Sequence record: LT603033
DNA: 64,000 bases
Source of the DNA: Escherichia phage vB_Eco_slurp01
Reading direction: 5' to 3' (one strand)
Part shown: positions 1 to 64,000 of the stretch, piece by piece
Position numbering within the stretch: the first letter of the stretch is position 1
How the letters are laid out: the number at the start of each line of letters is the position of its first letter
Position numbers and translations under genes: made by a program
Notes under the pieces: model-generated
Databases searched by the model: none
Told to the model about the DNA's origin: nothing
What the model saw: only the letters and a program-made list of their open reading frames with translations

Positions 1-129
1 GATGAAGGGGATCGTATTGTCCTAGCTGAAACAAAAGAAGAAGCAGAACAAATCTTCACTGATAAAAACGAAAATCCACATTGGATGGAAGAAGTCTGTG
101 ATGTTAAAAAAGGTACTTATATCGATTGA
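1..129 (+). CDS. 3' end of upstream gene (partial, hypothetical)
   Basis: Frame 1 open from window edge to TGA at 127..129. Confidence 0.4.
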   Translation, partial: DEGDRIVLAETKEEAEQIFTDKNENPHWMEEVCDVKKGTYID

Positions 130-248
130 CAGTACTGAATAATAGCAGTATTATGTTTTATATAAAAGGGAATGCAGTGAAAGGAAAGACAGCATAATCG
201 TACTCGTCACTGCGTTCCCGCCCTTTTAAATTAAATGAGGAATTAACT

Positions 249-557
249 ATGTTTCAAACTAACACTCAAGGTTTTGTAATCATCGATTTGAATCAAAACA
301 GCGGTTATTGGATGAAACCTACTGACGCATGTATGCAGTTTGATTTTTTAGGTTACAGGATTAGTGTAAGTACTGGTGCTTCTGTACTGAGAGGTGGTTG
401 TATCGTTGAACATCTGGTAACTGATCCAGAAGGTCGTGAGTATGAAATCGCAGGTTCAGTACAAGATGCCATTATGTTTGTATGTCAGCGTGAAATGAAT
501 GGTTCGAATTCAAATGCACTGACTCATGCTCTTTCTCAAGAAGTGGAGGTTCGTTAA
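249..557 (+). CDS. hypothetical protein
   Basis: ATG with GAGG RBS upstream; 102 aa; stop overlaps next start (TAATG). Confidence 0.65.
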   Translation: MFQTNTQGFVIIDLNQNSGYWMKPTDACMQFDFLGYRISVSTGASVLRGGCIVEHLVTDPEGREYEIAGSVQDAIMFVCQREMNGSNSNALTHALSQEVEVR

Positions 558-802
558 TGAAATACATTGTAGCAGTACTCGTCGCATTTCTACTCACTGC
601 ATGTGATGCTTCTACCAAAGAACGTACAAGTGATTTTGTTCTACCTGCTGAATTAAAAGAAGCAGGGTGTAAGATTTATCGTATGCAACAAGATGGTGCT
701 GGTGCAACTTTATACACTGTGTACTGTCCTAATGCAAATACAAGTACTGGATACACTAGCGGTAAAACACGAATCAACACTTCCGTAATTCATGGAGAAT
801 AA
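557..802 (+). CDS. putative lipoprotein
   Basis: N-terminal hydrophobic signal with LTAC lipobox-like motif; translational coupling. Confidence 0.65.
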   Translation: MKYIVAVLVAFLLTACDASTKERTSDFVLPAELKEAGCKIYRMQQDGAGATLYTVYCPNANTSTGYTSGKTRINTSVIHGE

Positions 803-804
803 CA

Positions 805-1173
805 ATGAGCCTTGATACAACACGTGCAGCAGATTTATTAACTCGTCTGAATGATGAAGAATATCTTGCTGAGATAAAGTACAAGCTTGACAAACTTGTT
901 CGAAGTGCTGAAGTAATTGAAGTTGAAGGTCACTTACCGATGGATCAATACCATAGGTTCAAGGAAGATATGGTTTATTATCCTAATGAAATTTGGATTG
1001 AGTGGCAACATTGGACTAACAAAACTCTTCGCATTGAAGGGTATTGTGTGAAGTATGAAAGTTCACCTGGTGATGTTACAAAAACTCTATCAATTTGGTG
1101 TACAAAAACAAATGAACTCGTTGAGGTGAATTTGAATTATATGAATGGATTCCGTTGGGGTGATGTTAAATGA
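805..1173 (+). CDS. hypothetical protein
   Basis: RBS GGAGAA upstream of ATG; 122 aa. Confidence 0.65.
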   Translation: MSLDTTRAADLLTRLNDEEYLAEIKYKLDKLVRSAEVIEVEGHLPMDQYHRFKEDMVYYPNEIWIEWQHWTNKTLRIEGYCVKYESSPGDVTKTLSIWCTKTNELVEVNLNYMNGFRWGDVK

Positions 1174-1445
1174 TTAAAAAACTCTTGACTGGAATCATTG
1201 TGTGCAGTACAATGTTTCTTACAGCATGTAATGATGACGGCAGGTTTAGTGCAAAAGACTTAGTTCGTCAGGATTGTACATTCACAGGTAAGTCTTTTAT
1301 TAACGAGTATGAAATATGTACACAATCAGGTCGTATCTGTGGTGGTTGGGAAAAACGTCAGGAGCGATTGTATGTATATGAATGCCCTGGACATCACAAC
1401 AAAGTACTAAGCACACACAAACTTGTTTATGATAAGGTTGAATAA
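1170..1445 (+). CDS. putative lipoprotein
   Basis: ATGA overlap; signal peptide with LTAC lipobox-like motif. Confidence 0.65.
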   Translation: MIKKLLTGIIVCSTMFLTACNDDGRFSAKDLVRQDCTFTGKSFINEYEICTQSGRICGGWEKRQERLYVYECPGHHNKVLSTHKLVYDKVE

Positions 1446-1660
1446 TGACTACCAATGAAATGATGCAGGTTATTTGGGATAAAGGTTGTGATATTAAAAT
1501 CACTAGTACTGATGTTCGTGTATTCAAAACTGAATATATGGAGTACTTGGACCTTGATACTTATAATAATATTGTATCAATTGAACACAAAGGTGCAGTA
1601 CTGGAAACCATTGACGTAGTACTCAAGAAAGCTACCGACCTATTAGGAGTGGCAGTGTGA
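1445..1660 (+). CDS. hypothetical protein
   Basis: TAATG coupling; 71 aa. Confidence 0.6.
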   Translation: MTTNEMMQVIWDKGCDIKITSTDVRVFKTEYMEYLDLDTYNNIVSIEHKGAVLETIDVVLKKATDLLGVAV

Positions 1661-1803
1661 ATAACAAAGAGTGGGAAGATTACCGCAAGAAGTGCAGGGA
1701 GTTTGATAAAGAACTTACTGGTACAGTGAATGCAGTAATGTGGGTATCTGTAATTATTGCAGTTCTTGCGTTGGGTGCTATTATTATTAATAAATTATTC
1801 TAA
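1657..1803 (+). CDS. possible small membrane protein (GTG start)
   Basis: 48-codon ORF with one hydrophobic helix filling gap between flanking genes; non-ATG start. Confidence 0.3.
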   Translation: MNNKEWEDYRKKCREFDKELTGTVNAVMWVSVIIAVLALGAIIINKLF

Positions 1804-1813
1804 GGCGAATATC

Positions 1814-2014
1814 ATGTTTACTTTATATCTCGCAGTAGTTCTCACCAATGGTGAAATCACTCGTACTATTGGTGAAGGTGTATATAAAACACCAGACCAG
1901 TGCTACTCTGCCACTCATTGGCCTCGCGATAGTGGGGATGAAACTCGCACTGAATTCAAATGCATGAAAGTAAAAGGTGATTTTGTTAACCTTAAGGTTA
2001 TCGAGGCGAAATAA
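1814..2014 (+). CDS. hypothetical protein
   Basis: ATG at 1814 preceded by AAGG; track ORF 1757 starts at TTG. Confidence 0.55.
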   Translation: MFTLYLAVVLTNGEITRTIGEGVYKTPDQCYSATHWPRDSGDETRTEFKCMKVKGDFVNLKVIEAK

Positions 2015-2532
2015 TGGATATTAATGAGTTGTTGAAATTAGTGTTTAATCGTGAACGCCGCGATACAAGACCAATTGAATATCAAGATGTGATACGCATT
2101 GAAACTGATTTCTGTTATGGTAAAACAACTCATGACCTTTTGAATCTCTCTGGAAAACGCTATGCTGATGTTTGTTTTTCAGAGAGAAGTGATGGTTCAG
2201 AAATAACGAGTACTGATATTGTTTGTTACGCACGCAGTGCTGATAAATCTTATGAAATAGAACTTATATATTCCCCTAGTTCTAAAACAAATCATCACCG
2301 CCATATTTTATATGATGTTTACACACCACCTGGTATTGCTGAATATTTTGTTATTGATTATAGTACTGAAGAAAATGTGTTTCAACAAAGTTTGATTCAT
2401 AACTTTGAGGTGAATGATCCATTAGTACCAAAGTTGTTCAAACTACTTGACACCATAGATGTTGATTTTGAATTTGTTATGTGCATTAGAACTTCTTTAT
2501 TCAATGAATTCATGGAACTTTTTAATATATGA
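2014..2532 (+). CDS. hypothetical protein
   Basis: TAATG coupling; 172 aa. Confidence 0.65.
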   Translation: MDINELLKLVFNRERRDTRPIEYQDVIRIETDFCYGKTTHDLLNLSGKRYADVCFSERSDGSEITSTDIVCYARSADKSYEIELIYSPSSKTNHHRHILYDVYTPPGIAEYFVIDYSTEENVFQQSLIHNFEVNDPLVPKLFKLLDTIDVDFEFVMCIRTSLFNEFMELFNI

Positions 2533-2750
2533 ATAGATACTATGTTGTGTATGAACACGTCTCTGAATTTAATAACATACGCGGGTTTTCCAGAGTAGTC
2601 ACCAAGATGGATGTATTCATTCGTGCTCTTAGTGAAGTAGATGCACTGTTTAAATTGTTTGATGAAATTACAAAGTATAACACACCCAAAACACACCGCT
2701 ATGTGGAAACTGTACATAGCATTATACTAACTGAAAGTGATGAGGAATGA
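2529..2750 (+). CDS. hypothetical protein
   Basis: ATGA overlap; 73 aa. Confidence 0.6.
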   Translation: MNRYYVVYEHVSEFNNIRGFSRVVTKMDVFIRALSEVDALFKLFDEITKYNTPKTHRYVETVHSIILTESDEE

Positions 2751-2753
2751 TAA

Positions 2754-2972
2754 ATGAATTTATATCTAGTTGAAGGTTTAGTACAAGTCTATAAACCAGA
2801 AGGTGAAGGTCTACGTTTTTCACACGTAGAAGAATTTAAGTACGTTGTACAGGCTGATGGTCAGTACGATGCGGAAATTCAAGTAGATGAATCATTCCGT
2901 AAGAAAAATGAAATTGGTAAATTTCAATACCAGAACTTACAATACAAAGTATGGCCTAGTATAAATGACTAA
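2754..2972 (+). CDS. hypothetical protein
   Basis: ATG shortly after upstream stop; 72 aa. Confidence 0.6.
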   Translation: MNLYLVEGLVQVYKPEGEGLRFSHVEEFKYVVQADGQYDAEIQVDESFRKKNEIGKFQYQNLQYKVWPSIND

Positions 2973-3180
2973 GATGTGGTGGTGTCATGGTGTATATAAC
3001 GTGTATGTAAATGGTAGATATAAAATGTCTAGTACCTATGCAAGACGTGTTAATGCGAACAACCAAGTTGATGCTGCTTGTGAGATCATTGAGTGGTATG
3101 CTGAGTTCAATGCACCTGACTATATGTACGAAATAGTTACAATAAATGTTGTACAAATCGATACATCTTTGATACAATAA
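2965..3180 (+). CDS. hypothetical protein
   Basis: Overlapping start; 71 aa. Confidence 0.55.
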   Translation: MTKMWWCHGVYNVYVNGRYKMSSTYARRVNANNQVDAACEIIEWYAEFNAPDYMYEIVTINVVQIDTSLIQ

Positions 3181-3212
3181 CCACATCAAAAAAATTGCAT
3201 CTGAGGATACTT

Positions 3213-3875
3213 ATGTTAGTTAATCTTAATTTCATCACTTCACCTGACTGGGCATTACGTGGAGTTTCTTTAAACTTCAAGGAAACTATGTTTGACTACA
3301 TTGGTGAGTGTACATTGGTAAATGCAACTTTTGATCCAAATCATCCGTTTTGGGCTGAAATTCATGATCCAAATGTAAACAACAATACATCTGTTATGAC
3401 TATTGTCCAGACTAAACATGCAGGTATCCTTGCAGGTTATCGACCTGCACATGCAATTGAACACTTCACTGATTACGATGTCGTGGATGAATACCCAATG
3501 ATCCATGAAGATGGAAGTCTATACACATCTGAAGACTTCCGTGCTATCTTTAATAGTACTGATGATATTCTACCAAGTGGACGTCCACGTCCTGAGTCTT
3601 ATCTTATGCATTCATCTTATGGTGTAGCAGATACGCTTGAACAGATTATGAAGAAGTACAAGAACCTAATTGAAGGTCCAGAAGAAATTGTCTTGTGCTA
3701 TCACCCAGTACTGAAGTCTGAACAACCAAAGGATGGTGGATGGCGTTGGCATAAGAATGGTGAGTATATCGGTACTAAACGAAGTAAAGAACGTTTTGAG
3801 TACTTGTATGATGAGCCAGATGTTGATGTGGTTTTGTGTTATAATTTTATTAAGGTGAAAAAGAAATGTATCTAG
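3213..3875 (+). CDS. hypothetical protein
   Basis: ATG at 3213 with GAGGA RBS; track ORF starts at TTG 3195; about 220 aa. Confidence 0.65.
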   Translation: MLVNLNFITSPDWALRGVSLNFKETMFDYIGECTLVNATFDPNHPFWAEIHDPNVNNNTSVMTIVQTKHAGILAGYRPAHAIEHFTDYDVVDEYPMIHEDGSLYTSEDFRAIFNSTDDILPSGRPRPESYLMHSSYGVADTLEQIMKKYKNLIEGPEEIVLCYHPVLKSEQPKDGGWRWHKNGEYIGTKRSKERFEYLYDEPDVDVVLCYNFIKVKKKCI

Positions 3876-4108
3876 TACTAAGTTTTGTTGTTGCACTATT
3901 GTTTATGTTCTATCCTACACTAGTGGCATTAGCCACTAGGCGAACGATGGTAGATCTCACTACTGTATTCTTGCTAAACGTGGCATTAGTACTGGTGTCT
4001 ATTATCATTCCAGTGAGCTTTACAGTTATTGATATTATTTCGGTATTACTCTTCGTGTTAAGTTATCTTATGCTTATTGAAGAAACAAATGTTGACAAAC
4101 GTTCGTAG
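3866..4108 (+). CDS. small membrane protein
   Basis: Strongly hydrophobic 80-aa product. Confidence 0.55.
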   Translation: MYLVLSFVVALLFMFYPTLVALATRRTMVDLTTVFLLNVALVLVSIIIPVSFTVIDIISVLLFVLSYLMLIEETNVDKRS

Positions 4109-4166
4109 TACTGTATAATGGTTCCTGTAGTCTGAAACTTAACACTTAAACTTGAGGTAAAAAAAT

Positions 4167-4493
4167 ATGCTATCAGTACTAATTTCAATTCCGTCTTTAA
4201 TTCTGATTTGGCTTCTGGTTTACGAATGCTTCATTACTGATGATAATGATAAAAAAGAGTTCTCTGAGTTGTTTATGCTTGATTCACCGATTGTGCGTAT
4301 TTTCTATGCAGTCGTTGTGGTTTCAGTAATTGTATGGGTTTTGAGTTTTATCTTCCCACTCGGTGCAGTAGTTAAAACTTTGGATTTAGTTGAGAACTTT
4401 GTTGCAATTATGTGGCTAATCAAAGCACTATTTGCAGGAAATGTTAAAATTTGGATTGATATTATCAAATTCAAGTTCACGAATAAGATGTAA
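4167..4493 (+). CDS. membrane protein
   Basis: RBS GAGG; hydrophobic N-terminus and central helix. Confidence 0.6.
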   Translation: MLSVLISIPSLILIWLLVYECFITDDNDKKEFSELFMLDSPIVRIFYAVVVVSVIVWVLSFIFPLGAVVKTLDLVENFVAIMWLIKALFAGNVKIWIDIIKFKFTNKM

Positions 4494-4519
4494 CAGTGAA
4501 AATATCTCTATAGTATTAA

Positions 4520-4552
4520 ATACTTCTGTACATATATATAGTACAGAAGTAT
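4520..4552 (+). terminator. perfect palindromic hairpin (possible terminator)
   Basis: ATACTTCTGTAC-ATATATAT-GTACAGAAGTAT followed by TTTCT. Confidence 0.4.
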
Positions 4553-4571
4553 TTCTCGTTAGAGGTTTGTT

Positions 4572-4931
4572 ATGAAGAGTTATATAAAATTAATAGCACT
4601 TGTGTGTGCATTATTTTCATGTTTTAGTTATGGTGCAGCAGCAGAAACATATTGTCGTAGTACTAAGGGAACGTGGCATGTATTGACTAACGACCCTAGA
4701 AATGGTAAAAATATAGTTGTTGATGGTGTGATTTATCGTTTTAAAGTAGAAAGTATTATCGGTAATAAAAAAATCTCGACTTATAGAGATGATTCTGGTA
4801 CATTAGCAAACGTAATATTAATTGTAGACCCAAGAACTGGTAATGGTGATATCTATATAGTAATTTACTTGGACTCATCGGTACGCCGTGACCTAGATAT
4901 AGATAAATTGAACTTACACTGTGAAATATAG
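4572..4931 (+). CDS. secreted protein (signal peptide)
   Basis: N-terminal signal-like sequence ending GAAA; RBS AGAGG. Confidence 0.65.
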   Translation: MKSYIKLIALVCALFSCFSYGAAAETYCRSTKGTWHVLTNDPRNGKNIVVDGVIYRFKVESIIGNKKISTYRDDSGTLANVILIVDPRTGNGDIYIVIYLDSSVRRDLDIDKLNLHCEI

Positions 4932-4941
4932 GACTTAAAAA

Positions 4942-5319
4942 ATGGTAAACACTATTTTACTTTTGTTGTTGAATATTCCAATTATTCTGTCTTTTTTAAT
5001 TTCTATTTTTATGGCAGGATATTGTTTAGTTGCAGTAATTCATTTCATTTTAACAAACAAATATGTCCTAATTTCTAAGCTTGATTCTATTTTTGCTTGC
5101 GATTCGATTGCTTATAACTTGTGGTTAATTTGTTCTTGCATTATGGGAGTAACTTTCCTTCTGTATGTATTTGATGTCCTTGACCAAAAGTTCGTATACA
5201 TCAGTACTGGATTGGCTCTTTATCCTGCTACGTGGTACTTGATTTACGTTGGTGATATATGGTATAGTACTTATAAAGAATATCAGTACAAGAAATCACT
5301 TAACGTTGGAGGAAAATAA
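4942..5319 (+). CDS. membrane protein
   Basis: Multiple hydrophobic segments; 125 aa. Confidence 0.55.
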   Translation: MVNTILLLLLNIPIILSFLISIFMAGYCLVAVIHFILTNKYVLISKLDSIFACDSIAYNLWLICSCIMGVTFLLYVFDVLDQKFVYISTGLALYPATWYLIYVGDIWYSTYKEYQYKKSLNVGGK

Positions 5320-5321
5320 TC

Positions 5322-5672
5322 ATGAAAATTATTTTATTTTTTGTATGTATGTTAATGTGTGGATTGTCATATGCTGAACCATTGGAAGGTTTAGTTTGTA
5401 CAGATGGTAATATTAAACATATCTATCAAGGTGATAGTGACAATCGAGATATTGTATATATTGATGGACAATCATATACGTTTGTTAAAGAGCATACAGT
5501 AGGCGACATTAGCTTCACTGAGTTTTCTAACGACACAGACCCTAACTTCTTAGCGTTTATTGAAGTAGATGTATATGAAGATAGTAATGGCACACAATAT
5601 GCTAAATTAGTTATGATGCGTCGTGGTGCTAAAGAAACTAGTTTTGGTGGCTTGTGTAAATATAAGGATTGA
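5322..5672 (+). CDS. secreted protein (signal peptide)
   Basis: RBS GGAGG; signal-like N-terminus ending SYA. Confidence 0.65.
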   Translation: MKIILFFVCMLMCGLSYAEPLEGLVCTDGNIKHIYQGDSDNRDIVYIDGQSYTFVKEHTVGDISFTEFSNDTDPNFLAFIEVDVYEDSNGTQYAKLVMMRRGAKETSFGGLCKYKD

Positions 5673-5676
5673 TATT

Positions 5677-5868
5677 ATGTTGATTTATCAAAGTGATAAT
5701 ATTCGTGTTATGCAGCATCCCTACTTACAAATCTTTGATGTGCAGCAGTATATGGAAGGTGATGACCCAAGAACCTATGGTCGTAAGTATGATTACTTCA
5801 CTGTAAAGCAGTGTAAAAATATTAACGAAGTACGACAATTAGTTCAAGAACTTCAAAACAAAGGTTGA
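5677..5868 (+). CDS. hypothetical protein
   Basis: ATG at 5677 with AAGGA; stop TGA lies inside the downstream hairpin/-35. Confidence 0.5.
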   Translation: MLIYQSDNIRVMQHPYLQIFDVQQYMEGDDPRTYGRKYDYFTVKQCKNINEVRQLVQELQNKG

Positions 5869-5894
5869 CTTCGGTCAGCCTTTTTTGTTATAAT
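5863..5894 (+). promoter_or_regulatory. stem-loop/promoter hybrid (PeSL-like)
   Basis: GGTTGAC-TTCG-GTCAGCC hairpin with T-run, TTGACT as -35, TATAAT about 18 bp downstream. Confidence 0.6.
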
Positions 5895-5922
5895 TCTCTT
5901 AATAAATTAGAGGATTTTAATT

Positions 5923-6363
5923 ATGTATGTATATCGTTTTGAACTTAAATTTAGTTACATTGAACCTAACTTAGATCCTGCACGAACTGTAGGTCCGTTT
6001 GCACGGTATTCAACCAGATACAGTACTAAAAATGGATTTGACCGTTTGCTTATGACTACACCTTCTCAATTCCAACCTGAACCAACTGAGGATGGGATCT
6101 ATTCAATCAAAAGTGGATGGGTATTTGGCTGTCAAAGTTTGAAAGATTTGTTCAGATTCTTCACTATGGACTTGGGTAAATTGCATCGTGCTGGGTTTGC
6201 TATATCTGTATATGAAGTTCCAGACCACCATGTAGACATTGGTCGTAATCAGGTTCAGTACTATTGCGGTAGTGCTAAATTAGTTCGTATCATGTCAGTT
6301 AAGGAAGCAAAGGATGAGTTCCGACAAAGTAAAAGAGAAACACATGAGGTAATATATGGATAA
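5923..6363 (+). CDS. hypothetical protein
   Basis: RBS AGAGGA; 146 aa. Confidence 0.65.
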   Translation: MYVYRFELKFSYIEPNLDPARTVGPFARYSTRYSTKNGFDRLLMTTPSQFQPEPTEDGIYSIKSGWVFGCQSLKDLFRFFTMDLGKLHRAGFAISVYEVPDHHVDIGRNQVQYYCGSAKLVRIMSVKEAKDEFRQSKRETHEVIYG

Positions 6364-6700
6364 AACTCAAATAGAATTAAAGAAATTTGTTTCATTCTAT
6401 CTTCCTGATGACCCACGTAATTCACAAAAAGATATTGAATATTATAATATCCTATCTAAACAGTTAATGAGAAAGTTTCAACAGTGTTTAACTATATTCA
6501 ATACAGATGGAAGACGTAGATACCGAATCGTTTCAATGAATGATGAAAACGCAAATTTCTTTGATTACGATGTAGTTTTTAGAGCATATAATGATGATCG
6601 TATAAAATTAAATTATGATCAAATTATACTTGACCTGAATGTTATATGTGTTATAATCACTCACGTAGCCGAACTTAATGGTTTTAAAGAATGGTATTGA
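6356..6700 (+). CDS. hypothetical protein
   Basis: Overlapping start with GAGG RBS; 114 aa. Confidence 0.6.
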   Translation: MDKTQIELKKFVSFYLPDDPRNSQKDIEYYNILSKQLMRKFQQCLTIFNTDGRRRYRIVSMNDENANFFDYDVVFRAYNDDRIKLNYDQIILDLNVICVIITHVAELNGFKEWY

Positions 6701-6714
6701 ATAGAGGATAACAT

Positions 6715-6981
6715 ATGAAGCTTAAATTACAATATAATGGATTTACTTTACGTAATGATACTGAATTTATTAATCGTTCTCCTGGTGCTGAACTGTTTTT
6801 ACGAGAGATGAACATTCCTTTCATCATTACTACAGTGGGCGACCGTGAAGTTTTACAATATGCAGAGCATCCGATTATTGATGTTCCTTGGTACTCTGAG
6901 CATATGTACATGGATATGGCACGTCGCTACAACTGTAAGTTCGTAGTTGAAGGTGATAAAATTACAGTCGAATTTAAATAA
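6715..6981 (+). CDS. hypothetical protein
   Basis: RBS AGAGGA; 88 aa. Confidence 0.6.
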   Translation: MKLKLQYNGFTLRNDTEFINRSPGAELFLREMNIPFIITTVGDREVLQYAEHPIIDVPWYSEHMYMDMARRYNCKFVVEGDKITVEFK

Positions 6982-6993
6982 GGTAAATTAAAA

Positions 6994-7287
6994 ATGATCA
7001 GTACTTCAGTTAATGAAAGCATCGTCGCTGACGTAGAAATGGTTAAAGAATGTGCAGATGAAACTCTTCGTGATATGTACATTAATGATTTAATTACTGA
7101 ATACGGTAGTCGTGGTGTACACGAATTTATTCGTTTAAGTGGAGAGTTGATGAAAAATCGAATTCGTATGAAGCTTAACGTACATCCAAAAGCATGGGCA
7201 TTTACATTAAAATACGCAGAAGATATTGTGAATTTGCGTCGAACTGAAGTATATGAACGTTTGCACAATGGTATGTTAGATAAATGA
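6994..7287 (+). CDS. hypothetical protein
   Basis: RBS AAGG; 97 aa. Confidence 0.6.
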   Translation: MISTSVNESIVADVEMVKECADETLRDMYINDLITEYGSRGVHEFIRLSGELMKNRIRMKLNVHPKAWAFTLKYAEDIVNLRRTEVYERLHNGMLDK

Positions 7288-7339
7288 TTGTAAAATAGGA
7301 ATTCTTAAATGAATTCCTTTTTGTTTATAAGGTATAGTA

Positions 7340-7561
7340 ATGAAATATATAGTACTTGTACTGATATTATTCAGTACTGTTGTAAGTGCTAAACAAAAAG
7401 AATATATTAAATGTATAAATTATGAAGAGAAATATGTTGAAACATATAAAAAAAGTATAATTAAAAACGTTTCGATTACTAACAGAGCAACAATCATTGT
7501 ACTTAAAAATGGGTTAATTATGCTATATAAACCACACGTTAAATGTGAAATTATTAATTGA
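7340..7561 (+). CDS. small secreted protein
   Basis: Signal-like N-terminus; 73 aa. Confidence 0.55.
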   Translation: MKYIVLVLILFSTVVSAKQKEYIKCINYEEKYVETYKKSIIKNVSITNRATIIVLKNGLIMLYKPHVKCEIIN

Positions 7562-7568
7562 GGAAATT

Positions 7569-8141
7569 ATGAATCGTAAAGGTCGTTTTAAAGTATCAAA
7601 AAAGAACAAAAGTTCTAGGTTTAAACCTATTGTTTTAACAGTTAAATCTAACAAAGAATTAACTGCACTTAGTAAAAAGATAATTTCATCTAAGATTGAA
7701 GTATCATACGTAAATTCATTAAAATATATGAATGTCAAACCACTGGACCAACTCATTTCACTTATATTTGAACGTAATGATTTTGAGATATCAGTAGATG
7801 ATTATAGAGCCTATAATGCTGGTTTCATTAATGTTACTTGTAATAAAAAACTAACTGAGTTGGAAAATTTGTCATGTATAATAAATCTAGATAAAGGTGT
7901 TGTGAAGTACCATTTTGTACATTTCACTAATATCAATAATGGAATGGGTGTACAATCCAGACCTATAGTGCCTACGTGTGATGTTACTAAATTAGCAAAG
8001 CTCAATGATGAAGAATATTTTCAAGAAAGCATTGTAACTGAGCATTTAGATGATATAATAGCTACTTACAAAGAATGCATATGGGTGTTGAATGCTATAA
8101 AACCTAAATTGTGTTTAATGAATATTGTTCGTGATTTATGA
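7569..8141 (+). CDS. hypothetical protein
   Basis: ATG at 7569 with GAGGAA RBS; track ORF starts at GTG 7545. Confidence 0.6.
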   Translation: MNRKGRFKVSKKNKSSRFKPIVLTVKSNKELTALSKKIISSKIEVSYVNSLKYMNVKPLDQLISLIFERNDFEISVDDYRAYNAGFINVTCNKKLTELENLSCIINLDKGVVKYHFVHFTNINNGMGVQSRPIVPTCDVTKLAKLNDEEYFQESIVTEHLDDIIATYKECIWVLNAIKPKLCLMNIVRDL

Positions 8142-8154
8142 ATGGGGAATCGTA

Positions 8155-8598
8155 ATGAGTTGGGTAAATGTTAATAGTATTGAACTTAACGAACAAGATA
8201 TTTTTGCATTTGTAAATTTAACTAATAACACAGTACTAAAAGGGCGTTTGTTCAGTGCTAGTGATGGGTACAAATGGATCTCTTTGATGGATGATAGTGG
8301 TGTGATTTATAATGTAATGCAATTACCCCAATGGGTATATAGTAACACTGCTGACGATGTTCTTACCGCAGTTATGCGTGAGTTTGAAAAACTCCCAGGT
8401 GGTGATATCAAAAACAAAGTTTTTAATGCAGAACGTAAAAATTATACAGCACAGCAGTTGGAATCCCTTGCCATTGCTGCTTATCAAGCTGCTATTAAGA
8501 AGCCAGAGTGCGTTATTCTTAAGTATGTACCAGACTTAAAACTTACGTTGGAAGACATGGATGCATTCATTTTTACATCTGAACTTGGTCAGTACTAA
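8155..8598 (+). CDS. hypothetical protein
   Basis: First ATG with plausible RBS after upstream stop. Confidence 0.55.
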   Translation: MSWVNVNSIELNEQDIFAFVNLTNNTVLKGRLFSASDGYKWISLMDDSGVIYNVMQLPQWVYSNTADDVLTAVMREFEKLPGGDIKNKVFNAERKNYTAQQLESLAIAAYQAAIKKPECVILKYVPDLKLTLEDMDAFIFTSELGQY

Positions 8599-8713
8599 TT
8601 TAACTTTGGGACAACCATTCTTATTATGATATAATGTTTTATGTCATTCGATATAAATGACAACGGAACTATAAATATTATAGTAAAATTTATCTCTTAT
8701 AGGAGTTATAAAA

Positions 8714-9097
8714 ATGGTTGATAAATGGAATAAGAAAGATCCATCACATGATGTTGATATTTCTGGTCTAGACAATGCACATAAGCACAAGTATCTAGAT
8801 TCACTAGGTCTTCTAAAACCAGACCAAAGTCTTGCACATGATCGTCCATCCCGTGAAAAAGCATTTAGCCTAGAATCACTAGGTCATGAGCTTAATCGTG
8901 TGTTTGAGGATCACCCAATCTATGTACGTGATATTATCGAGAAACTTAAAGTAACTCCTAAAGAGCACTTTAAAGCAACAGTACACTCTGCATTCCGTGC
9001 ATTGCATGATTCTCTCAAGAAAACTCACAATCTTCGTAAAATTCATGATGAAATCGTGAATGCAATCGAAAGTGAAAAACATAAGTTCAAGAAGTAA
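8714..9097 (+). CDS. hypothetical protein, paralogous to N-terminal part of 9343..10896
   Basis: RBS AGGAG; shares YLDSLGLLK-type and KxxPKE motifs with downstream 517-aa protein. Confidence 0.65.
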   Translation: MVDKWNKKDPSHDVDISGLDNAHKHKYLDSLGLLKPDQSLAHDRPSREKAFSLESLGHELNRVFEDHPIYVRDIIEKLKVTPKEHFKATVHSAFRALHDSLKKTHNLRKIHDEIVNAIESEKHKFKK

Positions 9098-9104
9098 TAA
9101 AAAG

Positions 9105-9137
9105 GGGTTGACTAAGGTCAGCCCTTTGTTGTATCAT
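9105..9137 (+). promoter_or_regulatory. stem-loop/promoter hybrid (variant)
   Basis: GGGTTGAC-TAAG-GTCAGCCC hairpin, T-run, TATCAT -10. Confidence 0.5.
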
Positions 9138-9166
9138 AACTTCTCAATATAACTGAGGTATCATAT

Positions 9167-9280
9167 ATGCAAGGTTTGAAATTTGTAGTTGCTGCACTCA
9201 TCGCCGCAGTACTGGTTGGTGGTGTATTCTATGTAGTGGATCAAAAAGTAAATCCACCTGCACAAGAACAATCTAAGTAA
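9167..9280 (+). CDS. small membrane protein (37 aa)
   Basis: GAGG RBS; single hydrophobic helix; bracketed by two hairpin/promoter elements. Confidence 0.45.
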   Translation: MQGLKFVVAALIAAVLVGGVFYVVDQKVNPPAQEQSK

Positions 9281-9288
9281 CAAAATAA

Positions 9289-9319
9289 GGTTGACTTCGG
9301 TCAGCCTTTTCTTTATACT
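9289..9319 (+). promoter_or_regulatory. stem-loop/promoter hybrid (PeSL-like)
   Basis: GGTTGACTTCGGTCAGCC + TTTTC + TATACT. Confidence 0.55.
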
Positions 9320-9342
9320 ATAAATATAGACATAGAGAAAAA

Positions 9343-10896
9343 ATGAAATCTATGGAGAGAAATCAAATGCCAAGTAATTTTACTGATAAAAATGGTGGTA
9401 ACATGGCTGGTCACTCTGATAAATGGAGTGAACGCAACCGCCGTCCAAATAGTTATCAAGCAGGTCAAGGTTCACGTGGGTCACGTAATCAAGGAACTGG
9501 TCTAGCTGGTAAAGCAAACGCAGAAGCAGGTGAAGTTAAGAGTACTGAGAACATGACTGAGCTAGAAAAGCTACGTTATGTTAATTCATTGGGACTTCTT
9601 AATGCTACACAAAAACAACGCCTAGCTGATATGGAACGTGAAGAAAAAGAAAAGTCTTCTCCTGCGAAAGAAGAACCAAAACAAGAAGCACCGAAGGCGG
9701 TTAACCCTGTCAAAGAATTGTCTGATAAGTTAGGTAAGATTTTTGCTAATAAACCACAACTTATCCAAGGTATTGTGAAAGAATTGCAATCTGTACCTAA
9801 AGAAGAATTAAAAGTCAAAGCACAAGCTGTACTTGATGCAATGAGTGGAAATACCAGTACTGAACCAACTGAAGTATTCAGTACTATAATGCGTGCACTT
9901 GAAGGTAAACCACAGGGTGACGAGACTGCACAAGAGGAAGTAAGTCTTGAAAGCGTACTTAAAACATTTGATAGTATTGGTAAAGAAGACCGTGCTAATG
10001 CTCAACAAGTTAAGAATGTACTAGCTAAGTTAGAAAACCGTCTGGAAGGTAAAGACGATAAGATTAAATTAGTATCTGATGCAGTTAACGATGCACTTAA
10101 ATCTTACGTACAAGGTGAAAAGAGTCGTTTTGTAACTGCAATGGATGCTGCATTCAATACTATGAAAAAGTATGAAGCTGATCATGGTGAGAAGGTTACA
10201 CGAGATGGTTATCTGATGCGTGATGATGAAGAAGGTGCAGTTGACCAGAAAGATGCTGAAACATCTCATGATGATTTACCTGATACTGTTGATATGGATG
10301 GTTACATTCATCGTCCAGAAATGGGAGAGTTTGGTTCTGACAAAGAAGGATTTGAACATGCAATGGCAGTGTACAAAGCTCTCGTGGACAATCCAGATTA
10401 TGCCAACCGATTTGTAGATGAGTTTGATAGTGCATGGAACAACTACAAAGACAAAGGTTATGACTTCCCTGCTGAGGCAGCATTCTTTGAACTTGGTAAA
10501 CTATTAGCTAAACATGGAATTGATGTAGGTTCTAAAGATGGTACTGATACTGATGGCATGGAAGCAGAATTGGCTAAAGATCGTGAAATGAACGACAACT
10601 CCATTCATGAACTCCAAAAGCTAATGATGTGGATATCCGATATTGGTAAAAAAGCTGGTGCTGATAATAAGAGTATCAACAAAAACATTAGTTGGATTAA
10701 AAGTAATGTTGGTAAAAATGCTCGTAAACTACAAAAAGCATGGACTGATTTAGTAAATGGTGCTGATGATGTTGACATTGAATCACCTGAAGCATACGAA
10801 TATGCATTAACTACTCTTGATAATTCCTTTAAAGATTACGATAACGGTAACGTAACTCATTGGGAAAAGGACATCATGAGCAAATACGGTAAATGA
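9343..10896 (+). CDS. large acidic protein (517 aa), possible virion internal/injected protein
   Basis: Long ORF, highly charged (K/E/D-rich), no TM segments; function is inference only. Confidence 0.6.
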   Translation: MKSMERNQMPSNFTDKNGGNMAGHSDKWSERNRRPNSYQAGQGSRGSRNQGTGLAGKANAEAGEVKSTENMTELEKLRYVNSLGLLNATQKQRLADMEREEKEKSSPAKEEPKQEAPKAVNPVKELSDKLGKIFANKPQLIQGIVKELQSVPKEELKVKAQAVLDAMSGNTSTEPTEVFSTIMRALEGKPQGDETAQEEVSLESVLKTFDSIGKEDRANAQQVKNVLAKLENRLEGKDDKIKLVSDAVNDALKSYVQGEKSRFVTAMDAAFNTMKKYEADHGEKVTRDGYLMRDDEEGAVDQKDAETSHDDLPDTVDMDGYIHRPEMGEFGSDKEGFEHAMAVYKALVDNPDYANRFVDEFDSAWNNYKDKGYDFPAEAAFFELGKLLAKHGIDVGSKDGTDTDGMEAELAKDREMNDNSIHELQKLMMWISDIGKKAGADNKSINKNISWIKSNVGKNARKLQKAWTDLVNGADDVDIESPEAYEYALTTLDNSFKDYDNGNVTHWEKDIMSKYGK

Positions 10897-10906
10897 TAAA
10901 ACTAAA

Positions 10907-10938
10907 GGTTGACTTCGGTCAGCCTTTTTTTGTAAATA
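10907..10938 (+). promoter_or_regulatory. stem-loop/promoter hybrid (PeSL-like)
   Basis: GGTTGACTTCGGTCAGCC + T-run + TAAATA. Confidence 0.55.
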
Positions 10939-10966
10939 CAAAAGAGGAATTAAGAAGAGGATTACA

Positions 10967-11218
10967 ATGAAAAAATATATTATATTTGGAATTGTATTAT
11001 TTTCCAGTACTGCTTATGGTGCAGATTATCATTGCTCCGTAGCAAGGCAGGATTTCAGAAATGGGGAGTTCTATACTACCTCATACACAAAAGGAATAAT
11101 ACACGACACCGACAGAACTATTGGATTTAATGCGTTTGACAACAAAGATTCATATACTTCAGGTATACTATCTGAGCGTAAGACGGATGTACTCGGAATA
11201 GAAAAAGAGTTTCGGTGA
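10967..11218 (+). CDS. secreted protein (signal peptide)
   Basis: RBS AGAGGA; signal-like N-terminus ending AYGA. Confidence 0.6.
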   Translation: MKKYIIFGIVLFSSTAYGADYHCSVARQDFRNGEFYTTSYTKGIIHDTDRTIGFNAFDNKDSYTSGILSERKTDVLGIEKEFR

Positions 11219-11222
11219 TTCC

Positions 11223-11552
11223 GTGGCAATGTGTAATGACATTGAAAGTACTAAAACAATTTATTATAATAATGAACGTAACTATCGTTTTCATAATTTA
11301 ACCACAAATAAAAGTTTACTATTTTACAATTGTAAAGAAGTAATACTCCCATCAGACAATAGCTGTACTCCAACTAATCAACCCCCAGCACAATGTAATA
11401 CTCCCTCTGAACCTGATAAAAATAAAAAAGACAAAGATAAAGATAAAAAAGAAGACAAAAAACCTTTAAAAGATAAAAAGAAAGATAAAAAACCTAATCC
11501 GTTTAAAAATAATAAACCAGCACAACCCGATATGACGTGTAAAATAAAATAA
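11223..11552 (+). CDS. low-complexity K/D-rich protein
   Basis: Start uncertain (GTG 11223 or ATG 11229); KDKDKDKK repeats. Confidence 0.35.
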   Translation: MAMCNDIESTKTIYYNNERNYRFHNLTTNKSLLFYNCKEVILPSDNSCTPTNQPPAQCNTPSEPDKNKKDKDKDKKEDKKPLKDKKKDKKPNPFKNNKPAQPDMTCKIK

Positions 11553-11561
11553 GGATATATA

Positions 11562-11981
11562 ATGAAAAAGATTTTTTTAAGTATTATTTTAGTACTTTTT
11601 AGTTTTAATGTATATGCAGCAGATGCTAAACAGGTTGCTAATACAGTAAAAGATGTTATAGTAGACAATGCTCCTACCTTAGAGGAAATTGGGGTAAAAA
11701 CTTGTGATATAGTAATATATAATTTAGTTAATGATGAACGAGTTATGTTGAATACGTATGAACAAGTAGTCCCATTGGTTGAATCTGGTGATGCTTTTAG
11801 CTTTACATATAAAGTTAAATTAACAGGAGGGGTTGAAGTTAATCTTGACATTGATACCGCTTCAGTACTAAAAGATAAACTAGGATATGTGTTCAATCGT
11901 ATTCGTGAAGAAGGTCATCTTAAGTATGTTTATGAAAGTAAAATACTAAAACGTGCAATAGTTATAGAAAACTGTAAATGA
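11562..11981 (+). CDS. secreted protein (signal peptide)
   Basis: RBS AAGGA; signal-like N-terminus ending VYAA. Confidence 0.65.
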   Translation: MKKIFLSIILVLFSFNVYAADAKQVANTVKDVIVDNAPTLEEIGVKTCDIVIYNLVNDERVMLNTYEQVVPLVESGDAFSFTYKVKLTGGVEVNLDIDTASVLKDKLGYVFNRIREEGHLKYVYESKILKRAIVIENCK

Positions 11982-11989
11982 TAATAAAA

Positions 11990-12021
11990 GGGTTGACTTC
12001 GGTCAGCCTTTTTTGTTATGA
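11990..12021 (+). promoter_or_regulatory. stem-loop/promoter hybrid (PeSL-like)
   Basis: GGGTTGACTTCGGTCAGCC + T-run + TATGAT. Confidence 0.55.
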
Positions 12022-12050
12022 TGTTGATATTAACTACAGAGGATAAAGTA

Positions 12051-12692
12051 ATGACTAAGCAAGAAATATTCAAAACTTTAATTGACATTTTGCGTCCATC
12101 AAAAACTCGTTGTGCGATGGAGTTTGATATTCCTTATGCTGAACGCGTAATCTTTCCACAAGTTAAAGCTGCTGGACTTACTTTGCTTGGAATGGGGATG
12201 TACTCTGTAGTAGTTGAACATAAAAACTATCCTGGACGAGCATTTAAAGTAACCACTTCACGCTGGGATGGTTTTCGTGCTTATGCAAAGTACTGCATTG
12301 AAAACGCAGGAACCAAGTTTCTTCCAGTGATCTACAGTGCCAACGAACAAGGAAACTTTGGATGGTATGAGATGGACAAGTACTATCCTATAATTAAACA
12401 AAAAAATAATTATGATGACTTTGTTAGTACTAAAATTGGAGATTTATATTCTTATGCACATGCTGGTCAGTACGCTACTTCAGTGAATGATATGCGTGGA
12501 AATTCTGAAGAGATTGCTATTGCGACGGTCGCTGCTAACATCATGAAAGAGTTTCACGGGCGTTTTGTACCAGACATTCATTCAAGTAATGTAATGATGG
12601 ATAAAGATGGGAATGTATTCATTACTGATCCTCTTTCGTGTGATGTGCGTAGAGAAATACCAATTACTGAAGAAGATCCAGTTTTTTATTGA
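12051..12692 (+). CDS. kinase-like fold protein (candidate atypical protein kinase)
   Basis: RBS AGAGGA; Gly-rich segment then K, and HGRFVPDIHSSNVMMDKDGNVFITDP resembling a kinase catalytic loop. Confidence 0.5.
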   Translation: MTKQEIFKTLIDILRPSKTRCAMEFDIPYAERVIFPQVKAAGLTLLGMGMYSVVVEHKNYPGRAFKVTTSRWDGFRAYAKYCIENAGTKFLPVIYSANEQGNFGWYEMDKYYPIIKQKNNYDDFVSTKIGDLYSYAHAGQYATSVNDMRGNSEEIAIATVAANIMKEFHGRFVPDIHSSNVMMDKDGNVFITDPLSCDVRREIPITEEDPVFY

Positions 12693-12753
12693 CAGAACTG
12701 ATGTTCTGATGTATTCTTAATAAACCATAAAAATTGCGGTAAAGGATAAAATC

Positions 12754-13035
12754 ATGCGTTCATTTGAAAACTTAATAGGTAAGCATCTTTTATCTGAAAT
12801 TGATGCAGACGTTAAAGAATTATCCAAATCAAAAAGTTACATTCATTTGGATGAACTATTTGTTAAGTACGGTGAGATTGGTTTTAAGTCATTATTTGTT
12901 TTTACTATGAAAGTACATAGTTTAAAGTACTTCGATTTGAGTGCTAAAGATGGTGAACCGAATCTATATTACATGTATTACCTTAAGAACAAAGATGAAG
13001 CTAATACATTACTCTCTGAATATATATTGGGGTAA
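12754..13035 (+). CDS. hypothetical protein
   Basis: RBS AAAGGA; 93 aa. Confidence 0.6.
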   Translation: MRSFENLIGKHLLSEIDADVKELSKSKSYIHLDELFVKYGEIGFKSLFVFTMKVHSLKYFDLSAKDGEPNLYYMYYLKNKDEANTLLSEYILG

Positions 13036-13037
13036 AA

Positions 13038-13376
13038 ATGGAACAATATTTTGAATTAATAAACAAAGTATCATTTTATGTAGTATCTTTGGTTTGGGTG
13101 TATTATATGTTTTGCTACATTATTGCATTCTTCCGATACACTACTTTATATGAACGTATCTACTATGATGCCCCAATTTCATTCTTGATGTTTTGTGCAT
13201 GTACGTGGGGAATATTAGAAGTACTGATATGTGGGTATAGTACTGATGAATTAAATCTGGTATCGGTCTTGACTGGGTTTTCATTTGTTGTTATGATAGC
13301 TGCCGTTCCAGTATGGTTGTTCTTTGGACTAGTTCATCGCATTGATATATGGCGTTCTAATATCCCTGAAAAGTAA
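13038..13376 (+). CDS. small membrane protein, family A member 1
   Basis: Two or three hydrophobic helices; C-terminal R-x-N-I/L-P-E motif shared with next two ORFs. Confidence 0.6.
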   Translation: MEQYFELINKVSFYVVSLVWVYYMFCYIIAFFRYTTLYERIYYDAPISFLMFCACTWGILEVLICGYSTDELNLVSVLTGFSFVVMIAAVPVWLFFGLVHRIDIWRSNIPEK

Positions 13377-13385
13377 GGATTTGTA

Positions 13386-13727
13386 ATGATTTATTACACT
13401 AACATGTTTGCCTATGCTGTTGCTTGCATTTACATTGTTTACTTCTTATTCGGTGGAGTACTGTGCTTCTTTAAGTACAAAACGTTGTTCAACCGAATGT
13501 ACCCAAATCATCCAATTGTAGTTGTACTTTTGATTCTTTCAGTTTCTCAAATAATCGTTGAAACTACAATGGGTATCAGTAGTGTACATTATAGTTTTGG
13601 TACTATAGTAATTATTACTATGCTTATTGCATACATTTTAGTACTTGGATATGGTATCTTTGGTAATATTGGTATGAAAATGTATCATCGAATTAAAACA
13701 TTACGTGATAATCTACCGGAGCGTTGA
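13386..13727 (+). CDS. small membrane protein, family A member 2
   Basis: Paralog of 13038..13376; C-terminal LRDNLPER. Confidence 0.6.
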   Translation: MIYYTNMFAYAVACIYIVYFLFGGVLCFFKYKTLFNRMYPNHPIVVVLLILSVSQIIVETTMGISSVHYSFGTIVIITMLIAYILVLGYGIFGNIGMKMYHRIKTLRDNLPER

Positions 13728-13728
13728 T

Positions 13729-14073
13729 ATGTATAATTTGAACCTAATCTCATATATTATAACAACACTGTTTACATTCTATGCCTTTGTTGGTATAATC
13801 CTACTGTACTTTAAATTTTATAAAGTGTTTAACCGTTTCTATCCTTCAATGGAGAATGAGTTTTTCTTTGTGTTGTACGTAGGTTACACGTTAATGGCTA
13901 CATGTTTCACTGTAGCCGATGGTGTCATCGGCATTAAAACTGATTCCCCAAATGGTAGTACGCTGGTTGCATTTATTCTTACCGGATTCCTTGCAACTTA
14001 TATTGCCTTCATTACAACATGGTCAGTTGTTGAATTTCTCTTGCGACTACGAAAGAATATGCCGAATAGATAG
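13729..14073 (+). CDS. small membrane protein, family A member 3
   Basis: Paralog; C-terminal LRKNMPNR; ATG at 13729 directly after upstream stop. Confidence 0.55.
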   Translation: MYNLNLISYIITTLFTFYAFVGIILLYFKFYKVFNRFYPSMENEFFFVLYVGYTLMATCFTVADGVIGIKTDSPNGSTLVAFILTGFLATYIAFITTWSVVEFLLRLRKNMPNR

Positions 14074-14082
14074 GAGACATAT

Positions 14083-14337
14083 ATGTTTGCGTTGCGTAAT
14101 AAAAACACTAAAGAATTATTATGTATTGATACCGTATGGGATTGTGCGGGGTCAACTACAGTTCTTGAAGAAGGAACTGGATATTGCGTGTTTGTTGTAC
14201 ATGATAGGAATGAACTCGAATTATTACTTGCTGAGTTCAATGCTGGTGGTAATCCTAACAGTACTGAATACCCTGAGATTATCAATCCAGCACCACCAGG
14301 CTCTTATGAAATTCTACAACTGTGGGAGTTGAAGTAA
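14083..14337 (+). CDS. hypothetical protein
   Basis: RBS AGGAG; 84 aa. Confidence 0.6.
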   Translation: MFALRNKNTKELLCIDTVWDCAGSTTVLEEGTGYCVFVVHDRNELELLLAEFNAGGNPNSTEYPEIINPAPPGSYEILQLWELK

Positions 14338-14717
14338 TGCGTCAAATGCACAAAGTAACCGAGCTAAACAAGCGTCTGGTTAAACAATCAATGTTCGAGG
14401 ATAAAGAGTCTTATTATAACTTTAAACGTGCAGTAGAGGCTGCTATCCACATTCAGAAGCTTAAAGAACGTGGTTGTATTATTCTGGAAAATGGTTCGGA
14501 AGTTGTAACGGATGACTTTAGTGTAGCGTTTGATGTTTCACCTGACGGGACGCTATCAATGCCCCGCTTAGGAACTGGAAACATGACTGTTTGGGTTGGC
14601 TTCACTATGGGGAATGTACCTGGTACTGTGTACGTAGATGATGCGGAATTGAAAGACAGTTTCAAAAACTTATCTTATCTTGAACCACAATACGCACATG
14701 AAATGAATTTATTTTGA
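14337..14717 (+). CDS. hypothetical protein
   Basis: TAATG coupling; about 126 aa. Confidence 0.55.
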   Translation: MRQMHKVTELNKRLVKQSMFEDKESYYNFKRAVEAAIHIQKLKERGCIILENGSEVVTDDFSVAFDVSPDGTLSMPRLGTGNMTVWVGFTMGNVPGTVYVDDAELKDSFKNLSYLEPQYAHEMNLF

Positions 14718-14742
14718 GTTGACAAACACATTCAGTACTGTA
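14709..14742 (+). promoter_or_regulatory. sigma70-like promoter
   Basis: TTGACA, 16-17 bp spacer containing CAGTACTG, TATAAT; followed by 5'-UTR hairpin GGGATGA-ACTTC-TCATCCC. Confidence 0.5.
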
Positions 14743-14793
14743 TAATGCTTATCAAGGGGATGAACTTCTCATCCCTACAATCGAGGAACTACC

Positions 14794-15348
14794 ATGATTA
14801 CTTTTAAGAAAACTGCTAACCACATCCATGAAATCTACATTAACGGTCACAAAGCTGGCCTTCTTCGTTTACTCGCCCATCATCCTGATGTTACCGTATC
14901 TGATAATGAACCTAAAGATTGGCGTGTATTTTTCTTTGGAAAGTACAGTGATTTTCAAGTATCAAACCTGAAGAACATTCGTTCAGTATGCACGTTAACT
15001 GAAATTAAAGAAAAGTTAGAAAAAGCATTGAAAACTAATCCAGATGGTGTTCTTCCACCTGATAACTTTGTAGAGAAAGGTTATGCATTAGCTCATTTCA
15101 AAGATGGTACTATTCAATCTATCAGTACTGAATATGAATATCAATGGACTGAGTACTTCACTTATGGATCGCGTAATACATTGATGGCTTCACGTAGTAA
15201 ATTGGAAGAAGTACTGACTCGTATGAATGAACGCGAACGTCAATTTTATGACAAACCAGAAATGTGGAGTTCAACTTACATTGACCGTATTGACTATGTT
15301 ATTATGACTCCAATCTTTGACACTGCTTACTATGATTCTTTGAAATAA
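14794..15348 (+). CDS. hypothetical protein
   Basis: RBS GAGGAA; 184 aa. Confidence 0.65.
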   Translation: MITFKKTANHIHEIYINGHKAGLLRLLAHHPDVTVSDNEPKDWRVFFFGKYSDFQVSNLKNIRSVCTLTEIKEKLEKALKTNPDGVLPPDNFVEKGYALAHFKDGTIQSISTEYEYQWTEYFTYGSRNTLMASRSKLEEVLTRMNERERQFYDKPEMWSSTYIDRIDYVIMTPIFDTAYYDSLK

Positions 15349-15359
15349 GGATAACTTAT

Positions 15360-15536
15360 ATGAAACTACGTACTCGTAATCGACTGATGGATGCACTGTA
15401 CCATGAACAGCTTTCACTGAATGAAGTGAAGCGTCAGTTAATGTACACATATCTGTTACCCGCTCGCATTGCAAAACAACGTGCTAAAGAATTGCTGAAA
15501 GAAGCAATCGAGTACTGGGAATCTGATTCGTACTAA
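15360..15536 (+). CDS. small hypothetical protein (58 aa)
   Basis: RBS AAGGA; below ORF-track length cutoff; fills intergenic gap. Confidence 0.45.
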   Translation: MKLRTRNRLMDALYHEQLSLNEVKRQLMYTYLLPARIAKQRAKELLKEAIEYWESDSY

Positions 15537-15564
15537 TTGTCACGTTAATTAAGTGAGGCGATAA

Positions 15565-15816
15565 ATGAAAATTTTATTAGTTCTAATACTACTAATTGTT
15601 TTACCATTTACGTTAGTATCCCCTGAACTTGCATGGAATGTGTTTGTGTACTTACTATGTACTATTGTAGTAAATGGTATCTTGTTCTTAGTTCTATTCA
15701 TAAATGGAATAGGACACGGTGGAGGATGGACCAGTACTGCTGATATTGTACATAAAACCACTATGTCTTTATTTGTAGTGTGGAATTTATTCTGGACTTG
15801 GTTTGTGTTCTTCTAA
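15565..15816 (+). CDS. small membrane protein
   Basis: RBS GTGAGG; highly hydrophobic 83 aa. Confidence 0.6.
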   Translation: MKILLVLILLIVLPFTLVSPELAWNVFVYLLCTIVVNGILFLVLFINGIGHGGGWTSTADIVHKTTMSLFVVWNLFWTWFVFF

Positions 15817-15825
15817 TTAAAAAAT

Positions 15826-16197
15826 ATGAATATAGATTTGAAAGGTGCAACCCGAACTGTTATCCTCATTGGGGAATACGCTATCAAGATTCCAACCTTT
15901 AAAAGTTGGAAGCTATTCTTAACAGGGATGATAGCTAACCTCAATGAACGTTCGTGGATGCAGTACTCCAAGCGTAGTGATACTGGTATCTGTCCTACTT
16001 TGTGGTCATCATGTACTGGACTAGTAACTGTACAGAAACGTTGTAAGCCAGTACAACATAGGGGTTTATTTTGGGTGGAGTTGTGTGCTTTAGCATTGAA
16101 TTCAGAGTTAAGTACTGACTTCTTCTATTCAGATGCGAAGCCAGAAAACTTTGGGTATCTGTGTGGTAAGTTGGTTAAACTTGATTATGGAGATTAA
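15826..16197 (+). CDS. mini kinase-like protein (truncated or atypical)
   Basis: Motifs AIKIP, DAKPENFG and KLDYG in kinase order; weak RBS. Confidence 0.4.
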   Translation: MNIDLKGATRTVILIGEYAIKIPTFKSWKLFLTGMIANLNERSWMQYSKRSDTGICPTLWSSCTGLVTVQKRCKPVQHRGLFWVELCALALNSELSTDFFYSDAKPENFGYLCGKLVKLDYGD

Positions 16198-16198
16198 T

Positions 16199-16468
16199 AT
16201 GTACGCACTGTATAATAAAGAAAAGAAACGATTTGCTAAGGTTGAAATTTCGATTGATACATTTGATATGTTGGAGTACTGTATTGTAACTGACCTATAT
16301 GCTAACTTGTATTACGTTCTTGATGACGTATCAGTACTGCAACGATTGCTTGAGAATTCCAAAAGTCAATGCCAAGGCATCCATGATGGTTCATCTTATG
16401 AAACACCTGAGTGTTCCTACGGCTATCTGGACGGGTATGAGATTGTGAAGTTGGGGATTGTTGAATAA
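16199..16468 (+). CDS. hypothetical protein
   Basis: ATG at 16199 after GGAG; track ORF N-extension overlaps previous gene. Confidence 0.5.
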   Translation: MYALYNKEKKRFAKVEISIDTFDMLEYCIVTDLYANLYYVLDDVSVLQRLLENSKSQCQGIHDGSSYETPECSYGYLDGYEIVKLGIVE

Positions 16469-16562
16469 ATGGATTAAACAATGAAGAAGTGTATGATTCT
16501 TTGTTCTAATCACCATCGCATGGTACATTCTGGTAGACTATGTTTGATTGAAAGAAAAAAAA

Positions 16563-16595
16563 AGGGTTGACTTCAGTCGGCCCTTTTTGCTATAA
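16563..16595 (+). promoter_or_regulatory. stem-loop/promoter hybrid (PeSL-like)
   Basis: GGGTTGACTTCAGTCGGCCC + TTTTT + TATAAT. Confidence 0.6.
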
Positions 16596-16624
16596 TCATT
16601 TCATCGAAACGAGAGGATGAATAC

Positions 16625-17059
16625 ATGACACGCATTAACTTAGTACACGTTAAAGAACTTGCTGACCAACATCTGATGGCTGAATATCGTGAACTCCCAC
16701 GTGTATTTGGTGCTGTACAAAAACACGTTCAAGCACGTAAGCGTGTACGTGATTTCAAAATTAACAGTACTTATCTGTTAGGTTCAGGTCATGTAACATT
16801 TTTCTACGACAAGTTACTGTACTTACAGAAGCGTCATATTGATATTGTCAACGAATGTCTGCGTCGTGGTATGAAGATTCAAAACACTGAAGTAAACGAC
16901 ATTAGCGGCTTCCCTGCTGAGTTTTGTAATGACTACATACCAACGGAGTCAGAGATTAAAATGTCTCGTGAACGTTTGATTGAGAAGCTCCAGATGAAGC
17001 CTACGTGGTATAAATTTACTGATGTTGAGTTACCTGAGTATTATCGTTCTATGATCTAA
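16625..17059 (+). CDS. denV: endonuclease V (pyrimidine-dimer DNA glycosylase/AP lyase)
   Basis: N-terminal MTRINL...[21 protein letters not shown] and ...[10 protein letters not shown]...PTWYK are near-identical to T4 endonuclease V as I recall it; RBS GAGAGGA. Confidence 0.9.
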
Positions 17060-17122
17060 AAAAAACATTAACACCAGTTTTATCTTTCAGTATCATGTAA
17101 CAAAGAAAATGAGGAATACAAC

Positions 17123-17482
17123 ATGGCATCTTTAAGTGAAATCGCAGAATACAACCCACTAACAATCTCAACAATTCAACGTACAAAAACTTTTTATTTC
17201 CGTCCTGCTGATGGATGGAAACGTGGAATGAATGGTGACTATCGAGTACTGGAAGATTCGCTCATCGAGCGTATCAACTCTGAACTACAGAAGTATGAAG
17301 GTGTTAAAGTTGTGCGTTCAACTTCTCGTTATTTTGAGTACTACATTGAGTCTTCAACTGTAAATGAAAACTCATCATTCTCGGTGGACAACACTGATAT
17401 TCTTCGTAATGCAGTTGGTTTGCTATGCAACATTGCAGAAGAAATGGGATTAACTATCGCCACAATGAGTGAGTTAGAATAA
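17123..17482 (+). CDS. hypothetical protein
   Basis: RBS GAGGAA; 119 aa. Confidence 0.65.
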   Translation: MASLSEIAEYNPLTISTIQRTKTFYFRPADGWKRGMNGDYRVLEDSLIERINSELQKYEGVKVVRSTSRYFEYYIESSTVNENSSFSVDNTDILRNAVGLLCNIAEEMGLTIATMSELE

Positions 17483-17488
17483 CATAAA

Positions 17489-17521
17489 GGGTTGACTTCG
17501 GTCAGCCCTTTTTGCTATAAT
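17489..17521 (+). promoter_or_regulatory. stem-loop/promoter hybrid (PeSL-like)
   Basis: GGGTTGACTTCGGTCAGCCC + TTTTT + TATAAT. Confidence 0.6.
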
Positions 17522-17547
17522 TATTTTATCGAAACGAGAGGTAATAC

Positions 17548-17787
17548 ATGAAACTATCTTTTATACGTTTAGCAGAATTCTTCGGTACTGATATAATTAC
17601 ATTACAACAAATTGCAGACAATACTTCATTAAGTACACAAGAAGTACTTGACTTGGATGTAATTAAGTGTGATAATACTTCCATCGATTACAAAGAAGGT
17701 CTTGTCGAAAAAGATAAGATTCAGGCTAAGATTAATGGTGCTGGACGGGTTCAGTACTGGAAAGGAGTTTTAAGTAATGCCAGCTAA
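17548..17787 (+). CDS. hypothetical protein
   Basis: RBS GAGAGG; 79 aa. Confidence 0.6.
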   Translation: MKLSFIRLAEFFGTDIITLQQIADNTSLSTQEVLDLDVIKCDNTSIDYKEGLVEKDKIQAKINGAGRVQYWKGVLSNAS

Positions 17788-19663
17788 ATTAACCCCTAAA
17801 CAAGCAAAAGAAAAATTCAACAATAAAGTATTAGAACATAACGTTCCAATTGAAGCTGATTATAGTAAGTATGAAAATGCCAAATTAAAAAACATCCAAG
17901 TAGTTTGCAATGATGTATTAAAACACAAATCAGGCATATCACAAGTATATCTTATGGATCACGCAAACCTCACACACCCATCTAAAAAATTTGGTTGTCC
18001 TGAATGTGAAGACTGGTATAATGGTCATGCTAAAAGTTTAGATATTTTAATTGTTAGGGAAAGAATTAATTCTTGGATTAGTACTTATGGTGGCATAATT
18101 GATACAGTTAGTGGTGAAGTTGAAGTTTATAAAAATAATTCAACAAAAATACCATATATTTGTAAAAATGGAACTAAAAAAACGCTTACTATTTCTACAC
18201 TGGGTGATGAAATCGGTTGTAATTGTTCTAAATGTAAATCTGAATTAATATCAGAAATCGAAGATAACAATGAATATACATCCATGACTACTGATGATGA
18301 TTGTGTTACAATTTCCCATTTTATATTTGGGGATGATGTTGCATTCTCGTGGATTTCACCATTGGAAATGAAAAAACATGGTTACGGTCTTGCCGAAAAA
18401 ATGAAAGAAAAAGCATTGTCGGTTGGTAAAAATATTATTGGATATGCAATATCATCTCTTAGTGAATGGAAAAATGAAAAAACTCCTGTAATAACGGAAC
18501 ACGAAGGAGTATTATATCGTATTTCCAGAGCATCATATTTGATCAATAATAATATAGTACATAGACCACATTATACAAAAAATAATTTTTTATATTATTT
18601 TTACAAATGTTCACCTAACAATCAACTTATTACACCAATCCTAATACCTGATGATGTTGGTACAAAAAAGAAAATTAAAGTATGTTATAAATCATGTGGG
18701 TGTGAATACGATATATCTGTGGACGTTATAATGAACAGAAATTTAAAAACTTGTGGAAACTGTAAAAATATAGATACTAAAACATTTATAGAAAAGTGCT
18801 TGGAGTTCAAATCAAGTGGAGAATATATCTATGATAGAGTAAACTATATAAATCAAAGTACACCTGTAACTATAGTTCATAAAATTTACGGAGAATTCAA
18901 AAGTACACCACAAAATCACTTAACACATTTAAAAAACAGTTTGAAATATGATACAGCTAACTTTAAAATAAAAAATCTAACTCAATTTAAAATTAAAGCA
19001 AATGAAGTTCATAATAACTTATATAATTATGATAAAGTTGATTATGTAAATTCTTCAACGAAAGTATTAATAACTCATCCAGTGTATGGAGACTTTTGGC
19101 AAACTCCAAATGGGCATTTGGCAGGTAAAGGACACCCGAAAGTCAAAGGTGGTGTTCCTTATACATGTGATGAATTTAAAATTAAAGCAAATGAAGTTCA
19201 TAATAACTTATATAATTATGATAAAGTTGATTATGTAAATTCTTCAACGAAAGTATTAATAACTCATCCAGTGTATGGAGACTTTTGGCAAACTCCAGCA
19301 AGTCACCTTTGTGGGTCTGGTCATCCACTTGCGGCTGGTCATTCTCAGCAATATGCATATATTCATAATATTTTGGATGGTGATTTATCTGTAGCATTGA
19401 AATATGGTATTGAAAAGCAGAAAGGTAAGAGGGTTATGCAGCAAAATAAAAAATCATTATTTAAAATTGAATCGTTACATACGTATTTTTTCACATCTGT
19501 GTTTGAGTGTAAGGAAGCTGAAAAAGAATGTAAAAAACTATTTGGTAAAGGCGTTTTAACTAAACAAGAAATGCCAGATGGTTATACTGAAACTACTACA
19601 CCAAACAACATAGATAAAATTATTGCAATCTATGAAAAATGGGGTGGGGTGAAAAAAAACTAA
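17777..19663 (+). CDS. Cys-rich repeat protein (628 aa), possible nuclease/homing-endonuclease-like
   Basis: RBS AAAGGAG; several CxxC/CxC clusters; at least three copies of a roughly 40-aa motif Y-x-YDKVDY-V-N-S-S-T-x-V-x-I-x-H-P-V-Y-G-x-F; function unverified. Confidence 0.65.
   Translation: MPAKLTPKQAKEKFNNKVLEHNVPIEADYSKYENAKLKNIQVVCNDVLKHKSGISQVYLMDHANLTHPSKKFGCPECEDWYNGHAKSLDILIVRERINSWISTYGGIIDTVSGEVEVYKNNSTKIPYICKNGTKKTLTISTLGDEIGCNCSKCKSELISEIEDNNEYTSMTTDDDCVTISHFIFGDDVAFSWISPLEMKKHGYGLAEKMKEKALSVGKNIIGYAISSLSEWKNEKTPVITEHEGVLYRISRASYLINNNIVHRPHYTKNNFLYYFYKCSPNNQLITPILIPDDVGTKKKIKVCYKSCGCEYDISVDVIMNRNLKTCGNCKNIDTKTFIEKCLEFKSSGEYIYDRVNYINQSTPVTIVHKIYGEFKSTPQNHLTHLKNSLKYDTANFKIKNLTQFKIKANEVHNNLYNYDKVDYVNSSTKVLITHPVYGDFWQTPNGHLAGKGHPKVKGGVPYTCDEFKIKANEVHNNLYNYDKVDYVNSSTKVLITHPVYGDFWQTPASHLCGSGHPLAAGHSQQYAYIHNILDGDLSVALKYGIEKQKGKRVMQQNKKSLFKIESLHTYFFTSVFECKEAEKECKKLFGKGVLTKQEMPDGYTETTTPNNIDKIIAIYEKWGGVKKN
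18974..19300 (+). repeat. perfect intragenic direct duplication (about 130 bp x2, separated by about 60 bp)
   Basis: AATTTAAAATTAAAGCAAATGAAGTTCATAATAAC...GGAGACTTTTGGCAAACTCCA occurs twice identically. Confidence 0.85.
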
Positions 19664-19669
19664 ACAAAA

Positions 19670-19702
19670 GGGTTGACTTCGGTCAGCCCTTTTTGTTATA
19701 AT
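19670..19702 (+). promoter_or_regulatory. stem-loop/promoter hybrid (PeSL-like)
   Basis: GGGTTGACTTCGGTCAGCCC + TTTTT + TATAAT. Confidence 0.6.
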
Positions 19703-19730
19703 TATTTCATCAACTGATGAGGATAACGAA

Positions 19731-20501
19731 ATGACCAGAGAAGCACGTAGCATTCAAATCCAGAAAAACTTCAACTCCATGATGGTTGCTCTTGAGTGTT
19801 TGCTCGATGATAGCAGTACTGTAAAAAGTATGGTTGTCAGTGGTGCTCCTGGTGTTGGTAAGACTTACACCCTGTCTAAACGCCTCCAGAAAGCTCATGA
19901 CGCAGCAGAATGGAACGTAGCTACCATCAGTGGTAAAATGACTACTCTGGCTCTGTACGAAGTTCTGTACAAGAATCGTCATAGCACCAACGTATTAGTA
20001 CTGGATGATATGGACAGCATCTTTGATTCAGAAGACGGTATGAACCTGCTCAAAGCAGTACTGGACAGCGGTAAACGTACTGTGTCTTACATGACTAGCT
20101 CTAAGTACTTAACCACTAACGGTATCCCTAACAGCTTTGATTTTAACGGTCGTATCGTATTCATCACTAACAAAGATTTAGCATTAGATGCTAAAGCTAA
20201 AACGAAAATGTCTGCTCACTATGCTGCTCTTATGTCTCGTTCTGTATACGTTGACTTACAGATTCAGACCAAAAGCGATATCATGATTCACATTGAGAAC
20301 GTGATGAATCAGACTAACATTTTAGAATCTAAGGGTATTAACCGTAATGGTAGTAAAGCAATTCTGAACTGGATGTTGAAGCACGAAGATTCTCTTCGTT
20401 CACCTTCACTGCGTATGCCACTGTTGATTTCGGCAGTATATAACAACAACCCATACGATTGGGAAGAGCAGTGCGAAAACTTGTTCCTTGAGAAAATTTA
20501 A
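19731..20501 (+). CDS. P-loop NTPase (AAA-like ATPase)
   Basis: Walker A GAPGVGKT and Walker B-like VLVLDDMD; RBS GAGGA. Confidence 0.7.
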   Translation: MTREARSIQIQKNFNSMMVALECLLDDSSTVKSMVVSGAPGVGKTYTLSKRLQKAHDAAEWNVATISGKMTTLALYEVLYKNRHSTNVLVLDDMDSIFDSEDGMNLLKAVLDSGKRTVSYMTSSKYLTTNGIPNSFDFNGRIVFITNKDLALDAKAKTKMSAHYAALMSRSVYVDLQIQTKSDIMIHIENVMNQTNILESKGINRNGSKAILNWMLKHEDSLRSPSLRMPLLISAVYNNNPYDWEEQCENLFLEKI

Positions 20502-20508
20502 TTCCATA

Positions 20509-20540
20509 TTGACAGTACTACCATAGTGTAGTACTATAAC
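20509..20540 (+). promoter_or_regulatory. sigma70-like promoter
   Basis: TTGACA + 17 bp + TACTAT upstream of membrane-protein array. Confidence 0.4.
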
Positions 20541-20566
20541 TTAATATTCACCACCGGAGATACGAT

Positions 20567-20905
20567 ATGCTTGAGTTTTTTAATTCAGATACAATGATTA
20601 GTATTACTTTGATTTATCTGTTTGGTTTTTTCTTTTATCATGCACTGGTTGTAGTACTGTGGTATTTTAAAAAGAAAATTGTTTTTAAACTGTATCCAGT
20701 AAGGAATTCATCACTAGTTCTTTACACACTAGTTCAAGGTTTGTTTGCAATTGTTGGTCTTATGGCACACTTAATTTATTGTGCCAATCCTCACTTGAAC
20801 TCAATCTCACAATATATTGTATTCTTTGGGTTGTTCATTTGGTTAGTTGTATACTTAATCCATCTCATTATTCATGGTAGAGATAAAATTCGCGGAGACT
20901 TCTAA
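20567..20905 (+). CDS. small membrane protein, family B member 1
   Basis: First of seven tandem hydrophobic ORFs of about 110-125 aa with basic C-termini. Confidence 0.6.
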   Translation: MLEFFNSDTMISITLIYLFGFFFYHALVVVLWYFKKKIVFKLYPVRNSSLVLYTLVQGLFAIVGLMAHLIYCANPHLNSISQYIVFFGLFIWLVVYLIHLIIHGRDKIRGDF

Positions 20906-21252
20906 TGTTTGAAGCTTATCTTGAGTTTTTAAAGAGTAGTTCTGTTGCACATTCAATTGCAGGGATTATTCTAACAGGTTATGTAACATTTTGGGTAGTT
21001 ATGTTTCTAGGATGGTATTTTAAACGACAATTCTATAAGCGTAATGGTGAAGATTTTATGAATTCTTTCATTAATCAATCGTTGTTTGCATCAACATTGA
21101 TAGCATGTATTGTAGCAACACTCACAGGAAAGGTACTGCCAGCATTCTCCGCAGTTTACGGTACATTGGGTATGATATGTGTAGTTTTTTACTTGACCAT
21201 TAAAATTTGTTGTGTTATGATTGAACTTCGAAATAAGATACCGGAGGAATGA
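20905..21252 (+). CDS. small membrane protein, family B member 2
   Basis: TAATG coupling; multi-helix hydrophobic; C-terminal LRNKIPEE. Confidence 0.6.
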   Translation: MFEAYLEFLKSSSVAHSIAGIILTGYVTFWVVMFLGWYFKRQFYKRNGEDFMNSFINQSLFASTLIACIVATLTGKVLPAFSAVYGTLGMICVVFYLTIKICCVMIELRNKIPEE

Positions 21253-21587
21253 TGGAGTACTTTATTGATTTACTGCCGTGGTATATGAAAGTTAGTACTT
21301 TGTACTATATTATTAGTGCTGGATTCTACTTTCTGATGTGGTTCTTTAAACGACCAATTTCAGTATTCATCGCTGATAACATGCTGCAATTAAAATTACA
21401 CGCATGGTTTGGTATGGCGATGATTATGCCTATTATTCACTACTCAATGATTAGTAGAGGTTTCCGTTCTAATGGTGAACCAATTGTATTAGTATTCTAT
21501 TGGGGTTCAACTATTGCATATGTAAGTTTGTTGTTGTTCCCAGTCGTTCATAAATTACGTGCTAAAGTCCCTGATGCGAGGTACTAA
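21249..21587 (+). CDS. small membrane protein, family B member 3
   Basis: ATGA overlap; C-terminal LRAKVPDARY. Confidence 0.6.
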   Translation: MMEYFIDLLPWYMKVSTLYYIISAGFYFLMWFFKRPISVFIADNMLQLKLHAWFGMAMIMPIIHYSMISRGFRSNGEPIVLVFYWGSTIAYVSLLLFPVVHKLRAKVPDARY

Positions 21588-21901
21588 TGGATATCGTAAC
21601 ATTGATTTACACGTTGTATTCATTCTATTTCATTATGTGTTGGGTTGGATTTTTATTTGTACTCAAGATGTTTGATTATGTTGAAAAACAGATAAAAGAA
21701 TTTTGTATTCCTTTTATCGGATCAACCATTATTAGTGTTTCTTGTGTGTATTTTTTGGTTTTTGAACCACCAGATAACACTGCAATGATTGACTTGATGT
21801 TACTACCAACAACTGTTACTTTTTTATGTAGTCTGATGCCGCCGATTAGCCGTGGACTAACAGAATTTAGACGCAACCAAAAGCGTAAACGAGGGATGTA
21901 A
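21587..21901 (+). CDS. small membrane protein, family B member 4
   Basis: TAATG coupling; hydrophobic. Confidence 0.6.
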   Translation: MDIVTLIYTLYSFYFIMCWVGFLFVLKMFDYVEKQIKEFCIPFIGSTIISVSCVYFLVFEPPDNTAMIDLMLLPTTVTFLCSLMPPISRGLTEFRRNQKRKRGM

Positions 21902-22269
21902 TGGAAATTGCTCTTATTATCTTAACTGCTATGCTGTTTATTAGTACTGTGGTTATAATTGGTAAATTCTTTTGTGTATCATTTTTAGAAACGGTATACG
22001 ATGAAATTGCTGATGATTATGAATTACAAGCCGGATTTTTCATTACGTATTGGCTTAGTTTATTTTGTCTAGTCATTGCTTGGATTTTACATATCTTTAA
22101 ATGGGGTATGGTAGACGGTGATCCTATTATGGCAATTATTGTTCTAGTGTTTGGTATCCTTGGTGGTGCAGTGCATAATCTAATGGTTATCTGGCAAACT
22201 GTTCAATATGTTTTGGTTCCCTATTTCGAAAAGATGCACAGTACAATTAAAAAACGTAAACGAGGTTAG
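21901..22269 (+). CDS. small membrane protein, family B member 5
   Basis: TAATG coupling; hydrophobic; C-terminal KKRKRG. Confidence 0.6.
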   Translation: MEIALIILTAMLFISTVVIIGKFFCVSFLETVYDEIADDYELQAGFFITYWLSLFCLVIAWILHIFKWGMVDGDPIMAIIVLVFGILGGAVHNLMVIWQTVQYVLVPYFEKMHSTIKKRKRG

Positions 22270-22270
22270 T

Positions 22271-22633
22271 ATGAACGGGATAGAATTATCTTTCGTTGGT
22301 CAATTACTAGTAATGGCGTATACATTTATCTTCTCACTGAATGCATTCGTGTGCATTGGGAAGTACTTCCATAAGCGACCATTATCAAATATATATGATG
22401 TAATCCAAAAGAGATATAGTCCAGCATATACTGTGTTGGGTACAGTATTCAATTTTGGTTTTATTGTATTAATAATTGGACTGTTCACATCCTCTTTGAA
22501 TACAATAACCTTCGGTCTTATGATATGTTCATTGGTATTAGCCGTAATTATATGTTGTTTAGTACTGCACCTTGTGGTACTATTGTATATAAAGATCTCT
22601 GAAATCCACCAACGTTTGGGTATGAGGAAATAA
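22271..22633 (+). CDS. small membrane protein, family B member 6
   Basis: ATG at 22271 with GAGG; hydrophobic. Confidence 0.55.
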   Translation: MNGIELSFVGQLLVMAYTFIFSLNAFVCIGKYFHKRPLSNIYDVIQKRYSPAYTVLGTVFNFGFIVLIIGLFTSSLNTITFGLMICSLVLAVIICCLVLHLVVLLYIKISEIHQRLGMRK

Positions 22634-22634
22634 T

Positions 22635-23006
22635 ATGAGTTACCGTGAGATATTTTCCATTATTTCAATTATTATGTTCAGTACTGGAACACTGGTATGG
22701 TTATTATACTTCTTCTGTATTAATCCAGTGTATAATATGTTATGTAATATTAAATCAAGTGCCGGATATATCACTTTTATGGTCTTTATGGGATATTATT
22801 GTCTAAGCATTTTAGGTGTTGTTTTGGTTGTTATATTTGATGTGGGACCAAATAGTGATGGTATGGAAATACATGAATTAATAACCATGTTTGGATGTAT
22901 GATACCAACAGCACTACTGTTTGTAGCTACTGGTAGTGGATTGATAAAATTATATAATTATTTAAAATCCATTCATAATTCCATTCATAATAAGCGTATG
23001 TCATAA
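22635..23006 (+). CDS. small membrane protein, family B member 7
   Basis: Hydrophobic; RBS GAGGAA. Confidence 0.6.
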   Translation: MSYREIFSIISIIMFSTGTLVWLLYFFCINPVYNMLCNIKSSAGYITFMVFMGYYCLSILGVVLVVIFDVGPNSDGMEIHELITMFGCMIPTALLFVATGSGLIKLYNYLKSIHNSIHNKRMS

Positions 23007-23012
23007 TAAAAA

Positions 23013-23036
23013 TCCAGTACTATCAAGTACTGGATT
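23013..23036 (+). terminator. hairpin ATCCAGTAC-TATCA-AGTACTGGAT
   Basis: Inverted repeat immediately after stop of 22635..23006. Confidence 0.4.
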
Positions 23037-23047
23037 AATAAGGAGTT

Positions 23048-23710
23048 ATGATGAAAACAAAATTAGGTTTGTTTTATAAAAATTATTTCGTTAAACAGCG
23101 TAAATTTATAAAAAAATATTTCTCTGGTGAGAAGTCTAGTCCTATAATTTTTAAAAGACCAAGTTATAATACTTACTTAGCTGATGCTAAACAGTCTAAG
23201 AAATTTATTACTCTTTTAAATAAAAACAAAATTAAAGCTTCTTATGTTGAAACGAGAAGAAACTCATCAATAACTCCTGGTGATTTTATTGAGTACGGAT
23301 GTTTCAATATTAAGTATAATGATAATACATACTTTATGGATATTGATTGTAATACATCCAATCTTTTTAACATTGTAGTAAATCCATTAAAACAATATAA
23401 TGTTTATGGTGATTCTATTATCAAATTAATCAAAAACAAAGATGGCTTTGATTTTGAAATAAATGTTTTAGATGATAATTTTGACGAAGTACCCGTAAAC
23501 CCTGAAATCTGTGATATTTTAAACAGTTTAAAAGGTAGTACCTACAATATATCATCTGATTTAATGTTTCAGTACTCATTAATCCATAAAGATATTGAAA
23601 AGTATATTGAATGTTCCAAAATTTTGAATTATCTTTACGATGAATTTAAAAAGAGTTCTAAAATAACCGCATACACTTTGTACAATATTCCTAAAATGGT
23701 GAATCTTTGA
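23048..23710 (+). CDS. hypothetical protein (K/N-rich, very AT-rich)
   Basis: RBS AAGGAG; 220 aa; converges with minus-strand array. Confidence 0.6.
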   Translation: MMKTKLGLFYKNYFVKQRKFIKKYFSGEKSSPIIFKRPSYNTYLADAKQSKKFITLLNKNKIKASYVETRRNSSITPGDFIEYGCFNIKYNDNTYFMDIDCNTSNLFNIVVNPLKQYNVYGDSIIKLIKNKDGFDFEINVLDDNFDEVPVNPEICDILNSLKGSTYNISSDLMFQYSLIHKDIEKYIECSKILNYLYDEFKKSSKITAYTLYNIPKMVNL

Positions 23711-24843
23711 CAAATACAGTACTGGCAACTCCACCGTCTGTAATATATTGTCCAGTACTGTAAATTTGTATACCATCGGTTAAGTAAGTTCTGTATAAAG
23801 TTGCTGTAACATATACGTTATTCATATTCATCTCTATTGGTAGTACACATTTGGTATAGGCCGACACATCTGTTTGTGTACCTATACCCAATTGACCTGC
23901 GTTATCGCCTGTGTTATAACCAGTTGCGTAAACACCTAATGAAGTTATAATATGATTAGAAAAATATGAATAACCCACACTGCTTCTTATTATATCACCT
24001 GGTGCTTGTGTTGTTTGTCTTAACGAAATATATGTTTGTGATGTAGAACCATTTGCTAACTGACCAAAGTATTGTCCACCACCATGATATGCAAATAATT
24101 TATTAGTACTATTATTACTTGCTATAGCAAAAGCGAAGTAACTTGAGTTTGTTGTATAATCTTTCACCGTATAGGTATTAGTTATTTGAGAACATAACGT
24201 GTACTTTGAATATAACGTCATGTCGGTTGTACCTACGCCTGATATTGCACCAGTATAATACAATCTCCCATCGGTTCCAATAAATCCTTGCATAAGAAAA
24301 TTTGCCAGTATTTTGGATGGTGTTACTCCAGTAGGTACTGTTCCTTGTACAAATGATGAAAGTGAATCGGTACTTCTACCATTTCCCAGTTGTCCATAAC
24401 TACCATAACCCGTATTCCATATCGTGTTGTCTGTACATAATACGCTTAATGCACCTGCACTAACTGCAATTTGTTTTATTGTTTTTCCAAGTGCTGTTAT
24501 TCTATCAAACACTATCTTTGCAGAAGCCCACGTTGTTGACTTATCAGTTGATAAACCGAATGATGCACCATTTCCAGCATACCACATCGTATTATCTTTC
24601 TTTTTAATTAATGTTGACTCATACCCGAACCCATAGATCTTCTACGTTTGTATTGCACAAAACCCATTTGGTTTGTGTTATAATATTACCTATACCCATT
24701 TGCCCAAACTCTTGAGAGCCTCTACTGTACAACGTACCATCTGACATAAGGGCAAAAACTGTTGTATCAGATGAAGCTATTTTTGTTACAGAAGGTTGTA
24801 TGTTCTTTTTTGATGATGTGATAATTCTTCCAAAGGGTAGCAT
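23691..24843 (-). pseudogene. RCC1-like repeat protein paralog 1, frameshifted
   Basis: N-terminal fragment (24619..24843, MLPFGRIITSSKK...) and C-terminal fragment (23691..24587) in different frames; divergent N-terminal tag. Confidence 0.55.
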
Positions 24844-24915
24844 TGTATCCTCCAAATGTAAATCGTTATTATATTTAGGACAAAAAAATGCCAGTACAAG
24901 GCACTGGCATAAAAT
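24844..24915 (-). promoter_or_regulatory. inter-paralog cassette (hairpin + RBS)
   Basis: TGCCAGT-ACAAGGC-ACTGGCA hairpin upstream of paralog 1. Confidence 0.45.
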
Positions 24916-26085
24916 CTAAGCAGAAGGCATATCCTTCATTTTAATAAATGAAAATTGTGTACCAGTATTTGTGGTTTGATCAGTAAAATATGAATTACTA
25001 CCAGCCCAGTACAATTCATTATTAACTATACAATATATAACAGAACTCGAACTCTGTGAATACACACGACTTATATTTGATGGTTCCACTCCAGTACTGA
25101 ACTGAACCGAACCCAACTGTGAACTTGGTATCACATCAGTTGGTCTACCTAAACCATTAACACCAGCCCCACCACCACATGTATATACCCCAGTACTATC
25201 AGTTGATATATTAACATAACCATTCCCGGCATTTTCAAATAGTATTTCACTGGGAACAACACCAAATCCTGTAAGATCTATTTTCCTGAATGTAGTGTAA
25301 ACAGTAGAACCACCAACACCTCTTCCACCATAATCATTAGAACCAGCCATATAGATACTATATCCAGAACTTCCTAAACATAATAACTGTACGTTGTCAT
25401 ATAATATTTGCATAGATATAACGTTATCAGGAATACTCAATACCGTAAAAGTAGTTAAAGAAGAACTTCCAATATTACTACCAACCGATGTTCCACATCT
25501 GTAGTACTTACCGCCTTTTATATAATGGAACGATGAACCGCCTAACTTATGTGCTCCTATTGCACTTACCCCAGTATCTATAAGAATGGGAGATACAACT
25601 TTGTTATTAACACCTAACTCAGATCTACTGTTCATACCGAACCCATATAAACGACCATCTAACATCAATATTAGTGTACTACCGGAAGTACCCGCTGACG
25701 TAAATTCTATATTCTTTATTTGCGACACGTCAATACCTACAAATAATGAAGTTACTTCAGTCCAGTTAACATATGAACCACTAGCCCCAAAATATCCACC
25801 CATGTATAGACCTGCACAATATAACTTATTATCAACAGTCTTTATTAATGTACCGGATACACACGCCCAAAAATCATCAACTTCATAGGGTACATGTACC
25901 CAACCACCTAATACATCACTAGCATCCCCTGTACCTAATTTATAGTTCGAACCAGAACCACGCATGTACATATTCCCTGTACTATAAAGTAATCCGACAT
26001 GTAATTGACTACCATCCAATTTCTTTATTTCAGGAAGAGTTGGTTTAATATTTCCGTACTTTAACATTCTTCCAAAAGGTAACAT
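24916..26085 (-). CDS. RCC1-like repeat (beta-propeller) protein paralog 2
   Basis: 389 aa; N-terminus MLPFGRMLKYGNIKP; G/S/T/N/Y-rich repeats; RBS AAGGAGG. Confidence 0.8.
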   Translation of the reverse strand: MLPFGRMLKYGNIKPTLPEIKKLDGSQLHVGLLYSTGNMYMRGSGSNYKLGTGDASDVLGGWVHVPYEVDDFWACVSGTLIKTVDNKLYCAGLYMGGYFGASGSYVNWTEVTSLFVGIDVSQIKNIEFTSAGTSGSTLILMLDGRLYGFGMNSRSELGVNNKVVSPILIDTGVSAIGAHKLGGSSFHYIKGGKYYRCGTSVGSNIGSSSLTTFTVLSIPDNVISMQILYDNVQLLCLGSSGYSIYMAGSNDYGGRGVGGSTVYTTFRKIDLTGFGVVPSEILFENAGNGYVNISTDSTGVYTCGGGAGVNGLGRPTDVIPSSQLGSVQFSTGVEPSNISRVYSQSSSSVIYCIVNNELYWAGSNSYFTDQTTNTGTQFSFIKMKDMPSA

Positions 26086-26095
26086 ATTCCCTCCT

Positions 26096-27238
26096 TTATA
26101 TTATATTTAATTTTTGATATGTGGGATATATTTCTTGACTTGGTTTATCTAAAATATATTGTACGTTACCTGCACCATATAAACTACCATCAATAGTAGC
26201 TAATTTAACATTAGTATCACCAGCCACCCACGATGTCATTTTTGATGCACCTGGAACTAAAGTTGTATTTTTTACGCTGGTGGAAACGGAATTTACCCCC
26301 AAACTACTACTTAAGTTATATCCACTACTATAAACTTCACCATTAATTCTAAATTTAACGTATACTGGTAAGTTAACAGCATTACCATAGTTGTAGTTTG
26401 TATGCTTTATAAAACGAAACTCTGAACTTACATATGTTTCCGGTTGAGCTACACTGTATATATTGTATGACTGAAAGGTACTACCAGCCGCAGAATTTAA
26501 TAATCCAGTGTCCCCAGTATAGCCACTAAAATAAACTGAAGTAGCATCACTCCACATAAAACAAGATGTTGCAGTTAAATAAAAATCAATCACATTTGAC
26601 TTAACTACTCTTGGTGTCAGGTAACCAGTACCGCCCACAGTTGTGAAGCAGTTGAATCTGTTCTCACCCCACGCAACAACGTCGCCATTCGATCTTATTC
26701 CACATGCGTTCAGATGACCAAATTGCATTTTAGAAACACCAGTAAGGTTTGTATTTTGTGTCCATGTAGGGGCGTATGTTGTAGTACTTGCTAACCCAAT
26801 CATACCATATAAATTAGAACCTAAAACCCAAACTGAACCATCGGCGTTTACAATAACAGTTGCATGATCACGTGCAACATATATTTCGCTCGCATTGTCA
26901 AATTTGTCTTTGATTAAACTATCAATGTTAATAAAAACATTACCACTATCTCCATATGCATATGCTGCTCCACTAAACCAATATGAACTATCATTTTTTA
27001 AAATAGTTAATCCAGACTGACTAAACCAAAAATTAACCACATTTTCGGCTATTAATGTACGTACTGTAAGTGTTGTTCTATTTCCTAATCCAAATTGACC
27101 TGCTGATTGAGTCCCACTTGCATATAATTTACCATCACTTGTAAGTATTATACAACCATTTATTGTTAAATCTACTTTTTTTATATCAAGTGGGATTATC
27201 ATATTCCCGTACTGAATCATTCTTGCAAAAGGTAACAT
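26096..27238 (-). CDS. RCC1-like repeat protein paralog 3
   Basis: 380 aa; N-terminus MLPFARMIQYGN; GQFGLGN-type repeat motifs. Confidence 0.8.
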   Translation of the reverse strand: MLPFARMIQYGNMIIPLDIKKVDLTINGCIILTSDGKLYASGTQSAGQFGLGNRTTLTVRTLIAENVVNFWFSQSGLTILKNDSSYWFSGAAYAYGDSGNVFINIDSLIKDKFDNASEIYVARDHATVIVNADGSVWVLGSNLYGMIGLASTTTYAPTWTQNTNLTGVSKMQFGHLNACGIRSNGDVVAWGENRFNCFTTVGGTGYLTPRVVKSNVIDFYLTATSCFMWSDATSVYFSGYTGDTGLLNSAAGSTFQSYNIYSVAQPETYVSSEFRFIKHTNYNYGNAVNLPVYVKFRINGEVYSSGYNLSSSLGVNSVSTSVKNTTLVPGASKMTSWVAGDTNVKLATIDGSLYGAGNVQYILDKPSQEIYPTYQKLNII

Positions 27239-27309
27239 AATTCCCTCCTTTATTCATTATACTATATTTAATACAAATAAGAAAGCCAGTACTCTGTACT
27301 GGCATAATG
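27239..27309 (-). promoter_or_regulatory. conserved cassette: hairpin terminator + TATAAT + RBS
   Basis: On gene strand: GCCAGTAC-AGAG-TACTGGC, TTTCTTATTTGTATTAAATATAGTATAATGAATAAAGGAGG, then ATG. Confidence 0.55.
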
Positions 27310-47098: not shown

Positions 47099-47365
47099 AT
47101 GAATATTAAGTATTTTGCGACGCGTGAACAAGCTCGGATCGCCGCACGCCAGGACGGGGCAACGTTTAAAGATATGGGCGTACAATCGGAACGTGGTAAA
47201 CGTTGGGCCATTGTAAAGCGTAGTACCGCCAGATCATTACAGTACTGGTTAGCGGCCTTAAAAAGACCCGATAGTGTATCGCGACGAGTGGTAGAAATAA
47301 AGCTCGACCGAAAGGGCAACCGCGTGACCGTGTACCGTACTAAAAAGATTGCAGTACTTGAATAA
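47099..47365 (+). CDS. hypothetical protein (paralog of 58556..58951)
   Basis: Shares FYATRE.AR..AR.DGA.FKDMG...RW and RKGNRVTVY motifs with 58556 ORF. Confidence 0.65.
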   Translation: MNIKYFATREQARIAARQDGATFKDMGVQSERGKRWAIVKRSTARSLQYWLAALKRPDSVSRRVVEIKLDRKGNRVTVYRTKKIAVLE

Positions 47366-47372
47366 AAAGTAC

Positions 47373-47400
47373 TTGCAAACTATGTTTAAAGGCGTATAAT
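47373..47400 (+). promoter_or_regulatory. sigma70-like early promoter
   Basis: TTGCAA + 16 bp + TATAAT; hairpin GCGGGAA-CTC-TTCCCGC downstream. Confidence 0.6.
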
Positions 47401-47452
47401 GTTTTACATCGAGAGCGGGAACTCTTCCCGCCTATAACCTGGAGTAATAAAA

Positions 47453-47683
47453 ATGACTAATATGTATATGACTGAAGTTAAAACCGTAAAAGATACTACC
47501 ACGAATAAAACTACTTACTTACAGCGGATCTGTGGTGTATGGCAACGTATCAGCAAATCAAAGTACTTTAAATTAACATCATATGCAAACCGTTCGGATT
47601 CATTCAGTACTGAAATAAAAGGTAATAAAGTACACCAATACGGCACTTATTATTATTATAGCCTGGACGCGATTGCAGTATAA
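47453..47683 (+). CDS. hypothetical protein
   Basis: RBS GGAG; 76 aa. Confidence 0.6.
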   Translation: MTNMYMTEVKTVKDTTTNKTTYLQRICGVWQRISKSKYFKLTSYANRSDSFSTEIKGNKVHQYGTYYYYSLDAIAV

Positions 47684-47930
47684 GCAGTTTACAAATCTTT
47701 ACAATTGCCGGTATTGACTTATTTTGTCAGTACTGGCATAATGTATTCATTGGCAGATAAGCCGTAGCCCATAGGGTGCGGGAGTGTATCTATAGAAAAA
47801 GTAGTTTATTACAGTTACAATTGTGCACCCGGTGGGTTAGCTGTTGTCATGGGGTATATTATGCCAGTACTGGATAGTGCTGTCAATACCTTTTTACTAT
47901 TCAGTACTGAAAACTATTTTTAAAAAGTAC

Positions 47931-47958
47931 TTGCAAACTATGTTTAAAGGCGTATAAT
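47931..47958 (+). promoter_or_regulatory. sigma70-like promoter driving conserved leader element
   Basis: TTGCAA + 16 bp + TATAAT preceded by AT-rich AAAACTATTTTTAAAAAGTAC. Confidence 0.55.
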
Positions 47959-47966
47959 GTTTTACA

Positions 47967-48046
47967 TCAGGACGGGGAACGAAATAAGTAACTCCCCATT
48001 AAGTAGCCCAGGAGTAAGGCACACGAAAAACTCCCCTGATAAAATA
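47967..48046 (+). ncRNA. conserved roughly 80-nt structured element (candidate small RNA/leader), copy 1
   Basis: Near-identical copy at 57363..57440, diverged copy at about 50276..50345; sits between two tandem promoters; internal complementarity. Confidence 0.35.
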
Positions 48047-48048
48047 GT

Positions 48049-48076
48049 TTGAAAATTGTTTTTAAAAGCGTATAAT
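48049..48076 (+). promoter_or_regulatory. second tandem promoter
   Basis: TTGAAA + 16 bp + TATAAT. Confidence 0.5.
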
Positions 48077-48108
48077 ACTTACATCAACTACTGAATGAGG
48101 GTTACAAA

Positions 48109-48720
48109 ATGAAAACTATCACTACTACTACTTTCGTTATGGATTTTTCTGAATTGAACGCAGAACAAAAAACGTCAGCTATCGAACTGGTTCGGGAACG
48201 TGAAAAAAACTCAAACGACAATTATTTTTCTGAAAGTGAAATTGAATACTATAAAGAAACAGTACTACCGGAATATGGCATTAATGACGCTGAAATACAA
48301 TTCAGTGGTTTTTGGTCCCAGGGTGACGGTGCATCAATCAGTACTGACCACGTTGACGCAGTGAAGTTTTTACGCAAGGTAAGAGCATTAACTAAGTATC
48401 GCTCAATCCGTCACCTGCTGAATGAAGATGATTTGGCGATGAGTGTAAAGCGTTCTCACTCTCACTACTCGCATGAGAACACTGTAAGCGGGTACATTGA
48501 ATCGGCTTACACTGATTTAACCGCAAAACAAGAAACGTTAGTTAATGAGCTTGAGGAACTACTCACTGAAACTATTCGTGAATTGTCACGCAAGTTGTAC
48601 CGTGATTTAGAGAATGCATATGAGGATCAATTCACTACTGAAAACATCGTAGCACTGATTGAGGGTAACGAGTATCAATTCAATGTTATTGATGGCGTAG
48701 TAGAATCAATCGAATATTAA
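48109..48720 (+). CDS. hypothetical protein (203 aa)
   Basis: RBS GAGGG; long clean ORF. Confidence 0.65.
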   Translation: MKTITTTTFVMDFSELNAEQKTSAIELVREREKNSNDNYFSESEIEYYKETVLPEYGINDAEIQFSGFWSQGDGASISTDHVDAVKFLRKVRALTKYRSIRHLLNEDDLAMSVKRSHSHYSHENTVSGYIESAYTDLTAKQETLVNELEELLTETIRELSRKLYRDLENAYEDQFTTENIVALIEGNEYQFNVIDGVVESIEY

Positions 48721-48732
48721 TTCAAAAAGTAC

Positions 48733-48760
48733 TGGACACTAAGCAATAAAGGCGTATAAT
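48733..48760 (+). promoter_or_regulatory. sigma70-like promoter
   Basis: TGGACA + 16 bp + TATAAT; hairpin GCGGGAA-TAG-TTCCCGC. Confidence 0.5.
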
Positions 48761-48812
48761 ACTTTATATCGAGAGCGGGAATAGTTCCCGCTACTAATGA
48801 GGAATACTACAA

Positions 48813-48977
48813 ATGAATACTTTTACCTTCGCTCAATTGAACGCCCTGGATGTATTGTCTGATGCTTTGCGGGATGCAACTGAAAGCGGTTTATTTGACA
48901 ATGTTGACATTCACCCTGATGTAATTAATAATTTTTGTGATGCTATCGCAGAAGTACTGGAAGATCTAAAAAAATAA
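48813..48977 (+). CDS. small acidic protein (54 aa)
   Basis: RBS GAGGAA; complete promoter-hairpin-RBS module upstream. Confidence 0.5.
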   Translation: MNTFTFAQLNALDVLSDALRDATESGLFDNVDIHPDVINNFCDAIAEVLEDLKK

Positions 48978-48987
48978 TAGAAAGTAC

Positions 48988-49015
48988 TTGCAATTAGTTT
49001 TTAGTACTGTATAAT
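48988..49015 (+). promoter_or_regulatory. sigma70-like promoter
   Basis: TTGCAA + 16 bp (TAGTACTG) + TATAAT; hairpin GGGGAGAA-ATGG-TTCTCCC. Confidence 0.6.
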
Positions 49016-49065
49016 AGTTTACATAGAGGGGAGAAATGGTTCTCCCTGGTAATGAGGAAAATAAA

Positions 49066-49287
49066 ATGGCTAATATCACTACTCTTTCTCAACTGGAAGC
49101 ACTGGTTAAATCTATGCGGGAACATGCAGACAATATCGGCGTAAAAGATCCAGCCGTTTGCTTCTGCGACGAAATGAATGATGATACACTGGTAATAGCA
49201 GAAGTACAAGATATTTCTAACTATTCATCGCGTTACACTGGCGGCGTAGCAAATAAAGGTGACTTCTGTTTATACCTTACCAAATAA
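49066..49287 (+). CDS. hypothetical protein
   Basis: RBS GAGGAA; 73 aa. Confidence 0.6.
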   Translation: MANITTLSQLEALVKSMREHADNIGVKDPAVCFCDEMNDDTLVIAEVQDISNYSSRYTGGVANKGDFCLYLTK

Positions 49288-49291
49288 CAAC

Positions 49292-49322
49292 GCGGGGAGA
49301 TAATAACTCCCCGTTACTTTTT
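49292..49322 (+). terminator. intrinsic terminator
   Basis: CGGGGAG-ATAATAAC-TCCCCG followed by TTACTTTTT. Confidence 0.6.
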
Positions 49323-49529
49323 CAGTACTGAATCATTTAATAGACGGATCTCGGCACCCTGTGGGTTAGTGACTGTATCGTCTTTATGTAGTAATTATGC
49401 CAGTACTGGATGCACTTGTCAACAACTATTTTTCAAATACTTTTTATTAAAATACTTGCTAATAGTTTTTAAACGCGTATAATGTTTTGCATAGGGGAGC
49501 GGTTCCCCTGGTAACTAAGGAATAAGAAA

Positions 49530-49766
49530 ATGCTTGAACAAATCAAATCAACGTCTGCTAATGTAACGGGAACGGTATCACACTTTATTGGTGATGAATC
49601 GCGGGGCGTTCCCTATTGTGCTGTACATGTAAACACTGAGGGTAACTACTGGTTTACGGTTTACGGATCATATTCATTTGGACGGCCAGGGCATCAAAAA
49701 ATTCTGGATAAAGTACAACCAACGGGTAAAAATATCACTGCCGAAATGTTTTATAAAAAATCATAA
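49530..49766 (+). CDS. hypothetical protein
   Basis: RBS AAGGAA; 78 aa. Confidence 0.6.
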   Translation: MLEQIKSTSANVTGTVSHFIGDESRGVPYCAVHVNTEGNYWFTVYGSYSFGRPGHQKILDKVQPTGKNITAEMFYKKS

Positions 49767-49850
49767 AGTACTTGATAATAGTTTTTAGTACTGTACAATA
49801 TTTTACATCGCACGGGGGAGCGGTTCCCCCTGGTAACTAAGGATAATCAA

Positions 49851-50150
49851 ATGAAAATTGCAATCATCGCCCTGGCTTTATCTGTTTCCTCTTTCGCTGT
49901 TAACGCGTCGTTAGATGTACCTAGTGAAAAATTCATTCAGTGTACTGTTGCGATGACAGATGAAAGTACTGGCGAGATTGTTTTAAAGGATTTAGAGATC
50001 CAGTCAGAAGCATTTAAAAGCGGCCCGTTCCATGAAGAAGACGAAAAAGGTAGCACGACAATTTATTACGATGTAAGTACTAAGCGTGGATCGGTCACGG
50101 TTATGGATACTGAGAAAGTAACGCACACCGGAGTAATTAACTGTTTATAA
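49851..50150 (+). CDS. secreted protein (signal peptide)
   Basis: RBS AAGGA; MKIAIIALALSVSSFAVNAS signal. Confidence 0.65.
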   Translation: MKIAIIALALSVSSFAVNASLDVPSEKFIQCTVAMTDESTGEIVLKDLEIQSEAFKSGPFHEEDEKGSTTIYYDVSTKRGSVTVMDTEKVTHTGVINCL

Positions 50151-50167
50151 TATAGTACTGAATCACT

Positions 50168-50195
50168 AGCCCACCTTAAACAGTGGGCTTTTTTG
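50168..50195 (+). terminator. intrinsic terminator
   Basis: AGCCCAC-CTTAAACA-GTGGGCT + TTTTTG. Confidence 0.7.
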
Positions 50196-50275
50196 TTTTG
50201 TAGTACTGCATACTTTAAAAATAGTTTTAAAAAAGTAGTTGACATTACCACAAAAAGGCGTAGAATGTATTACAT

Positions 50276-50345
50276 CAAGACGGGGAGCACTAAGTAGACC
50301 GCCAGTAAGTCGAACGAAAAACTGGACACGTCGATAAAACTTTGA
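50276..50345 (+). ncRNA. conserved structured element (diverged copy 3)
   Basis: AAGACGGGGAGC...CGAACGAAAAACTGG...GATAAAAC shares skeleton with 47967 and 57363 copies. Confidence 0.25.
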
Positions 50346-50389
50346 TACACTAATAAACGTAAACTAAACTTTAATTGAGGATTTATAAA

Positions 50390-50872
50390 ATGGCTAATGT
50401 AAAATCATTCCTGAAAGCACTGATTTCAAACGATACTGTTATTGCTGCTGAATTGCTGGCTGAACTGGATAACGATACAATGAAAGCGGTACGCAACAAT
50501 TTTAACATTGCGTACAGTGAAGCTAAAGAACTGCAAGCCAAAAAGGTAGCAGAACTGGAAGAACAGAAAAAAGCCCGTGAAGCAGAACTACAAGCAACAA
50601 TTGAAAGTATTCAGGCGGCAGTGTCTGGATTGGATCTGGAAGTGGTTGTAGAAATGGCACATAAAGCCCTGGCGGTTAAGTACGGTGAAGATAAGCCGGA
50701 ATCTAAACCTAAAAAATGGATTCAAGAACGTGTTACTGTAGTACTTGATAACGGTGAAGAACATTTGATTCCTGTACGCGGTAACTGCATTGCGGTAGTA
50801 CTGGACGCTATCAAAGAAAGCGGTATGACTCGCGAGGAATGGATCGAAGCTCATCGCAAAGTTGAAGCATAA
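50390..50872 (+). CDS. hypothetical protein (coiled-coil-rich)
   Basis: RBS GAGGA; E/K/A-rich heptad-like central region. Confidence 0.6.
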   Translation: MANVKSFLKALISNDTVIAAELLAELDNDTMKAVRNNFNIAYSEAKELQAKKVAELEEQKKAREAELQATIESIQAAVSGLDLEVVVEMAHKALAVKYGEDKPESKPKKWIQERVTVVLDNGEEHLIPVRGNCIAVVLDAIKESGMTREEWIEAHRKVEA

Positions 50873-50893
50873 CAATTAAAGTACTGAATCAAT

Positions 50894-50920
50894 AGCCCAC
50901 CTTAAACAGTGGGCTTTTTT
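50894..50920 (+). terminator. intrinsic terminator (second copy of 50168 element)
   Basis: AGCCCACCTTAAACAGTGGGCT + TTTTTTG. Confidence 0.7.
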
Positions 50921-51156
50921 GTGTCTATAGTATTCCAGTCCACTAGCACCGCCTAGAATCGATTCTAACGCATTAAACTGATTATCTGATACATCGCCCT
51001 AGCTGGTGGCGTTAAGGTCGTTAGAAAGCGATTGAGAGTGTTTAAAGTATTTTGCAAAAAGTAATAAAAAGTACTTGCATGATTAAGAGATTAGCGTATA
51101 ATGTTTTACATCGAAAGGGGAAACGGTTCTCCTTCCAAATCAAAGGAATCAAAACA

Positions 51157-51384
51157 ATGGCTATTATCATTACTCGCGTATCTGGTACTACTGGCAATTC
51201 TTCTACTGTTGCAGTCATTACTAACAAGGCAGGTGCGGAATTGCAAAATGCAATGAATACCTGGGCCGTTAATGAGTTCGGTCAGTGGGCAAGTGTAGCA
51301 TACATTGAAACCTATCAAGTGCCGACCATTAGTTTAACGGATCTTGGTGTGGAACGTATCCTTTGCTTGGATGAATTAAATTAA
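51157..51384 (+). CDS. hypothetical protein
   Basis: RBS AAGGAA; 75 aa. Confidence 0.6.
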   Translation: MAIIITRVSGTTGNSSTVAVITNKAGAELQNAMNTWAVNEFGQWASVAYIETYQVPTISLTDLGVERILCLDELN

Positions 51385-51469
51385 AAAAGTACTTGCAAAG
51401 TAAATCGAATAAAGTATAATACATTACATCAAGGGGAGAAATGATTCTCCCCACTACAAGGAAACTAAT

Positions 51470-51613
51470 ATGAAAACTTGTCAATGTGGTAAAAAATCTA
51501 TTACTGGTTTAAAGCGGGGCGTTGCTCTTTGCCAGTACCATTATAATTTACAAGTATGGGGTAAAGAATGGGCCGACCAGGTGGAAGCAATTAAGAAAGC
51601 AAAAAGTAAGTAA
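51470..51613 (+). CDS. small Cys-containing protein (47 aa), possible zinc ribbon
   Basis: RBS AAGGAA; CQCG...CQYH motif. Confidence 0.45.
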   Translation: MKTCQCGKKSITGLKRGVALCQYHYNLQVWGKEWADQVEAIKKAKSK

Positions 51614-51702
51614 AAATATTATCACAGTACTATTGACATAGTTTGATAGTACTGGCATAATAGATTTTATCAAGACAACATATTAATTTAAGGAATACTA
51701 AA

Positions 51703-52026
51703 ATGGCTAAAACTATCATTAACACCGTTTCCCTGGCTGCAATCCGTGCAATCAATGTTGACGGTAAACGTTGGACTGATTCATATGGCAATACTTATCA
51801 TTCTTGTCATGTAAGCGTCGAACTGGATAACGGTTTGAATGTTCTGGCGGTTGAATCATTTACTTATGGCTATGAAGATGCATATCAACAAACGGCGTTA
51901 GATCTATTAAAGGAATCAGTAGACGGGCTTAATACTGATGAAACCTCCCTTACTCGTTTGTGCAATGATCTTAATATCCCGTTGCATTGTACTGTACAGA
52001 ATGTTAAACGCAAAAAAGATCTTTAA
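51703..52026 (+). CDS. hypothetical protein (paralog of 58137..58460)
   Basis: Shared motif (K/N)RWTDS(Y/H)GNTYHSC(H/Y)VS...FTYGY...VKRKKD. Confidence 0.65.
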   Translation: MAKTIINTVSLAAIRAINVDGKRWTDSYGNTYHSCHVSVELDNGLNVLAVESFTYGYEDAYQQTALDLLKESVDGLNTDETSLTRLCNDLNIPLHCTVQNVKRKKDL

Positions 52027-52106
52027 TTAGCTTTACTTTATGCAGATACTTTGATATAGTGTCTGCATAGGGGAAAGAAATTAAATTAACTTAAGAGGAT
52101 CGTATA

Positions 52107-52376
52107 ATGAAAAATATCAGTACTTTAATCGATGCAGGTACACATGTTCGGCGGTCTATGGTTGCAACCAGTACTACAAAACAAGTAGCAAGCGGTTATC
52201 TTGTATTTGTGCACGATGGTAAACTCCTGGAACGTTCAATCAATTTTGATGTTAAAAACAATTGCCGTTTTATTATCTTTAAGCGTGAACAATATAAAAT
52301 TGATTTGCCAGCGAAGCCCATTAGCGGGGCGTACAACGTGCAATCATTGTTTGAGCGTCAACCATACACCTATTGA
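52107..52376 (+). CDS. hypothetical protein
   Basis: RBS AAGAGGA; 89 aa. Confidence 0.6.
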   Translation: MKNISTLIDAGTHVRRSMVATSTTKQVASGYLVFVHDGKLLERSINFDVKNNCRFIIFKREQYKIDLPAKPISGAYNVQSLFERQPYTY

Positions 52377-52427
52377 TCAAATCATCGTTAGTGGTCGATT
52401 TAGGCCGCTTATATTGGGGATTATACC

Positions 52428-52700
52428 ATGAACGTTAATCAAGTACTAAATGAAGTTGAAAGCATCATTAAACCAATGAAACGTATTGATGCAATGCTAA
52501 CACCGGAAGAATGCCGCCTTTATGAGCGTTACAGCGTCGAACAAGTCCAGGCGATGGCTATGGCTACCCCTGCCGTTAAACAGCCTGAGAATGCGTTACA
52601 GGACGTTACAGGGGATTATATCATTAATCCAGTACTAGGGAAGATTACACCAATCACCGAAGAAGAAAAAGACTACTTAAGCCAGTACTTAAAAGGTTAA
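52428..52700 (+). CDS. hypothetical protein
   Basis: 90 aa. Confidence 0.55.
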   Translation: MNVNQVLNEVESIIKPMKRIDAMLTPEECRLYERYSVEQVQAMAMATPAVKQPENALQDVTGDYIINPVLGKITPITEEEKDYLSQYLKG

Positions 52701-52705
52701 TTAAT

Positions 52706-52915
52706 ATGCTTACTGTACAGGATAAGATCGACATCTTAAAGGTTAATATGTATGTGATTGATGCAGATCCTGAAAAAGTATTTGCATACGATGATTCTAA
52801 TCGTAGTCCTTTTTATTGTAGTCATGTAGTTGGATACGTGCCGTTAGCGTATGTTATCGAAAGAGTGGTTGATTCAGCATACAAACATTTTTTAGAAAAT
52901 AATACTTGCAATTAG
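52706..52915 (+). CDS. hypothetical protein
   Basis: RBS AAAAGG; 69 aa. Confidence 0.55.
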   Translation: MLTVQDKIDILKVNMYVIDADPEKVFAYDDSNRSPFYCSHVVGYVPLAYVIERVVDSAYKHFLENNTCN

Positions 52916-52984
52916 TTTTTAGTACTGTATAATAGTTTACATGAAGTGGAGAAATAGTTCTCCCCACTAATTAAGGAATATGAA

Positions 52985-53131
52985 ATGAAAGCATCAAAAA
53001 AGAGTACTAATAAGAAAGCACGTTCAACTTTAGATGGGGTATTCCCTTTGCGTTTTGTGGATGAAGTGGTTTCCTACCCGCTGGGGCTTACTCCTGAGAT
53101 GGTAGAAAGTTTACGTAAATCTAAAAAATAA
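52985..53131 (+). CDS. small basic protein (48 aa)
   Basis: Promoter, hairpin and RBS AAGGAA upstream. Confidence 0.45.
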   Translation: MKASKKSTNKKARSTLDGVFPLRFVDEVVSYPLGLTPEMVESLRKSKK

Positions 53132-53212
53132 TACTTGCAATTAGTTTTTAGTACTGTATAATAGTTTACATGAAGGGGAGAAATGATTCTCCCCAAGAAC
53201 AGGAGAAATAAA

Positions 53213-53365
53213 ATGAAACAATATAATGCTCGGTTTGATGTTACTATCGGTAACGGTAAAGGTCAATTTTCTTTCAGTACTCGACGCAGTTATACAGAAA
53301 ACTTCCTGCGTAATTGTGCACTGACCGCCGCTCAAATTAAACATTATTTTCAGGCTAAAAAATGA
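53213..53365 (+). CDS. small protein (50 aa)
   Basis: RBS AGGAGAA. Confidence 0.5.
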   Translation: MKQYNARFDVTIGNGKGQFSFSTRRSYTENFLRNCALTAAQIKHYFQAKK

Positions 53366-53451
53366 AATCATTAGCTTATTACAGTTCGGCCCTGGTCGTT
53401 GCATTGATCGCGGCGTTGTTAGTAACCTATCTATTCTTTATGGTGATTTAA
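53362..53451 (+). CDS. tiny membrane peptide (29 aa)
   Basis: ATGA overlap; single hydrophobic helix. Confidence 0.3.
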   Translation: MKSLAYYSSALVVALIAALLVTYLFFMVI

Positions 53452-53589
53452 ATGAATCCTAACGGTATAATTTACAGTACTCCTAAAACGAAAGCAGACA
53501 AGGTAAACGCTAAAAAAGCGAAAGTAAAGGAGTACATCAAGCAAGGCATGACGCGAAAGGCGGCGATTCTAAAAGCTAAAAATAAATGA
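53452..53589 (+). CDS. small basic protein (45 aa)
   Basis: TAAATG junction; followed directly by hairpin/promoter element. Confidence 0.35.
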   Translation: MNPNGIIYSTPKTKADKVNAKKAKVKEYIKQGMTRKAAILKAKNK

Positions 53590-53596
53590 AAAAAGT

Positions 53597-53628
53597 GGTT
53601 GACTTCGGTCAGCCATTTTGCTATTATA
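53597..53628 (+). promoter_or_regulatory. stem-loop/promoter hybrid (PeSL-like)
   Basis: TGGTTGACTTCGGTCAGCCA + TTTTG + TATTAT. Confidence 0.55.
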
Positions 53629-53800
53629 TATTCATTGAGAGATAGCTCACTAGCCCACAGGGTGCAGGAGTGTATCTATTGTATAATGTTTGAGTACTGA
53701 AAACTATTTTTAAAAAAGTACTTGAAAACTATCTCAATTGGCGTATAATGTTTTACATCGCAAGGGGAAACGGTTTCCCCTGGTAATAAGGAAACGAATC

Positions 53801-54142
53801 ATGACTATCTCAATTGCTCAATCTAACTTTGAAAATGAAATCATCGCCCAGGTACTGCGTTTAAATGATGGTCGGGCCGAAATTAATTACGGTTTCAATT
53901 CAGGCGGTTGTGAAAACTATCAGTACTTTGTAACGGCTGATGGCGGTGTCCTGGGCATCAATACAGTTATTGTAAACATCCAAAAAATTAATTTCAATGA
54001 TCCAGACGATAGCCAGTTTTACATCACTGGCGTAGACGTGAACTATGAGGATGACTCACTAACTGATGATTACACTGGTGAGCGGTTAGAAAGTGCTTAT
54101 GGTGAAGATGATTATCAGTCAGTACCGGAAGATTTCGAATAA
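53801..54142 (+). CDS. hypothetical protein
   Basis: RBS AAGGAA; 113 aa. Confidence 0.6.
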   Translation: MTISIAQSNFENEIIAQVLRLNDGRAEINYGFNSGGCENYQYFVTADGGVLGINTVIVNIQKINFNDPDDSQFYITGVDVNYEDDSLTDDYTGERLESAYGEDDYQSVPEDFE

Positions 54143-54234
54143 TATAAAAAATAGTTTGACAATAGATTATAGTACTGTATAATAGTTTACATCAAGGGGA
54201 GAATAGTTCTCCCCACTAACAGAGAAAAAACAAA

Positions 54235-54447
54235 ATGGCTAATATCCGCACTGTACTGAAAAATGCAAAACAAGTTTTATTTTCTGATCATGATACTTTC
54301 AACAAGGATATTACTGGCGTTCGGAATATCAAAGATGTAAAAAGTGTTATGGGTATCTATTGCAATATGAAACGTGTTGGAACGTTCGGCGACAAAGTAC
54401 TATACCAGGCAGGGGATTACAATTTTACACTGACTATCATTAACTAA
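54235..54447 (+). CDS. hypothetical protein
   Basis: Promoter + GGGGAGAA-TAG-TTCTCCCC hairpin upstream; 70 aa. Confidence 0.55.
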   Translation: MANIRTVLKNAKQVLFSDHDTFNKDITGVRNIKDVKSVMGIYCNMKRVGTFGDKVLYQAGDYNFTLTIIN

Positions 54448-54530
54448 AAATATTATCACAGTACTATTGACATAGTTTGATAGTACTGACATAATAAGTT
54501 TTATCAACTACACTACTAAGGAATTAAAAA

Positions 54531-54710
54531 ATGGCTATCATCGCAAAAACTGAAATCATCGGCCTGGATTCTATCATCATGACGTTTGAAGATCAAAAAG
54601 GTATGTATGTGGTTTCCTATGGTGATTATGTTCGGGAGTATGAAACGGTAGACGAAGCCTTTGAAAGTTACATTCGCCAGGTGAATAAAGCATACGACGA
54701 CTACCGCTAA
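54531..54710 (+). CDS. small protein (59 aa)
   Basis: RBS AAGGAA; promoter TTGACA...CATAAT upstream. Confidence 0.5.
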   Translation: MAIIAKTEIIGLDSIIMTFEDQKGMYVVSYGDYVREYETVDEAFESYIRQVNKAYDDYR

Positions 54711-54809
54711 AATATATTACCAGTACTATTAAAGATATTGACAACGTTTGATAGTACTGTATAATAAGTTTTATCAACAGTAGTTAACTTAACCTAAGAG
54801 AGAAACAAA

Positions 54810-54953
54810 ATGATCGCACTGGATTCATTCATCGACGCAGTACTGGCAAAAACTGGCGAGGATCTGACCGCAGAACAATACGCAATGATCGAGCAATGCC
54901 AGCAAGACGGTAAATCGGTGAAAGATACTGTTAAGATTATCCGCAAGATGTAA
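54810..54953 (+). CDS. small protein (47 aa)
   Basis: RBS AAGAGAGA; followed by terminator hairpin. Confidence 0.45.
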   Translation: MIALDSFIDAVLAKTGEDLTAEQYAMIEQCQQDGKSVKDTVKIIRKM

Positions 54954-54959
54954 GATTAT

Positions 54960-54990
54960 AGCCCACTGGTTAACGCTGGTGGGCTTTAAT
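54960..54990 (+). terminator. intrinsic terminator-like hairpin
   Basis: AGCCCAC-TGGTTAACGC-TGGTGGGCT + TTAATT. Confidence 0.5.
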
Positions 54991-55058
54991 TCATTACCCT
55001 ATACAATGCCAGTACTAAACCGTTTATCTCCTTAGAATGCGTTACAGGACGTTTGACA

Positions 55059-55256
55059 ATGATTAGCATGAAATCAGTACAAAAACAAATAGAAACATTA
55101 TCAAAAATTAAACGTAAACAGTACTCGTTAGAATATACAATCAATGGTAACTATCATCTAATGAAAGAGAATAATTTCATTGTCATTGATGAATCATTGC
55201 AAATCATTAGTATAGTACTGAAAGCATTAATCAATGACAGAAAAAAATTAAAATAA
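55059..55256 (+). CDS. hypothetical protein
   Basis: ATG at 55059/55068; weak RBS; about 65 aa. Confidence 0.45.
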   Translation: MISMKSVQKQIETLSKIKRKQYSLEYTINGNYHLMKENNFIVIDESLQIISIVLKALINDRKKLK

Positions 55257-55587
55257 TATATTGACAATATCCTCCAGTACTGGCATAATACTTACATCAA
55301 GACGAGAACGTCACTAACCCATAGGGTGCACAAATGTAACTGTATAATATTGATCAAAAAATGATCTGATCAATACTTGATCAATTTGCGTAAAGTAGTA
55401 TAATTCTATGCAGTTGGTTAGACGAAAGGTTATGATTAGTAGTGCAAGTGTATAAAAATTTTCATGGTGTATCGTTTCGCACATATGGGGATGAATATGT
55501 GGTATCATGTGGATTGGAAAAAGTAAGAACAAGTAATATTATTGTCGCATTACAGTACTATAGTATTTTTATAATGAGGTTAAAATA
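55257..55587. promoter_or_regulatory. 330-bp non-coding control region with tandem promoters and TTGATCAA/GATC cluster
   Basis: TTGACA...CATAAT; conserved AACCCATAGGGTGCA motif; TATAAT then TTGATCAA x3 (4 GATC in about 35 bp). Confidence 0.5.
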
Positions 55588-55845
55588 ATGGCTGTAGGAT
55601 TCGCGAAAGATGGGGCCGAACAAGACGAGATTAACGCAGTGATTCAGGCCGCCGTTAACCACGCTAGAAAGCAAATTAACGCACAAATAGAATCACTGAT
55701 ACATTGCCTCGACTGCGGCGATATAATCCCTGAGAAACGACGCCAGGCCGTTAAGGGGTGTAAGTACTGCATAACTTGCCAGGAGGATCATGATAGTACT
55801 TTTAAACGTCCCCCGCGTAATTGTTGGCATAGATCTATGAGATAA
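55588..55845 (+). CDS. DksA/TraR-family C4 zinc-finger protein
   Basis: C-x2-C-G-x-x-I-P-E-x-R-R...C-x2-C pattern (CLDCGDIIPEKRRQAVKGCKYCITC); RBS GAGG. Confidence 0.6.
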   Translation: MAVGFAKDGAEQDEINAVIQAAVNHARKQINAQIESLIHCLDCGDIIPEKRRQAVKGCKYCITCQEDHDSTFKRPPRNCWHRSMR

Positions 55846-55920
55846 AAAGTATTGACAGTACTATCCAGTAGTGTTATAGTACTTACATCAAGGGGAAACA
55901 TCTTCCCCTACTAAGAGGAA

Positions 55921-56115
55921 ATGAAAATGGAAAACTTATCAAGTATTTTAGTACAAGATGATTTCGGTAATCCTGGAAGTGCTATCATTGTTCGGGGTAA
56001 TAAAGCAACATTTGTTATTGCTGGTGGACCTGTACAGCGTAGCATTAAAAATAATGCTGTTACCATTAATAATGTACGCTATCGCTTAGATAAAGAATTG
56101 ATTCATAAACTGTAA
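55921..56115 (+). CDS. hypothetical protein
   Basis: RBS AAGAGGAA; 64 aa. Confidence 0.6.
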   Translation: MKMENLSSILVQDDFGNPGSAIIVRGNKATFVIAGGPVQRSIKNNAVTINNVRYRLDKELIHKL

Positions 56116-56142
56116 TATTAATTTAATAGAGGATAACAATAA

Positions 56143-56466
56143 ATGTACATTCATACTACTATCACAAAGGAAGTCCGTTGCCAGTTCGAAAGTATTCCGG
56201 GCGTATGTTTCATCACTGGTACGTTTTCCCCTGGTGATCGTGATAATCCAGTACTGTTACAATTACGCCATCCATCATGGGATAAAGCATTTGATCTACC
56301 GTTGAATGAATTCGCAACTACTGCTGAAAAGTACATTAAAAATATTCGCGAGAATGATCGACTATTCATTAATGCTTTTAGTGATTCCGCGTTAAGCGAG
56401 ATCCACGGCGTATTGGTTGCAATCATGGAATCAATGGAGAAAACTAAATTCAAACAAGGTGAATAA
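56143..56466 (+). CDS. hypothetical protein
   Basis: RBS AGAGGA; 107 aa. Confidence 0.65.
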   Translation: MYIHTTITKEVRCQFESIPGVCFITGTFSPGDRDNPVLLQLRHPSWDKAFDLPLNEFATTAEKYIKNIRENDRLFINAFSDSALSEIHGVLVAIMESMEKTKFKQGE

Positions 56467-56549
56467 AAACTATTGACAAGATAATCTAGTACTGTATAAT
56501 AAGTTACATGAAGGGGAGAAATGATTCTCCCCACTAAGAGGAAAGAAAA

Positions 56550-56762
56550 ATGCAAGGTCAACTAATCGTTCGTAAATGGTCTGATACTAACGAAAAACCG
56601 TGGGATGTACAATACATCGGACCGGATGGGGTATCACGTTATCAGCCAGGCGTAACGCATAGTACTGAGCAATATGCCGCCGCTCACCGCGAACGCCTGT
56701 TAGAATCCATGAAACAGGGATTCTGTGAAAAATTCATTCAAGATCATTGGCTGAAAGATTAA
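56550..56762 (+). CDS. hypothetical protein
   Basis: RBS AAGAGGAA; 70 aa. Confidence 0.6.
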   Translation: MQGQLIVRKWSDTNEKPWDVQYIGPDGVSRYQPGVTHSTEQYAAAHRERLLESMKQGFCEKFIQDHWLKD

Positions 56763-56779
56763 TAGAAGGAGTACAGCTT

Positions 56780-56872
56780 ATGCAAATGAATCCGATGATT
56801 ATTGTTTTAGCTGTACTTATGATCATTCATGCAATAGTAGAAGTATTAACGCAATCAGGAGTAATAAAATGA
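56780..56872 (+). CDS. tiny membrane peptide (30 aa)
   Basis: Strong RBS AAGGAG; hydrophobic. Confidence 0.4.
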   Translation: MQMNPMIIVLAVLMIIHAIVEVLTQSGVIK

Positions 56873-57042
56873 TTCAAGTAGAATTATCAGTACTAAAAGA
56901 TCTGTTTTATCGGATTGGTACTACTGGCGAATATCCGAAGGGTGATAATGCAAAACTTTACGTATCACTCGACTTATGGCAACGCGAACAATTAGCAACG
57001 GCCTGGCGTAAAGGCAAAGCAGATAGCGAGGTGAAAGCATGA
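56869..57042 (+). CDS. small protein (57 aa)
   Basis: ATGA overlap. Confidence 0.45.
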   Translation: MIQVELSVLKDLFYRIGTTGEYPKGDNAKLYVSLDLWQREQLATAWRKGKADSEVKA

Positions 57043-57188
57043 AAGAATTCTTATTTGAAGTAGTGTTTCAAGGTGTCGGTAATAACCAACTGATTCGCTC
57101 AAGTGGTTACAATGTTAACCAGGCATGGAATAACATTAAACAAATGTACCCGAACGCTATCACATATCGCAACCCGAAAGAAGTTTAA
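57039..57188 (+). CDS. small protein (49 aa)
   Basis: ATGA overlap; followed by hairpin/promoter element. Confidence 0.45.
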   Translation: MKEFLFEVVFQGVGNNQLIRSSGYNVNQAWNNIKQMYPNAITYRNPKEV

Positions 57189-57202
57189 AAATAATTGAAA
57201 AA

Positions 57203-57235
57203 GGGATTGACTCCGGTCAGTCCCTTTGCTATTAT
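57203..57235 (+). promoter_or_regulatory. stem-loop/promoter hybrid (variant)
   Basis: GGGATTGAC-TCCG-GTCAGTCCC + TTTGC + TATTAT. Confidence 0.55.
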
Positions 57236-57362
57236 ATACGCATAGAAACAAATCAGCCCACCGGGTGCATAAATGTATCTATTATATGCTGGTGGCTAGT
57301 ACTGAAAACTATTTTTAAAAAGTACTTGCATTGTACTTAGAATCAAGTATAATGTTTTACAT

Positions 57363-57440
57363 CAGGACGGGGAACGAAACAAGTAACCCCGTTAAGTAGT
57401 CCAGGAGTAAGACATAAGAAAACCTCCCCTGATAAAATAG
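57363..57440 (+). ncRNA. conserved roughly 80-nt structured element (copy 2)
   Basis: Near-identical to 47967..48046; between tandem promoters. Confidence 0.35.
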
Positions 57441-57502
57441 TTTGACAATAGAAAGTAAACGAGTATAATACTTACATCAACCACTGATAAGGAAACATAA
57501 AA

Positions 57503-57778
57503 ATGCGGATTCTACTGACAGCTAACGAAATCGAACAAGTACTGACTACTAACCTGGAAGACTGGAAACGTGAAGCAGATATCCAGGCGGTTCAACGGCT
57601 TAACGATGAGTTAACGCCGGATGACTTAAGCAAGATTGTAGATCCTCAATTCTACGAAGATATCCACGACACCGCGTTAAGCGTCGAGGATGTACTAGAT
57701 AAGCACTACATTGATATTGATTTGCAGGTTTACGGTCGTAAAAACTTTATCACTATTCACGACATTTACAATAATTAA
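57503..57778 (+). CDS. hypothetical protein
   Basis: RBS AAGGAAA; 91 aa. Confidence 0.6.
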   Translation: MRILLTANEIEQVLTTNLEDWKREADIQAVQRLNDELTPDDLSKIVDPQFYEDIHDTALSVEDVLDKHYIDIDLQVYGRKNFITIHDIYNN

Positions 57779-57865
57779 GTATTGACAAAGTATCTTAGTA
57801 CTGTATAATAGTTTACATCAAGCGAGGGGAATGGTTCCCCTCCTAACTAAAAGAGAGAAATAAAA

Positions 57866-58048
57866 ATGGCTAAGTGCACTATCTGCAAGAAAGAAATAGT
57901 ATTAGTTCCAAGTGCCCGTGAACGTGCCGCTCGGTTCGGTGGCAAAGCGTCAGACTATACAAAAATGTTTACTACCCATACAGCTTGCCAGGTAGCAAAA
58001 CGTTCACAAGAAAGCGTAGAATTAATGCGTAAACTTTCCAAAAAATAA
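57866..58048 (+). CDS. small Cys-containing protein, possible zinc ribbon
   Basis: CTIC...HTAC pattern; 60 aa. Confidence 0.55.
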   Translation: MAKCTICKKEIVLVPSARERAARFGGKASDYTKMFTTHTACQVAKRSQESVELMRKLSKK

Positions 58049-58136
58049 GTATTGACAAAGTATCTTAGTACTGTATAATAGTTTACATCAAGTGAGGGGA
58101 AACGGTTCCCCTCCTAACAAAGAGAGAGAAATAAAA

Positions 58137-58460
58137 ATGGCTATGATCCTTGCCCAGAAAGTGGAACTGAAAATTGTAACCTCCTTTGACATTAATGTTA
58201 ATCGGTGGACTGATTCACACGGCAATACTTACCACTCTTGCTACGTGTCTGCGTTAATTGGCGACCGCTGGGAAGACCTGGGACACGAAACCTTTACATA
58301 CGGTTACGGTACACAAGGCGAATACACGGGCTTGGAGATCATTAAAGAAACCGTTATAGGTTTCAACCCGAAAGAAAAAGTTATTCACCGCATCGAGGAA
58401 GAGATCAACAAAGAAATAACAGTTCGCTACCACGATGTAAAACGTAAGAAAGACATGTAA
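58137..58460 (+). CDS. hypothetical protein (paralog of 51703..52026)
   Basis: Shared motifs as listed for 51703 ORF. Confidence 0.65.
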   Translation: MAMILAQKVELKIVTSFDINVNRWTDSHGNTYHSCYVSALIGDRWEDLGHETFTYGYGTQGEYTGLEIIKETVIGFNPKEKVIHRIEEEINKEITVRYHDVKRKKDM

Positions 58461-58555
58461 TAGAATCCATTTAAAGTACTATTTGACATTGCCCAGATAG
58501 TACTTTATAATAGACTCTAACTTGTAGTACTAACTCAACTAATAGGATGTATACC

Positions 58556-58951
58556 ATGATTACTAAATTCTACGCTACCCGTGAAGCTGCCCGTATTGTT
58601 GCACGCGAGGAAGGAGCAGCATTTAAAGACATGGGCAAAGATGCACCGAAAGGTCAACGCTGGGCCGTACAGTTCAAAGAAATCTCTGATATCGTGAATT
58701 CACCGGAGCCAGTACTAACAGCAGCAGAACTAAAACGAGCGGATTTACTGGCGGCAGTACTTAACGCACAAGATGAATTTATCGCTGATTCTGATATCAA
58801 AGTACAGACAAACCATACCGCTTGGACTCACGCGGATCACCTGGCAAACCTTAAGCGTCCAAGTGAACTGGTTCGCAACCAGAAAGAGATCCGACACGAC
58901 CGTAAGGGTAATCGTGTAACAGTATACAGTAAACGCCGCCAGGTTATCTAA
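58556..58951 (+). CDS. hypothetical protein (paralog of 47099..47365)
   Basis: Shared motifs FYATREAARI...FKDMG...RKGNRVTVY. Confidence 0.65.
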   Translation: MITKFYATREAARIVAREEGAAFKDMGKDAPKGQRWAVQFKEISDIVNSPEPVLTAAELKRADLLAAVLNAQDEFIADSDIKVQTNHTAWTHADHLANLKRPSELVRNQKEIRHDRKGNRVTVYSKRRQVI

Positions 58952-58973
58952 TAACTTGCAGTACTAACAACAC

Positions 58974-58998
58974 GGCGGGATCAGTTCCCGCCTTTTTT
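58974..58998 (+). terminator. intrinsic terminator
   Basis: GGCGGGA-TCAG-TTCCCGCC + TTTTTT. Confidence 0.7.
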
Positions 58999-59013
58999 AT
59001 AGGATAAACTAAA

Positions 59014-59268
59014 ATGATTAAGGTACAACTATCTAAAGATAATATCTTGCGGGTACACTATAAAGCACCACAGAGAATCATCACAAAGGCCGTACAGCTT
59101 GCTAATGAGTTTATTAATGGTAACCTATTACCAAGGAAGTTAAGCAACGGAAAACTGCGTGTAATCGATGTAGATACTAACAACAGAATAGTAATTGAGA
59201 ACACAGGAAAGATAAACCTATATGAACACCAACAATATAATAAGAAAATAAAACTAATATCACGTTGA
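59014..59268 (+). CDS. hypothetical protein
   Basis: RBS AGGA; 84 aa. Confidence 0.6.
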   Translation: MIKVQLSKDNILRVHYKAPQRIITKAVQLANEFINGNLLPRKLSNGKLRVIDVDTNNRIVIENTGKINLYEHQQYNKKIKLISR

Positions 59269-59321
59269 CAGTACTCAATTGTTTTAGTATTATGTACACA
59301 TACCAACACGGGAGAAACAAA

Positions 59322-59540
59322 ATGAAATTATCTAAAATCGAAAAGAAAACTATTGATGAAGCAGTTAAGCACGGTTATACCTTTCGTAATGATTCACATT
59401 TTACCAATTTTCAACAAGGCCAAAGGACTATTAAAAAACTAATTGACAAAGGTTTATTAGTTAAAGTAGATAACGGTAACGGCATTGAGTATCAGCCAAC
59501 CCAAGACACATTATCTTTAAAGAAATATGCAATTATCTAA
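59322..59540 (+). CDS. hypothetical protein
   Basis: Promoter TTGACAGTACTCAATTGTTTTAGTATTAT upstream; RBS GGGAGAAA. Confidence 0.55.
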   Translation: MKLSKIEKKTIDEAVKHGYTFRNDSHFTNFQQGQRTIKKLIDKGLLVKVDNGNGIEYQPTQDTLSLKKYAII

Positions 59541-59597
59541 TTGACAGTACTCAAATGTTTTAGTACTATATGTACATACCAACACGGGGAAAACAAA

Positions 59598-59840
59598 ATG
59601 ATTACTTTAGAAAAACGTATCAAAGAAACTACATCGCTGGTGGAACTGTTAACAGTACTGAAATGCCGTACTACTCGGTTTAGTACACCGGACTTTATTA
59701 ATATGGTTGATGTTAACGGTCGTTATCGCATTGCAGTAGAACAAGGAACAGCGAAAGTATTCAGTACTAAAAACACTAAGGAAGTGATTCACGCTGTAAG
59801 TGTTAAAAAAGTAGTTGCCATTGATAGTAAAGTACTGTAA
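59598..59840 (+). CDS. hypothetical protein
   Basis: Near-duplicate promoter/leader of previous gene; RBS GGGGAAAA. Confidence 0.55.
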   Translation: MITLEKRIKETTSLVELLTVLKCRTTRFSTPDFINMVDVNGRYRIAVEQGTAKVFSTKNTKEVIHAVSVKKVVAIDSKVL

Positions 59841-59871
59841 GATAGTTTCATTAACTCAAGGAGAACATGCA

Positions 59872-60456
59872 ATGCGTAATTATACTAAATTCATCCGTAC
59901 ACTGTCAGAAATGGAAACCAACAAAGAGATCCTTTCAGCTTGTCGGTTAGCTGGTCTGGAGATCATCGGTGCGGGTTCTTCCCGTATTGTATTCGCTTTA
60001 AATGATCGGTTAGTGATCAAGGTCGCGAATTGTGATGCGGGTGTAGAACAAAATGAAACTGAATGTAAGGTATGGAATTTTTTAGATTATGACCGCCCTC
60101 AATTGAAACAGTACTTTGCAAAGGTGCATATGCATTTATGCGATCCTGATAATATGTTTATCGTTATGGATCGGTTGAGTACTGCAAGTAAAGGCAGTGT
60201 GAAGCACGTTAACGCGTGCAACGAATTAAAGTACAATATTAAACGTAATGCCATTGAACGCCAGCACCGCTTTGCTGATGCACTACAACACGTCGATGAT
60301 ACATTATCAACACTAACGATAAGAGATATCAGAAAACAGAATATCGGCCAGGATCGTAATGGCCTTATTAAAGTACTTGATTACGGTTTAACCCGCAATA
60401 TCTGGAATCAGTACTATAAAAAGCGTGATGTAAAAGCCGTAACTATAACACGATAA
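59872..60456 (+). CDS. kinase-like fold protein (candidate atypical Ser/Thr kinase)
   Basis: RBS AAGGAG; IGAGSSRIV...VIKVA (Gly-loop + Lys), IRDIRKQNIG (catalytic-loop-like), VLDYG (DFG-like). Confidence 0.55.
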   Translation: MRNYTKFIRTLSEMETNKEILSACRLAGLEIIGAGSSRIVFALNDRLVIKVANCDAGVEQNETECKVWNFLDYDRPQLKQYFAKVHMHLCDPDNMFIVMDRLSTASKGSVKHVNACNELKYNIKRNAIERQHRFADALQHVDDTLSTLTIRDIRKQNIGQDRNGLIKVLDYGLTRNIWNQYYKKRDVKAVTITR

Positions 60457-60470
60457 AAAAGATTAAAAAA

Positions 60471-60503
60471 GGGATTGACTCCGGTCAGTCCCTTTGCTAA
60501 TAT
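60471..60503 (+). promoter_or_regulatory. stem-loop/promoter hybrid (variant)
   Basis: GGGATTGACTCCGGTCAGTCCC + TTTGC + TAATAT. Confidence 0.55.
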
Positions 60504-60687
60504 ATATTCATTGAGAGATAACTCACTGACCCACAGGGTGCATAAGTGTATCTATTATATAAGTATTCAGTACTGAAAACTATTTTAAAGTATTTGATAA
60601 AAAGTACTTGCATTGTACTTAGAATCAAGTATAATGTTTTATATCGAGAGGGGGAAATGGTTCTCCCTGGCAATAAGGAATAAAATC

Positions 60688-60909
60688 ATGACTACAATGA
60701 CTTGCATTTACGCTTCCAATCTTCTGAATGATGCGGCCTTTAATGTTGATTCAGAATATCAATGTTATCGGGATGAAAATAAAAAAGTTTTTGTAGTTGA
60801 TAATAATGGTTTCCATATTGAATTACAATCCGGTTTCACTGGTGTTGATGGTAAATCAGTATGGGGCGTACAGGATGATAAAGGCACATATCATTTTAAA
60901 CGTAATTAA
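60688..60909 (+). CDS. hypothetical protein
   Basis: RBS AAGGAA; 73 aa. Confidence 0.6.
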   Translation: MTTMTCIYASNLLNDAAFNVDSEYQCYRDENKKVFVVDNNGFHIELQSGFTGVDGKSVWGVQDDKGTYHFKRN

Positions 60910-60993
60910 GTATTGACAAAGTATCTTAGTACTGTATAATAGTTTACATCAAGGGGAGAATAGTTCTCCCCGATACTAAAAGGAAACAAAATT

Positions 60994-61266
60994 ATGTCCA
61001 GCTACTCCGCTACTATGATCATTAAAGATATGAACGGTAATCCTACTTCTGCTGGTGGATCATTTGGAAACATTAACTTAGATGGTCGGTTATCAATTGA
61101 ATCAGCCATCAATGCAGCGAAAGAAGTTTTTAAGAATGAATGTACTGTTAGTAAGCTGGATTATATGGGATTCGCTATCGAGAAAACTACTCGTTTTGTG
61201 AACTACAAAAATCCACTGATGATTGATACTAACCTGAAAGCTAACGAAGTGGGGTACTTATTATGA
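60994..61266 (+). CDS. hypothetical protein
   Basis: RBS AAAGGAAA; 90 aa. Confidence 0.6.
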   Translation: MSSYSATMIIKDMNGNPTSAGGSFGNINLDGRLSIESAINAAKEVFKNECTVSKLDYMGFAIEKTTRFVNYKNPLMIDTNLKANEVGYLL

Positions 61267-61454
61267 CAGTTGAAGAAGTTAAAAAAGTACTGGCAGTACT
61301 ACGCTATCATAACCATTGCAAGGTTAAGAATGATCCTGATTATGTTGATTCATCCCTGGAGGAAGACACATTAAACGCAATAAGCCATATGCAAACATTA
61401 GCAAAGCGTATGACCGAAAAGAATAGACCGGACTATATCGGAAATAAAATTTAA
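61263..61454 (+). CDS. hypothetical protein
   Basis: ATGA overlap; 63 aa. Confidence 0.55.
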   Translation: MTVEEVKKVLAVLRYHNHCKVKNDPDYVDSSLEEDTLNAISHMQTLAKRMTEKNRPDYIGNKI

Positions 61455-61540
61455 AAAGTACTTGCATTGTAGTTAGATTAACGTATAATGTTTTACATAG
61501 AGCGGGGGAATAGTTCTCCCGCCAGTCCGGGAGATACACC

Positions 61541-61807
61541 ATGAACACTATCGAAATCACTATCAATGCACACGTATACGACAACGTAGTACTGCAAACT
61601 ACTATGACCGCTAATGATACCAGTACTTTGCGGAATACCGTTGTAAGTGCTGTATGTGCTGCAATCGGTGATGTAGCCCTGGAAAATGCAGAACACATCA
61701 ACAACGGTTTCACTATGTGCAAACGTGATAACGCAAAACATATCATCTTAGAAGGTTACGGCGGTGTAGAATATAATCTTTATATGAAAAAAGTACTTGC
61801 AAAGTAA
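61541..61807 (+). CDS. hypothetical protein
   Basis: Promoter/hairpin/RBS module; 88 aa. Confidence 0.6.
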   Translation: MNTIEITINAHVYDNVVLQTTMTANDTSTLRNTVVSAVCAAIGDVALENAEHINNGFTMCKRDNAKHIILEGYGGVEYNLYMKKVLAK

Positions 61808-61872
61808 CTAAAACAAAGTATAATGTTTTGCATAGGGGGAGATATCCTCCCCCACTAATAAGGAGTACTAAA

Positions 61873-62097
61873 ATGGCTAACTTTGATGAACTGATGCGGG
61901 AAGTAGCTAACCTGGCAGAAGAGAAGAAATCATTCGATTCTATCTATAACACCGCTTACAGTGATTCAGTACTGGCATGTACTCAGGATCAAAAAGATGA
62001 ACTAATCGCCACATATCATGAAGCATGGAAGTACTACCGCCAATGGGAGAAAGAAGAAAGCGAGTCTACCATCAACGGCATCAATAATCTAATCTAA
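61873..62097 (+). CDS. hypothetical protein
   Basis: RBS AAGGAG; 74 aa. Confidence 0.6.
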   Translation: MANFDELMREVANLAEEKKSFDSIYNTAYSDSVLACTQDQKDELIATYHEAWKYYRQWEKEESESTINGINNLI

Positions 62098-62172
62098 AGT
62101 TTTATTTCAGTACTATTGACATAGCTTGATAGTACTGATATGATAACTTTACTAACTACAAGGGGAAACATC

Positions 62173-62430
62173 ATGGAACAATTCACACAATATCGGGTAA
62201 ATCCTCAAGCTATGGCCTACGTAGAAGACCATAAAACGTTACCAGTACTGCAACCAGTTAAAGGCCATATCTATCGTGCGATGGCGTGGAGTACTGCCCA
62301 GGATGGCTATAAAACCGTTGCCGTTGGTATGTACTGCGGTAATGGTGAATGGTTTGATCCAAATAATCCGGTAGCAATTGACAGTACTGAAAAAATGAAA
62401 TGGGCCGACTACATCGAAGATATTTCATAA
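62173..62430 (+). CDS. hypothetical protein
   Basis: Promoter TTGACA...; RBS AAGGGGAAA; 85 aa. Confidence 0.6.
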   Translation: MEQFTQYRVNPQAMAYVEDHKTLPVLQPVKGHIYRAMAWSTAQDGYKTVAVGMYCGNGEWFDPNNPVAIDSTEKMKWADYIEDIS

Positions 62431-62520
62431 AAACTATTTGACAGTACTAACCAGTAATGTATAATGTTTTACATAGAGCGGGGGAATAGTTCTCCCGCCA
62501 ATAGTTTGGAGTAAAACATT

Positions 62521-62721
62521 ATGTCTATCGCTCTCGCCCTGGTTGAAGTACTGAAAGAAGCTAAAGCCAACCTTATCGATGTACAGATTAAGGAATTGCA
62601 AAATGGTTTAATCGGCTGTACTTGTACCGCTGGTGGAGCGGCAGACTATCGAGAACACGAATCACTAGAATCGTTGGTCCGGTATCTTACAATCATCGTA
62701 GAAGATTGGAGAATCATCTAA
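62521..62721 (+). CDS. hypothetical protein
   Basis: Hairpin GCGGGGGAA-TAG-TTCTCCCGC upstream; 66 aa. Confidence 0.55.
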   Translation: MSIALALVEVLKEAKANLIDVQIKELQNGLIGCTCTAGGAADYREHESLESLVRYLTIIVEDWRII

Positions 62722-62738
62722 CAAAAAAGAATAAAAAA

Positions 62739-62771
62739 GGGATTGACTCCGGTCAGTCCCTTTGCTATTAT
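62739..62771 (+). promoter_or_regulatory. stem-loop/promoter hybrid (variant)
   Basis: GGGATTGACTCCGGTCAGTCCC + TTTGC + TATTAT. Confidence 0.55.
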
Positions 62772-62964
62772 ATACGCATAGACAAAAACTAGCCCACAGG
62801 GTGCATAGGTGTATCTAAAATATATAGTTAATAACGGTGAGTAACTATCTGCTGGTGGAGTGAAAACTATTAATAAAAAGTATTGACAAAGTATATCAGT
62901 ACTGCAATAATGTATCTCGTAGGGCGGCAATGGTGCGACGGTCCACAAAGTTAGGAGATTCAAA

Positions 62965-63297
62965 ATGAGTACTTCAATCGCTATCGTTAAAGCTTTCATC
63001 CGTACCAATGTTTCATCTGTATTCATCGACGGTCTGGATCGGGAAGTAGAATACTCAATCATTATCGCACAGACTGCAAACGGTGCTCGGTATATCCTTA
63101 ATGATAGTGAAGCAAATCACTACTACTTCACTAAAGCTACTGGCTTTAAACGCATCGATGCTGACGTAGTATACGCTAAGATGAATAAGCTGGTAGACAA
63201 GATTAACGCGAAAGGTACTATCGATTTACAGTACTGGACCGAAACCGATCCAGAATATGGATCTCACCGCTACCTGAATCCAGGTATTAAAATGTAA
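62965..63297 (+). CDS. hypothetical protein
   Basis: RBS TAGGAGA; 110 aa. Confidence 0.65.
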   Translation: MSTSIAIVKAFIRTNVSSVFIDGLDREVEYSIIIAQTANGARYILNDSEANHYYFTKATGFKRIDADVVYAKMNKLVDKINAKGTIDLQYWTETDPEYGSHRYLNPGIKM

Positions 63298-63386
63298 AAA
63301 GTACTTGCATAGTACTTAGAATCAAGTATAATGTTTTACATAGAGAGGGGGAAATGGTTCTCCCTCCTAAATTAAGGAGTTTTATC

Positions 63387-63788
63387 ATGACCTTCTCAAT
63401 CAATTCCTTCGCTGACGTTTTAGTACTGGCTCGGACTTTTGGTAAAGATGCACTGGAGTACGCTGTAAGTAATGGTACTATCCAACCGGAACAGTGCCGC
63501 ATCATTGGAAACTGCAAACGTTGGGCGGTATCCAATACTATTGCACTGGAAAACTTCCACGATGGCAACAATGAATATTCTGTTGATGTAGTATTCGAAG
63601 CCGTTGATCTCGGCGGTATCTATAATACTAACCTGAATGATGTGCGTATCGTTCGCACGGGGTTCGGTGCTTATGATGTATCTATTCGTGAAGCTATGAA
63701 CACCGGATACATTAGCAAGGACTTACTTGCTCACATCATGCAGCTGTGTACGGAACGTAACGAAGCACGCACTATCTTAGGACTGTAA
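63387..63788 (+). CDS. hypothetical protein
   Basis: RBS AAGGAG; 133 aa. Confidence 0.65.
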   Translation: MTFSINSFADVLVLARTFGKDALEYAVSNGTIQPEQCRIIGNCKRWAVSNTIALENFHDGNNEYSVDVVFEAVDLGGIYNTNLNDVRIVRTGFGAYDVSIREAMNTGYISKDLLAHIMQLCTERNEARTILGL

Positions 63789-63812
63789 GCGTTACACATC
63801 ACCAAACATCAT

Positions 63813-63832
63813 AGGCCGCCTTGTAGCGGCCT
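63813..63832 (+). terminator. GC-rich hairpin (weak terminator candidate)
   Basis: AGGCCGC-CTTGTA-GCGGCCT; no clear U-tract. Confidence 0.35.
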
Positions 63833-63856
63833 TAACTATATCAGGAGGGCATACAT

Positions 63857-64000: not shown

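What the first reader, a model, noticed from the sequence alone, without database searches (positions are those of the whole stretch)
47099..58951. Dispersed paralog pairs in the early region (47099/58556 and 51703/58137)
Protein 47099..47365 is paralogous to 58556..58951, and 51703..52026 to 58137..58460. At 58.1-58.9 kb the two family members are adjacent, whereas their partners are separated by about 4.5 kb. This points to duplication and shuffling of promoter-gene modules within the early region, consistent with the cassette architecture.
Basis: seen in the sequence. Interest (0 to 1): 0.35.

Follow-up and report, generated by a model that had tools for sequence, protein, structure and literature searches.

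The report
Old gene duplicates in jumbo-phage early region
Two pairs of small, function-unknown early genes in the terminal repeat of an E. coli jumbo phage are real, ancient duplicates, and they sit in a region that is rebuilt gene by gene through recombination between repeated promoter sequences, a mechanism already described in T4-like phages, so the finding is sound but fairly ordinary.

Summary
Both paralog pairs are real. BLASTP gives 36% identity, E 3e-20 for 47099/58556 and 38% identity, E 2e-28, gapless, for 51703/58137. The window is an Asteriusvirus (121Q/BF17-like E. coli jumbo phage). All four genes lie inside its ~20-kb direct terminal repeat, a + strand array of about 49 small ORFs driven by at least 36 sigma-70-like promoters, many followed by a GC hairpin.

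The duplications are old: third codon positions are saturated. All four copies are maintained (dN/dS 0.11-0.44) and sit at fixed positions across the core genus.

"Promoter-gene module duplication" holds for family A. Its two upstream regions are reciprocal best matches among the 47 upstream regions compared. It does not hold for family B, whose copies use different promoter classes.

Cassette shuffling is directly visible at the family-B slot 51703:
- SP27 carries a Phapecoctavirus-like allele there, with breakpoints just after the promoter and inside the conserved C-terminal codons.
- BF17 has an extra gene there, flanked by two identical 74-nt promoter copies.

This is the PeSL mechanism known from T4-type phages. 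Protein functions remain unknown. A/B adjacency recurs in Vequintavirinae, and A is followed by a ParE-like gene in Rak2-like phages.

The parts
44519..64000 (+). Direct terminal repeat (DTR) early region. It runs on about 200 nt beyond the window end.
   Evidence: Position 1 of the annotated 21,525-bp DTR of phage vB_Ec-M-J aligns to window 44519, and DTR position 21306 aligns to window 63999. Genomes deposited with both repeats show four copies of family A, the others two. A 20,668-bp DTR was found by PhageTerm in the Asteriusvirus Sharanji (PMC11895373).
47099..47365 (+). Family A, slot 1 copy (88 aa, short form; phrog_8127)
   Evidence: It is conserved at the same position in BF17, vB_Ec-M-J, 121Q and SP27. 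dN/dS against 121Q is 0.15. Its positional ortholog in EJP2 is a 125-aa long form, so the short form arose by an internal deletion of about 40 aa.
47037..47061 (+). Promoter-like site of family A slot 1 (TTGCAC, 13-nt spacer, TATAAT), probably weakened
   Evidence: It aligns with the slot 2 promoter but has a spacer 4 nt shorter. No hairpin follows it.
58556..58951 (+). Family A, slot 2 copy (131 aa, long form; phrog_8127)
   Evidence: dN/dS is 0.19. This is the ancestral slot, because the single family-A gene of RaK2 and of the metagenomic Rak2-like contigs lies in the same context.
58483..58511 (+). Promoter of family A slot 2, a perfect TTGACA-17-TATAAT
   Evidence: One search gives 12 of 12 matches. 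The upstream region is the reciprocal best match to that of 47099.
51703..52026 (+). Family B, slot 1 copy (107 aa; phrog_6246)
   Evidence: It differs from the 121Q ortholog at only 5 nt (dS 0.028, against 0.38-0.50 for the other three genes), and SP27-type genomes carry a different allele here.
51607..51679 (+). Promoter cassette upstream of family B slot 1 (TTGACA-17-CATAAT with TG, no hairpin); a recombination hotspot
   Evidence: The left breakpoint of the SP27 allele replacement is at 51679. BF17 has two identical 74-nt copies of this cassette flanking an extra 213-nt gene, and the window has one. Further copies in the window lie at 54441 and 62090 (family D19).
58137..58460 (+). Family B, slot 2 copy (107 aa; phrog_6246)
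   Evidence: dN/dS is 0.11. The AlphaFold2 model has pLDDT 87.8 and pTM 0.79.
58052..58115 (+). Promoter (perfect TTGACA-16-TATAAT) plus 5' GC hairpin of family B slot 2
   Evidence: The hairpin has dG -14.5 kcal/mol, z -2.8. The first 76 nt of the cassette are 89% identical to the 57765 cassette of the neighbouring gene 57866 (D6), and 57866 is the best upstream match (score 85).
58974..58999 (+). GC hairpin plus T-run downstream of family A slot 2 (terminator-like)
   Evidence: dG -15.8 kcal/mol. It is the same hairpin type as 47412-47433, downstream of family A slot 1.
59014..59268 (+). ParE-like toxin-domain gene directly downstream of family A slot 2
   Evidence: Pfam PF24732, 42.6 bits against a cutoff of 24.4. 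The same adjacency occurs in RaK2 and in metagenomic contigs L010, L011 and L013.

Best explanation
The four genes belong to two families of small early proteins (PHROG 8127, called A here, and PHROG 6246, called B). They lie in the ~20-kb direct terminal repeat of an Asteriusvirus jumbo phage. This repeat is a one-strand array of short genes, most with their own host-type (sigma-70) promoter and many with a 5' GC hairpin.

Shown:
- Each family is present in two old, strongly diverged copies, and all four are kept by purifying selection.
- The region changes between relatives by gain, loss or replacement of single ORFs, with junctions in the repeated promoter cassettes. This matches the PeSL (promoter-early stem-loop) modular shuffling of T4-type phages.

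Inferred:
- Family A was duplicated inside the Asteriusvirus lineage as a promoter+ORF module, from its ancestral place next to a ParE-like gene to a new place near the start of the repeat. The new copy then lost its central helical linker (about 40 aa) and part of its promoter spacer.
- The two family-B lineages split before the genus did, or were acquired separately. Their promoters have since been exchanged independently of the ORFs.
- The proteins are made in the first minutes of infection by host RNA polymerase and act on host targets (takeover or counter-defence). Two diverged copies would then cover two target variants. This functional part is the weakest step.
For: - Paralogy.
- Identity of the phage and the DTR.
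- Promoter array: my pattern search found 36 promoter-like sites on the + strand of 44-64 kb against 4 on the - strand. The separate scan tool on 46-60 kb found 84 sites against 48.2 +/- 8.7 in shuffles, and all seven perfect sites are on the + strand. Hairpins have dG of -12 to -15.8 kcal/mol.
- Age and selection: third-position identity is 27-35%. dN/dS is 0.11-0.19 for three genes and 0.44 for family B slot 1, where only 5 nt differ.
- Family-A module: reciprocal best upstream match and a shared downstream hairpin. In the tree, the slot 1 clade with EJP2 slot 1 is sister to the slot 2 clade, with the RaK2 group outside. EJP2 slot 1 combines a long-type N-terminus and middle with a slot-1-type C-terminus.
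- Cassette recombination: the SP27 allele replacement has sharp breakpoints. The BF17 extra gene is flanked by identical 74-nt promoter copies where the window has one. 121Q has an insertion at the same point, 51677. Of 35 homology-block breakpoints, 66% lie within 60 nt of a -10, against 23% at random; none of 2000 simulations reached that value. At least 10 DTR genes of relatives are absent from the window.
- Cross-genus pool: the SP27 allele is 80-86% (aa) and 82.6% (nt) identical to Phapecoctavirus ESCO5 gp142, and the ESCO5 neighbours are homologs of window genes 46318 and 46771 in a different order.
- PeSL definition: PMC2839356 and PMC4122927.
Against: - No transcription data were available, so promoters, early timing and hairpin function rest on sequence patterns only.
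- Three of the four genes in question lack the 5' hairpin.
- Most hairpins have no T-run, so the terminator role that defines PeSLs is doubtful here.
- The breakpoint test is partly confounded, because promoters lie in intergenic DNA where alignment blocks tend to end anyway, and my chaining of BLAST hits was crude for BF17 and vB_Ec-M-J.
- EJP2 slot 2 family A falls outside the RaK2 group in the tree, which a simple single-duplication history does not predict.
- The trees are neighbour-joining on short proteins without bootstrap support.
- No function could be assigned: Pfam, PADLOC, PDB sequence searches and Foldseek gave nothing significant.
Confidence: 0.7

Rival explanations
1. The copies are xenologs, not in-genome duplicates. 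Each was picked up separately from the pool of early-gene cassettes shared among large coliphages and dropped into a promoter slot.
For: For family B, each window copy has closer relatives elsewhere than its partner. Slot 1 is 51% identical to P0002 and 46% to EJP2. Slot 2 is 42-43% identical to P0049 and P0050. The two copies are only 38% identical to each other. A third, Phapecoctavirus-like allele demonstrably replaced slot 1 in SP27-type genomes. The two promoters are unrelated.
Against: For family A, the two copies together with EJP2 slot 1 are each other's closest relatives, and RaK2-group phages have only one copy. Their promoters and downstream hairpins are homologous. The seven-leaf clade that holds both family-B copies contains only Asteriusvirus sequences and two metagenomic relatives, one of them on a Rak2-like contig, which also fits an old duplication within that lineage.
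Confidence: 0.3
2. A and B form a functional two-gene unit, possibly together with the ParE-like gene. The dispersed partners would then be the remains of a second copy of that unit, pulled apart by later cassette insertions.
For: A/B adjacency occurs in core Asteriusvirus and in EJP2 in the order B-A. It also occurs in Vequintavirinae in the order A-B: Av-05 0031/0032 and PVP-SE1 gp198/gp197. The order of the dispersed copies in the window (A ... B) matches the Vequintavirinae order. A followed by the ParE-like gene is conserved across Rak2-like lineages.
Against: RaK2, phiKp_21 and the fetched parts of contigs L010-L013 have A without an adjacent B. ESCO5 has B with no A within 4 kb. The orders are opposite. 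Eight genes separate the dispersed copies in every core genome. Each gene has its own promoter, and a terminator-like hairpin separates A from the ParE-like gene.
Confidence: 0.2
3. The similarities are due to chance, or come from translating shared promoter or repeat DNA, or from an assembly artefact.
For: Some other window 'paralog' hits do come from translated promoter cassettes, for example the minus-strand ORFs 53141/48994 and 61324/51042.
Against: The E-values are 3e-20 and 2e-28 over the full length of the ORFs. Both families are PHROG families with many members elsewhere. Codon-position identity follows the coding pattern, with position 2 above 1 above 3. dN/dS is below 1. The copies are only about 50% identical in DNA, so they cannot be an assembly duplication.
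Confidence: 0.01

Closest known systems
PeSLs (promoter-early stem-loop cassettes) of T4-type phages RB49/phi1, T4/PST and KVP40/nt-1 (Arbiol et al. 2010, PMC2839356; Comeau et al. 2014, PMC4122927)
   Same: - Strong sigma-70-like promoter with a GGGG...CCCC-type stem-loop between the -10 and the Shine-Dalgarno sequence.
- Many copies in a region packed with small non-essential ORFs of unknown function.
- Close relatives differ by insertion, deletion or replacement of single ORFs, with crossovers between the -10 and the start codon.
- An ORF flanked by two identical cassettes in one genome and absent, with a single cassette, in another.
   Different: - The host phage is a Rak2-like jumbo phage (Asteriusvirus), not a T4-type phage.
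- The array lies in a long terminal repeat.
- About a third of the cassettes, including three of the four studied here, have no hairpin.
- The hairpins mostly lack a T-run, so terminator activity is unproven.
- The cassette sequence differs (AAAGTACTTGCAA / CAGTACTGTATAAT, with the palindrome AGTACT).
- Mini-circles were not tested.
- One crossover used conserved C-terminal codons rather than a second cassette.
Terminal-repeat early regions of Rak2-like jumbo phages (for example vB_PcaM_CBB, PMC5259590) and, by analogy from general knowledge, the pre-early genes in the T5 terminal repeat
   Same: A terminal repeat of about 20-22 kb holding about 50 short ORFs of unknown function. RpoD-like promoters with an AT-rich upstream element. 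Paralogous ORFs are reported in general terms.
   Different: The CBB paper does not describe promoter-hairpin cassettes as recombination sites, nor these two families. No evidence here bears on two-step DNA injection as in T5.
PHROG families phrog_8127 (A) and phrog_6246 (B); Pfam ParE_like PF24732 for the neighbouring gene
   Same: Full-length, highly significant matches.
   Different: Both PHROGs are annotated 'unknown function'. Neither has a Pfam family, and neither has a solved or significantly similar structure.

Membership tests
PeSL-type regulatory/recombination cassette | Strong sigma-70-like early promoter consensus | tested here: met
   My pattern search found 36 + strand sites in 44-64 kb against 4 on the - strand. 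The scan tool on 46-60 kb found seven perfect 12/12 sites, all on the + strand, and 84 sites in total against 48.2 +/- 8.7 in shuffles.
PeSL-type regulatory/recombination cassette | Adjacent conserved GC stem-loop (GGGG...CCCC) between the -10 and the ribosome-binding site | tested here: inconclusive
   Present in roughly two thirds of the cassettes, with dG -12 to -15.8 kcal/mol. Of the four genes studied, only 58137 has it. The 47099, 58556 and 51703 leaders do not fold.
PeSL-type regulatory/recombination cassette | Stem-loop acts as a transcription terminator | not testable with these tools
   Most 5' hairpins lack a T-run. Only a few sites, such as 58974-58999, look like intrinsic terminators. 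This needs transcript mapping.
PeSL-type regulatory/recombination cassette | Indels and replacements between close relatives have their junctions in the cassettes | tested here: met
   The SP27 replacement has its left junction at 51679, just after the -10. The BF17 extra gene sits between two identical 74-nt cassettes. 121Q has an insertion at 51677. 66% of breakpoints lie near a -10, against 23% expected.
PeSL-type regulatory/recombination cassette | Located in hyperplastic regions of a T4-type phage genome | tested here: not met
   The region is hyperplastic: at least 10 genes of relatives are absent here. But the phage is an Asteriusvirus, not a T4-type phage. It is therefore filed as PeSL-like, not as a PeSL.
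PeSL-type regulatory/recombination cassette | Formation of excised mini-circles | not testable with these tools
   Requires inverse PCR on infected cells or virions.
In-genome paralogs (duplicates within the lineage) | The two copies are each other's closest relatives compared with homologs in other lineages | tested here: inconclusive
   Family A meets this. The slot 1 clade plus EJP2 slot 1 is sister to the slot 2 clade, with RaK2 outside. Family B does not. Outside sequences are closer to each copy than the partner is, although both copies fall in one seven-leaf clade of 37. Neither tree has bootstrap support.
Type II toxin-antitoxin pair (family A as antitoxin of the ParE-like gene) | Toxin-family domain in the downstream gene | tested here: met
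   PF24732 ParE_like, 42.6 bits against a cutoff of 24.4.
Type II toxin-antitoxin pair (family A as antitoxin of the ParE-like gene) | Small upstream partner co-transcribed in one operon, with a known antitoxin fold | tested here: not met
   A 62-nt gap holding a hairpin and T-run separates the genes. Family A matches no antitoxin family or fold. The slot 1 copy has no ParE-like neighbour, and none was detected near EJP2 slot 2 at E<=1e-4.

The most novel reading that the evidence does not exclude
Families A and B, with the ParE-like gene next to A, could form a previously unrecognised early-infection module shared by several groups of large enterobacterial phages (Asteriusvirus, Vequintavirinae, and partly Rak2-like and Phapecoctavirus). 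One possibility is a counter-defence or host-takeover pair in which A partners or regulates B or the ParE-like toxin. The diverged second copies, and the allele swapping at the 51703 slot, would then reflect an arms race with variable host targets. The weak RNase H-like topology of B would fit a nucleic-acid-directed activity.
Probability: 0.12. Interest if true: 0.55.

Novelty: new member of a known kind. Interest (0 to 1): 0.3.

Why it matters
The result documents, with base-level junctions, that the promoter-cassette mechanism of gene shuffling described for T4-type phages also operates in the terminal-repeat early region of Rak2-like jumbo coliphages. It also shows single early ORFs being exchanged between unrelated coliphage genera (Asteriusvirus and Phapecoctavirus).

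This helps explain why the roughly 50 early genes of these phages vary so much between isolates used for phage therapy. It marks two widespread families of unknown function as candidates for host-takeover or counter-defence studies. Family B has 562 representatives (one per cluster at 50% identity) in a 1.8-billion-protein library and a confident novel-looking fold.

The paralog pairs themselves are an ordinary feature of such regions.

Tried and rejected
- **Pfam on the four proteins.** Nothing significant, only a 0.11 E-value noise hit.
- **PADLOC.** Nothing for A or B.
- **PDB sequence searches, with single sequences and with profiles.** Nothing credible. The 58137 copy gave an 'avidin' hit (E 3.9e-6 to an engineered dual-chain avidin). 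Neither its paralog nor the family profile reproduces it, so I rejected it as spurious.
- **Foldseek against PDB, family B model.** Best E 0.016 and TM 0.3-0.4. The hits all have RNase H-like folds (RNase HI, RuvC, FtsA, Piwi, terminase nuclease). I treat this as a topological hint only.
- **Foldseek against BFVD, family B model.** Only uncharacterised phage proteins: Salva, Av-05.
- **Foldseek against PDB, family A model** (pLDDT 72.5, pTM 0.31). No match.
- **Larger proteins with a C-terminal family-B domain** (206-592 aa). No Pfam domains and no informative names.
- **RaK2 ORF352**, the gene upstream of family A in RaK2. Tested as a possible diverged family-B member and rejected (hhalign probability 0.7%).
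- **Rfam on 44-64 kb.** No family reached threshold.
- **Word-indexed homolog search for family B.** Only 2 clusters. The exhaustive profile search was needed to find more.
- **Literature searches** for these genes or for PeSL-like elements in Rak2-like phages. No description found. The library is limited to open-access papers.
- **A first bootstrap tree script** timed out. The trees reported have no bootstrap support.

Full report
**What the window is**

Megablast of 47000-59000 finds Asteriusvirus genomes. BF17 matches at 95.6% over 84% of the query, and 121Q, PBECO4-type and others follow. The four ORFs named in the finding coincide with annotated hypothetical-protein CDSs of BF17.

Position 1 of the annotated 21,525-bp direct terminal repeat (DTR) of phage vB_Ec-M-J aligns to window 44519, and DTR position 21306 aligns to window 63999. 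Everything from 44.5 kb to the window end is therefore the terminal repeat. A 20.7-kb DTR was also derived from reads for the Asteriusvirus Sharanji (PMC11895373), and a 22.5-kb repeat with 51 ORFs is reported for the Rak2-like phage CBB (PMC5259590).

| Pair | Lengths | Identity | E-value | Note |
|---|---|---|---|---|
| Family A: 47099-47365 / 58556-58951 | 88 / 131 aa | 36% | 3e-20 | about 45 extra central residues in the long copy |
| Family B: 51703-52026 / 58137-58460 | 107 / 107 aa | 38% | 2e-28 | no gaps |

- These are the only protein-level paralog pairs on the + strand of 44-64 kb in an all-against-all search.
- Each pair maps to one PHROG of unknown function: phrog_8127 and phrog_6246.
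- DNA identity is 50-54%. By codon position it is 59/69/35% for A and 53/69/27% for B, which is a coding pattern with saturated synonymous sites.
- Against the 121Q orthologs, dN/dS is 0.15, 0.19 and 0.11 for three genes. It is 0.44 for 51703, where only 5 nt differ. All four are real, maintained genes.

**Architecture of the region**

- My pattern search found 36 sigma-70-like promoter sites on the + strand of 44-64 kb and 4 on the - strand.
- The independent scanner, run on 46-60 kb, found 84 sites against 48.2 +/- 8.7 in shuffles. All seven perfect TTGACA/TATAAT sites are on the + strand.
- The promoters fall into repeat families 50-100 nt long.
- About two thirds are followed, roughly 10 nt after the -10, by a GC hairpin of the GGGGAGAA...TTCTCCCC or GCGGGA...TCCCGC type and then a ribosome-binding site. 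Hairpin dG is -12 to -15.8 kcal/mol.

This is the layout of the PeSL cassettes of T4-type phages: a strong sigma-70-like promoter plus a stem-loop 'generally involving GGGG...CCCC' (PMC2839356 and PMC4122927). Similar promoter-hairpin cassettes occur in RaK2, in a metagenomic Rak2-like contig, in Phapecoctavirus ESCO5 and in PVP-SE1.

**Were promoter and gene duplicated together?**

*Family A: yes.* I compared the 110 nt upstream of 47 genes.
- The two family-A upstream regions are each other's best match (score 33; median 14).
- The homology begins at ATGTAATAGAAT, the last codon and stop of the preceding gene in both places. It runs through AAAGTACTATT(T)G(A)CA...GATAGTACTTTATAATAG.
- Both copies are followed by the same GCGGGA...TCCCGC hairpin type.
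- The slot 2 promoter is a perfect TTGACA-17-TATAAT. The slot 1 promoter has a 13-nt spacer and is probably weakened; this is an inference.

*Family B: no.*
- The 51703 promoter belongs to the hairpin-less class also found at 54441 and 62090.
- The 58137 promoter and leader are closest to those of its neighbour 57866. The first 76 nt of the two cassettes are 89% identical (D6), and 57866 is the best upstream match (score 85).
- The two paralogs' upstream regions rank only 6th and 22nd for each other.

Promoter cassettes are therefore exchanged or homogenised independently of the ORFs.

**History from synteny and trees**

*Family A*
- Both slots are conserved in BF17, vB_Ec-M-J, 121Q and SP27. 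All Asteriusvirus records hold two family-A copies per repeat.
- RaK2, phiKp_21 and the metagenomic Rak2-like contigs hold a single copy in the slot 2 context: a homolog of 57503 upstream and the ParE-like 59014 homolog downstream.
- In the divergent Asteriusvirus EJP2, the slot 1 gene is a 125-aa long form. Its N-terminus and middle resemble the window's slot 2 copy, and its C-terminus (SPDSVSRRVVEIKHDRKGNRVTVY...KIAVL) resembles the window's slot 1 copy. In the tree it groups with the slot 1 clade.
- The simplest reading is that slot 2 is ancestral. A promoter+gene duplication to slot 1 then happened within the Asteriusvirus lineage, and a later internal deletion of about 40 aa produced the 88-aa form.
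- EJP2's slot 2 copy is very divergent (about 45% to the window's slot 2 copy) and falls outside the RaK2 group. The simple history does not explain this.

*Family B*
- The slot 1 type (with EJP2's only copy, at 46%) and the slot 2 type (with metagenomic P0049 and P0050, at 42-43%) each have closer relatives outside the genome than each other.
- The split is therefore older than the genus, or the two were acquired separately.

**Direct evidence for cassette shuffling, at the family-B slot 1**

1. SP27 (and 8 other records at 95% identity or more) carries a 114-aa family-B allele only 31-34% identical to either window copy.
   - The flanks are 93-100% identical to the window up to ...TATCAAGACAAC (window 51679, just after the -10).
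   - Identity resumes exactly at GATGTTAAACGCAAAAAAGATCTTTAA, the codons of the conserved DVKRKKDL C-terminus.
   - This allele is 80-86% (protein) and 82.6% (DNA, ORF only) identical to gp142 of Phapecoctavirus ESCO5.
2. BF17, vB_Ec-M-J and 121Q carry an extra 213-nt gene between 51470 and family B that is absent from the window.
   - In BF17 it is flanked by two identical 74-nt copies of the promoter cassette, including the last codons of the upstream ORF. The window has one copy.
   - This is the configuration given for PeSL-mediated deletion or insertion of RB49 ORF192.
3. The 51703 cassette is nearly identical between the window and 121Q (dS 0.028, against 0.38-0.50 for the other three genes; 97-99% identity against 88-94% to its left), which suggests a recent exchange.
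4. Of 35 homology-block breakpoints between the window and four relatives, 66% lie within 60 nt of a -10, against 23% for random positions. None of 2000 simulations reached that value. This test is partly confounded by the intergenic location of promoters.
5. At least 10 DTR genes of relatives have no homolog in the window. BF17, SP27 and vB_Ec-M-J have a second DUF7249 paralog that the window lacks.
6. In ESCO5, family B lies between homologs of window genes 46318 and 46771, which are adjacent in the window.

**What the proteins are**

*Family B*
- The exhaustive profile search finds 562 cluster representatives at E <= 0.001 among 1.8 billion proteins. Some are C-terminal domains of 200-590-aa proteins with no Pfam domain.
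- The conserved motifs are RW..(S)YGNTYHS, (F)xYGYG..Y..TA and DVxRKKDL at the very C-terminus.
- The AlphaFold2 model is confident (pLDDT 87.8, pTM 0.79), with strand-strand-strand-helix-strand-helix-strand order.
- No significant PDB match was found. The weak top hits are all RNase H-like folds (E >= 0.016, TM 0.3-0.4). BFVD matches are uncharacterised phage proteins.

*Family A*
- It has a conserved N-terminal module of about 40 aa (KFYATRExARIVAREEGxxFKDMG....G.RWAV), a variable helical linker and a basic C-terminal beta-hairpin.
- It has no structural or family match.

*Context clues*
- A is directly followed by a ParE-like toxin-domain gene (PF24732, 42.6 bits) in the window, RaK2 and three metagenomic contigs.
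- A and B are adjacent in Asteriusvirus (order B-A). They are also adjacent, in the order A-B, in the Vequintavirinae phages Av-05 and PVP-SE1.
- RaK2-group phages have A without an adjacent B, and ESCO5 has B without A.

I rate a functional A/B or A/ParE-like link as possible but unproven.

**Verdict**

- The duplications are ancient and positionally stable.
- Only family A shows promoter+gene co-duplication.
- The repeated promoters are mainly the recombination substrate rather than cargo.

The mechanism is a known kind (PeSL-type modular shuffling), here in a new host lineage and genomic setting. The functions remain unknown.

Noticed in passing
window 47690-47810, 53575-53690, 55238-55350, 57183-57290, 60452-60565, 62720-62830 (weaker copy at 45771); also L006 (RaK2) ~5782-5870 and L013 ~3531-3600: A composite intergenic element recurs six to seven times. 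It consists of the hairpin AAAGGGATTGACTCCGGTCAGTCCCTTT (which contains a -35-like TTGACT), a -10-like TATTAT or CATAAT, then ATTCATTGAGAGATAAC and a near-invariant AGCCCAyAGGGTGC...GTGTATCTAT. It is conserved in RaK2 and in a metagenomic Rak2-like contig whose proteins are only 35-60% identical to those of the window. No Rfam family matches. It is a candidate small RNA gene or protein-binding site.
   Followed up: partly
window 59014-59268: This 84-aa ORF carries a ParE-like toxin domain (PF24732, 42.6 bits against a cutoff of 24.4). It lies directly downstream of family A in the window, in RaK2 and in three metagenomic contigs. No recognisable antitoxin is present.
   Followed up: partly
window 23691-39443, minus strand: An array of about 13 tandem paralogous ORFs of roughly 300-430 aa, 25-40% identical to each other. 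In 121Q they are annotated as 'putative DNA condensation protein (RCC1-like)' and in EJP2 as GTPase regulator or BNR repeat proteins.
   Followed up: no
window 39752-44123, plus strand: About 20 tightly packed ORFs of 60-80 aa that fall into several interleaved paralog sub-families, 28-59% identical. They lie just upstream of the terminal repeat.
   Followed up: no
window 44303-44509, 45305-45432, 46051-46209: A 60-bp tandem repeat (3 copies) ends 10 nt before the position that aligns to the annotated genome terminus (44519). There is also an 8-bp periodic repeat (GGATGGCT / AAACGGCT / AGACGGCT) and a 53-bp tandem repeat (3 copies) in the 1.7-kb non-coding start of the terminal repeat. These may be packaging or terminus signals.
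   Followed up: no
window 46771-47010; L001 4570-4809; L004 4675-4914: The DUF7249 gene (PF23907, E 1.8e-10) has a second, 66%-identical paralog in BF17, SP27 and vB_Ec-M-J that the window lacks. At least 10 other small DTR genes of relatives are also absent from the window.
   Followed up: partly
L015 (Phapecoctavirus ESCO5) 3490-4635 versus window 46318-47010: The ESCO5 early region shares cassettes with this terminal repeat, but in a different order. gp143 (homolog of window 46318) is followed by family-B gp142 and then gp141 (DUF7249, homolog of window 46771). ESCO5 also has its own promoter+hairpin cassettes.
   Followed up: partly
window 44-64 kb, promoters: The palindrome AGTACT is built into most promoter cassettes, upstream of the -35 (AAAGTACTTGCAA) and/or just before the -10 (CAGTACTGTATAAT). 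The same is true in RaK2 and in the metagenomic contigs. It may be a binding site for a phage or host factor.
   Followed up: no

What the first reader, a model, noticed from the sequence alone, without database searches (positions are those of the whole stretch)
47967..57440. Conserved roughly 80-nt structured element between tandem promoters (candidate small RNA or cis-regulatory leader), three copies
CAGGACGGGGAACGAAA(T/C)AAGTAAC(T)CCCC...CCAGGAGTAAG(G/A)CA...AAAA(C)CTCCCCTGATAAAATAG occurs at 47967..48046 and 57363..57440 with about 90% identity, and in diverged form at about 50276..50345. Each copy lies directly downstream of a full promoter and directly upstream of a second promoter that drives the next protein gene. 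There is no ORF and there is internal complementarity (GGGGAAC...TCCCC; CAGGAG...CTCCCCTG). The arrangement suggests an independently transcribed short RNA or a regulatory leader.
Basis: partly seen in the sequence, partly recalled or inferred. Interest (0 to 1): 0.6.

Follow-up and report, generated by a model that had tools for sequence, protein, structure and literature searches.

The report
Conserved pseudoknotted early-leader RNA of phages
The three repeats are real copies of a folded, non-coding RNA that starts the first transcripts of this giant E. coli phage; the same RNA lies between the A1 and A2 promoters of phage T7 and in hundreds of other phages, it matches no RNA family in Rfam, and its function is unknown.

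Summary
There are exactly three copies on the + strand: A 47964-48040, B 50272-32, C 57359-57433. Each begins 2-8 nt after the predicted start of a strong sigma-70-type promoter. None has a conserved ORF, tRNA or Rfam match.

The window is an Asteriusvirus jumbo coliphage, and the copies lie in its terminal-repeat early region.

The element is not private to this phage:
- It is about 90% identical in unrelated phi92-like phages.
- Its core recurs in Vequintavirinae, Munch-like and Erwinia jumbo phages, about 50-kb Vibrio podophages, and 587 records that are mostly T7-like.
- In T7 it is nt 498-595, the interval from the A1 start to the A2 -35.

Covariation supports a defined fold:
- An H-type pseudoknot of a 3-bp helix (G-N-C/G-N'-C) and a 4-5-bp helix.
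- An invariant UAAGUAG strand and an A-rich loop NNACGAAAAA.
- A closing helix that clamps the core. It makes a three-way junction here and a loop-to-3' pseudoknot in T7-likes.

G·U pairs fit only the transcribed strand.

The function is inferred. My best guess (about 0.3) is a put-like nascent RNA that acts in cis on host RNA polymerase. The rivals are a trans-acting decoy or aptamer, a riboswitch, and a 5' stabiliser. It is a candidate new RNA family.

The parts
47931..47958 (+). Copy A: upstream promoter (TTGCAA-16-TATAAT), preceded by the A/T-rich stretch 47903-47930. The predicted start is about 47964-47966.
   Evidence: The start site is inferred from the spacing.
47964..48040 (+). Copy A: the whole structured leader domain, from the predicted 5' end to the end of closing helix P1.
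   Evidence: The nested fold scores -19 kcal/mol, z = -2.1.
47966..47971 (+). Copy A: P1 5' strand AUCAGG. It pairs with 48035-48040 (CCUGAU).
   Evidence: (shuffle p = 0.02).
47974..47997 (+). Copy A: hairpin P2 (GGGGAAC...CUCCCC). It is variable or absent in other members.
48000..48006 (+). Copy A: invariant single strand UAAGUAG. Its last G begins helix P4.
   Evidence: these columns are invariant in 36 distinct sequences.
48006..48008 (+). Copy A: P4 5' strand GCC. It pairs with GGC at 48018-48020 and crosses P3, which makes the pseudoknot.
   Evidence: the middle pair is AU in 26 sequences, UA in 6, CG in 3 and other in 1.
48011..48014 (+). Copy A: P3 5' strand GGAG. It pairs with CUCC at 48031-48034.
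   Evidence: CG/GC/UA and UA/AU pair types.
48021..48030 (+). Copy A: conserved A-rich loop L3, ACACGAAAAA.
48035..48040 (+). Copy A: P1 3' strand CCUGAU.
48049..48076 (+). Copy A: second promoter (TTGAAA-16-TATAAT), which drives gene 48109-48720 (203 aa, PHROG of unknown function).
50239..50266 (+). Copy B: upstream promoter (TTGACA-16-TAGAAT).
50272..50332 (+). Copy B: short form without hairpin P2. P1 is GACG 50279-50282 with CGUC 50329-50332. UAAGUAG is at 50291-50297. P4 is GAC 50297-50299 with GUC 50309-50311. P3 is CCAG 50302-50305 with CUGG 50322-50325. L3 is 50312-50321. It serves as the 5' leader of gene 50390-50872.
57326..57353 (+). Copy C: upstream promoter (TTGCAT-16-TATAAT).
57359..57433 (+). 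Copy C: full form. P1 is 57361-57366 with 57428-57433. Hairpin P2 is 57368-57391. UAAGUAG is at 57393-57399. P4 is GUC 57399-57401 with GAC 57411-57413. P3 is GGAG 57404-57407 with CUCC 57424-57427. L3 is AUAAGAAAAC at 57414-57423.
   Evidence: (z = -3.0).
57442..57469 (+). Copy C: second promoter (TTGACA-16-TATAAT, 12/12), which drives gene 57503-57778 (91 aa, PHROG of unknown function).

Best explanation
What it is (shown). The three copies belong to a widespread family of structured leader RNAs that has no match in Rfam and that I found described in no paper searched. The RNA forms the extreme 5' end of transcripts from strong host-polymerase (sigma-70-type) early promoters. It occurs in virulent phages of Enterobacterales and Vibrio, and phage T7 nt 498-595 (A1 start to A2 -35) is the homologue.

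The core is about 37-40 nt and is an H-type pseudoknot. An invariant UAAGUAG leads into helix P4 (G-N-C with G-N'-C). Helix P3 (4-5 bp) has its 5' strand inside the P4 loop. Between the 3' strands of P4 and P3 lies a conserved A-rich loop, NNACGAAAAA. A closing helix P1 clamps the core. In this phage P1 joins the first nucleotides of the transcript to the sequence just after P3, which gives a three-way junction with an optional hairpin P2. In T7-like phages the 5' strand of P1 sits in the loop of an extra hairpin, which gives a second pseudoknot.

How it most likely works (inferred, about 0.3). The RNA folds as it leaves the polymerase and acts in cis on that same host RNA polymerase, as the put RNA of phage HK022 does. 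That would make early transcription resistant to pausing and termination across the leading, first-entering end of the genome. No phage protein would be needed.

Shown: homology, fold, strand, position at the 5' end, and distribution. Inferred: the transcription start, binding to polymerase, and any effect on elongation.
For: Homology.
- Copy B's core hits phiA1122 at 553-587.
- The phiA1122 and T7 leaders align over their whole length.
- T7 promoters are annotated at 498, 626 and 750.
- 587 phage records match the T7-type leader.
- The A/C type is about 90% identical in Justusliebigvirus.
- Further members occur in UPEC06, Hallingskeid and Munch, a 366-kb contig, LIMElight and LIMEzero, and Vibrio phages.

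Fold.
- In 36 distinct cores, 96.9% of cells are paired, against 15-37% for slid partners. The covariation score is 0.428 against 0.133, reached by 0 of 500 shuffles.
- The middle pair of P4 is AU in 26 sequences, UA in 6 and CG in 3.
- In 31 T7-like sequences P1, the extra hairpin and P3 are 89.7% paired, against 16-35% for slid partners. Six different complementary P1 pairs occur.
- P1 in the junction-type members was tested by shuffling. It changes in a compensatory way in the Vibrio phages.

Strand. G·U pairs occur in 13 of 36 sequences at one P3 position.

Not an UP element. The spacing to the next promoter varies.

For the put-like reading.
- The element always lies directly after a strong early promoter and no terminator follows it.
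- Its invariant single-stranded nucleotides are the same in phages of many host genera, which fits a universal target such as RNA polymerase.
- Terminator-like sites lie downstream of the copies (about 49292, 50894 and 58974 among others).
- putL likewise begins at +3 of its transcript, is about 70 nt long, contains a minor-groove triplex and needs no protein (PMC9378689).
Against: There is no experimental evidence on function. The fold is not that of put, which has two stem-loops and no pseudoknot, and there is no sequence similarity to it.

A strong second promoter directly after copies A and C, and after the T7 element, makes transcripts that lack the element. That is odd if modified polymerase is needed for the downstream genes. 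Nearly every small gene in this region has its own promoter, so the need for antitermination is not evident. In L064 a boxA follows the element, which suggests that a separate antitermination signal is still used.

The promoter-plus-element module moves between unrelated phages. That fits a self-contained RNA product equally well.
Confidence: 0.33

Rival explanations
1. A trans-acting RNA decoy or aptamer for a conserved host protein such as RNase E, Hfq, ribosomal protein S1 or a Nus factor. The strongest early promoters flood the cell with a stable, compact RNA. Either as a leader or after trimming back to helix P1, the RNA sequesters or redirects that protein at the first moment of infection.
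For: The promoter plus element behaves as a self-contained module. It is followed by an independent promoter for the next gene and has been exchanged between unrelated phage families. The RNA has invariant exposed nucleotides in a rigid covarying scaffold and is present in three copies in one genome. Both ends are closed by P1. The 3' flank is very A/U-rich, which would suit endonucleolytic release; that last step is an inference.
Against: No terminator or recognisable processing site defines a 3' end. No partner is known. T7-likes carry a single copy, which is little for titrating an abundant protein.
Confidence: 0.2
2. [quoted passage not shown] It would keep a ToxN/CptN/TenpN-type endoribonuclease inhibited after the phage shuts off host transcription.
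For: The core has the size and topology described for type III antitoxins. Those are hairpin-type pseudoknots of 31-46 nt with 3-4-bp stems (PMC3401426). They carry a conserved adenosine stretch placed for A-minor contacts with stem 1 (PMC12283969). There is a precedent for phage RNA mimicry (PMC3475682). Immediate-early expression and horizontal mobility suit an anti-defence function.
Against: The element is never in tandem repeats and never lies next to a toxin gene. The downstream proteins give no toxin-family match in Pfam or PHROGs. No similar sequence was found in 5,426 E. coli genomes or 72,556 plasmids. Type III antitoxins are highly diverse, whereas this core is nearly invariant in phages of many host genera. 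That argues for a universal target.
Confidence: 0.1
3. A riboswitch-like sensor: the pseudoknot is an aptamer for a small molecule and tunes early transcription or mRNA fate.
For: The conservation pattern is that of an aptamer, with covarying helices around about 19 invariant positions in 42 columns. An H-type pseudoknot with an A-rich third loop is the topology of several known pseudoknot aptamers (my own knowledge). The element lies in a 5' leader.
Against: There is no match to any Rfam riboswitch model, even at E up to 10. There is no expression platform: no terminator and no helix that sequesters a ribosome-binding site. An independent promoter often separates the element from the gene.
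Confidence: 0.1
4. Only a 5'-terminal stabiliser: a structured 5' end that protects early mRNA from attack by RppH and RNase E, with no specific partner.
For: Pairing starts 2-8 nt from the predicted 5' end in all junction-type members, and at about +2 in T7 through its first hairpin. The leaders of neighbouring promoters in related phages also begin with hairpins.
Against: A simple hairpin would be enough. This reading does not explain the invariant loop and junction nucleotides, the two pseudoknots, or the conservation of the same core across very different phages.
Confidence: 0.1
5. A small self-cleaving ribozyme in the leader.
For: It is a compact, doubly pseudoknotted fold with invariant unpaired nucleotides. 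Its hairpin-loop-to-downstream pairing recalls the pistol ribozyme (my own knowledge). Small ribozymes are often associated with phages.
Against: There is no match to any ribozyme family in Rfam. The architecture differs from the known classes, and no cleavage site can be named.
Confidence: 0.05
6. A DNA-level feature only: a spacer or UP element of tandem promoters, or a recombination linker like the T4 promoter-early stem-loop cassettes, with no function for the RNA.
For: The A-tract lies upstream of the next -35 in T7. The edges of the sequence shared between phage families fall at the promoters that flank the element.
Against: Compensatory changes occur in four helices, including two that cross. 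G·U pairs fit one strand only. The spacing to the next promoter varies.
Confidence: 0.03

Closest known systems
Phage T7 early leader between promoters A1 and A2 (nt 498-595), and its counterparts in T3-, K1F-, KP32- and LIMElight-type Autographiviridae
   Same: It is homologous over the whole length. It shares the 5' start AUC(G/A)(A/G)G..GGGA, the UAAGUAG strand, helices P4 and P3, the loop UAAGNCNNACGAAAA, and pairing of the sequence after P3 back to upstream sequence. It also follows directly after a very strong sigma-70 promoter near the leading genome end.
   Different: T7-likes have an additional 5' hairpin, and an extra hairpin whose loop supplies the 5' strand of P1, which makes a second pseudoknot. 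The window's copies use the first nucleotides of the transcript for P1, which makes a three-way junction. In T7 the 3' strand of P1 is the RNA copy of the A2 -35 hexamer. I found no paper that assigns a structure or function to this T7 interval.
HK022 put RNAs (putL, putR): cis-acting antiterminator and anti-pausing RNAs
   Same: They are also nascent phage RNAs just downstream of strong early promoters. They are about 70 nt, folded from about +3 of the transcript, contain a minor-groove triplex, and need no phage protein (PMC9378689).
   Different: put has two stem-loops and no pseudoknot, and there is no sequence similarity. put belongs to a temperate lambdoid phage. Binding to RNA polymerase is untested here.
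Type III toxin-antitoxin antitoxin RNAs (ToxI, CptI, TenpI) and the phage mimic pseudo-ToxI
   Same: They are hairpin-type pseudoknots of similar size and stem lengths, with a conserved run of adenosines. There is a precedent for a phage RNA acting as a mimic.
   Different: They occur as tandem repeats next to a toxin gene and a terminator, and they are very diverse in sequence. The element here is single, has no toxin neighbour, and is almost invariant across phages of many hosts.
T4 promoter-early stem-loop (PeSL) cassettes (named from my own knowledge)
   Same: They are repeated early-promoter-plus-structure modules between small early genes, and they mark the boundaries of gene shuffling. 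Here a 531-nt cassette is 92% identical in an unrelated phage family.
   Different: PeSLs are simple stem-loops thought to act as recombination substrates. Here the RNA fold itself is under selection, as shown by the pseudoknots and the invariant loops.
T4 gene 32 mRNA leader pseudoknot (named from my own knowledge)
   Same: It is a small H-type pseudoknot at the 5' end of a phage mRNA leader.
   Different: It is the nucleation site for autoregulation by one phage protein on one gene. The element here is shared by phages that have few proteins in common, and it precedes unrelated genes.

Membership tests
T7-type A1 leader RNA (the family defined here) | Core sequence: UAAGUAG-N-C ... (N)UAAG-N'-C-NN-A(C)GAAAA. 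| tested here: met
   All three window copies score 49-50 bits (E about 1e-12) against the core model built from 36 distinct members. The model included the window copies, so this is partly by construction. The independent support is the blastn hit of copy B to phiA1122.
T7-type A1 leader RNA (the family defined here) | Helices P3 and P4 form an H-type pseudoknot and show covariation. | tested here: met
   Copy A has GCC/GGC and GGAG/CUCC, copy B has GAC/GUC and CCAG/CUGG, and copy C has GUC/GAC and GGAG/CUCC.
T7-type A1 leader RNA (the family defined here) | The sequence just 3' of P3 pairs back to upstream sequence (helix P1). | tested here: met
   The support for copy B alone is weak (4 bp, shuffle p = 0.09).
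T7-type A1 leader RNA (the family defined here) | The element starts within a few to about 60 nt of the start of a strong sigma-70-type early promoter. | tested here: met
   Consensus scans and annotated promoters. The transcription starts in the window are inferred.
HK022 put antiterminator RNA | Two stem-loops joined by one nucleotide, with the put consensus. | tested here: not met
   The fold here is a pseudoknot inside a junction. The put architecture is as described in PMC9378689.
HK022 put antiterminator RNA | Lies in the nascent transcript downstream of an early promoter and upstream of terminators. | tested here: inconclusive
   The position after the promoter is met. Terminator-like sites lie 0.6-1.6 kb downstream, but most genes there have their own promoters.
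HK022 put antiterminator RNA | Binds the beta' zinc-binding domain and suppresses pausing and termination in cis. | not testable with these tools
   This needs in vitro transcription or cryo-EM.
Type III toxin-antitoxin antitoxin RNA or phage pseudo-antitoxin | Hairpin-type pseudoknot of 31-46 nt with short stems and an A-rich stretch. | tested here: met
   The core is 37-40 nt, with a 3-bp P4, a 4-5-bp P3 and the A-rich loop L3. This topology is generic.
Type III toxin-antitoxin antitoxin RNA or phage pseudo-antitoxin | Tandem direct repeats upstream of a terminator and a ToxN/CptN/TenpN toxin gene, or sequence similarity to such an antitoxin. | tested here: not met
   There is one unit per locus. 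The downstream proteins belong only to PHROGs of unknown function and have no significant Pfam match. No similar sequence exists in E. coli genomes or plasmids.
Type III toxin-antitoxin antitoxin RNA or phage pseudo-antitoxin | Neutralises a cognate endoribonuclease. | not testable with these tools
   This needs co-expression or plating assays.
Known riboswitch classes | Match to a curated covariance model. | tested here: not met
   No Rfam 15 match at gathering score, or at E up to 10 or 5, for the window copy or for the T7, K1F and LIMElight leaders.
Known riboswitch classes | An expression platform: a terminator or a helix that sequesters the ribosome-binding site, coupled to the aptamer. 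| tested here: not met
   No terminator-like site follows any copy, and a promoter or a long spacer separates the element from the gene.
lambda nut / rrn boxA-boxB antitermination site | A boxA (CGCUCUUUAACAA-like) next to a hairpin. | tested here: not met
   No boxA lies near the three copies. One distant member, L064, has boxA about 20 nt downstream.
tRNA / tmRNA | Cloverleaf recognised by ARAGORN. | tested here: not met
   No tRNA or tmRNA genes in the window.
Small self-cleaving ribozymes (hammerhead, twister, pistol, hatchet, HDV-like) | Match to the family model; site-specific self-cleavage. | tested here: not met
   No Rfam match. Cleavage itself cannot be tested here.

The most novel reading that the evidence does not exclude
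The element is a new functional class of phage RNA: a nearly universal, protein-independent pseudoknot made as the first product of infection by T7-like, phi92-like, rV5-like and several jumbo phages. It would reprogram or disarm one conserved host machine or immune nuclease in a way that is neither put-like antitermination nor any known riboswitch or antitoxin. It would have gone unrecognised in the A1 leader of T7, one of the most used transcription templates.
Probability: 0.35. Interest if true: 0.85.

Novelty: new variant of a known kind. Interest (0 to 1): 0.7.

Why it matters
If the fold and its conservation hold up, the first RNA made by host polymerase in T7 carries a doubly pseudoknotted domain that no one appears to have catalogued. 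The same is true of several jumbo and 140-kb coliphages used in therapy collections.

The question becomes directly testable in T7, where genetics, in vitro transcription from A1 and genome-entry assays already exist. The tests would ask whether the RNA changes polymerase processivity, blocks a nuclease, or senses a ligand.

The result would matter in three ways:
- It would add an RNA-only step to the host-takeover programme.
- It would explain why promoter-plus-leader modules travel between unrelated phages.
- It would bear on engineered constructs that use A1-type promoters with or without the native leader.

Tried and rejected
Readings tested and rejected:
- tRNA or tmRNA: none found.
- Any Rfam family: none. 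The only weak hit was Methylobacterium-1 at E = 0.69, which covers the promoter.
- Small protein: the ORF 47957-48052 starts in the -10 box and is not conserved in copy C.
- Origin in or mimicry of a host sequence: no match in E. coli genomes or plasmids.
- UP element for the second promoter: rejected because the spacing to the next promoter varies from overlap to about 50 nt or to no promoter at all.
- Composite nut-like site: no boxA near the copies.
- CsrA-type GGA sites, a hammerhead-like core, similarity to the 3' end of 16S rRNA, and three-frame stop codons. I considered these by eye and dropped them, because the motifs are not kept in copy B or in T7-likes, or gave no BLAST support.

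Searches that led nowhere:
- The first IMG/VR pattern scan gave 26 chance matches out of 28.
They yielded only three true phage contigs and no bacterial member. Absence from bacteria is therefore not established.
- The core model did not recover the Vibrio members at E up to 1.
- Literature searches by sequence and by topic found no description of the element.

Full report
**1. The observation**

The three copies are real. Copy A (47964-48040), copy C (57359-57433) and the shorter, diverged copy B (50272-50332) all lie on the + strand.
- Two diagnostic motifs each occur three times in the window, against 0.11 and 0.01 expected by chance.
- A covariance model of the core finds exactly three strong matches, at 49-50 bits and E about 1e-12. 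One further weak match looks like chance.
- Each copy follows a sigma-70-type promoter. Pairing begins 2-8 nt after the predicted start.
- A and C are followed by a second, near-consensus promoter and then a gene. B has only a 9/12 match there and is simply the leader of gene 50390-50872.
- There is no tRNA, no Rfam match and no conserved ORF.

**2. Where the window comes from**

The region is 96-99% identical to Asteriusvirus jumbo coliphages such as A4, BF17, phAPEC6, PBECO4 and G17. In BF17 the three copies lie 3.7, 6.7 and 14 kb from the start of the record. In vB_Ec-M-J the matches at about 3.7 and 6.7 kb are annotated as direct terminal repeat. The surrounding region is a dense array of small genes, nearly all with their own consensus promoter. 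This is an early region at a genome end.

**3. The element is not private to this phage**

- The A/C type is present at about 90% identity in Justusliebigvirus (phi92-like, about 145 kb), again in the order promoter, element, promoter, gene.
- Copy B's core matched T7-like Yersinia phages at 553-587. It also matched Munch-like and Erwinia jumbo phages and a member of the Vequintavirinae.
- Reading those loci showed homology over the whole leader.
- In T7 the promoters are annotated at 498 (A1), 626 (A2) and 750 (A3). The homologue runs from 498 to 595, with UAAGUAG at 551-557.
- A blastn search with the T7-type leader finds 587 phage records, mostly Autographiviridae of Escherichia, Klebsiella, Salmonella, Yersinia, Citrobacter and others.
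- Pattern scans of IMG/VR added about 60 distinct sequences.
- LIMElight, LIMEzero and a group of about 50-kb Vibrio podophages also carry the element.
- No counterpart was found in E. coli genomes or in plasmids.
- The bacterial-genome and metagenome scans were swamped by chance matches. They do not settle whether bacteria carry the element.

**4. The fold**

Four helices are supported.

*P3* is a 4-5-bp hairpin stem around a conserved 15-17-nt loop. The stem varies in a compensatory way:
- CCUG/CAGG in T7.
- CUUG/CAAG in L046 and UPEC06.
- CCAG/CUGG in copy B, Munch and L064.
- GGAG/CUCC in copies A and C.
- GUCAUA/UAUGAC in the Vibrio phages.

*P4* pairs the G-N-C that ends UAAGUAG-N-C with the G-N'-C of the loop motif UAAG-N'-C. 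Its middle pair is AU in 26 distinct sequences, UA in 6, CG in 3 and unpaired in 1. The changes arose independently in T7-likes, in Asteriusvirus (A against C) and in the LIME phages.

P4 and P3 cross, so the core is an H-type pseudoknot. Its loops are 1-2 nt, 3-4 nt ((A)UAA) and 10 nt (NNACGAAAAA). On 36 distinct cores, 96.9% of cells pair, against 15-37% when partners are slid. The covariation score is 0.428 against 0.133, reached by 0 of 500 shuffles.

*P1* pairs the sequence just after P3 with upstream sequence.
- In the window this is AUCAGG/CCUGAU (A, C) or GACG/CGUC (B).
- Other junction-type members use GACGG/CCGUC, CGGC/GCCG (GUCG), CCGAA/UUCGG and GUCAG/CUGAC.
- Within the Vibrio phages there is a compensatory change to GUCGG/CCGAC.

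In T7-likes the 5' strand of P1 lies in the loop of an *extra hairpin*, which itself covaries.
- The pairs are GUCAA/UUGAC (the A2 -35 in T7), GUCAUC/GAUGAC, GUCGGU/ACCGAC, GAUUAG/CUAAUC, GUCAC/GUGAC and CUCAAC/GUUGA.
- On 31 distinct sequences, 89.7% of cells pair, against 16-35% for slid partners.

G·U pairs at one P3 position occur in 13 of 36 sequences. They fit only the transcribed strand.

The counts rest on related sequences, and I chose the structures after seeing the sequences. They show strong support rather than a formal probability.

**5. What the anatomy excludes**

- *A purely DNA-level role is unlikely.* This covers an UP element, a promoter spacer or a recombination linker. Crossing helices covary, G·U pairs are strand-specific, and the distance to the next promoter is not fixed.
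- *A separate small transcription unit is not indicated.* No terminator-like site follows any copy. As made, the RNA is the 5' end of a longer transcript.
- *The element travels as a module.* A 531-nt stretch (57347-57873: the element, the second promoter and the 91-aa gene) is 92% identical in the phi92-like phage muut. Two other phi92-like phages share only the 132-140 nt of element plus second promoter, in front of a different gene.

**6. Mechanism (inferred)**

Four facts must be explained:
- The position at the very start of transcripts from the strongest early promoters.
- The location at the genome end that enters first.
- A rigid fold that displays invariant nucleotides.
- Near-identity of those nucleotides in phages of many host genera that share few proteins.

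The last point argues for a target present in all these hosts.

I rank first (about 0.3) a put-like action. The nascent RNA would bind the polymerase that made it and make early transcription resistant to pausing and termination. HK022 putL is the precedent:
- It begins at +3 of the PL transcript.
- It is about 70 nt long.
- It contains a minor-groove triplex.
- It needs no protein (PMC9378689).

Three points count against this reading. The fold is different. A second promoter right after the element makes transcripts that lack it. Most genes here have their own promoters.

The rivals are:
- A trans-acting decoy for a host protein (0.2).
- A mimic of a type III antitoxin (0.1). The topology and the adenosine run fit the descriptions, and the precedent is. 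However, there are no repeats, no toxin gene and far too little sequence diversity.
- A riboswitch (0.1). The conservation is aptamer-like, but there is no expression platform and no Rfam match.
- A plain 5' stabiliser (0.1).
- A ribozyme (0.05).
- DNA only (0.03).

**7. Comparison and novelty**

The closest known thing is the T7 A1-A2 interval itself. I found no paper that describes a structure or role for it. The library searched lacks much of the older subscription literature, so an early description cannot be excluded.

No Rfam 15 family matches the window copy or the T7, K1F and LIMElight leaders. I therefore treat it as a candidate new RNA family. It works, at a guess, like known phage leader RNAs, but it is a member of none of them.

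**8. Verdict**

It is not a local repeat. It is the local form of a widespread, doubly pseudoknotted immediate-early leader RNA shared with phage T7. What it is and how it folds are well supported. What it does is open and directly testable.

Noticed in passing
window 47714-47800, 53599-53690, 57207-57290 (+); inverted copy and minus-strand promoter at 47827-47886: There is a second repeated promoter-proximal non-coding unit: a promoter (TTGACT-17-TATTAT or CATAAT) followed by ..TAGCCCAC(N)GGGTGCAGGAGTGTATCTAT. At 53592-53619 and 57200-57227 the -35 box sits inside a 12-bp hairpin. Upstream of copy A the motif recurs inverted, facing a minus-strand promoter (47886-47858), so a convergent or antisense RNA pair is possible. 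Part of this is also present upstream of the element in phage Munch (L034 about 3290-3390).
   Followed up: partly
window 57347-57873 versus L004 (phage muut) 2993-3518: A 531-nt cassette (element C, the second promoter and the 91-aa gene) is 92% identical between this jumbo phage and a phi92-like phage. Phages outra and EmilieFrey share only 132-140 nt (element plus second promoter). The breakpoints fall at promoters, which suggests module shuffling between unrelated phage families.
   Followed up: partly
window 50168-50189 and 50894-50915 (+): Two identical terminator-like hairpins (AGCCCACCTTAAACAGTGGGCT followed by a T run) bracket the copy-B unit. That unit therefore reads terminator, promoter, element, gene, terminator.
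   Followed up: no
window 5482-5494 (-): An exact 13-mer of the rrn-type boxA consensus (TGCTCTTTAACAA) occurs here. About 0.002 such matches are expected by chance. It seems to lie inside coding sequence and has no obvious promoter context.
   Followed up: partly
L033 (phiA1122) about 628-700; T7 about 640-720: The interval between A2 and A3 may hold a decayed paralogue. GUCAACC lies upstream and GGUUGAC (the A3 -35 region) downstream, and they are complementary. Between them are UUAAGCGCACC, a small hairpin (CACC/GGUG) and an A-rich run. The core model does not detect it. I read this by eye and did not test it.
   Followed up: no
L064 4040-4190 (5.9-kb viral contig): In this distant member the element is followed about 20 nt later by a boxA (CGCTCTTTAACAA) instead of a promoter.
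   Followed up: no
L004 (muut) 3007-3092: Compared with the other phi92-like copies, muut has one extra G in the 5' G-run and one extra C in the 3' C-run of the element (GGGGG ... CCCCC). This is either a paired insertion or homopolymer noise.
   Followed up: no

What the first reader, a model, noticed from the sequence alone, without database searches (positions are those of the whole stretch)
55257..55587. Promoter-proximal cluster of three TTGATCAA palindromes (four GATC sites) in a 330-bp non-coding region upstream of the DksA/TraR-like gene
Immediately downstream of a TATAAT box (about 55343..55348) the sequence TTGATCAAAAAATGATCTGATCAATACTTGATCAA (55350..55384) contains three copies of the 8-bp palindrome TTGATCAA. 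The position fits an operator for a dimeric repressor, and the GATC density suggests possible Dam-methylation or SeqA-dependent regulation. A second promoter follows, and the region ends at a gene encoding a DksA/TraR-type zinc finger, a family that binds the RNA polymerase secondary channel.
Basis: partly seen in the sequence, partly recalled or inferred. Interest (0 to 1): 0.5.

Follow-up and report, generated by a model that had tools for sequence, protein, structure and literature searches.

The report
GATC dyad sites in phage cassette
The GATC-rich palindromes are real, unique in the genome and kept by selection, but they sit in the two-promoter control region of a small optional early gene of a jumbo E. 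coli phage rather than in a non-coding leader of the DksA-like gene; they are most likely a methylation-sensitive protein-binding site, and what binds them is unknown.

Summary
The window is an Asteriusvirus jumbo coliphage, 98.8% identical to PBECO4. The sequence is as described, except that only two of the three 8-mers are perfect TTGATCAA (55350, 55377); the middle one is CTGATCAA. The four GATC form two 15-bp dyads, GATCA-N5-TGATC (55352-66, 55368-82).

The cluster is not chance. GATC is depleted (obs/exp 0.47 in a 350-kb relative), and this locus is the only one there with 3 or more GATC in 35 bp. The 121Q clade (79% identical) and Erwinia phage Hallingskeid keep dyad 1 at a fixed place and re-create further GATC sites elsewhere.

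The "330-bp non-coding region" is a 332-bp optional cassette. It is absent from about 7 of 35 relatives and flanked by TTAAAATAAT repeats. It holds:
- early promoter P1;
- a structured leader RNA, one of 9 copies in the window, with no Rfam match;
- the dyads;
- a second promoter P2 with a GATC in its -35;
- a real 48-aa gene (dN/dS about 0.2), coupled to the DksA-like gene.

The TATAAT at 55343 is not a promoter.

Best reading (confidence 0.4): dyad-symmetric, Dam-methylation-sensitive operator sites controlling P2. Fis binding, RNA hairpins and a pac-like site are weaker rivals. Interest is modest.

The parts
55248..55257 (.). Left copy of the 10-bp direct repeat TTAAAATAAT, at the stop codon of the upstream 65-aa ORF (55059..55256). 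It is the left boundary of the 332-bp cassette.
   Evidence: Sequence. In G17 the upstream ORF and the DksA-like gene share a single copy of this repeat and the cassette is absent.
55261..55289 (+). Promoter P1: TTGACA-17-CATAAT with a TG extension (11 of 12 matches). The inferred transcription start is near 55296-55297.
   Evidence: Promoter scan. It is 94-100% identical in four of five 121Q-clade phages and 74% in Turkey3. It belongs to the window's family of early promoters.
55290..55350 (+). Structured leader element. It comprises hairpin GACG-AGAA-CGTC (55301-55312), ACTAA, CCC-ATA-GGG-TGC (55318-55329) and ACAAATGTAACTGTATAAT. It is one of 9 copies in the window.
   Evidence: Covariance model R1 scores it at 54.8 bits, E 1e-10. 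Helix 1 covaries. It is 97-98% identical between clades. No Rfam match.
55352..55366 (.). Dyad 1: GATCAAAAAATGATC, with GATC at 55352 and 55363. It is centred about +63 from the P1 start and about -52 from the P2 start.
   Evidence: Its first GATC starts 22 nt after GGGTGC in the window, the 121Q clade and Hallingskeid. It is 88-94% identical between clades. It is the only strict Fis-consensus match in the window.
55368..55382 (.). Dyad 2: GATCAATACTTGATC, with GATC at 55368 and 55379. Its right half is the -35 of P2.
   Evidence: This position is specific to the window lineage. A second dyad lies at +1..+15 of P2 in the 121Q clade and across the -10 in Hallingskeid. It is missing in the recombinant cassettes L237 and L239.
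55377..55404 (+). Promoter P2: TTGATC-16-TATAAT (10 of 12 matches). The inferred start is near 55411. A Shine-Dalgarno-like AAAGG lies at 55425-55429.
   Evidence: Promoter scan. The -10 is invariant in all cassettes. The 121Q form, AAAAAGTACTGGATCA-N16-TATAAT, aligns with the standard early promoters AAAAAGTACTTGCAT-N17-TATAAT.
55442..55588 (+). Small gene of 48 aa with a GTG start (phrog_38664). Its stop overlaps the ATG of the DksA-like gene (TAATG).
   Evidence: PHROG E 7e-36; the Hallingskeid homologue hits the same family at E 5.8e-7. There is a CBB homologue. dN/dS is 0.17-0.26 between clades and 0.00-0.16 within the 121Q clade. AF2 predicts four strands and a helix, pLDDT 86.
55580..55589 (.). 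Right copy of the direct repeat TTAAAATAAT. It is the right boundary of the cassette.
   Evidence: Sequence and alignment with G17.
55588..55845 (+). DksA/TraR-type zinc-finger gene (85 aa). It is the downstream neighbour, not part of the cassette.
   Evidence: PF01258 E 1.6e-10; phrog_54 E 1.1e-18.

Best explanation
The GATC cluster is a cis-regulatory protein-binding module in a tandem-promoter control region. That region belongs to a dispensable early-gene cassette of a jumbo coliphage.

The module consists of dyad-symmetric 15-bp sites, GATCA-N5-TGATC. Dyad 1 is conserved. It lies just after the structured leader of promoter P1 and about 52 bp upstream of the start of promoter P2. A second dyad, or at least a GATC, overlaps the RNA-polymerase contact region of P2: the -35 here, +1..+15 in the 121Q clade, and the -10 in Hallingskeid.

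A dimeric protein bound there would block or modulate P2 and could obstruct read-through from P1. That would set the expression of the 48-aa gene and the translationally coupled DksA-like gene. Each half-site carries a Dam target, so occupancy is probably sensitive to the adenine-methylation state (unmethylated, hemi-methylated or fully methylated). That would tie expression to the time since injection or replication.

Shown: the sites, their rarity, their conservation and turnover, their position relative to the promoters, and their dispensability.

Inferred: that a protein binds, that binding is repressive, and that methylation matters. The binder is unknown; SeqA, Fis and a phage protein are candidates.
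For: - Unique density in a GATC-depleted genome.
- Three lineages keep the GATC pairs although the surrounding sequence is only 49-63% identical.
- All six dyads in the three lineages read GATCA...TGATC, so more than the bare GATC is conserved.
- Dyad 1 sits at a fixed offset in all three lineages.
- P2 is a credible member of the phage's early promoter class, and its -35 carries a GATC in every Asteriusvirus cassette examined.
- The second dyad always falls within -40..+20 of P2.
- The hosts are Dam-positive enterobacteria (established knowledge). Relative TH47 encodes a PF05869 Dam-family methyltransferase (E 3.5e-33), and relatives are annotated with an N6-adenine methyltransferase (PMC11895373, PMC7247149).
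- Two GATC about one helical turn apart on the same DNA face is the geometry SeqA requires (PMC2691817).
Against: - No binding protein was identified.
- The cassette's own 48-aa protein shows no DNA-binding fold. Its CBB homologue has a plain promoter with no GATC sites.
- The recombinant cassettes L237 and L239 lack any second dyad, so a two-operator design is not obligatory.
- The A-run between dyad 1 and the P2 -35 varies by up to 3 bp within the 121Q clade. Dyad 1 is therefore locked in register to the upstream leader rather than to P2.
- SeqA and Dam need only GATC, which does not explain the conserved inner A/T of each half-site.
- The GATC specificity of the phage methyltransferase is unknown.
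- The palindromes would equally form RNA hairpins.
Confidence: 0.4

Rival explanations
1. The dyads are binding sites for the host nucleoid protein Fis, or another methylation-indifferent sequence-specific dimer. The protein bends or occupies the DNA between P1 and P2. GATC is only part of the recognition sequence and Dam plays no role.
For: - GATCAAAAAATGATC matches the published Fis consensus in all three forms found in the literature: GNtYAaWWWtTRaNC (PMC2816674), GNNYAWWWWWTRNNC (PMC3302801) and GNTYAAAWTTTRANC (PMC6907758).
- It is the only strict match in the 64-kb window. Two of the four strict matches in 350 kb of TH47 are GATC dyads, one of them dyad 1 of the TH47 cassette.
- The conserved inner A/T and the variable A/T-rich centre are what Fis prefers.
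Against: - The Fis consensus leaves position -6 free and allows C or T at -4, yet all 12 half-sites are exactly GATCA. GATC itself therefore seems to be selected.
- Loose Fis-consensus matches are not enriched in the window: 4 found against 5.3 expected.
- The centres of several dyads contain C or G (ATACT, AGAAA, AATCT).
- The consensus resemblance is a lead, not a binding test.
Confidence: 0.2
2. The palindromes act in RNA. Dyad 1 is the 3' hairpin of the P1 leader element. In the 121Q clade the second dyad is the 5'-terminal stabilising hairpin of the P2 mRNA. Both take the place of hairpins found in the phage's other early transcription units.
For: - Dyad 1 keeps an exact offset from the covarying leader RNA.
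- Other copies of the leader carry the palindrome TTCAGTACTGAA at about the same offset.
- Standard early mRNAs start with a GGGGAAAC..GTTTCCCC hairpin. In the 121Q clade the second dyad sits at that position.
- RNAalifold predicts exactly these hairpins.
Against: - The stems are short and A/U-rich.
- The leader fold is not significantly more stable than shuffles (z = -1.73).
- No compensatory change occurs in either dyad: every pair is invariant or broken.
- RNA pairing would not require GATC.
- In the window and in Hallingskeid the second dyad lies upstream of the P2 start.
Confidence: 0.15
3. The cluster is a genome-level DNA site: a packaging (pac) signal like that of P1, or an origin or unwinding element with SeqA-sequestered GATC repeats.
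For: - The P1 pac site has seven TGATCA/G hexamers whose Dam methylation controls cleavage (PMC10028697).
- The same 17-mer, TTGATCAAAAAATGATC, is repeated five times between TerS-like and TerL genes in the unrelated viral contigs L158 and L218. GGATCAAAAATTGATCC arrays lie next to a TerS-like gene and near a Dam gene in L149.
- The locus lies in the direct terminal repeat (the vB_Ec-M-J annotation).
Against: - The whole cassette is missing from G17, Sharanji, phAPEC6, ph0011, UE-S1, ECO103 4-12-1 and EC22.5-2, so it cannot be an essential pac site or the sole origin.
- It lies about 9-13 kb inside a DTR of about 21 kb, not at an end (PMC11895373).
- No DnaA, IHF, CRP, FNR or LexA boxes occur in 55200-55620.
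- It is far from any terminase gene.
Confidence: 0.05
4. The cluster has no function of its own. It is a by-product of local duplication of a TGATCAA-containing -35-like sequence (TTGACA to TTGATCA) within a fast-evolving spacer.
For: - The P2 -35, TTGATCA, differs from the standard TTGACA by one inserted base.
- Sites 3 and 4 lie in the least conserved part of the cassette.
- The second dyad can be lost.
Against: - GATC is counter-selected genome-wide (0.47), yet 3-5 copies persist here in every lineage, including another genus.
- Dyad 1 is conserved while neighbouring spacer sequence is near saturation: dS of the adjacent gene is 0.8-1.2.
- New dyads arose at three different positions, all with the same GATCA-N5-TGATC form.
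Confidence: 0.08

Closest known systems
Dam/SeqA-controlled GATC clusters at promoters (E. coli dnaA promoter and oriC sequestration; IS10 and Tn5 transposase promoters; the P1 cre promoter)
   Same: Several GATC sit within or next to promoter hexamers. The paired sites lie about one helical turn apart on one DNA face, which is the geometry SeqA binds (PMC2691817). The host is Dam-positive.
   Different: The sites here are full 15-bp dyads with conserved flanks, which neither Dam nor SeqA needs. The setting is an optional early-gene cassette of a lytic jumbo phage. No methylation dependence has been shown.
Dyad-symmetric operators of helix-turn-helix dimers (lambda/434/P22 repressors, LexA, CRP-type sites)
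   Same: The sites are 15-bp inverted repeats with 5-bp half-sites and a variable A/T-rich centre. There are two sites, one overlapping core promoter elements.
   Different: No cognate repressor gene is evident. The adjacent small protein has no DNA-binding fold. The position of the second site relative to the promoter differs between lineages.
Fis binding sites (consensus GNtYAaWWWtTRaNC)
   Same: Dyad 1 matches every specified position of the loose consensus and is the only strict match in the window.
   Different: All half-sites are exactly GATCA, which is much more restricted than Fis requires. Binding has not been tested.
Bacteriophage P1 pac site (seven TGATCA/G hexamers, Dam-regulated cleavage; PMC10028697)
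   Same: Both are clusters of TGATCA-type hexamers in a phage genome. Similar arrays lie next to terminase genes in the unrelated viral contigs L158, L218 and L149.
   Different: The cluster here is in an early-gene control region, far from any terminase gene and from the genome ends. It is absent from close relatives.
PeSL mobile promoter/terminator cassettes of T4-like phages (PMC2839356, PMC4122927)
   Same: A small early-gene unit carrying its own early promoter is present or absent between close relatives. Its junctions fall in short repeated regulatory sequences. Neighbouring units have composite terminator-hairpin and promoter motifs.
   Different: The junction here is a 10-bp repeat at a stop/start overlap (TTAAAATAAT), not a PeSL. 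The units additionally carry a conserved structured leader RNA.

Membership tests
SeqA/Dam-regulated GATC cluster | Two or more GATC on the same helical face, within about 1-3 turns | tested here: met
   GATC-N7-GATC (11 bp centre to centre) twice in the window and in both other lineages. PMC2691817 reports that SeqA prefers GATC pairs on the same DNA face; its crystal complex has 9 bp between the sites and its binding assays test 5-34 bp.
SeqA/Dam-regulated GATC cluster | A GATC-specific adenine methyltransferase active on this DNA | tested here: inconclusive
   Host E. coli has Dam (established knowledge). Relative TH47 encodes a PF05869 Dam-family protein (E 3.5e-33) and no D12-class Dam. 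Its sequence specificity and the methylation state of phage DNA cannot be determined here.
SeqA/Dam-regulated GATC cluster | Expression or protein binding changes with methylation state | not testable with these tools
   This needs dam and seqA hosts, methylation-aware sequencing, or gel shifts with methylated and hemimethylated DNA.
Dyad operator of a dimeric repressor | Inverted-repeat half-sites with centres about one helical turn apart | tested here: met
   GATCA-N5-TGATC in 6 of 6 dyads across three lineages.
Dyad operator of a dimeric repressor | Overlap with the promoter's core or RNA-polymerase footprint | tested here: met
   Dyad 2 contains the -35 of P2. The second dyad lies at +1..+15 in the 121Q clade and across the -10 in Hallingskeid. 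Dyad 1 is centred at about -52. Promoters and start sites are predicted, not mapped.
Dyad operator of a dimeric repressor | An identifiable cognate DNA-binding protein | tested here: not met
   The cassette's 48-aa protein has a four-strand plus helix fold with no significant PDB match and no Pfam domain. Its CBB homologue lacks the sites. Other phage or host proteins were not screened.
Fis site | Match to the 15-bp consensus G-N2-Y-A-W5-T-R-N2-C | tested here: met
   Dyad 1 matches fully and is the only strict match in the window. Dyad 2 matches except for one C in the centre. Consensus forms come from PMC2816674, PMC3302801 and PMC6907758.
Fis site | Fis binding and a Fis-dependent effect | not testable with these tools
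   This requires a gel shift or footprint, or a fis mutant.
P1-type pac site | Clustered TGATCA/G hexamers | tested here: met
   TGATCA at 55351, 55367 and 55378, plus TGATCT at 55362.
P1-type pac site | Located at the packaging start or terminase gene, and indispensable | tested here: not met
   The cluster lies inside the early region of the DTR, about 9-13 kb from record ends. It is absent from 7 related phages.
Replication origin with GATC-rich unwinding element | Initiator boxes (DnaA or iterons) beside an AT-rich GATC repeat; indispensable or one of several origins | tested here: not met
   No DnaA box with up to 1 mismatch, and no IHF site, in 55200-55620. The cassette is dispensable. 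A role as a non-essential, transcription-primed origin cannot be excluded.
PeSL-like mobile early-gene cassette | Presence/absence polymorphism of a promoter-bearing small-gene unit between close relatives, bounded by short repeats | tested here: met
   A 332-bp unit bounded by TTAAAATAAT at 55248-57 and 55580-89. It is present in 26 records and absent in 7.
PeSL-like mobile early-gene cassette | Composite terminator stem-loop plus early promoter at the junctions | tested here: not met
   P1 of this cassette is not embedded in a hairpin, and the junction is a stop/start overlap sequence. Neighbouring units at about 53.6, 57.2, 60.5 and 62.7 kb do have hairpin-embedded -35 elements.

The most novel reading that the evidence does not exclude
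The GATC dyads are an epigenetic timer in a lytic jumbo phage. Their methylation state is set by host Dam or by the phage's own PF05869 methyltransferase, and is read by SeqA or a dedicated dimer. It switches a tandem-promoter unit whose upstream promoter carries a nut-like structured leader RNA repeated about 10 times in the early region. This would couple expression of an accessory early protein and a DksA-like RNA-polymerase modulator to injection or replication.
Probability: 0.12. Interest if true: 0.6.

Novelty: new member of a known kind. Interest (0 to 1): 0.35.

Why it matters
If the dyads are methylation-sensitive operators, this would be an example of Dam- or SeqA-type epigenetic control inside the early programme of a lytic jumbo phage. 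Regulation in this group is essentially unstudied.

The practical gains are more certain:
- The analysis re-annotates a supposed non-coding stretch as an optional cassette with a real 48-aa gene.
- It defines two promoters.
- It exposes a repeated, covarying leader RNA, about 10 copies confined to roughly 17 kb of the early region and absent from Rfam. This RNA is probably the more interesting object for follow-up.

Tried and rejected
- **Known RNA families:** Rfam gave nothing at the gathering threshold or by E-value.
- **RNA fold of the P1 leader:** not significant, z = -1.73. RNAalifold showed no compensatory change in the dyads.
- **TATAAT at 55343 as a promoter:** rejected. It has no -35 and was not returned by the promoter scan, it lies in the 3' part of the repeated leader, and Hallingskeid reads AAATAT at the aligned position.
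- **Minus-strand 72-aa ORF 55314..55532 (annotated in SHEFM2K):** rejected, because it is interrupted by stops in the 121Q clade.
- **The 48-aa protein as autoregulator:** there is no DNA-binding fold or PDB match and no Pfam domain. The CBB homologue lacks the GATC sites.
- **Protein homologue search:** it returned only 2 proteins.
- **pac site or origin:** rejected because the cassette is dispensable and its position is wrong, and because no DnaA, IHF, CRP, FNR or LexA boxes were found.
- **Second GATC cluster at 59928-60352:** it lies inside a 213-aa ORF and is not comparable.
- **Suspected cassette duplication in Salmonella phages SD-6_S16 and SD-15_S21:** rejected. The second BLAST piece is only promoter similarity.
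- **IMG/VR scan for tandem dyads:** most hits are coding tandem repeats.
- **Full-text search for TTGATCAA:** uninformative.
- **Metagenome scan:** it added only one recombinant cassette form plus three chance hits.

Full report
**Identity of the window.** The 1.2 kb around the finding is 98.8% identical to Escherichia phage PBECO4. It matches 35 phage records, those with a taxonomy line examined being Asteriusvirus, with genomes of about 310-386 kb. In records that keep the terminal redundancy, the locus lies about 9-13 kb from an end. In vB_Ec-M-J it falls under a "Direct Terminal Repeats" feature. The DTR of relative Sharanji is 20,668 bp (PMC11895373).

**The observation.** TATAAT lies at 55343-55348, and TTGATCAAAAAATGATCTGATCAATACTTGATCAA at 55350-55384, with GATC at 55352, 55363, 55368 and 55379.
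- Only two octamers are the perfect palindrome TTGATCAA (55350, 55377). The middle one is CTGATCAA.
- The better description is two 15-bp dyads, GATCAAAAAATGATC (55352-66) and GATCAATACTTGATC (55368-82). Each is a pair of GATC 11 bp apart.

**Is it more than chance?** Yes.
- The window has 126 GATC against about 210 expected, and this is its densest 35-bp stretch.
- I assembled 350 kb of relative TH47. GATC there is 573 against 1231 expected (0.47), the second most depleted 4-bp palindrome after GCGC.
- The cassette is the only place in that genome with at least 3 GATC in 35 bp, at least 4 in 70 bp, or at least 5 in 120 bp.
- Only three GATCA-N5-TGATC sites exist in 350 kb, and two of them lie in the cassette.
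- The Poisson expectation for 4 GATC in 31 bp is about 3e-3 per genome.

**The region is an optional gene cassette, not a non-coding leader.**
- In G17, Sharanji, phAPEC6, ph0011, UE-S1, ECO103 4-12-1 and EC22.5-2 the match covers 73% of the query. In G17 the upstream ORF abuts the DksA-like gene directly.
- The missing piece is 332 bp, bounded in the window by direct repeats TTAAAATAAT (55248-57 and 55580-89). Each repeat spans a stop codon, and the right one overlaps the ATG of the DksA-like gene.
- Inside lies ORF 55442..55588 (GTG start, 48 aa), which is a real gene. It belongs to phrog_38664 (E 7e-36). The 60-aa protein of Erwinia phage Hallingskeid hits the same family (E 5.8e-7). Pectobacterium phage CBB has a 49-aa homologue.
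- dN/dS is 0.17-0.26 between the PBECO4 and 121Q clades and 0.00-0.16 within the 121Q clade, with dS of 0.8-1.2 between clades.
- The minus-strand ORF annotated in one relative is closed in the 121Q clade.
- AlphaFold gives a four-strand plus helix fold (pLDDT 86) with no significant PDB neighbour.

**Promoter architecture.**
- P1 (55261-55289, TTGACA-17-CATAAT, 11 of 12 matches) and P2 (55377-55404, TTGATC-16-TATAAT, 10 of 12) are the best sigma-70-type matches.
- The 121Q-clade form of P2, AAAAAGTACTGGATCA-N16-TATAAT, aligns with the phage's standard early promoters, AAAAAGTACTTGCAT-N17-TATAAT. P2 is therefore an ordinary early promoter whose -35 has become T(T/G)GATCA.
- The TATAAT at 55343 has no -35 and was not returned by the scan. 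It falls in the 3' part of a repeated leader element. In Hallingskeid the aligned position reads AAATAT.

**The leader is a repeated structured RNA.**
- The first 60 nt after P1 (55290-55350) are 97-98% identical between clades, although the adjacent gene is near synonymous saturation.
- The core CCCAYAGGGTG recurs downstream of strong promoters in this window and in RaK2, GAP32, Hallingskeid and related contigs.
- In a MAFFT alignment of 45 distinct copies, a short hairpin upstream of the core covaries. All 4 pairs show double changes (13-15 sequences each). The covariation score is 0.293 against 0.125 in shuffles (0 of 500 reach it) and at most 0.093 when the partners are slid.
- A covariance model finds 9 copies in the window, all between 45.6 and 62.8 kb. 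It finds 10 in TH47, all within about 17 kb. Rfam has no match.
- The usual unit is: terminator/promoter, leader RNA, palindrome TTCAGTACTGAA, standard early promoter, 5' hairpin, gene. The cassette has the same tandem-promoter layout, with GATC dyads where the other units have AGTACT palindromes.

**Comparative behaviour of the GATC sites.**
- Identity between the two Asteriusvirus clades runs 88-94% over dyad 1, 59-63% from there to the P2 -10, 100% at the -10, and about 50% in the P2 5'UTR.
- The 121Q clade nevertheless has five GATC: dyad 1, a GATC in the P2 -35 (TGGATC), and a new dyad CTGATCAA(A/T)TCTTGATCAA at +1..+15 of P2.
- Hallingskeid, from another genus, has dyad 1 at the identical offset from the leader core. 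It has a second dyad, TTGATCAATAATTGATC, spanning the -10 of its own P2 (TTGACT-17-AATAAT).
- All six dyads read GATCA-N5-TGATC.
- Two metagenomic contigs carry a recombinant cassette with only dyad 1 and the -35 GATC, so a second dyad is dispensable.
- The CBB homologue of the small gene has a plain promoter without leader or GATC sites. The element is therefore not obligatorily tied to that gene.
- An A-run between dyad 1 and the P2 -35 varies by up to 3 bp in the 121Q clade. Dyad 1 is thus locked in register to the leader, not to P2.

**Mechanism.** The data show a selected, GATC-specific, dyad-symmetric DNA (or RNA) element in the P1-P2 control region of a dispensable early cassette.
- I favour a protein-binding operator whose occupancy depends on adenine methylation (confidence 0.4). 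Each half-site is a Dam target in a genome that otherwise avoids GATC. The hosts are Dam-positive. The phage group encodes a PF05869 Dam-family enzyme (PMC7247149). The 11-bp spacing is the same-face geometry SeqA requires (PMC2691817).
- The conserved inner A/T of each half-site argues that more than GATC is read. That fits a dedicated dimer or Fis.
- Dyad 1 matches the Fis consensus completely and is the only strict match in the window. Fis alone does not explain why all 12 half-sites are exactly GATCA.
- RNA hairpins cannot be excluded, but they have no covariation support.
- A pac-like or origin role is unlikely. The cassette is absent from relatives, lies mid-DTR, and has no DnaA or IHF boxes. 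Even so, near-identical arrays flank terminase genes in the unrelated contigs L158, L218 and L149, and P1 pac uses TGATCA/G hexamers (PMC10028697).

**Comparison with known systems and novelty.**
- The element works most like Dam/SeqA-sensitive promoter regions or classical dyad operators. Membership in either class cannot be settled without experiments.
- The cassette as a whole resembles the PeSL-mediated mobile early-gene units of T4-like phages (PMC2839356, PMC4122927). Its junctions, however, are stop/start overlap repeats.
- I rate the GATC element as a new member of a known kind, with modest interest (0.35).
- The repeated covarying leader RNA found on the way is less expected and deserves its own study.

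Noticed in passing
window 45595-45655(-), 47741-47800(+), 47804-47863(-), 49333-49393(-), 53626-53686(+), 55290-55350(+), 57230-57289(+), 60502-60562(+), 62766-62825(+): A repeated promoter-proximal structured leader of about 60 nt. It has a covarying 3-5-bp hairpin with a purine-rich loop, then CUAR-CCC-AYA-GGG-UGC-N6-GUAUCUAU. There are 9 copies in the window and 10 in 350 kb of TH47, all within about 17 kb of the early/DTR region. It is conserved in RaK2, GAP32, Hallingskeid and related contigs and has no Rfam match. The layout (variable hairpin plus conserved linear box just after early promoters) recalls nut or rrn antiterminator sites, but its function is unknown.
   Followed up: partly
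window 49290-49425 (- strand): A candidate small-RNA gene. A consensus promoter (TTGACA..CATAAT) is followed by the leader motif, TTCAGTACTGAA, and a strong hairpin CGGGGAGTTATTATCTCCCCG with a T-run about 100 nt downstream. It converges on a plus-strand gene. Equivalent units occur in RaK2 (L019) and in contigs L013 and L014.
   Followed up: partly
window 47700-47905: Two strong promoters face each other about 130 bp apart. Each is followed by the leader motif, so the two motifs form a long inverted repeat. The same mirror arrangement occurs in GAP32 (L011 1500-1650) and in contigs L013, L014 and L102.
   Followed up: no
window (whole) and TH47 L230-L236: Extreme avoidance of some palindromes. 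GCGC occurs 0 times in the 64-kb window and 0 times in 350 kb of TH47 (171 expected). CGATCG, CAGCTG, AGGCCT and AGCGCT also occur 0 times (about 34 expected each). GATC is at 0.47 of expectation.
   Followed up: partly
window (284 sites) and TH47 (909 sites): AGTACT is 7.7-fold over-represented against base composition (909 against 118 expected). It recurs at fixed places in the early promoters: just upstream of the -35 (AAAAAGTACTTGACA), in the spacer before the -10 (CCAGTACTGGCATAAT), and as TTCAGTACTGAA after the leader RNA.
   Followed up: partly
window about 53590-53630, 57195-57235, 60465-60505, 62730-62770: Composite terminator/promoter motifs. The -35 TTGACT is embedded in a hairpin (for example GGGATTGACTCCGGTCAGTCCC) followed by TTTGCTATTAT. 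This resembles the PeSL elements of T4-like phages (PMC4122927).
   Followed up: no
L158 2817-2910; L218 about 1370-1470; L149 7650-7800: Unrelated viral contigs carry tandem arrays of the same kind of dyad. L158 and L218 have five copies of TTGATCAAAAAATGATCA in an AT-rich island between TerS-like and TerL genes of a high-GC phage. L149 has repeated GGATCAAAAATTGATCC after a TerS-like gene, with a D12 Dam gene about 1 kb away. These are probably Dam-linked pac sites.
   Followed up: partly
L237 and L239 (metagenome contigs OERM01000014.1, OERD01000139.1): A natural recombinant of the cassette. The 5' part is of the 121Q type (CGATCAATAAATGATC...GGATCAA) and the 3' part of the PBECO4 type, with the crossover at GATCAATTT. 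It keeps only three GATC.
   Followed up: yes
L133 661-705 (Pectobacterium phage CBB): The CBB homologue of the 48-aa gene has a 13-bp perfect inverted repeat, AGTACTCGCATAG...CTATGCGAGTACT, running from the transcription start region into the start codon. It may be a translational control hairpin.
   Followed up: no
TH47 record 26415-26429 (L230): The only other GATCA-N5-TGATC dyad in that genome, GATCAATTTTTGATC. It lies in an intergenic spacer just after a terminator-like hairpin and about 45 bp upstream of a minus-strand gene start.
   Followed up: partly
TH47 record 48196-48720 (- strand, L230): A 174-aa PF05869 Dam-family N6-adenine methyltransferase (NPPY motif), about 46 kb from the cassette and outside the window. 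No D12-class Dam homologue was found.
   Followed up: partly

What the first reader, a model, noticed from the sequence alone, without database searches (positions are those of the whole stretch)
55588..55845. DksA/TraR-family zinc-finger protein among early genes
The C-terminal CLDCGDIIPEKRRQAVKGCKYCITC matches the C4 zinc-finger signature of TraR/DksA-like proteins that modulate RNA polymerase via the secondary channel. In an early-gene cluster this would fit redirection of host transcription, for example rRNA promoter shutoff or stringent-like reprogramming.
Basis: inference. Interest (0 to 1): 0.45.

Follow-up and report, generated by a model that had tools for sequence, protein, structure and literature searches.

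The report
YbiI-type DksA/TraR zinc-finger phage protein
This is a real, conserved 85-residue zinc-finger gene of the DksA/TraR superfamily in a jumbo coliphage, already annotated as such in near-identical phages; it most likely binds the host RNA polymerase, but it lacks the tip motif that TraR needs to shut off rRNA promoters.

Summary
The ORF at 55588..55845 (+) is real and encodes exactly the quoted peptide. It passes Pfam's threshold for the dksA/traR C4 zinc finger (41.2 vs 24.9 bits), and its profile aligns with TraR at 99% probability. The window is an Asteriusvirus-type jumbo coliphage (PBECO4 group, about 98% identity).

The "early gene" setting is supported by sequence only: 12 perfect sigma-70 consensus promoters, all on the + strand, against 0.21 expected.

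The functional reading is only partly supported. The protein belongs to the uncharacterised YbiI branch, not to TraR proper.
- The TraR/DksA DxxDxA tip motif is absent here and in 0 of 80 phage homologues. It is replaced by a conserved MAVGFAKDGAEQ N-terminus.
- The C-terminal helix is short and is followed by a conserved tail, FKRxPRNCWHRSMR. Most relatives carry ...NRRGSKDSQLR instead.
- The equivalents of TraR E46, R48 and R49 are conserved.

Binding in the RNA polymerase secondary channel is therefore the best inference (about 0.55). TraR-like rRNA promoter shut-off is unproven. Interest is low to moderate.

The parts
55588..55845 (+). CDS of the 85-aa DksA/TraR-superfamily (YbiI-type) zinc-finger protein, stop codon included
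   Evidence: ORF list. Pfam PF01258 above threshold. PHROG 54. Amino-acid sequence identical to the annotated 'DksA-like zinc-finger protein' XDC03261.1 of phage E9.1.
55588..55623 (+). Codons 1-12, MAVGFAKDGAEQ: the conserved N-terminal tip that starts at the initiator Met. It stands in place of the TraR DxxDxA motif.
   Evidence: Alignment A1: M1, A2, G4, G9, Q12 invariant; A6, K7, D8, A10 at least 90% conserved. The same motif is seen in the representative hits. All 80 phage homologues have G[FW] at the N-terminus and none has DxxDxA. This stretch is not aligned to TraR by hhalign.
55600..55683 (+). Codons 5-32: predicted long N-terminal alpha-helix, equivalent to TraR residues 2-27, which enter the secondary channel
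   Evidence: AlphaFold2 model, helix 5-32, mean pLDDT 74. TraR domain limits from PMC6970531.
55705..55779 (+). C4 zinc ribbon, CLDC-N17-CITC (C40, C43, C61, C64), including IPEKRR (E49, R51, R52 = TraR E46, R48, R49)
   Evidence: Motif scan. Alignments to TraR. Invariant columns C40, C43, I47, R51, R52, G57, C61, C64 in A1.
55801..55842 (+). Codons 72-85, FKRPPRNCWHRSMR: clade-specific conserved C-terminal tail that ends at the C-terminus, predicted unstructured
   Evidence: A1. 21 of 80 phage loci end in CWHRSMR and 58 of 80 end in NRRGSKDSQLR. P0170 (...HNRKVWHRSMR) is intermediate between the two tails. Separate PHROG 25948 hit on residues 59-85. Low pLDDT.
55576..55579 (+). Shine-Dalgarno GAGG, 8 nt upstream of the ATG
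   Evidence: Read directly from the sequence. This stretch is 100% conserved in relatives.
55261..55289 (+). Nearest strong sigma-70-type promoter upstream (TTGACA-17-CATAAT with TGn extended -10), the likely promoter of the unit
   Evidence: Promoter scan, 11 of 12 matches with TG. Conserved in E9.1 and L009. It belongs to the TTGACA-N8/9-AGTACTG-TATAAT family. Assigning it to this gene is inference.
55290..55587 (+). Leader of about 300 nt between promoter and gene. It holds a CCCATAGGGTGC motif (55318-55329), weaker promoter-like sites, and a small ORF (55442/55499..55588) whose stop overlaps the ATG.
   Evidence: The middle part is diverged in L009 while both ends are conserved. No Rfam match.
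55852..55880 (+). Promoter of the next gene (TTGACA-17-TATAGT), starting 7 nt after the stop codon; it marks the end of the unit
   Evidence: Its leader with the hairpin GGGGAA/TTCCCC is shown.

Best explanation
The gene encodes a small zinc-ribbon protein of the DksA/TraR superfamily, YbiI branch. It is made from host-type (sigma-70) promoters soon after infection by an Asteriusvirus-type jumbo coliphage.

It most likely binds the host RNA polymerase directly, without binding DNA. [quoted passage not shown] The 28-residue N-terminal helix, with its conserved N-terminus (MAVGFAKDGAEQ), would reach down the channel towards the active site. By doing so it would change initiation kinetics, or block access of host channel factors, to the phage's benefit.

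**Shown:** the gene is real and under selection; its family membership; its fold class; conservation of the rim-helix and Si3 contact residues; the promoter-rich setting.

**Inferred:** RNAP binding; early timing; any effect on rRNA promoters.

Because the tip lacks DxxDxA and the C-terminus is a different conserved tail, the outcome at the active site need not be the TraR-like inhibition of rRNA promoters.
For: - Pfam PF01258 scores 41.2 bits against a 24.9 cut-off. PHROG 54 matches at 1e-18.
- hhalign of the family profile against a TraR/Orf73 profile gives probability 99.2% and E 3e-19 over residues 19-74.
- Foldseek of the AF2 model returns YbiI (2kgo), TraR bound to RNAP (6n57_M) and DksA bound to RNAP (7khi_M) as its top three hits.
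- E49, R51 and R52 align with TraR E46, R48 and R49. R51 and R52 are invariant in the family and E49 is at least 90% conserved. In TraR these are the rim-helix and Si3 contacts (PMC9239242; PMC6970531).
- The predicted N-terminal helix (5-32) matches the length of TraR's channel helix (2-27).
- D8 lies 32 residues before the first Cys, against 31 for TraR D6. In 31 phage homologues carrying an [FW]xxD tip the spacing is 30-33.
- All five phage TraR homologues tested so far bind RNAP (PMC9239242). E. coli YbiI was reported to rescue dksA auxotrophy when over-expressed, as data not shown (PMC2613031).
- There are 12 perfect TTGACA-N16-18-TATAAT sites, all on the + strand, against 0.21 expected. 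The homologous region of phage CBB is interpreted as early (PMC5259590).
- No gene partner is conserved in phages or bacteria, which fits a free-standing factor acting on a universal target.
Against: - The DxxDxA motif, needed for function but not for binding in TraR, Orf73 and DksA, is absent. None of 80 phage homologues has it.
- hhalign does not align the first 18 residues with TraR. MAFFT and HMMER give conflicting registers for the tip.
- The C-terminal helix is predicted to be only about 10 residues (62-71), followed by a low-confidence tail.
- Short DksA homologues that lack DxxDxA and the C-terminal helix (RSP0166, SMc00049) do not act like DksA (PMC9239242, section 18).
- NCBIfam scores for YbiI (81.4 vs 96) and for the TraR subfamily TIGR02419 (52.5 vs 59.7) fall below their cut-offs.
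- No experiment on any YbiI-type phage protein was found in the library. Merlin's homologue is explicitly described as of unknown function.
Confidence: 0.55

Rival explanations
1. It is a true TraR mimic. It binds the secondary channel and, without ppGpp, inhibits rRNA and ribosomal-protein promoters and activates others. This would free RNAP for the very strong phage promoters.
For: - It is homologous to TraR and lambda Orf73.
- The rim-helix and Si3 contact residues are conserved.
- D8 and A10 could correspond to the two critical DksA tip residues D74 and A76. MAFFT aligns FAK--DGAEQDE with FPDPVDRAAQEE, and the importance of D74/A76 is documented in PMC4010833.
- YbiI was reported to rescue dksA auxotrophy.
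- Orf73 raises lambda burst size 3-4 fold.
Against: - The first Asp of the motif is replaced by Phe (Trp in bacteria). D3N alone cripples Orf73.
- hhalign leaves the tips unaligned.
- The C-terminal region that contacts beta Si1 in TraR is different here.
- There are no functional data.
Confidence: 0.3
2. It occupies the secondary channel with a different outcome. It could act as a blocker or competitor that excludes host DksA, GreA or GreB, for example making RNAP insensitive to the stringent response triggered by infection. Alternatively it could act as a Gre-like or anti-Gre factor in elongation.
For: - The RNAP-docking features are conserved while the catalytic-site tip differs and is itself highly conserved.
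- The phage clade has D8-x-x-E11, the spacing of the Gre DxxExA tip noted in PMC9239242.
- A distinct, strongly conserved C-terminal tail implies an additional contact that TraR does not make.
Against: - This is purely inferential.
- E11 is Val in the bacterial branch, so DxxE is not a family feature.
- Nothing identifies the partner of the tail.
Confidence: 0.2
3. The target is not RNAP. The YbiI-type zinc ribbon with its basic tail would bind another conserved macromolecule, such as a nucleic acid, the ribosome or another enzyme. In that case the DksA/TraR resemblance reflects fold ancestry only.
For: - The two elements that define TraR function beyond the zinc ribbon are not conserved.
- The most conserved parts of the family are its two termini, which have no counterpart in TraR.
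Against: - The fiu-ybiX linkage is not conserved in other bacteria.
- The TraR R48/R49/E46 equivalents are conserved across the family.
- The best structural matches are RNAP-bound TraR and DksA.
- YbiI was reported to complement a dksA mutant.
Confidence: 0.12
4. The ORF is spurious or decaying and has no function.
For: A chimeric 55-aa remnant of the gene exists in Mosigvirus phages, so the gene can be lost.
Against: - dN/dS is 0.12.
- Homologues occur in 652 phage records.
- The start, stop and both termini are conserved.
- There is a good Shine-Dalgarno sequence.
Confidence: 0.01

Closest known systems
E. coli YbiI (b0803; PDB 2KGO; NCBIfam NF008243/PRK11019), an uncharacterised RpoS-dependent zinc-finger protein
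   Same: - Best sequence and structure match, with 39% identity over the Foldseek alignment.
- The same N-terminal architecture, starting at Met1: MA-x-G-[FW]-A-x-D-x-A.
- The same zinc ribbon with IPxxRR, and similar length (85 vs 88 aa).
- It is a free-standing gene.
   Different: - The C-terminal tail is FKRPPRNCWHRSMR instead of the near-invariant GYNRRGSKDSQLR.
- The score is below the equivalog cut-off (81.4 < 96).
- Residue 11 is Glu in the phage clade and Val in bacteria.
- It is a phage early-region gene, not an RpoS-regulated chromosomal gene.
- The function of YbiI itself is unknown.
TraR of the F plasmid (PDB 5W1S, 6N57)
   Same: - Small single-helix plus C4 zinc-ribbon architecture.
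- hhalign probability 99% over residues 19-74.
- E46, R48, R49, G54 and all four Cys are conserved.
- The N-terminal helix is of similar length.
   Different: - There is no DxxDxA tip, and the tips are not alignable.
- The distance from the N-terminus to the first Cys is 3 residues longer.
- The predicted C-terminal helix is shorter and is followed by a tail.
- Identity is 26%.
- TIGR02419 scores below its cut-off.
Bacteriophage lambda Orf73 (a TraR homologue that reprograms host transcription and raises burst size)
   Same: - It is a phage-encoded small DksA/TraR protein expressed early.
- phmmer matches residues 26-72, including CxxCGDxIxExRR...GC..C..CQED.
   Different: - Orf73 has DxxDxA (D3, D6, A8), and these residues are needed for activity.
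- Orf73 has no conserved basic tail.
- Orf73 comes from a temperate phage, whereas this gene is from a lytic jumbo phage.
DksA (E. coli)
   Same: - The same zinc-finger family.
- MAFFT places D8, A10 and Q12 opposite the DksA tip residues D74, A76 and Q78.
- Structural hit to RNAP-bound DksA.
   Different: - DksA is 151 aa, with a two-helix coiled coil, ppGpp-contact residues and a C-terminal helix.
- NF033459 matches at only E 0.049.
- The aligned stretch is only the zinc ribbon.
DksA/TraR-domain proteins of T4-like phages (e.g. Merlin gp107, Moon, fHe-Yen9-01, vB_EcoM_RZ, VR25)
   Same: - They are direct orthologues, at 64-73% identity over the full 85 aa, with the same N-terminus and the same CWHRSMR tail.
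- They lie in the plastic tk-rI early region.
   Different: - The host genome type differs: about 170-kb Straboviridae against a roughly 350-kb jumbo phage.
- The neighbouring genes are unrelated.
- Their function is also unknown (PMC4591318).

Membership tests
DksA/TraR C4 zinc-finger superfamily (Pfam PF01258) | Profile match above Pfam's gathering score | tested here: met
   41.2 bits against 24.9, E 1.6e-10, residues 39-68.
DksA/TraR C4 zinc-finger superfamily (Pfam PF01258) | Four cysteines arranged as CxxC-N17-CxxC | tested here: met
   C40, C43, C61 and C64 are invariant in alignment A1.
TraR family (functional definition of Gopalkrishnan/Gourse, PMC9239242) | N-terminal helix carrying the DxxDxA motif, required for activity | tested here: not met
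   The sequence is F5-A-K-D8-G-A10. There is no DxxDxA in the first 20 residues of this protein or of 80 phage homologues. hhalign does not align residues 1-18 with the TraR tip. D8 and A10 may correspond to the second Asp and the Ala on spacing (32 vs 31 residues to Cys1) and on the MAFFT alignment to DksA, but the register is ambiguous.
TraR family (functional definition) | Globular-domain residues that contact the beta' rim helices and beta'Si3 (TraR R48, R49, E46) | tested here: met
   R51 and R52 are invariant and E49 is at least 90% conserved in A1. They align to TraR R48, R49 and E46.
TraR family (functional definition) | C-terminal helix that contacts the beta lobe Si1 | tested here: inconclusive
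   AF2 predicts a helix at 62-71 only (TraR: 58-73), followed by a low-confidence tail. hhalign covers up to TraR residue 70. The tail sequence is unrelated to TraR.
TraR family (functional definition) | Direct binding to RNAP, inhibition of rrnB P1, and complementation of a dksA deletion | not testable with these tools
   These need biochemistry or genetics. The only indirect support is the 'data not shown' statement for E. coli YbiI (PMC2613031).
TIGR02419 (phage/conjugal plasmid C4 zinc finger, TraR family) | Score above NCBIfam's curated cut-off | tested here: not met
   52.5 bits against a cut-off of 59.7.
YbiI (NCBIfam NF008243 / PRK11019 equivalog) | Score above the curated cut-off | tested here: not met
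   81.4 bits against a cut-off of 96. This is the best-scoring NCBIfam model, covering residues 1-72.
YbiI branch (as delineated here from 150 representatives) | N-terminus MA-x-G-[FW]-A-x-D-G-A-x-Q starting at Met1 | tested here: met
   MAVGFAKDGAEQ.
YbiI branch (as delineated here) | C-terminal ...[YF]NRRGSKDSQLR-COOH | tested here: not met
   It is replaced by ...PRNCWHRSMR-COOH. R77 and the terminal R85 are shared. The intermediate form ...HNRKVWHRSMR in P0170 suggests that the two tails are homologous.
DksA proper | Two-helix coiled coil with a DxxDxA tip, ppGpp-binding residues, length about 150 aa | tested here: not met
   The protein is 85 aa with a single N-terminal helix. NF033459 matches at E 0.049 and 13.9 bits against a cut-off of 105.
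PHROG 54 (DksA-like zinc-finger protein) | Profile match | tested here: met
   E 1.1e-18 over residues 12-76 of the protein, covering profile positions 9-72 of 75.

The most novel reading that the evidence does not exclude
The YbiI-type proteins may be a mechanistically distinct class of small RNAP-channel (or other) effectors rather than TraR mimics.

The profile search found 2,696 cluster representatives (347 at E <= 1e-10); the best 150 are nearly all of this type. tblastn found homologues in 652 phage records, mostly large lytic T4-like and jumbo phages.

Their defining parts are the free N-terminus G-[FW]-x-x-D and an almost invariant C-terminal peptide, NRRGSKDSQLR. One phage clade, which includes this window, has re-engineered that tail to PRNCWHRSMR. 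One possible reason is to act on the same host target with a different outcome, or to compete with host YbiI.
Probability: 0.3. Interest if true: 0.55.

Novelty: already known. Interest (0 to 1): 0.22.

Why it matters
As the finding stands, it adds nothing new. The identical protein is already deposited and named, and DksA/TraR-domain genes were noted in T4-like phages as early as 2006 and again in 2015.

The value lies in the refinement. Large lytic coliphages carry the YbiI type, not the TraR type. The YbiI type lacks the motif on which the TraR mechanism depends, and it has two strongly conserved termini of unknown role. Neither bacterial YbiI nor any phage member has been characterised.

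A short list of experiments could therefore assign a function to a very widespread small-protein family. It could also show whether lytic phages manipulate the RNAP secondary channel differently from lambda and F.

Tried and rejected
- **Conserved neighbours in phages.** Clustering of flanking ORFs in 80 phage loci plus the window found no family shared between the jumbo-phage locus and other lineages.
- **Conserved neighbours in bacteria.** The contexts differ: fiu-ybiX-ybiI in K-12, trpE-ybiI-selO-trpGDC, and GGDEF/SnoaL elsewhere. The idea that the YbiX hydroxylase acts on the tail therefore has no support.
- **Aligning the tip to DxxDxA.** HMMER gives an ungapped register (query residue i = TraR residue i-3) that does not match the acidic residues. 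MAFFT matches D8/A10/Q12 to DksA D74/A76/Q78 but not to TraR. hhalign leaves the tips unaligned. The register therefore remains unresolved.
- **A TraR homologue search for a diverse profile.** It returned only close TraR relatives, so the TraR profile used is shallow.
- **Second copy in the window.** None was found.
- **Known RNA family in the roughly 300-nt leader or in 52-60 kb.** None at E <= 0.1.
- **A clear promoter immediately upstream of the ATG.** Only weak matches were found. The strongly conserved 60 nt upstream contain AGTACT-TAGTAT but a poor -35.
- **Literature searches for YbiI function or for any tested phage YbiI-type protein.** Nothing was found beyond RpoS dependence and a 'data not shown' remark.

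Full report
**1. The observation**

An ATG-initiated ORF of 85 codons lies at 55588..55845 on the + strand. It encodes MAVGFAKDGAEQDEINAVIQAAVNHARKQINAQIESLIHCLDCGDIIPEKRRQAVKGCKYCITCQEDHDSTFKRPPRNCWHRSMR. A GAGG Shine-Dalgarno sequence lies 8 nt upstream, and the ATG overlaps the stop of a small upstream ORF (TAATG).

The family match is well beyond chance:
- Pfam PF01258 (zf-dskA_traR): 41.2 bits against a gathering score of 24.9, E 1.6e-10.
- PHROG 54, 'DksA-like zinc-finger protein': E 1.1e-18.
- Best NCBIfam models: the YbiI equivalog NF008243 (81.4 bits, below its cut-off of 96) and the TraR subfamily TIGR02419 (52.5 against 59.7).
- Solved structures: E. coli YbiI (2kgo, E 2e-12) first, then TraR (5w1s/6n57, E 1e-5).

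**2. Where the window comes from, and whether the gene is known**

The 3 kb around the gene are 97-98% identical to Escherichia phage PBECO4, SP27, E9.1, BF17 and other 310-385-kb jumbo phages of E. coli and Salmonella. Several of these records already annotate the gene as 'DksA-like zinc-finger protein', 'DksA C4-type domain-containing protein' or 'TraR/DksA C4-type zinc finger protein'. The E9.1 protein XDC03261.1 is identical in amino-acid sequence. A cluster at 99% identity is also named in NCBI.

The gene is under purifying selection. dN/dS is 0.12 against a relative with 91% nucleotide identity. Against T4-like phages, synonymous sites are saturated while about 70% of residues are kept. 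Its G+C content (46.9%) lies in the top 0.3% of same-sized windows of this 35.6% G+C sequence. That fits horizontal acquisition, though amino-acid composition could also contribute.

**3. Setting**

The gene lies in a run of small co-oriented + strand ORFs, all belonging to PHROGs of unknown function. Consensus sigma-70 promoters are interspersed among them.
- The window has 12 perfect TTGACA-N16-18-TATAAT sites, all on the + strand, against 0.21 expected. Eight of them lie between 54 and 63 kb.
- The nearest strong promoter upstream is at 55261-55289: TTGACA-17-CATAAT with an extended -10 TG. It is conserved in relatives.
- The next promoter starts 7 nt after the stop codon.

The equivalent promoter-rich block of short ORFs in the related phage CBB was interpreted as the early, host-takeover region (PMC5259590). 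In T4-like phages the orthologue sits in the plastic tk-rI region. 'Early gene' is therefore a well-founded inference, but no expression data were found.

**4. Which kind of DksA/TraR protein it is**

*Relatives.* Homologues fall into two groups.
- The first group holds phage proteins of 84-87 aa, from jumbo phages and from about 170-kb T4-like phages (Moon, Merlin, fHe-Yen9-01, MHG19, vB_EcoM_RZ). They are 62-99% identical to the window protein.
- The second group holds bacterial proteins, mostly of 88 aa, of the YbiI type. They are 42-52% identical.

*Size of the family.* A profile search of 1.84 billion cluster representatives found 2,696 hits, 347 of them at E <= 1e-10. The top 150 are almost all YbiI-type. 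tblastn finds homologues in 652 phage records, mostly large lytic phages of Escherichia, Klebsiella, Acinetobacter, Erwinia and Enterobacter.

*The two termini.* Two features define this branch, and both sit at the very ends of the protein.
- The N-terminus starts at Met1. It reads MA-x-G-[FW]-A-x-D-G-A-[VE]-Q in the close relatives, and G-[FW] is kept in all 80 phage loci examined.
- The C-terminal peptide is ...[YF]NRRGSKDSQLR, present in 58 of 80 phage loci and in most bacterial members. It stays invariant even where the rest of the protein has diverged to 35-45% identity.
- The window's clade (21 of 80 loci) has ...FKRxPRNCWHRSMR instead. One representative...HNRKVWHRSMR, is intermediate, which suggests the two tails are homologous.

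**5. Test against the features that make TraR work**

According to PMC9239242 and PMC6970531, TraR has three functional elements.
- An N-terminal helix (residues 2-27) carries DxxDxA. Its tip lies 4.3 Å from the active-site Mg2+. D3 and D6 are needed for inhibition but not for binding.
- A C4 globular domain binds the beta' rim helices through R48 and contacts beta'Si3 through E46, R49 and K50.
- A C-terminal helix (residues 58-73) moves the beta lobe/Si1.

Results for the window protein:
- **Zinc ribbon and contact residues: present.** The equivalents of E46, R48 and R49 are E49, R51 and R52. R51 and R52 are invariant in the family and E49 is at least 90% conserved.
- **Homology of the core: clear.** hhalign of the family profile against a TraR/Orf73 profile gives 99.2% probability over residues 19-74.
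- **Fold: as expected.** The AlphaFold2 model (mean pLDDT 74) has helix 5-32, the zinc ribbon, a short helix 62-71 and low-confidence ends. Its best structural matches are YbiI, RNAP-bound TraR and RNAP-bound DksA.
- **DxxDxA: absent.** The sequence is F5-A-K-D8-G-A10. None of 80 phage homologues has the motif in the first 20 residues. hhalign leaves the first 18 residues unaligned.
- **A possible partial equivalence.** D8 lies 32 residues before the first Cys, against 31 for TraR D6 and 29 for Orf73 D6. MAFFT puts D8, A10 and Q12 opposite DksA D74, A76 and Q78. D74 and A76 are the critical DksA residues (PMC4010833). The second Asp and the Ala may therefore be retained, with the first Asp replaced by an aromatic residue. 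This register is not robust.
- **C-terminal helix: short,** and followed by the clade-specific tail.

Short DksA homologues that lack DxxDxA and the C-terminal helix are inactive as DksA (PMC9239242, section 18).

**6. What is known about the nearest relative**

E. coli YbiI is of unknown function. Its promoter is RpoS-dependent (PMC4447067). Blankschien et al. state, as data not shown, that over-expressed YbiI rescues the amino-acid auxotrophy of a dksA mutant but not of a relA spoT mutant. They nevertheless guessed at a role in iron metabolism, from its position next to fiu-ybiX (PMC2613031).

That linkage is not conserved in three other bacterial contexts examined. Phage neighbours are not conserved across lineages either. 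The gene therefore behaves as a free-standing module. [quoted passage not shown]

**7. Most likely mechanism**

The best-supported reading, at about 0.55, has four parts:
- the protein is made early from host-type promoters;
- it docks on host RNAP at the secondary-channel rim through the conserved zinc-ribbon surface;
- it inserts its N-terminal helix and conserved N-terminus into the channel;
- it changes the behaviour of RNAP without binding DNA.

Whether the result is TraR-like inhibition of rRNA and r-protein promoters is open (about 0.3). It could instead occupy the channel with another outcome, such as excluding DksA or Gre factors, or a Gre-like D8-x-x-E11 tip in the phage clade (about 0.2). 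A target other than RNAP cannot be excluded (about 0.12). A spurious ORF is excluded.

**8. Verdict**

The 'early' context is reasonable. The specific functional claim goes beyond the evidence, because the protein belongs to the uncharacterised YbiI branch and lacks the motif on which TraR's activity depends.

The gene is already annotated in public records, so its novelty is 'already known' and its interest is low. One lead is worthwhile: the strongly conserved termini of a very widespread, untested family of small phage and bacterial proteins.

Noticed in passing
window 24916-39443, minus strand: A tandem array of about 12 paralogous genes of 358-433 aa. The three that were tested match PHROG 4219, 'regulator of chromosome condensation' (RCC1-like repeats), with E-values down to 4e-112.
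   Followed up: partly
window, + strand: 4092, 14719, 44884, 54156, 54738, 56473, 57442, 57782, 58052, 58483, 60913, 62438: A family of perfect sigma-70 consensus promoters with a conserved spacer, TTGACA-N8/9-AGTACTG-TATAAT (12 against 0.21 expected). About half are followed by a stereotyped leader, (a/t)TTACATCAAG + GGGGAGAA....TTCTCCCC hairpin + ACTAAGAGGAAA + ATG. This places a 5' stem-loop right after the predicted start site.
   Followed up: partly
window, + strand: 5865, 9291, 10909, 11993, 17492, 19673, 53599, 57207, 60475, 62743: A composite terminator-promoter repeat, with 10 copies of the core TTGACTYCGGTCAGYC against 0.01 expected. Read in full at 53592, 57200 and 5 further copies, it is AAAGGG-TTGACTYCGGTCAG-CCCTTT-GCTATAAT: the terminator hairpin contains a TTGACT -35 box and its T-tract runs into a -10 box.
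   Followed up: partly
window 45616(-), 47768, 47825(-), 49354(-), 53654, 55318, 57257, 60530, 62793: The motif CCCAYMGGGTGC occurs 9 times against 0.19 expected. At least five of the six + strand copies lie about 25-50 nt downstream of a promoter, including one in the leader of the zinc-finger gene. Those five are followed by TGTAWCT and, in three cases, a further TATAAT-like box. There is no Rfam match, and the role is unexplained.
   Followed up: partly
window 55845-55921 compared with L001 8709-9208 (phage E9.1): E9.1, BAU.Micro_ELP-22, JP4, CRJP21 and others carry an acetyltransferase gene (357 nt in E9.1) between the zinc-finger gene and the next gene. It is absent from the window, which points to an insertion/deletion hot-spot directly downstream.
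   Followed up: no
L003 2459-2626 (Mosigvirus vB_VIPECOMC06); also JN02, EP02SG: A 55-aa ORF (PHROG 25948) keeps only the second CxxC and the FKREPRNCWHRSMR tail of the zinc-finger protein, fused to an unrelated N-terminus. It is a chimeric remnant of the gene in the same tk-rI region.
   Followed up: partly
window 55290-55587: The roughly 300-nt stretch between the promoter and the zinc-finger gene is mosaic. The first ~90 nt and the last ~60 nt are nearly identical in a relative whose gene is 91% identical, while the middle is only about 65% identical. The small ORFs in it (48 aa with a GTG start, or 29 aa as annotated in E9.1) are of doubtful coding status.
   Followed up: partly
window 55588-55845: The G+C content of the gene is 46.9% against 35.6% for the window, which puts it in the top 0.3% of 258-nt windows. 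This is compatible with horizontal acquisition.
   Followed up: no
L089 (bacterial contig ERZ25039603 contig_1094) 2511-8267: In one bacterium the ybiI homologue and a selO gene are inserted between trpE and trpG-trpD-trpC. In E. coli K-12 the gene follows fiu-ybiX. The bacterial context is therefore variable.
   Followed up: no
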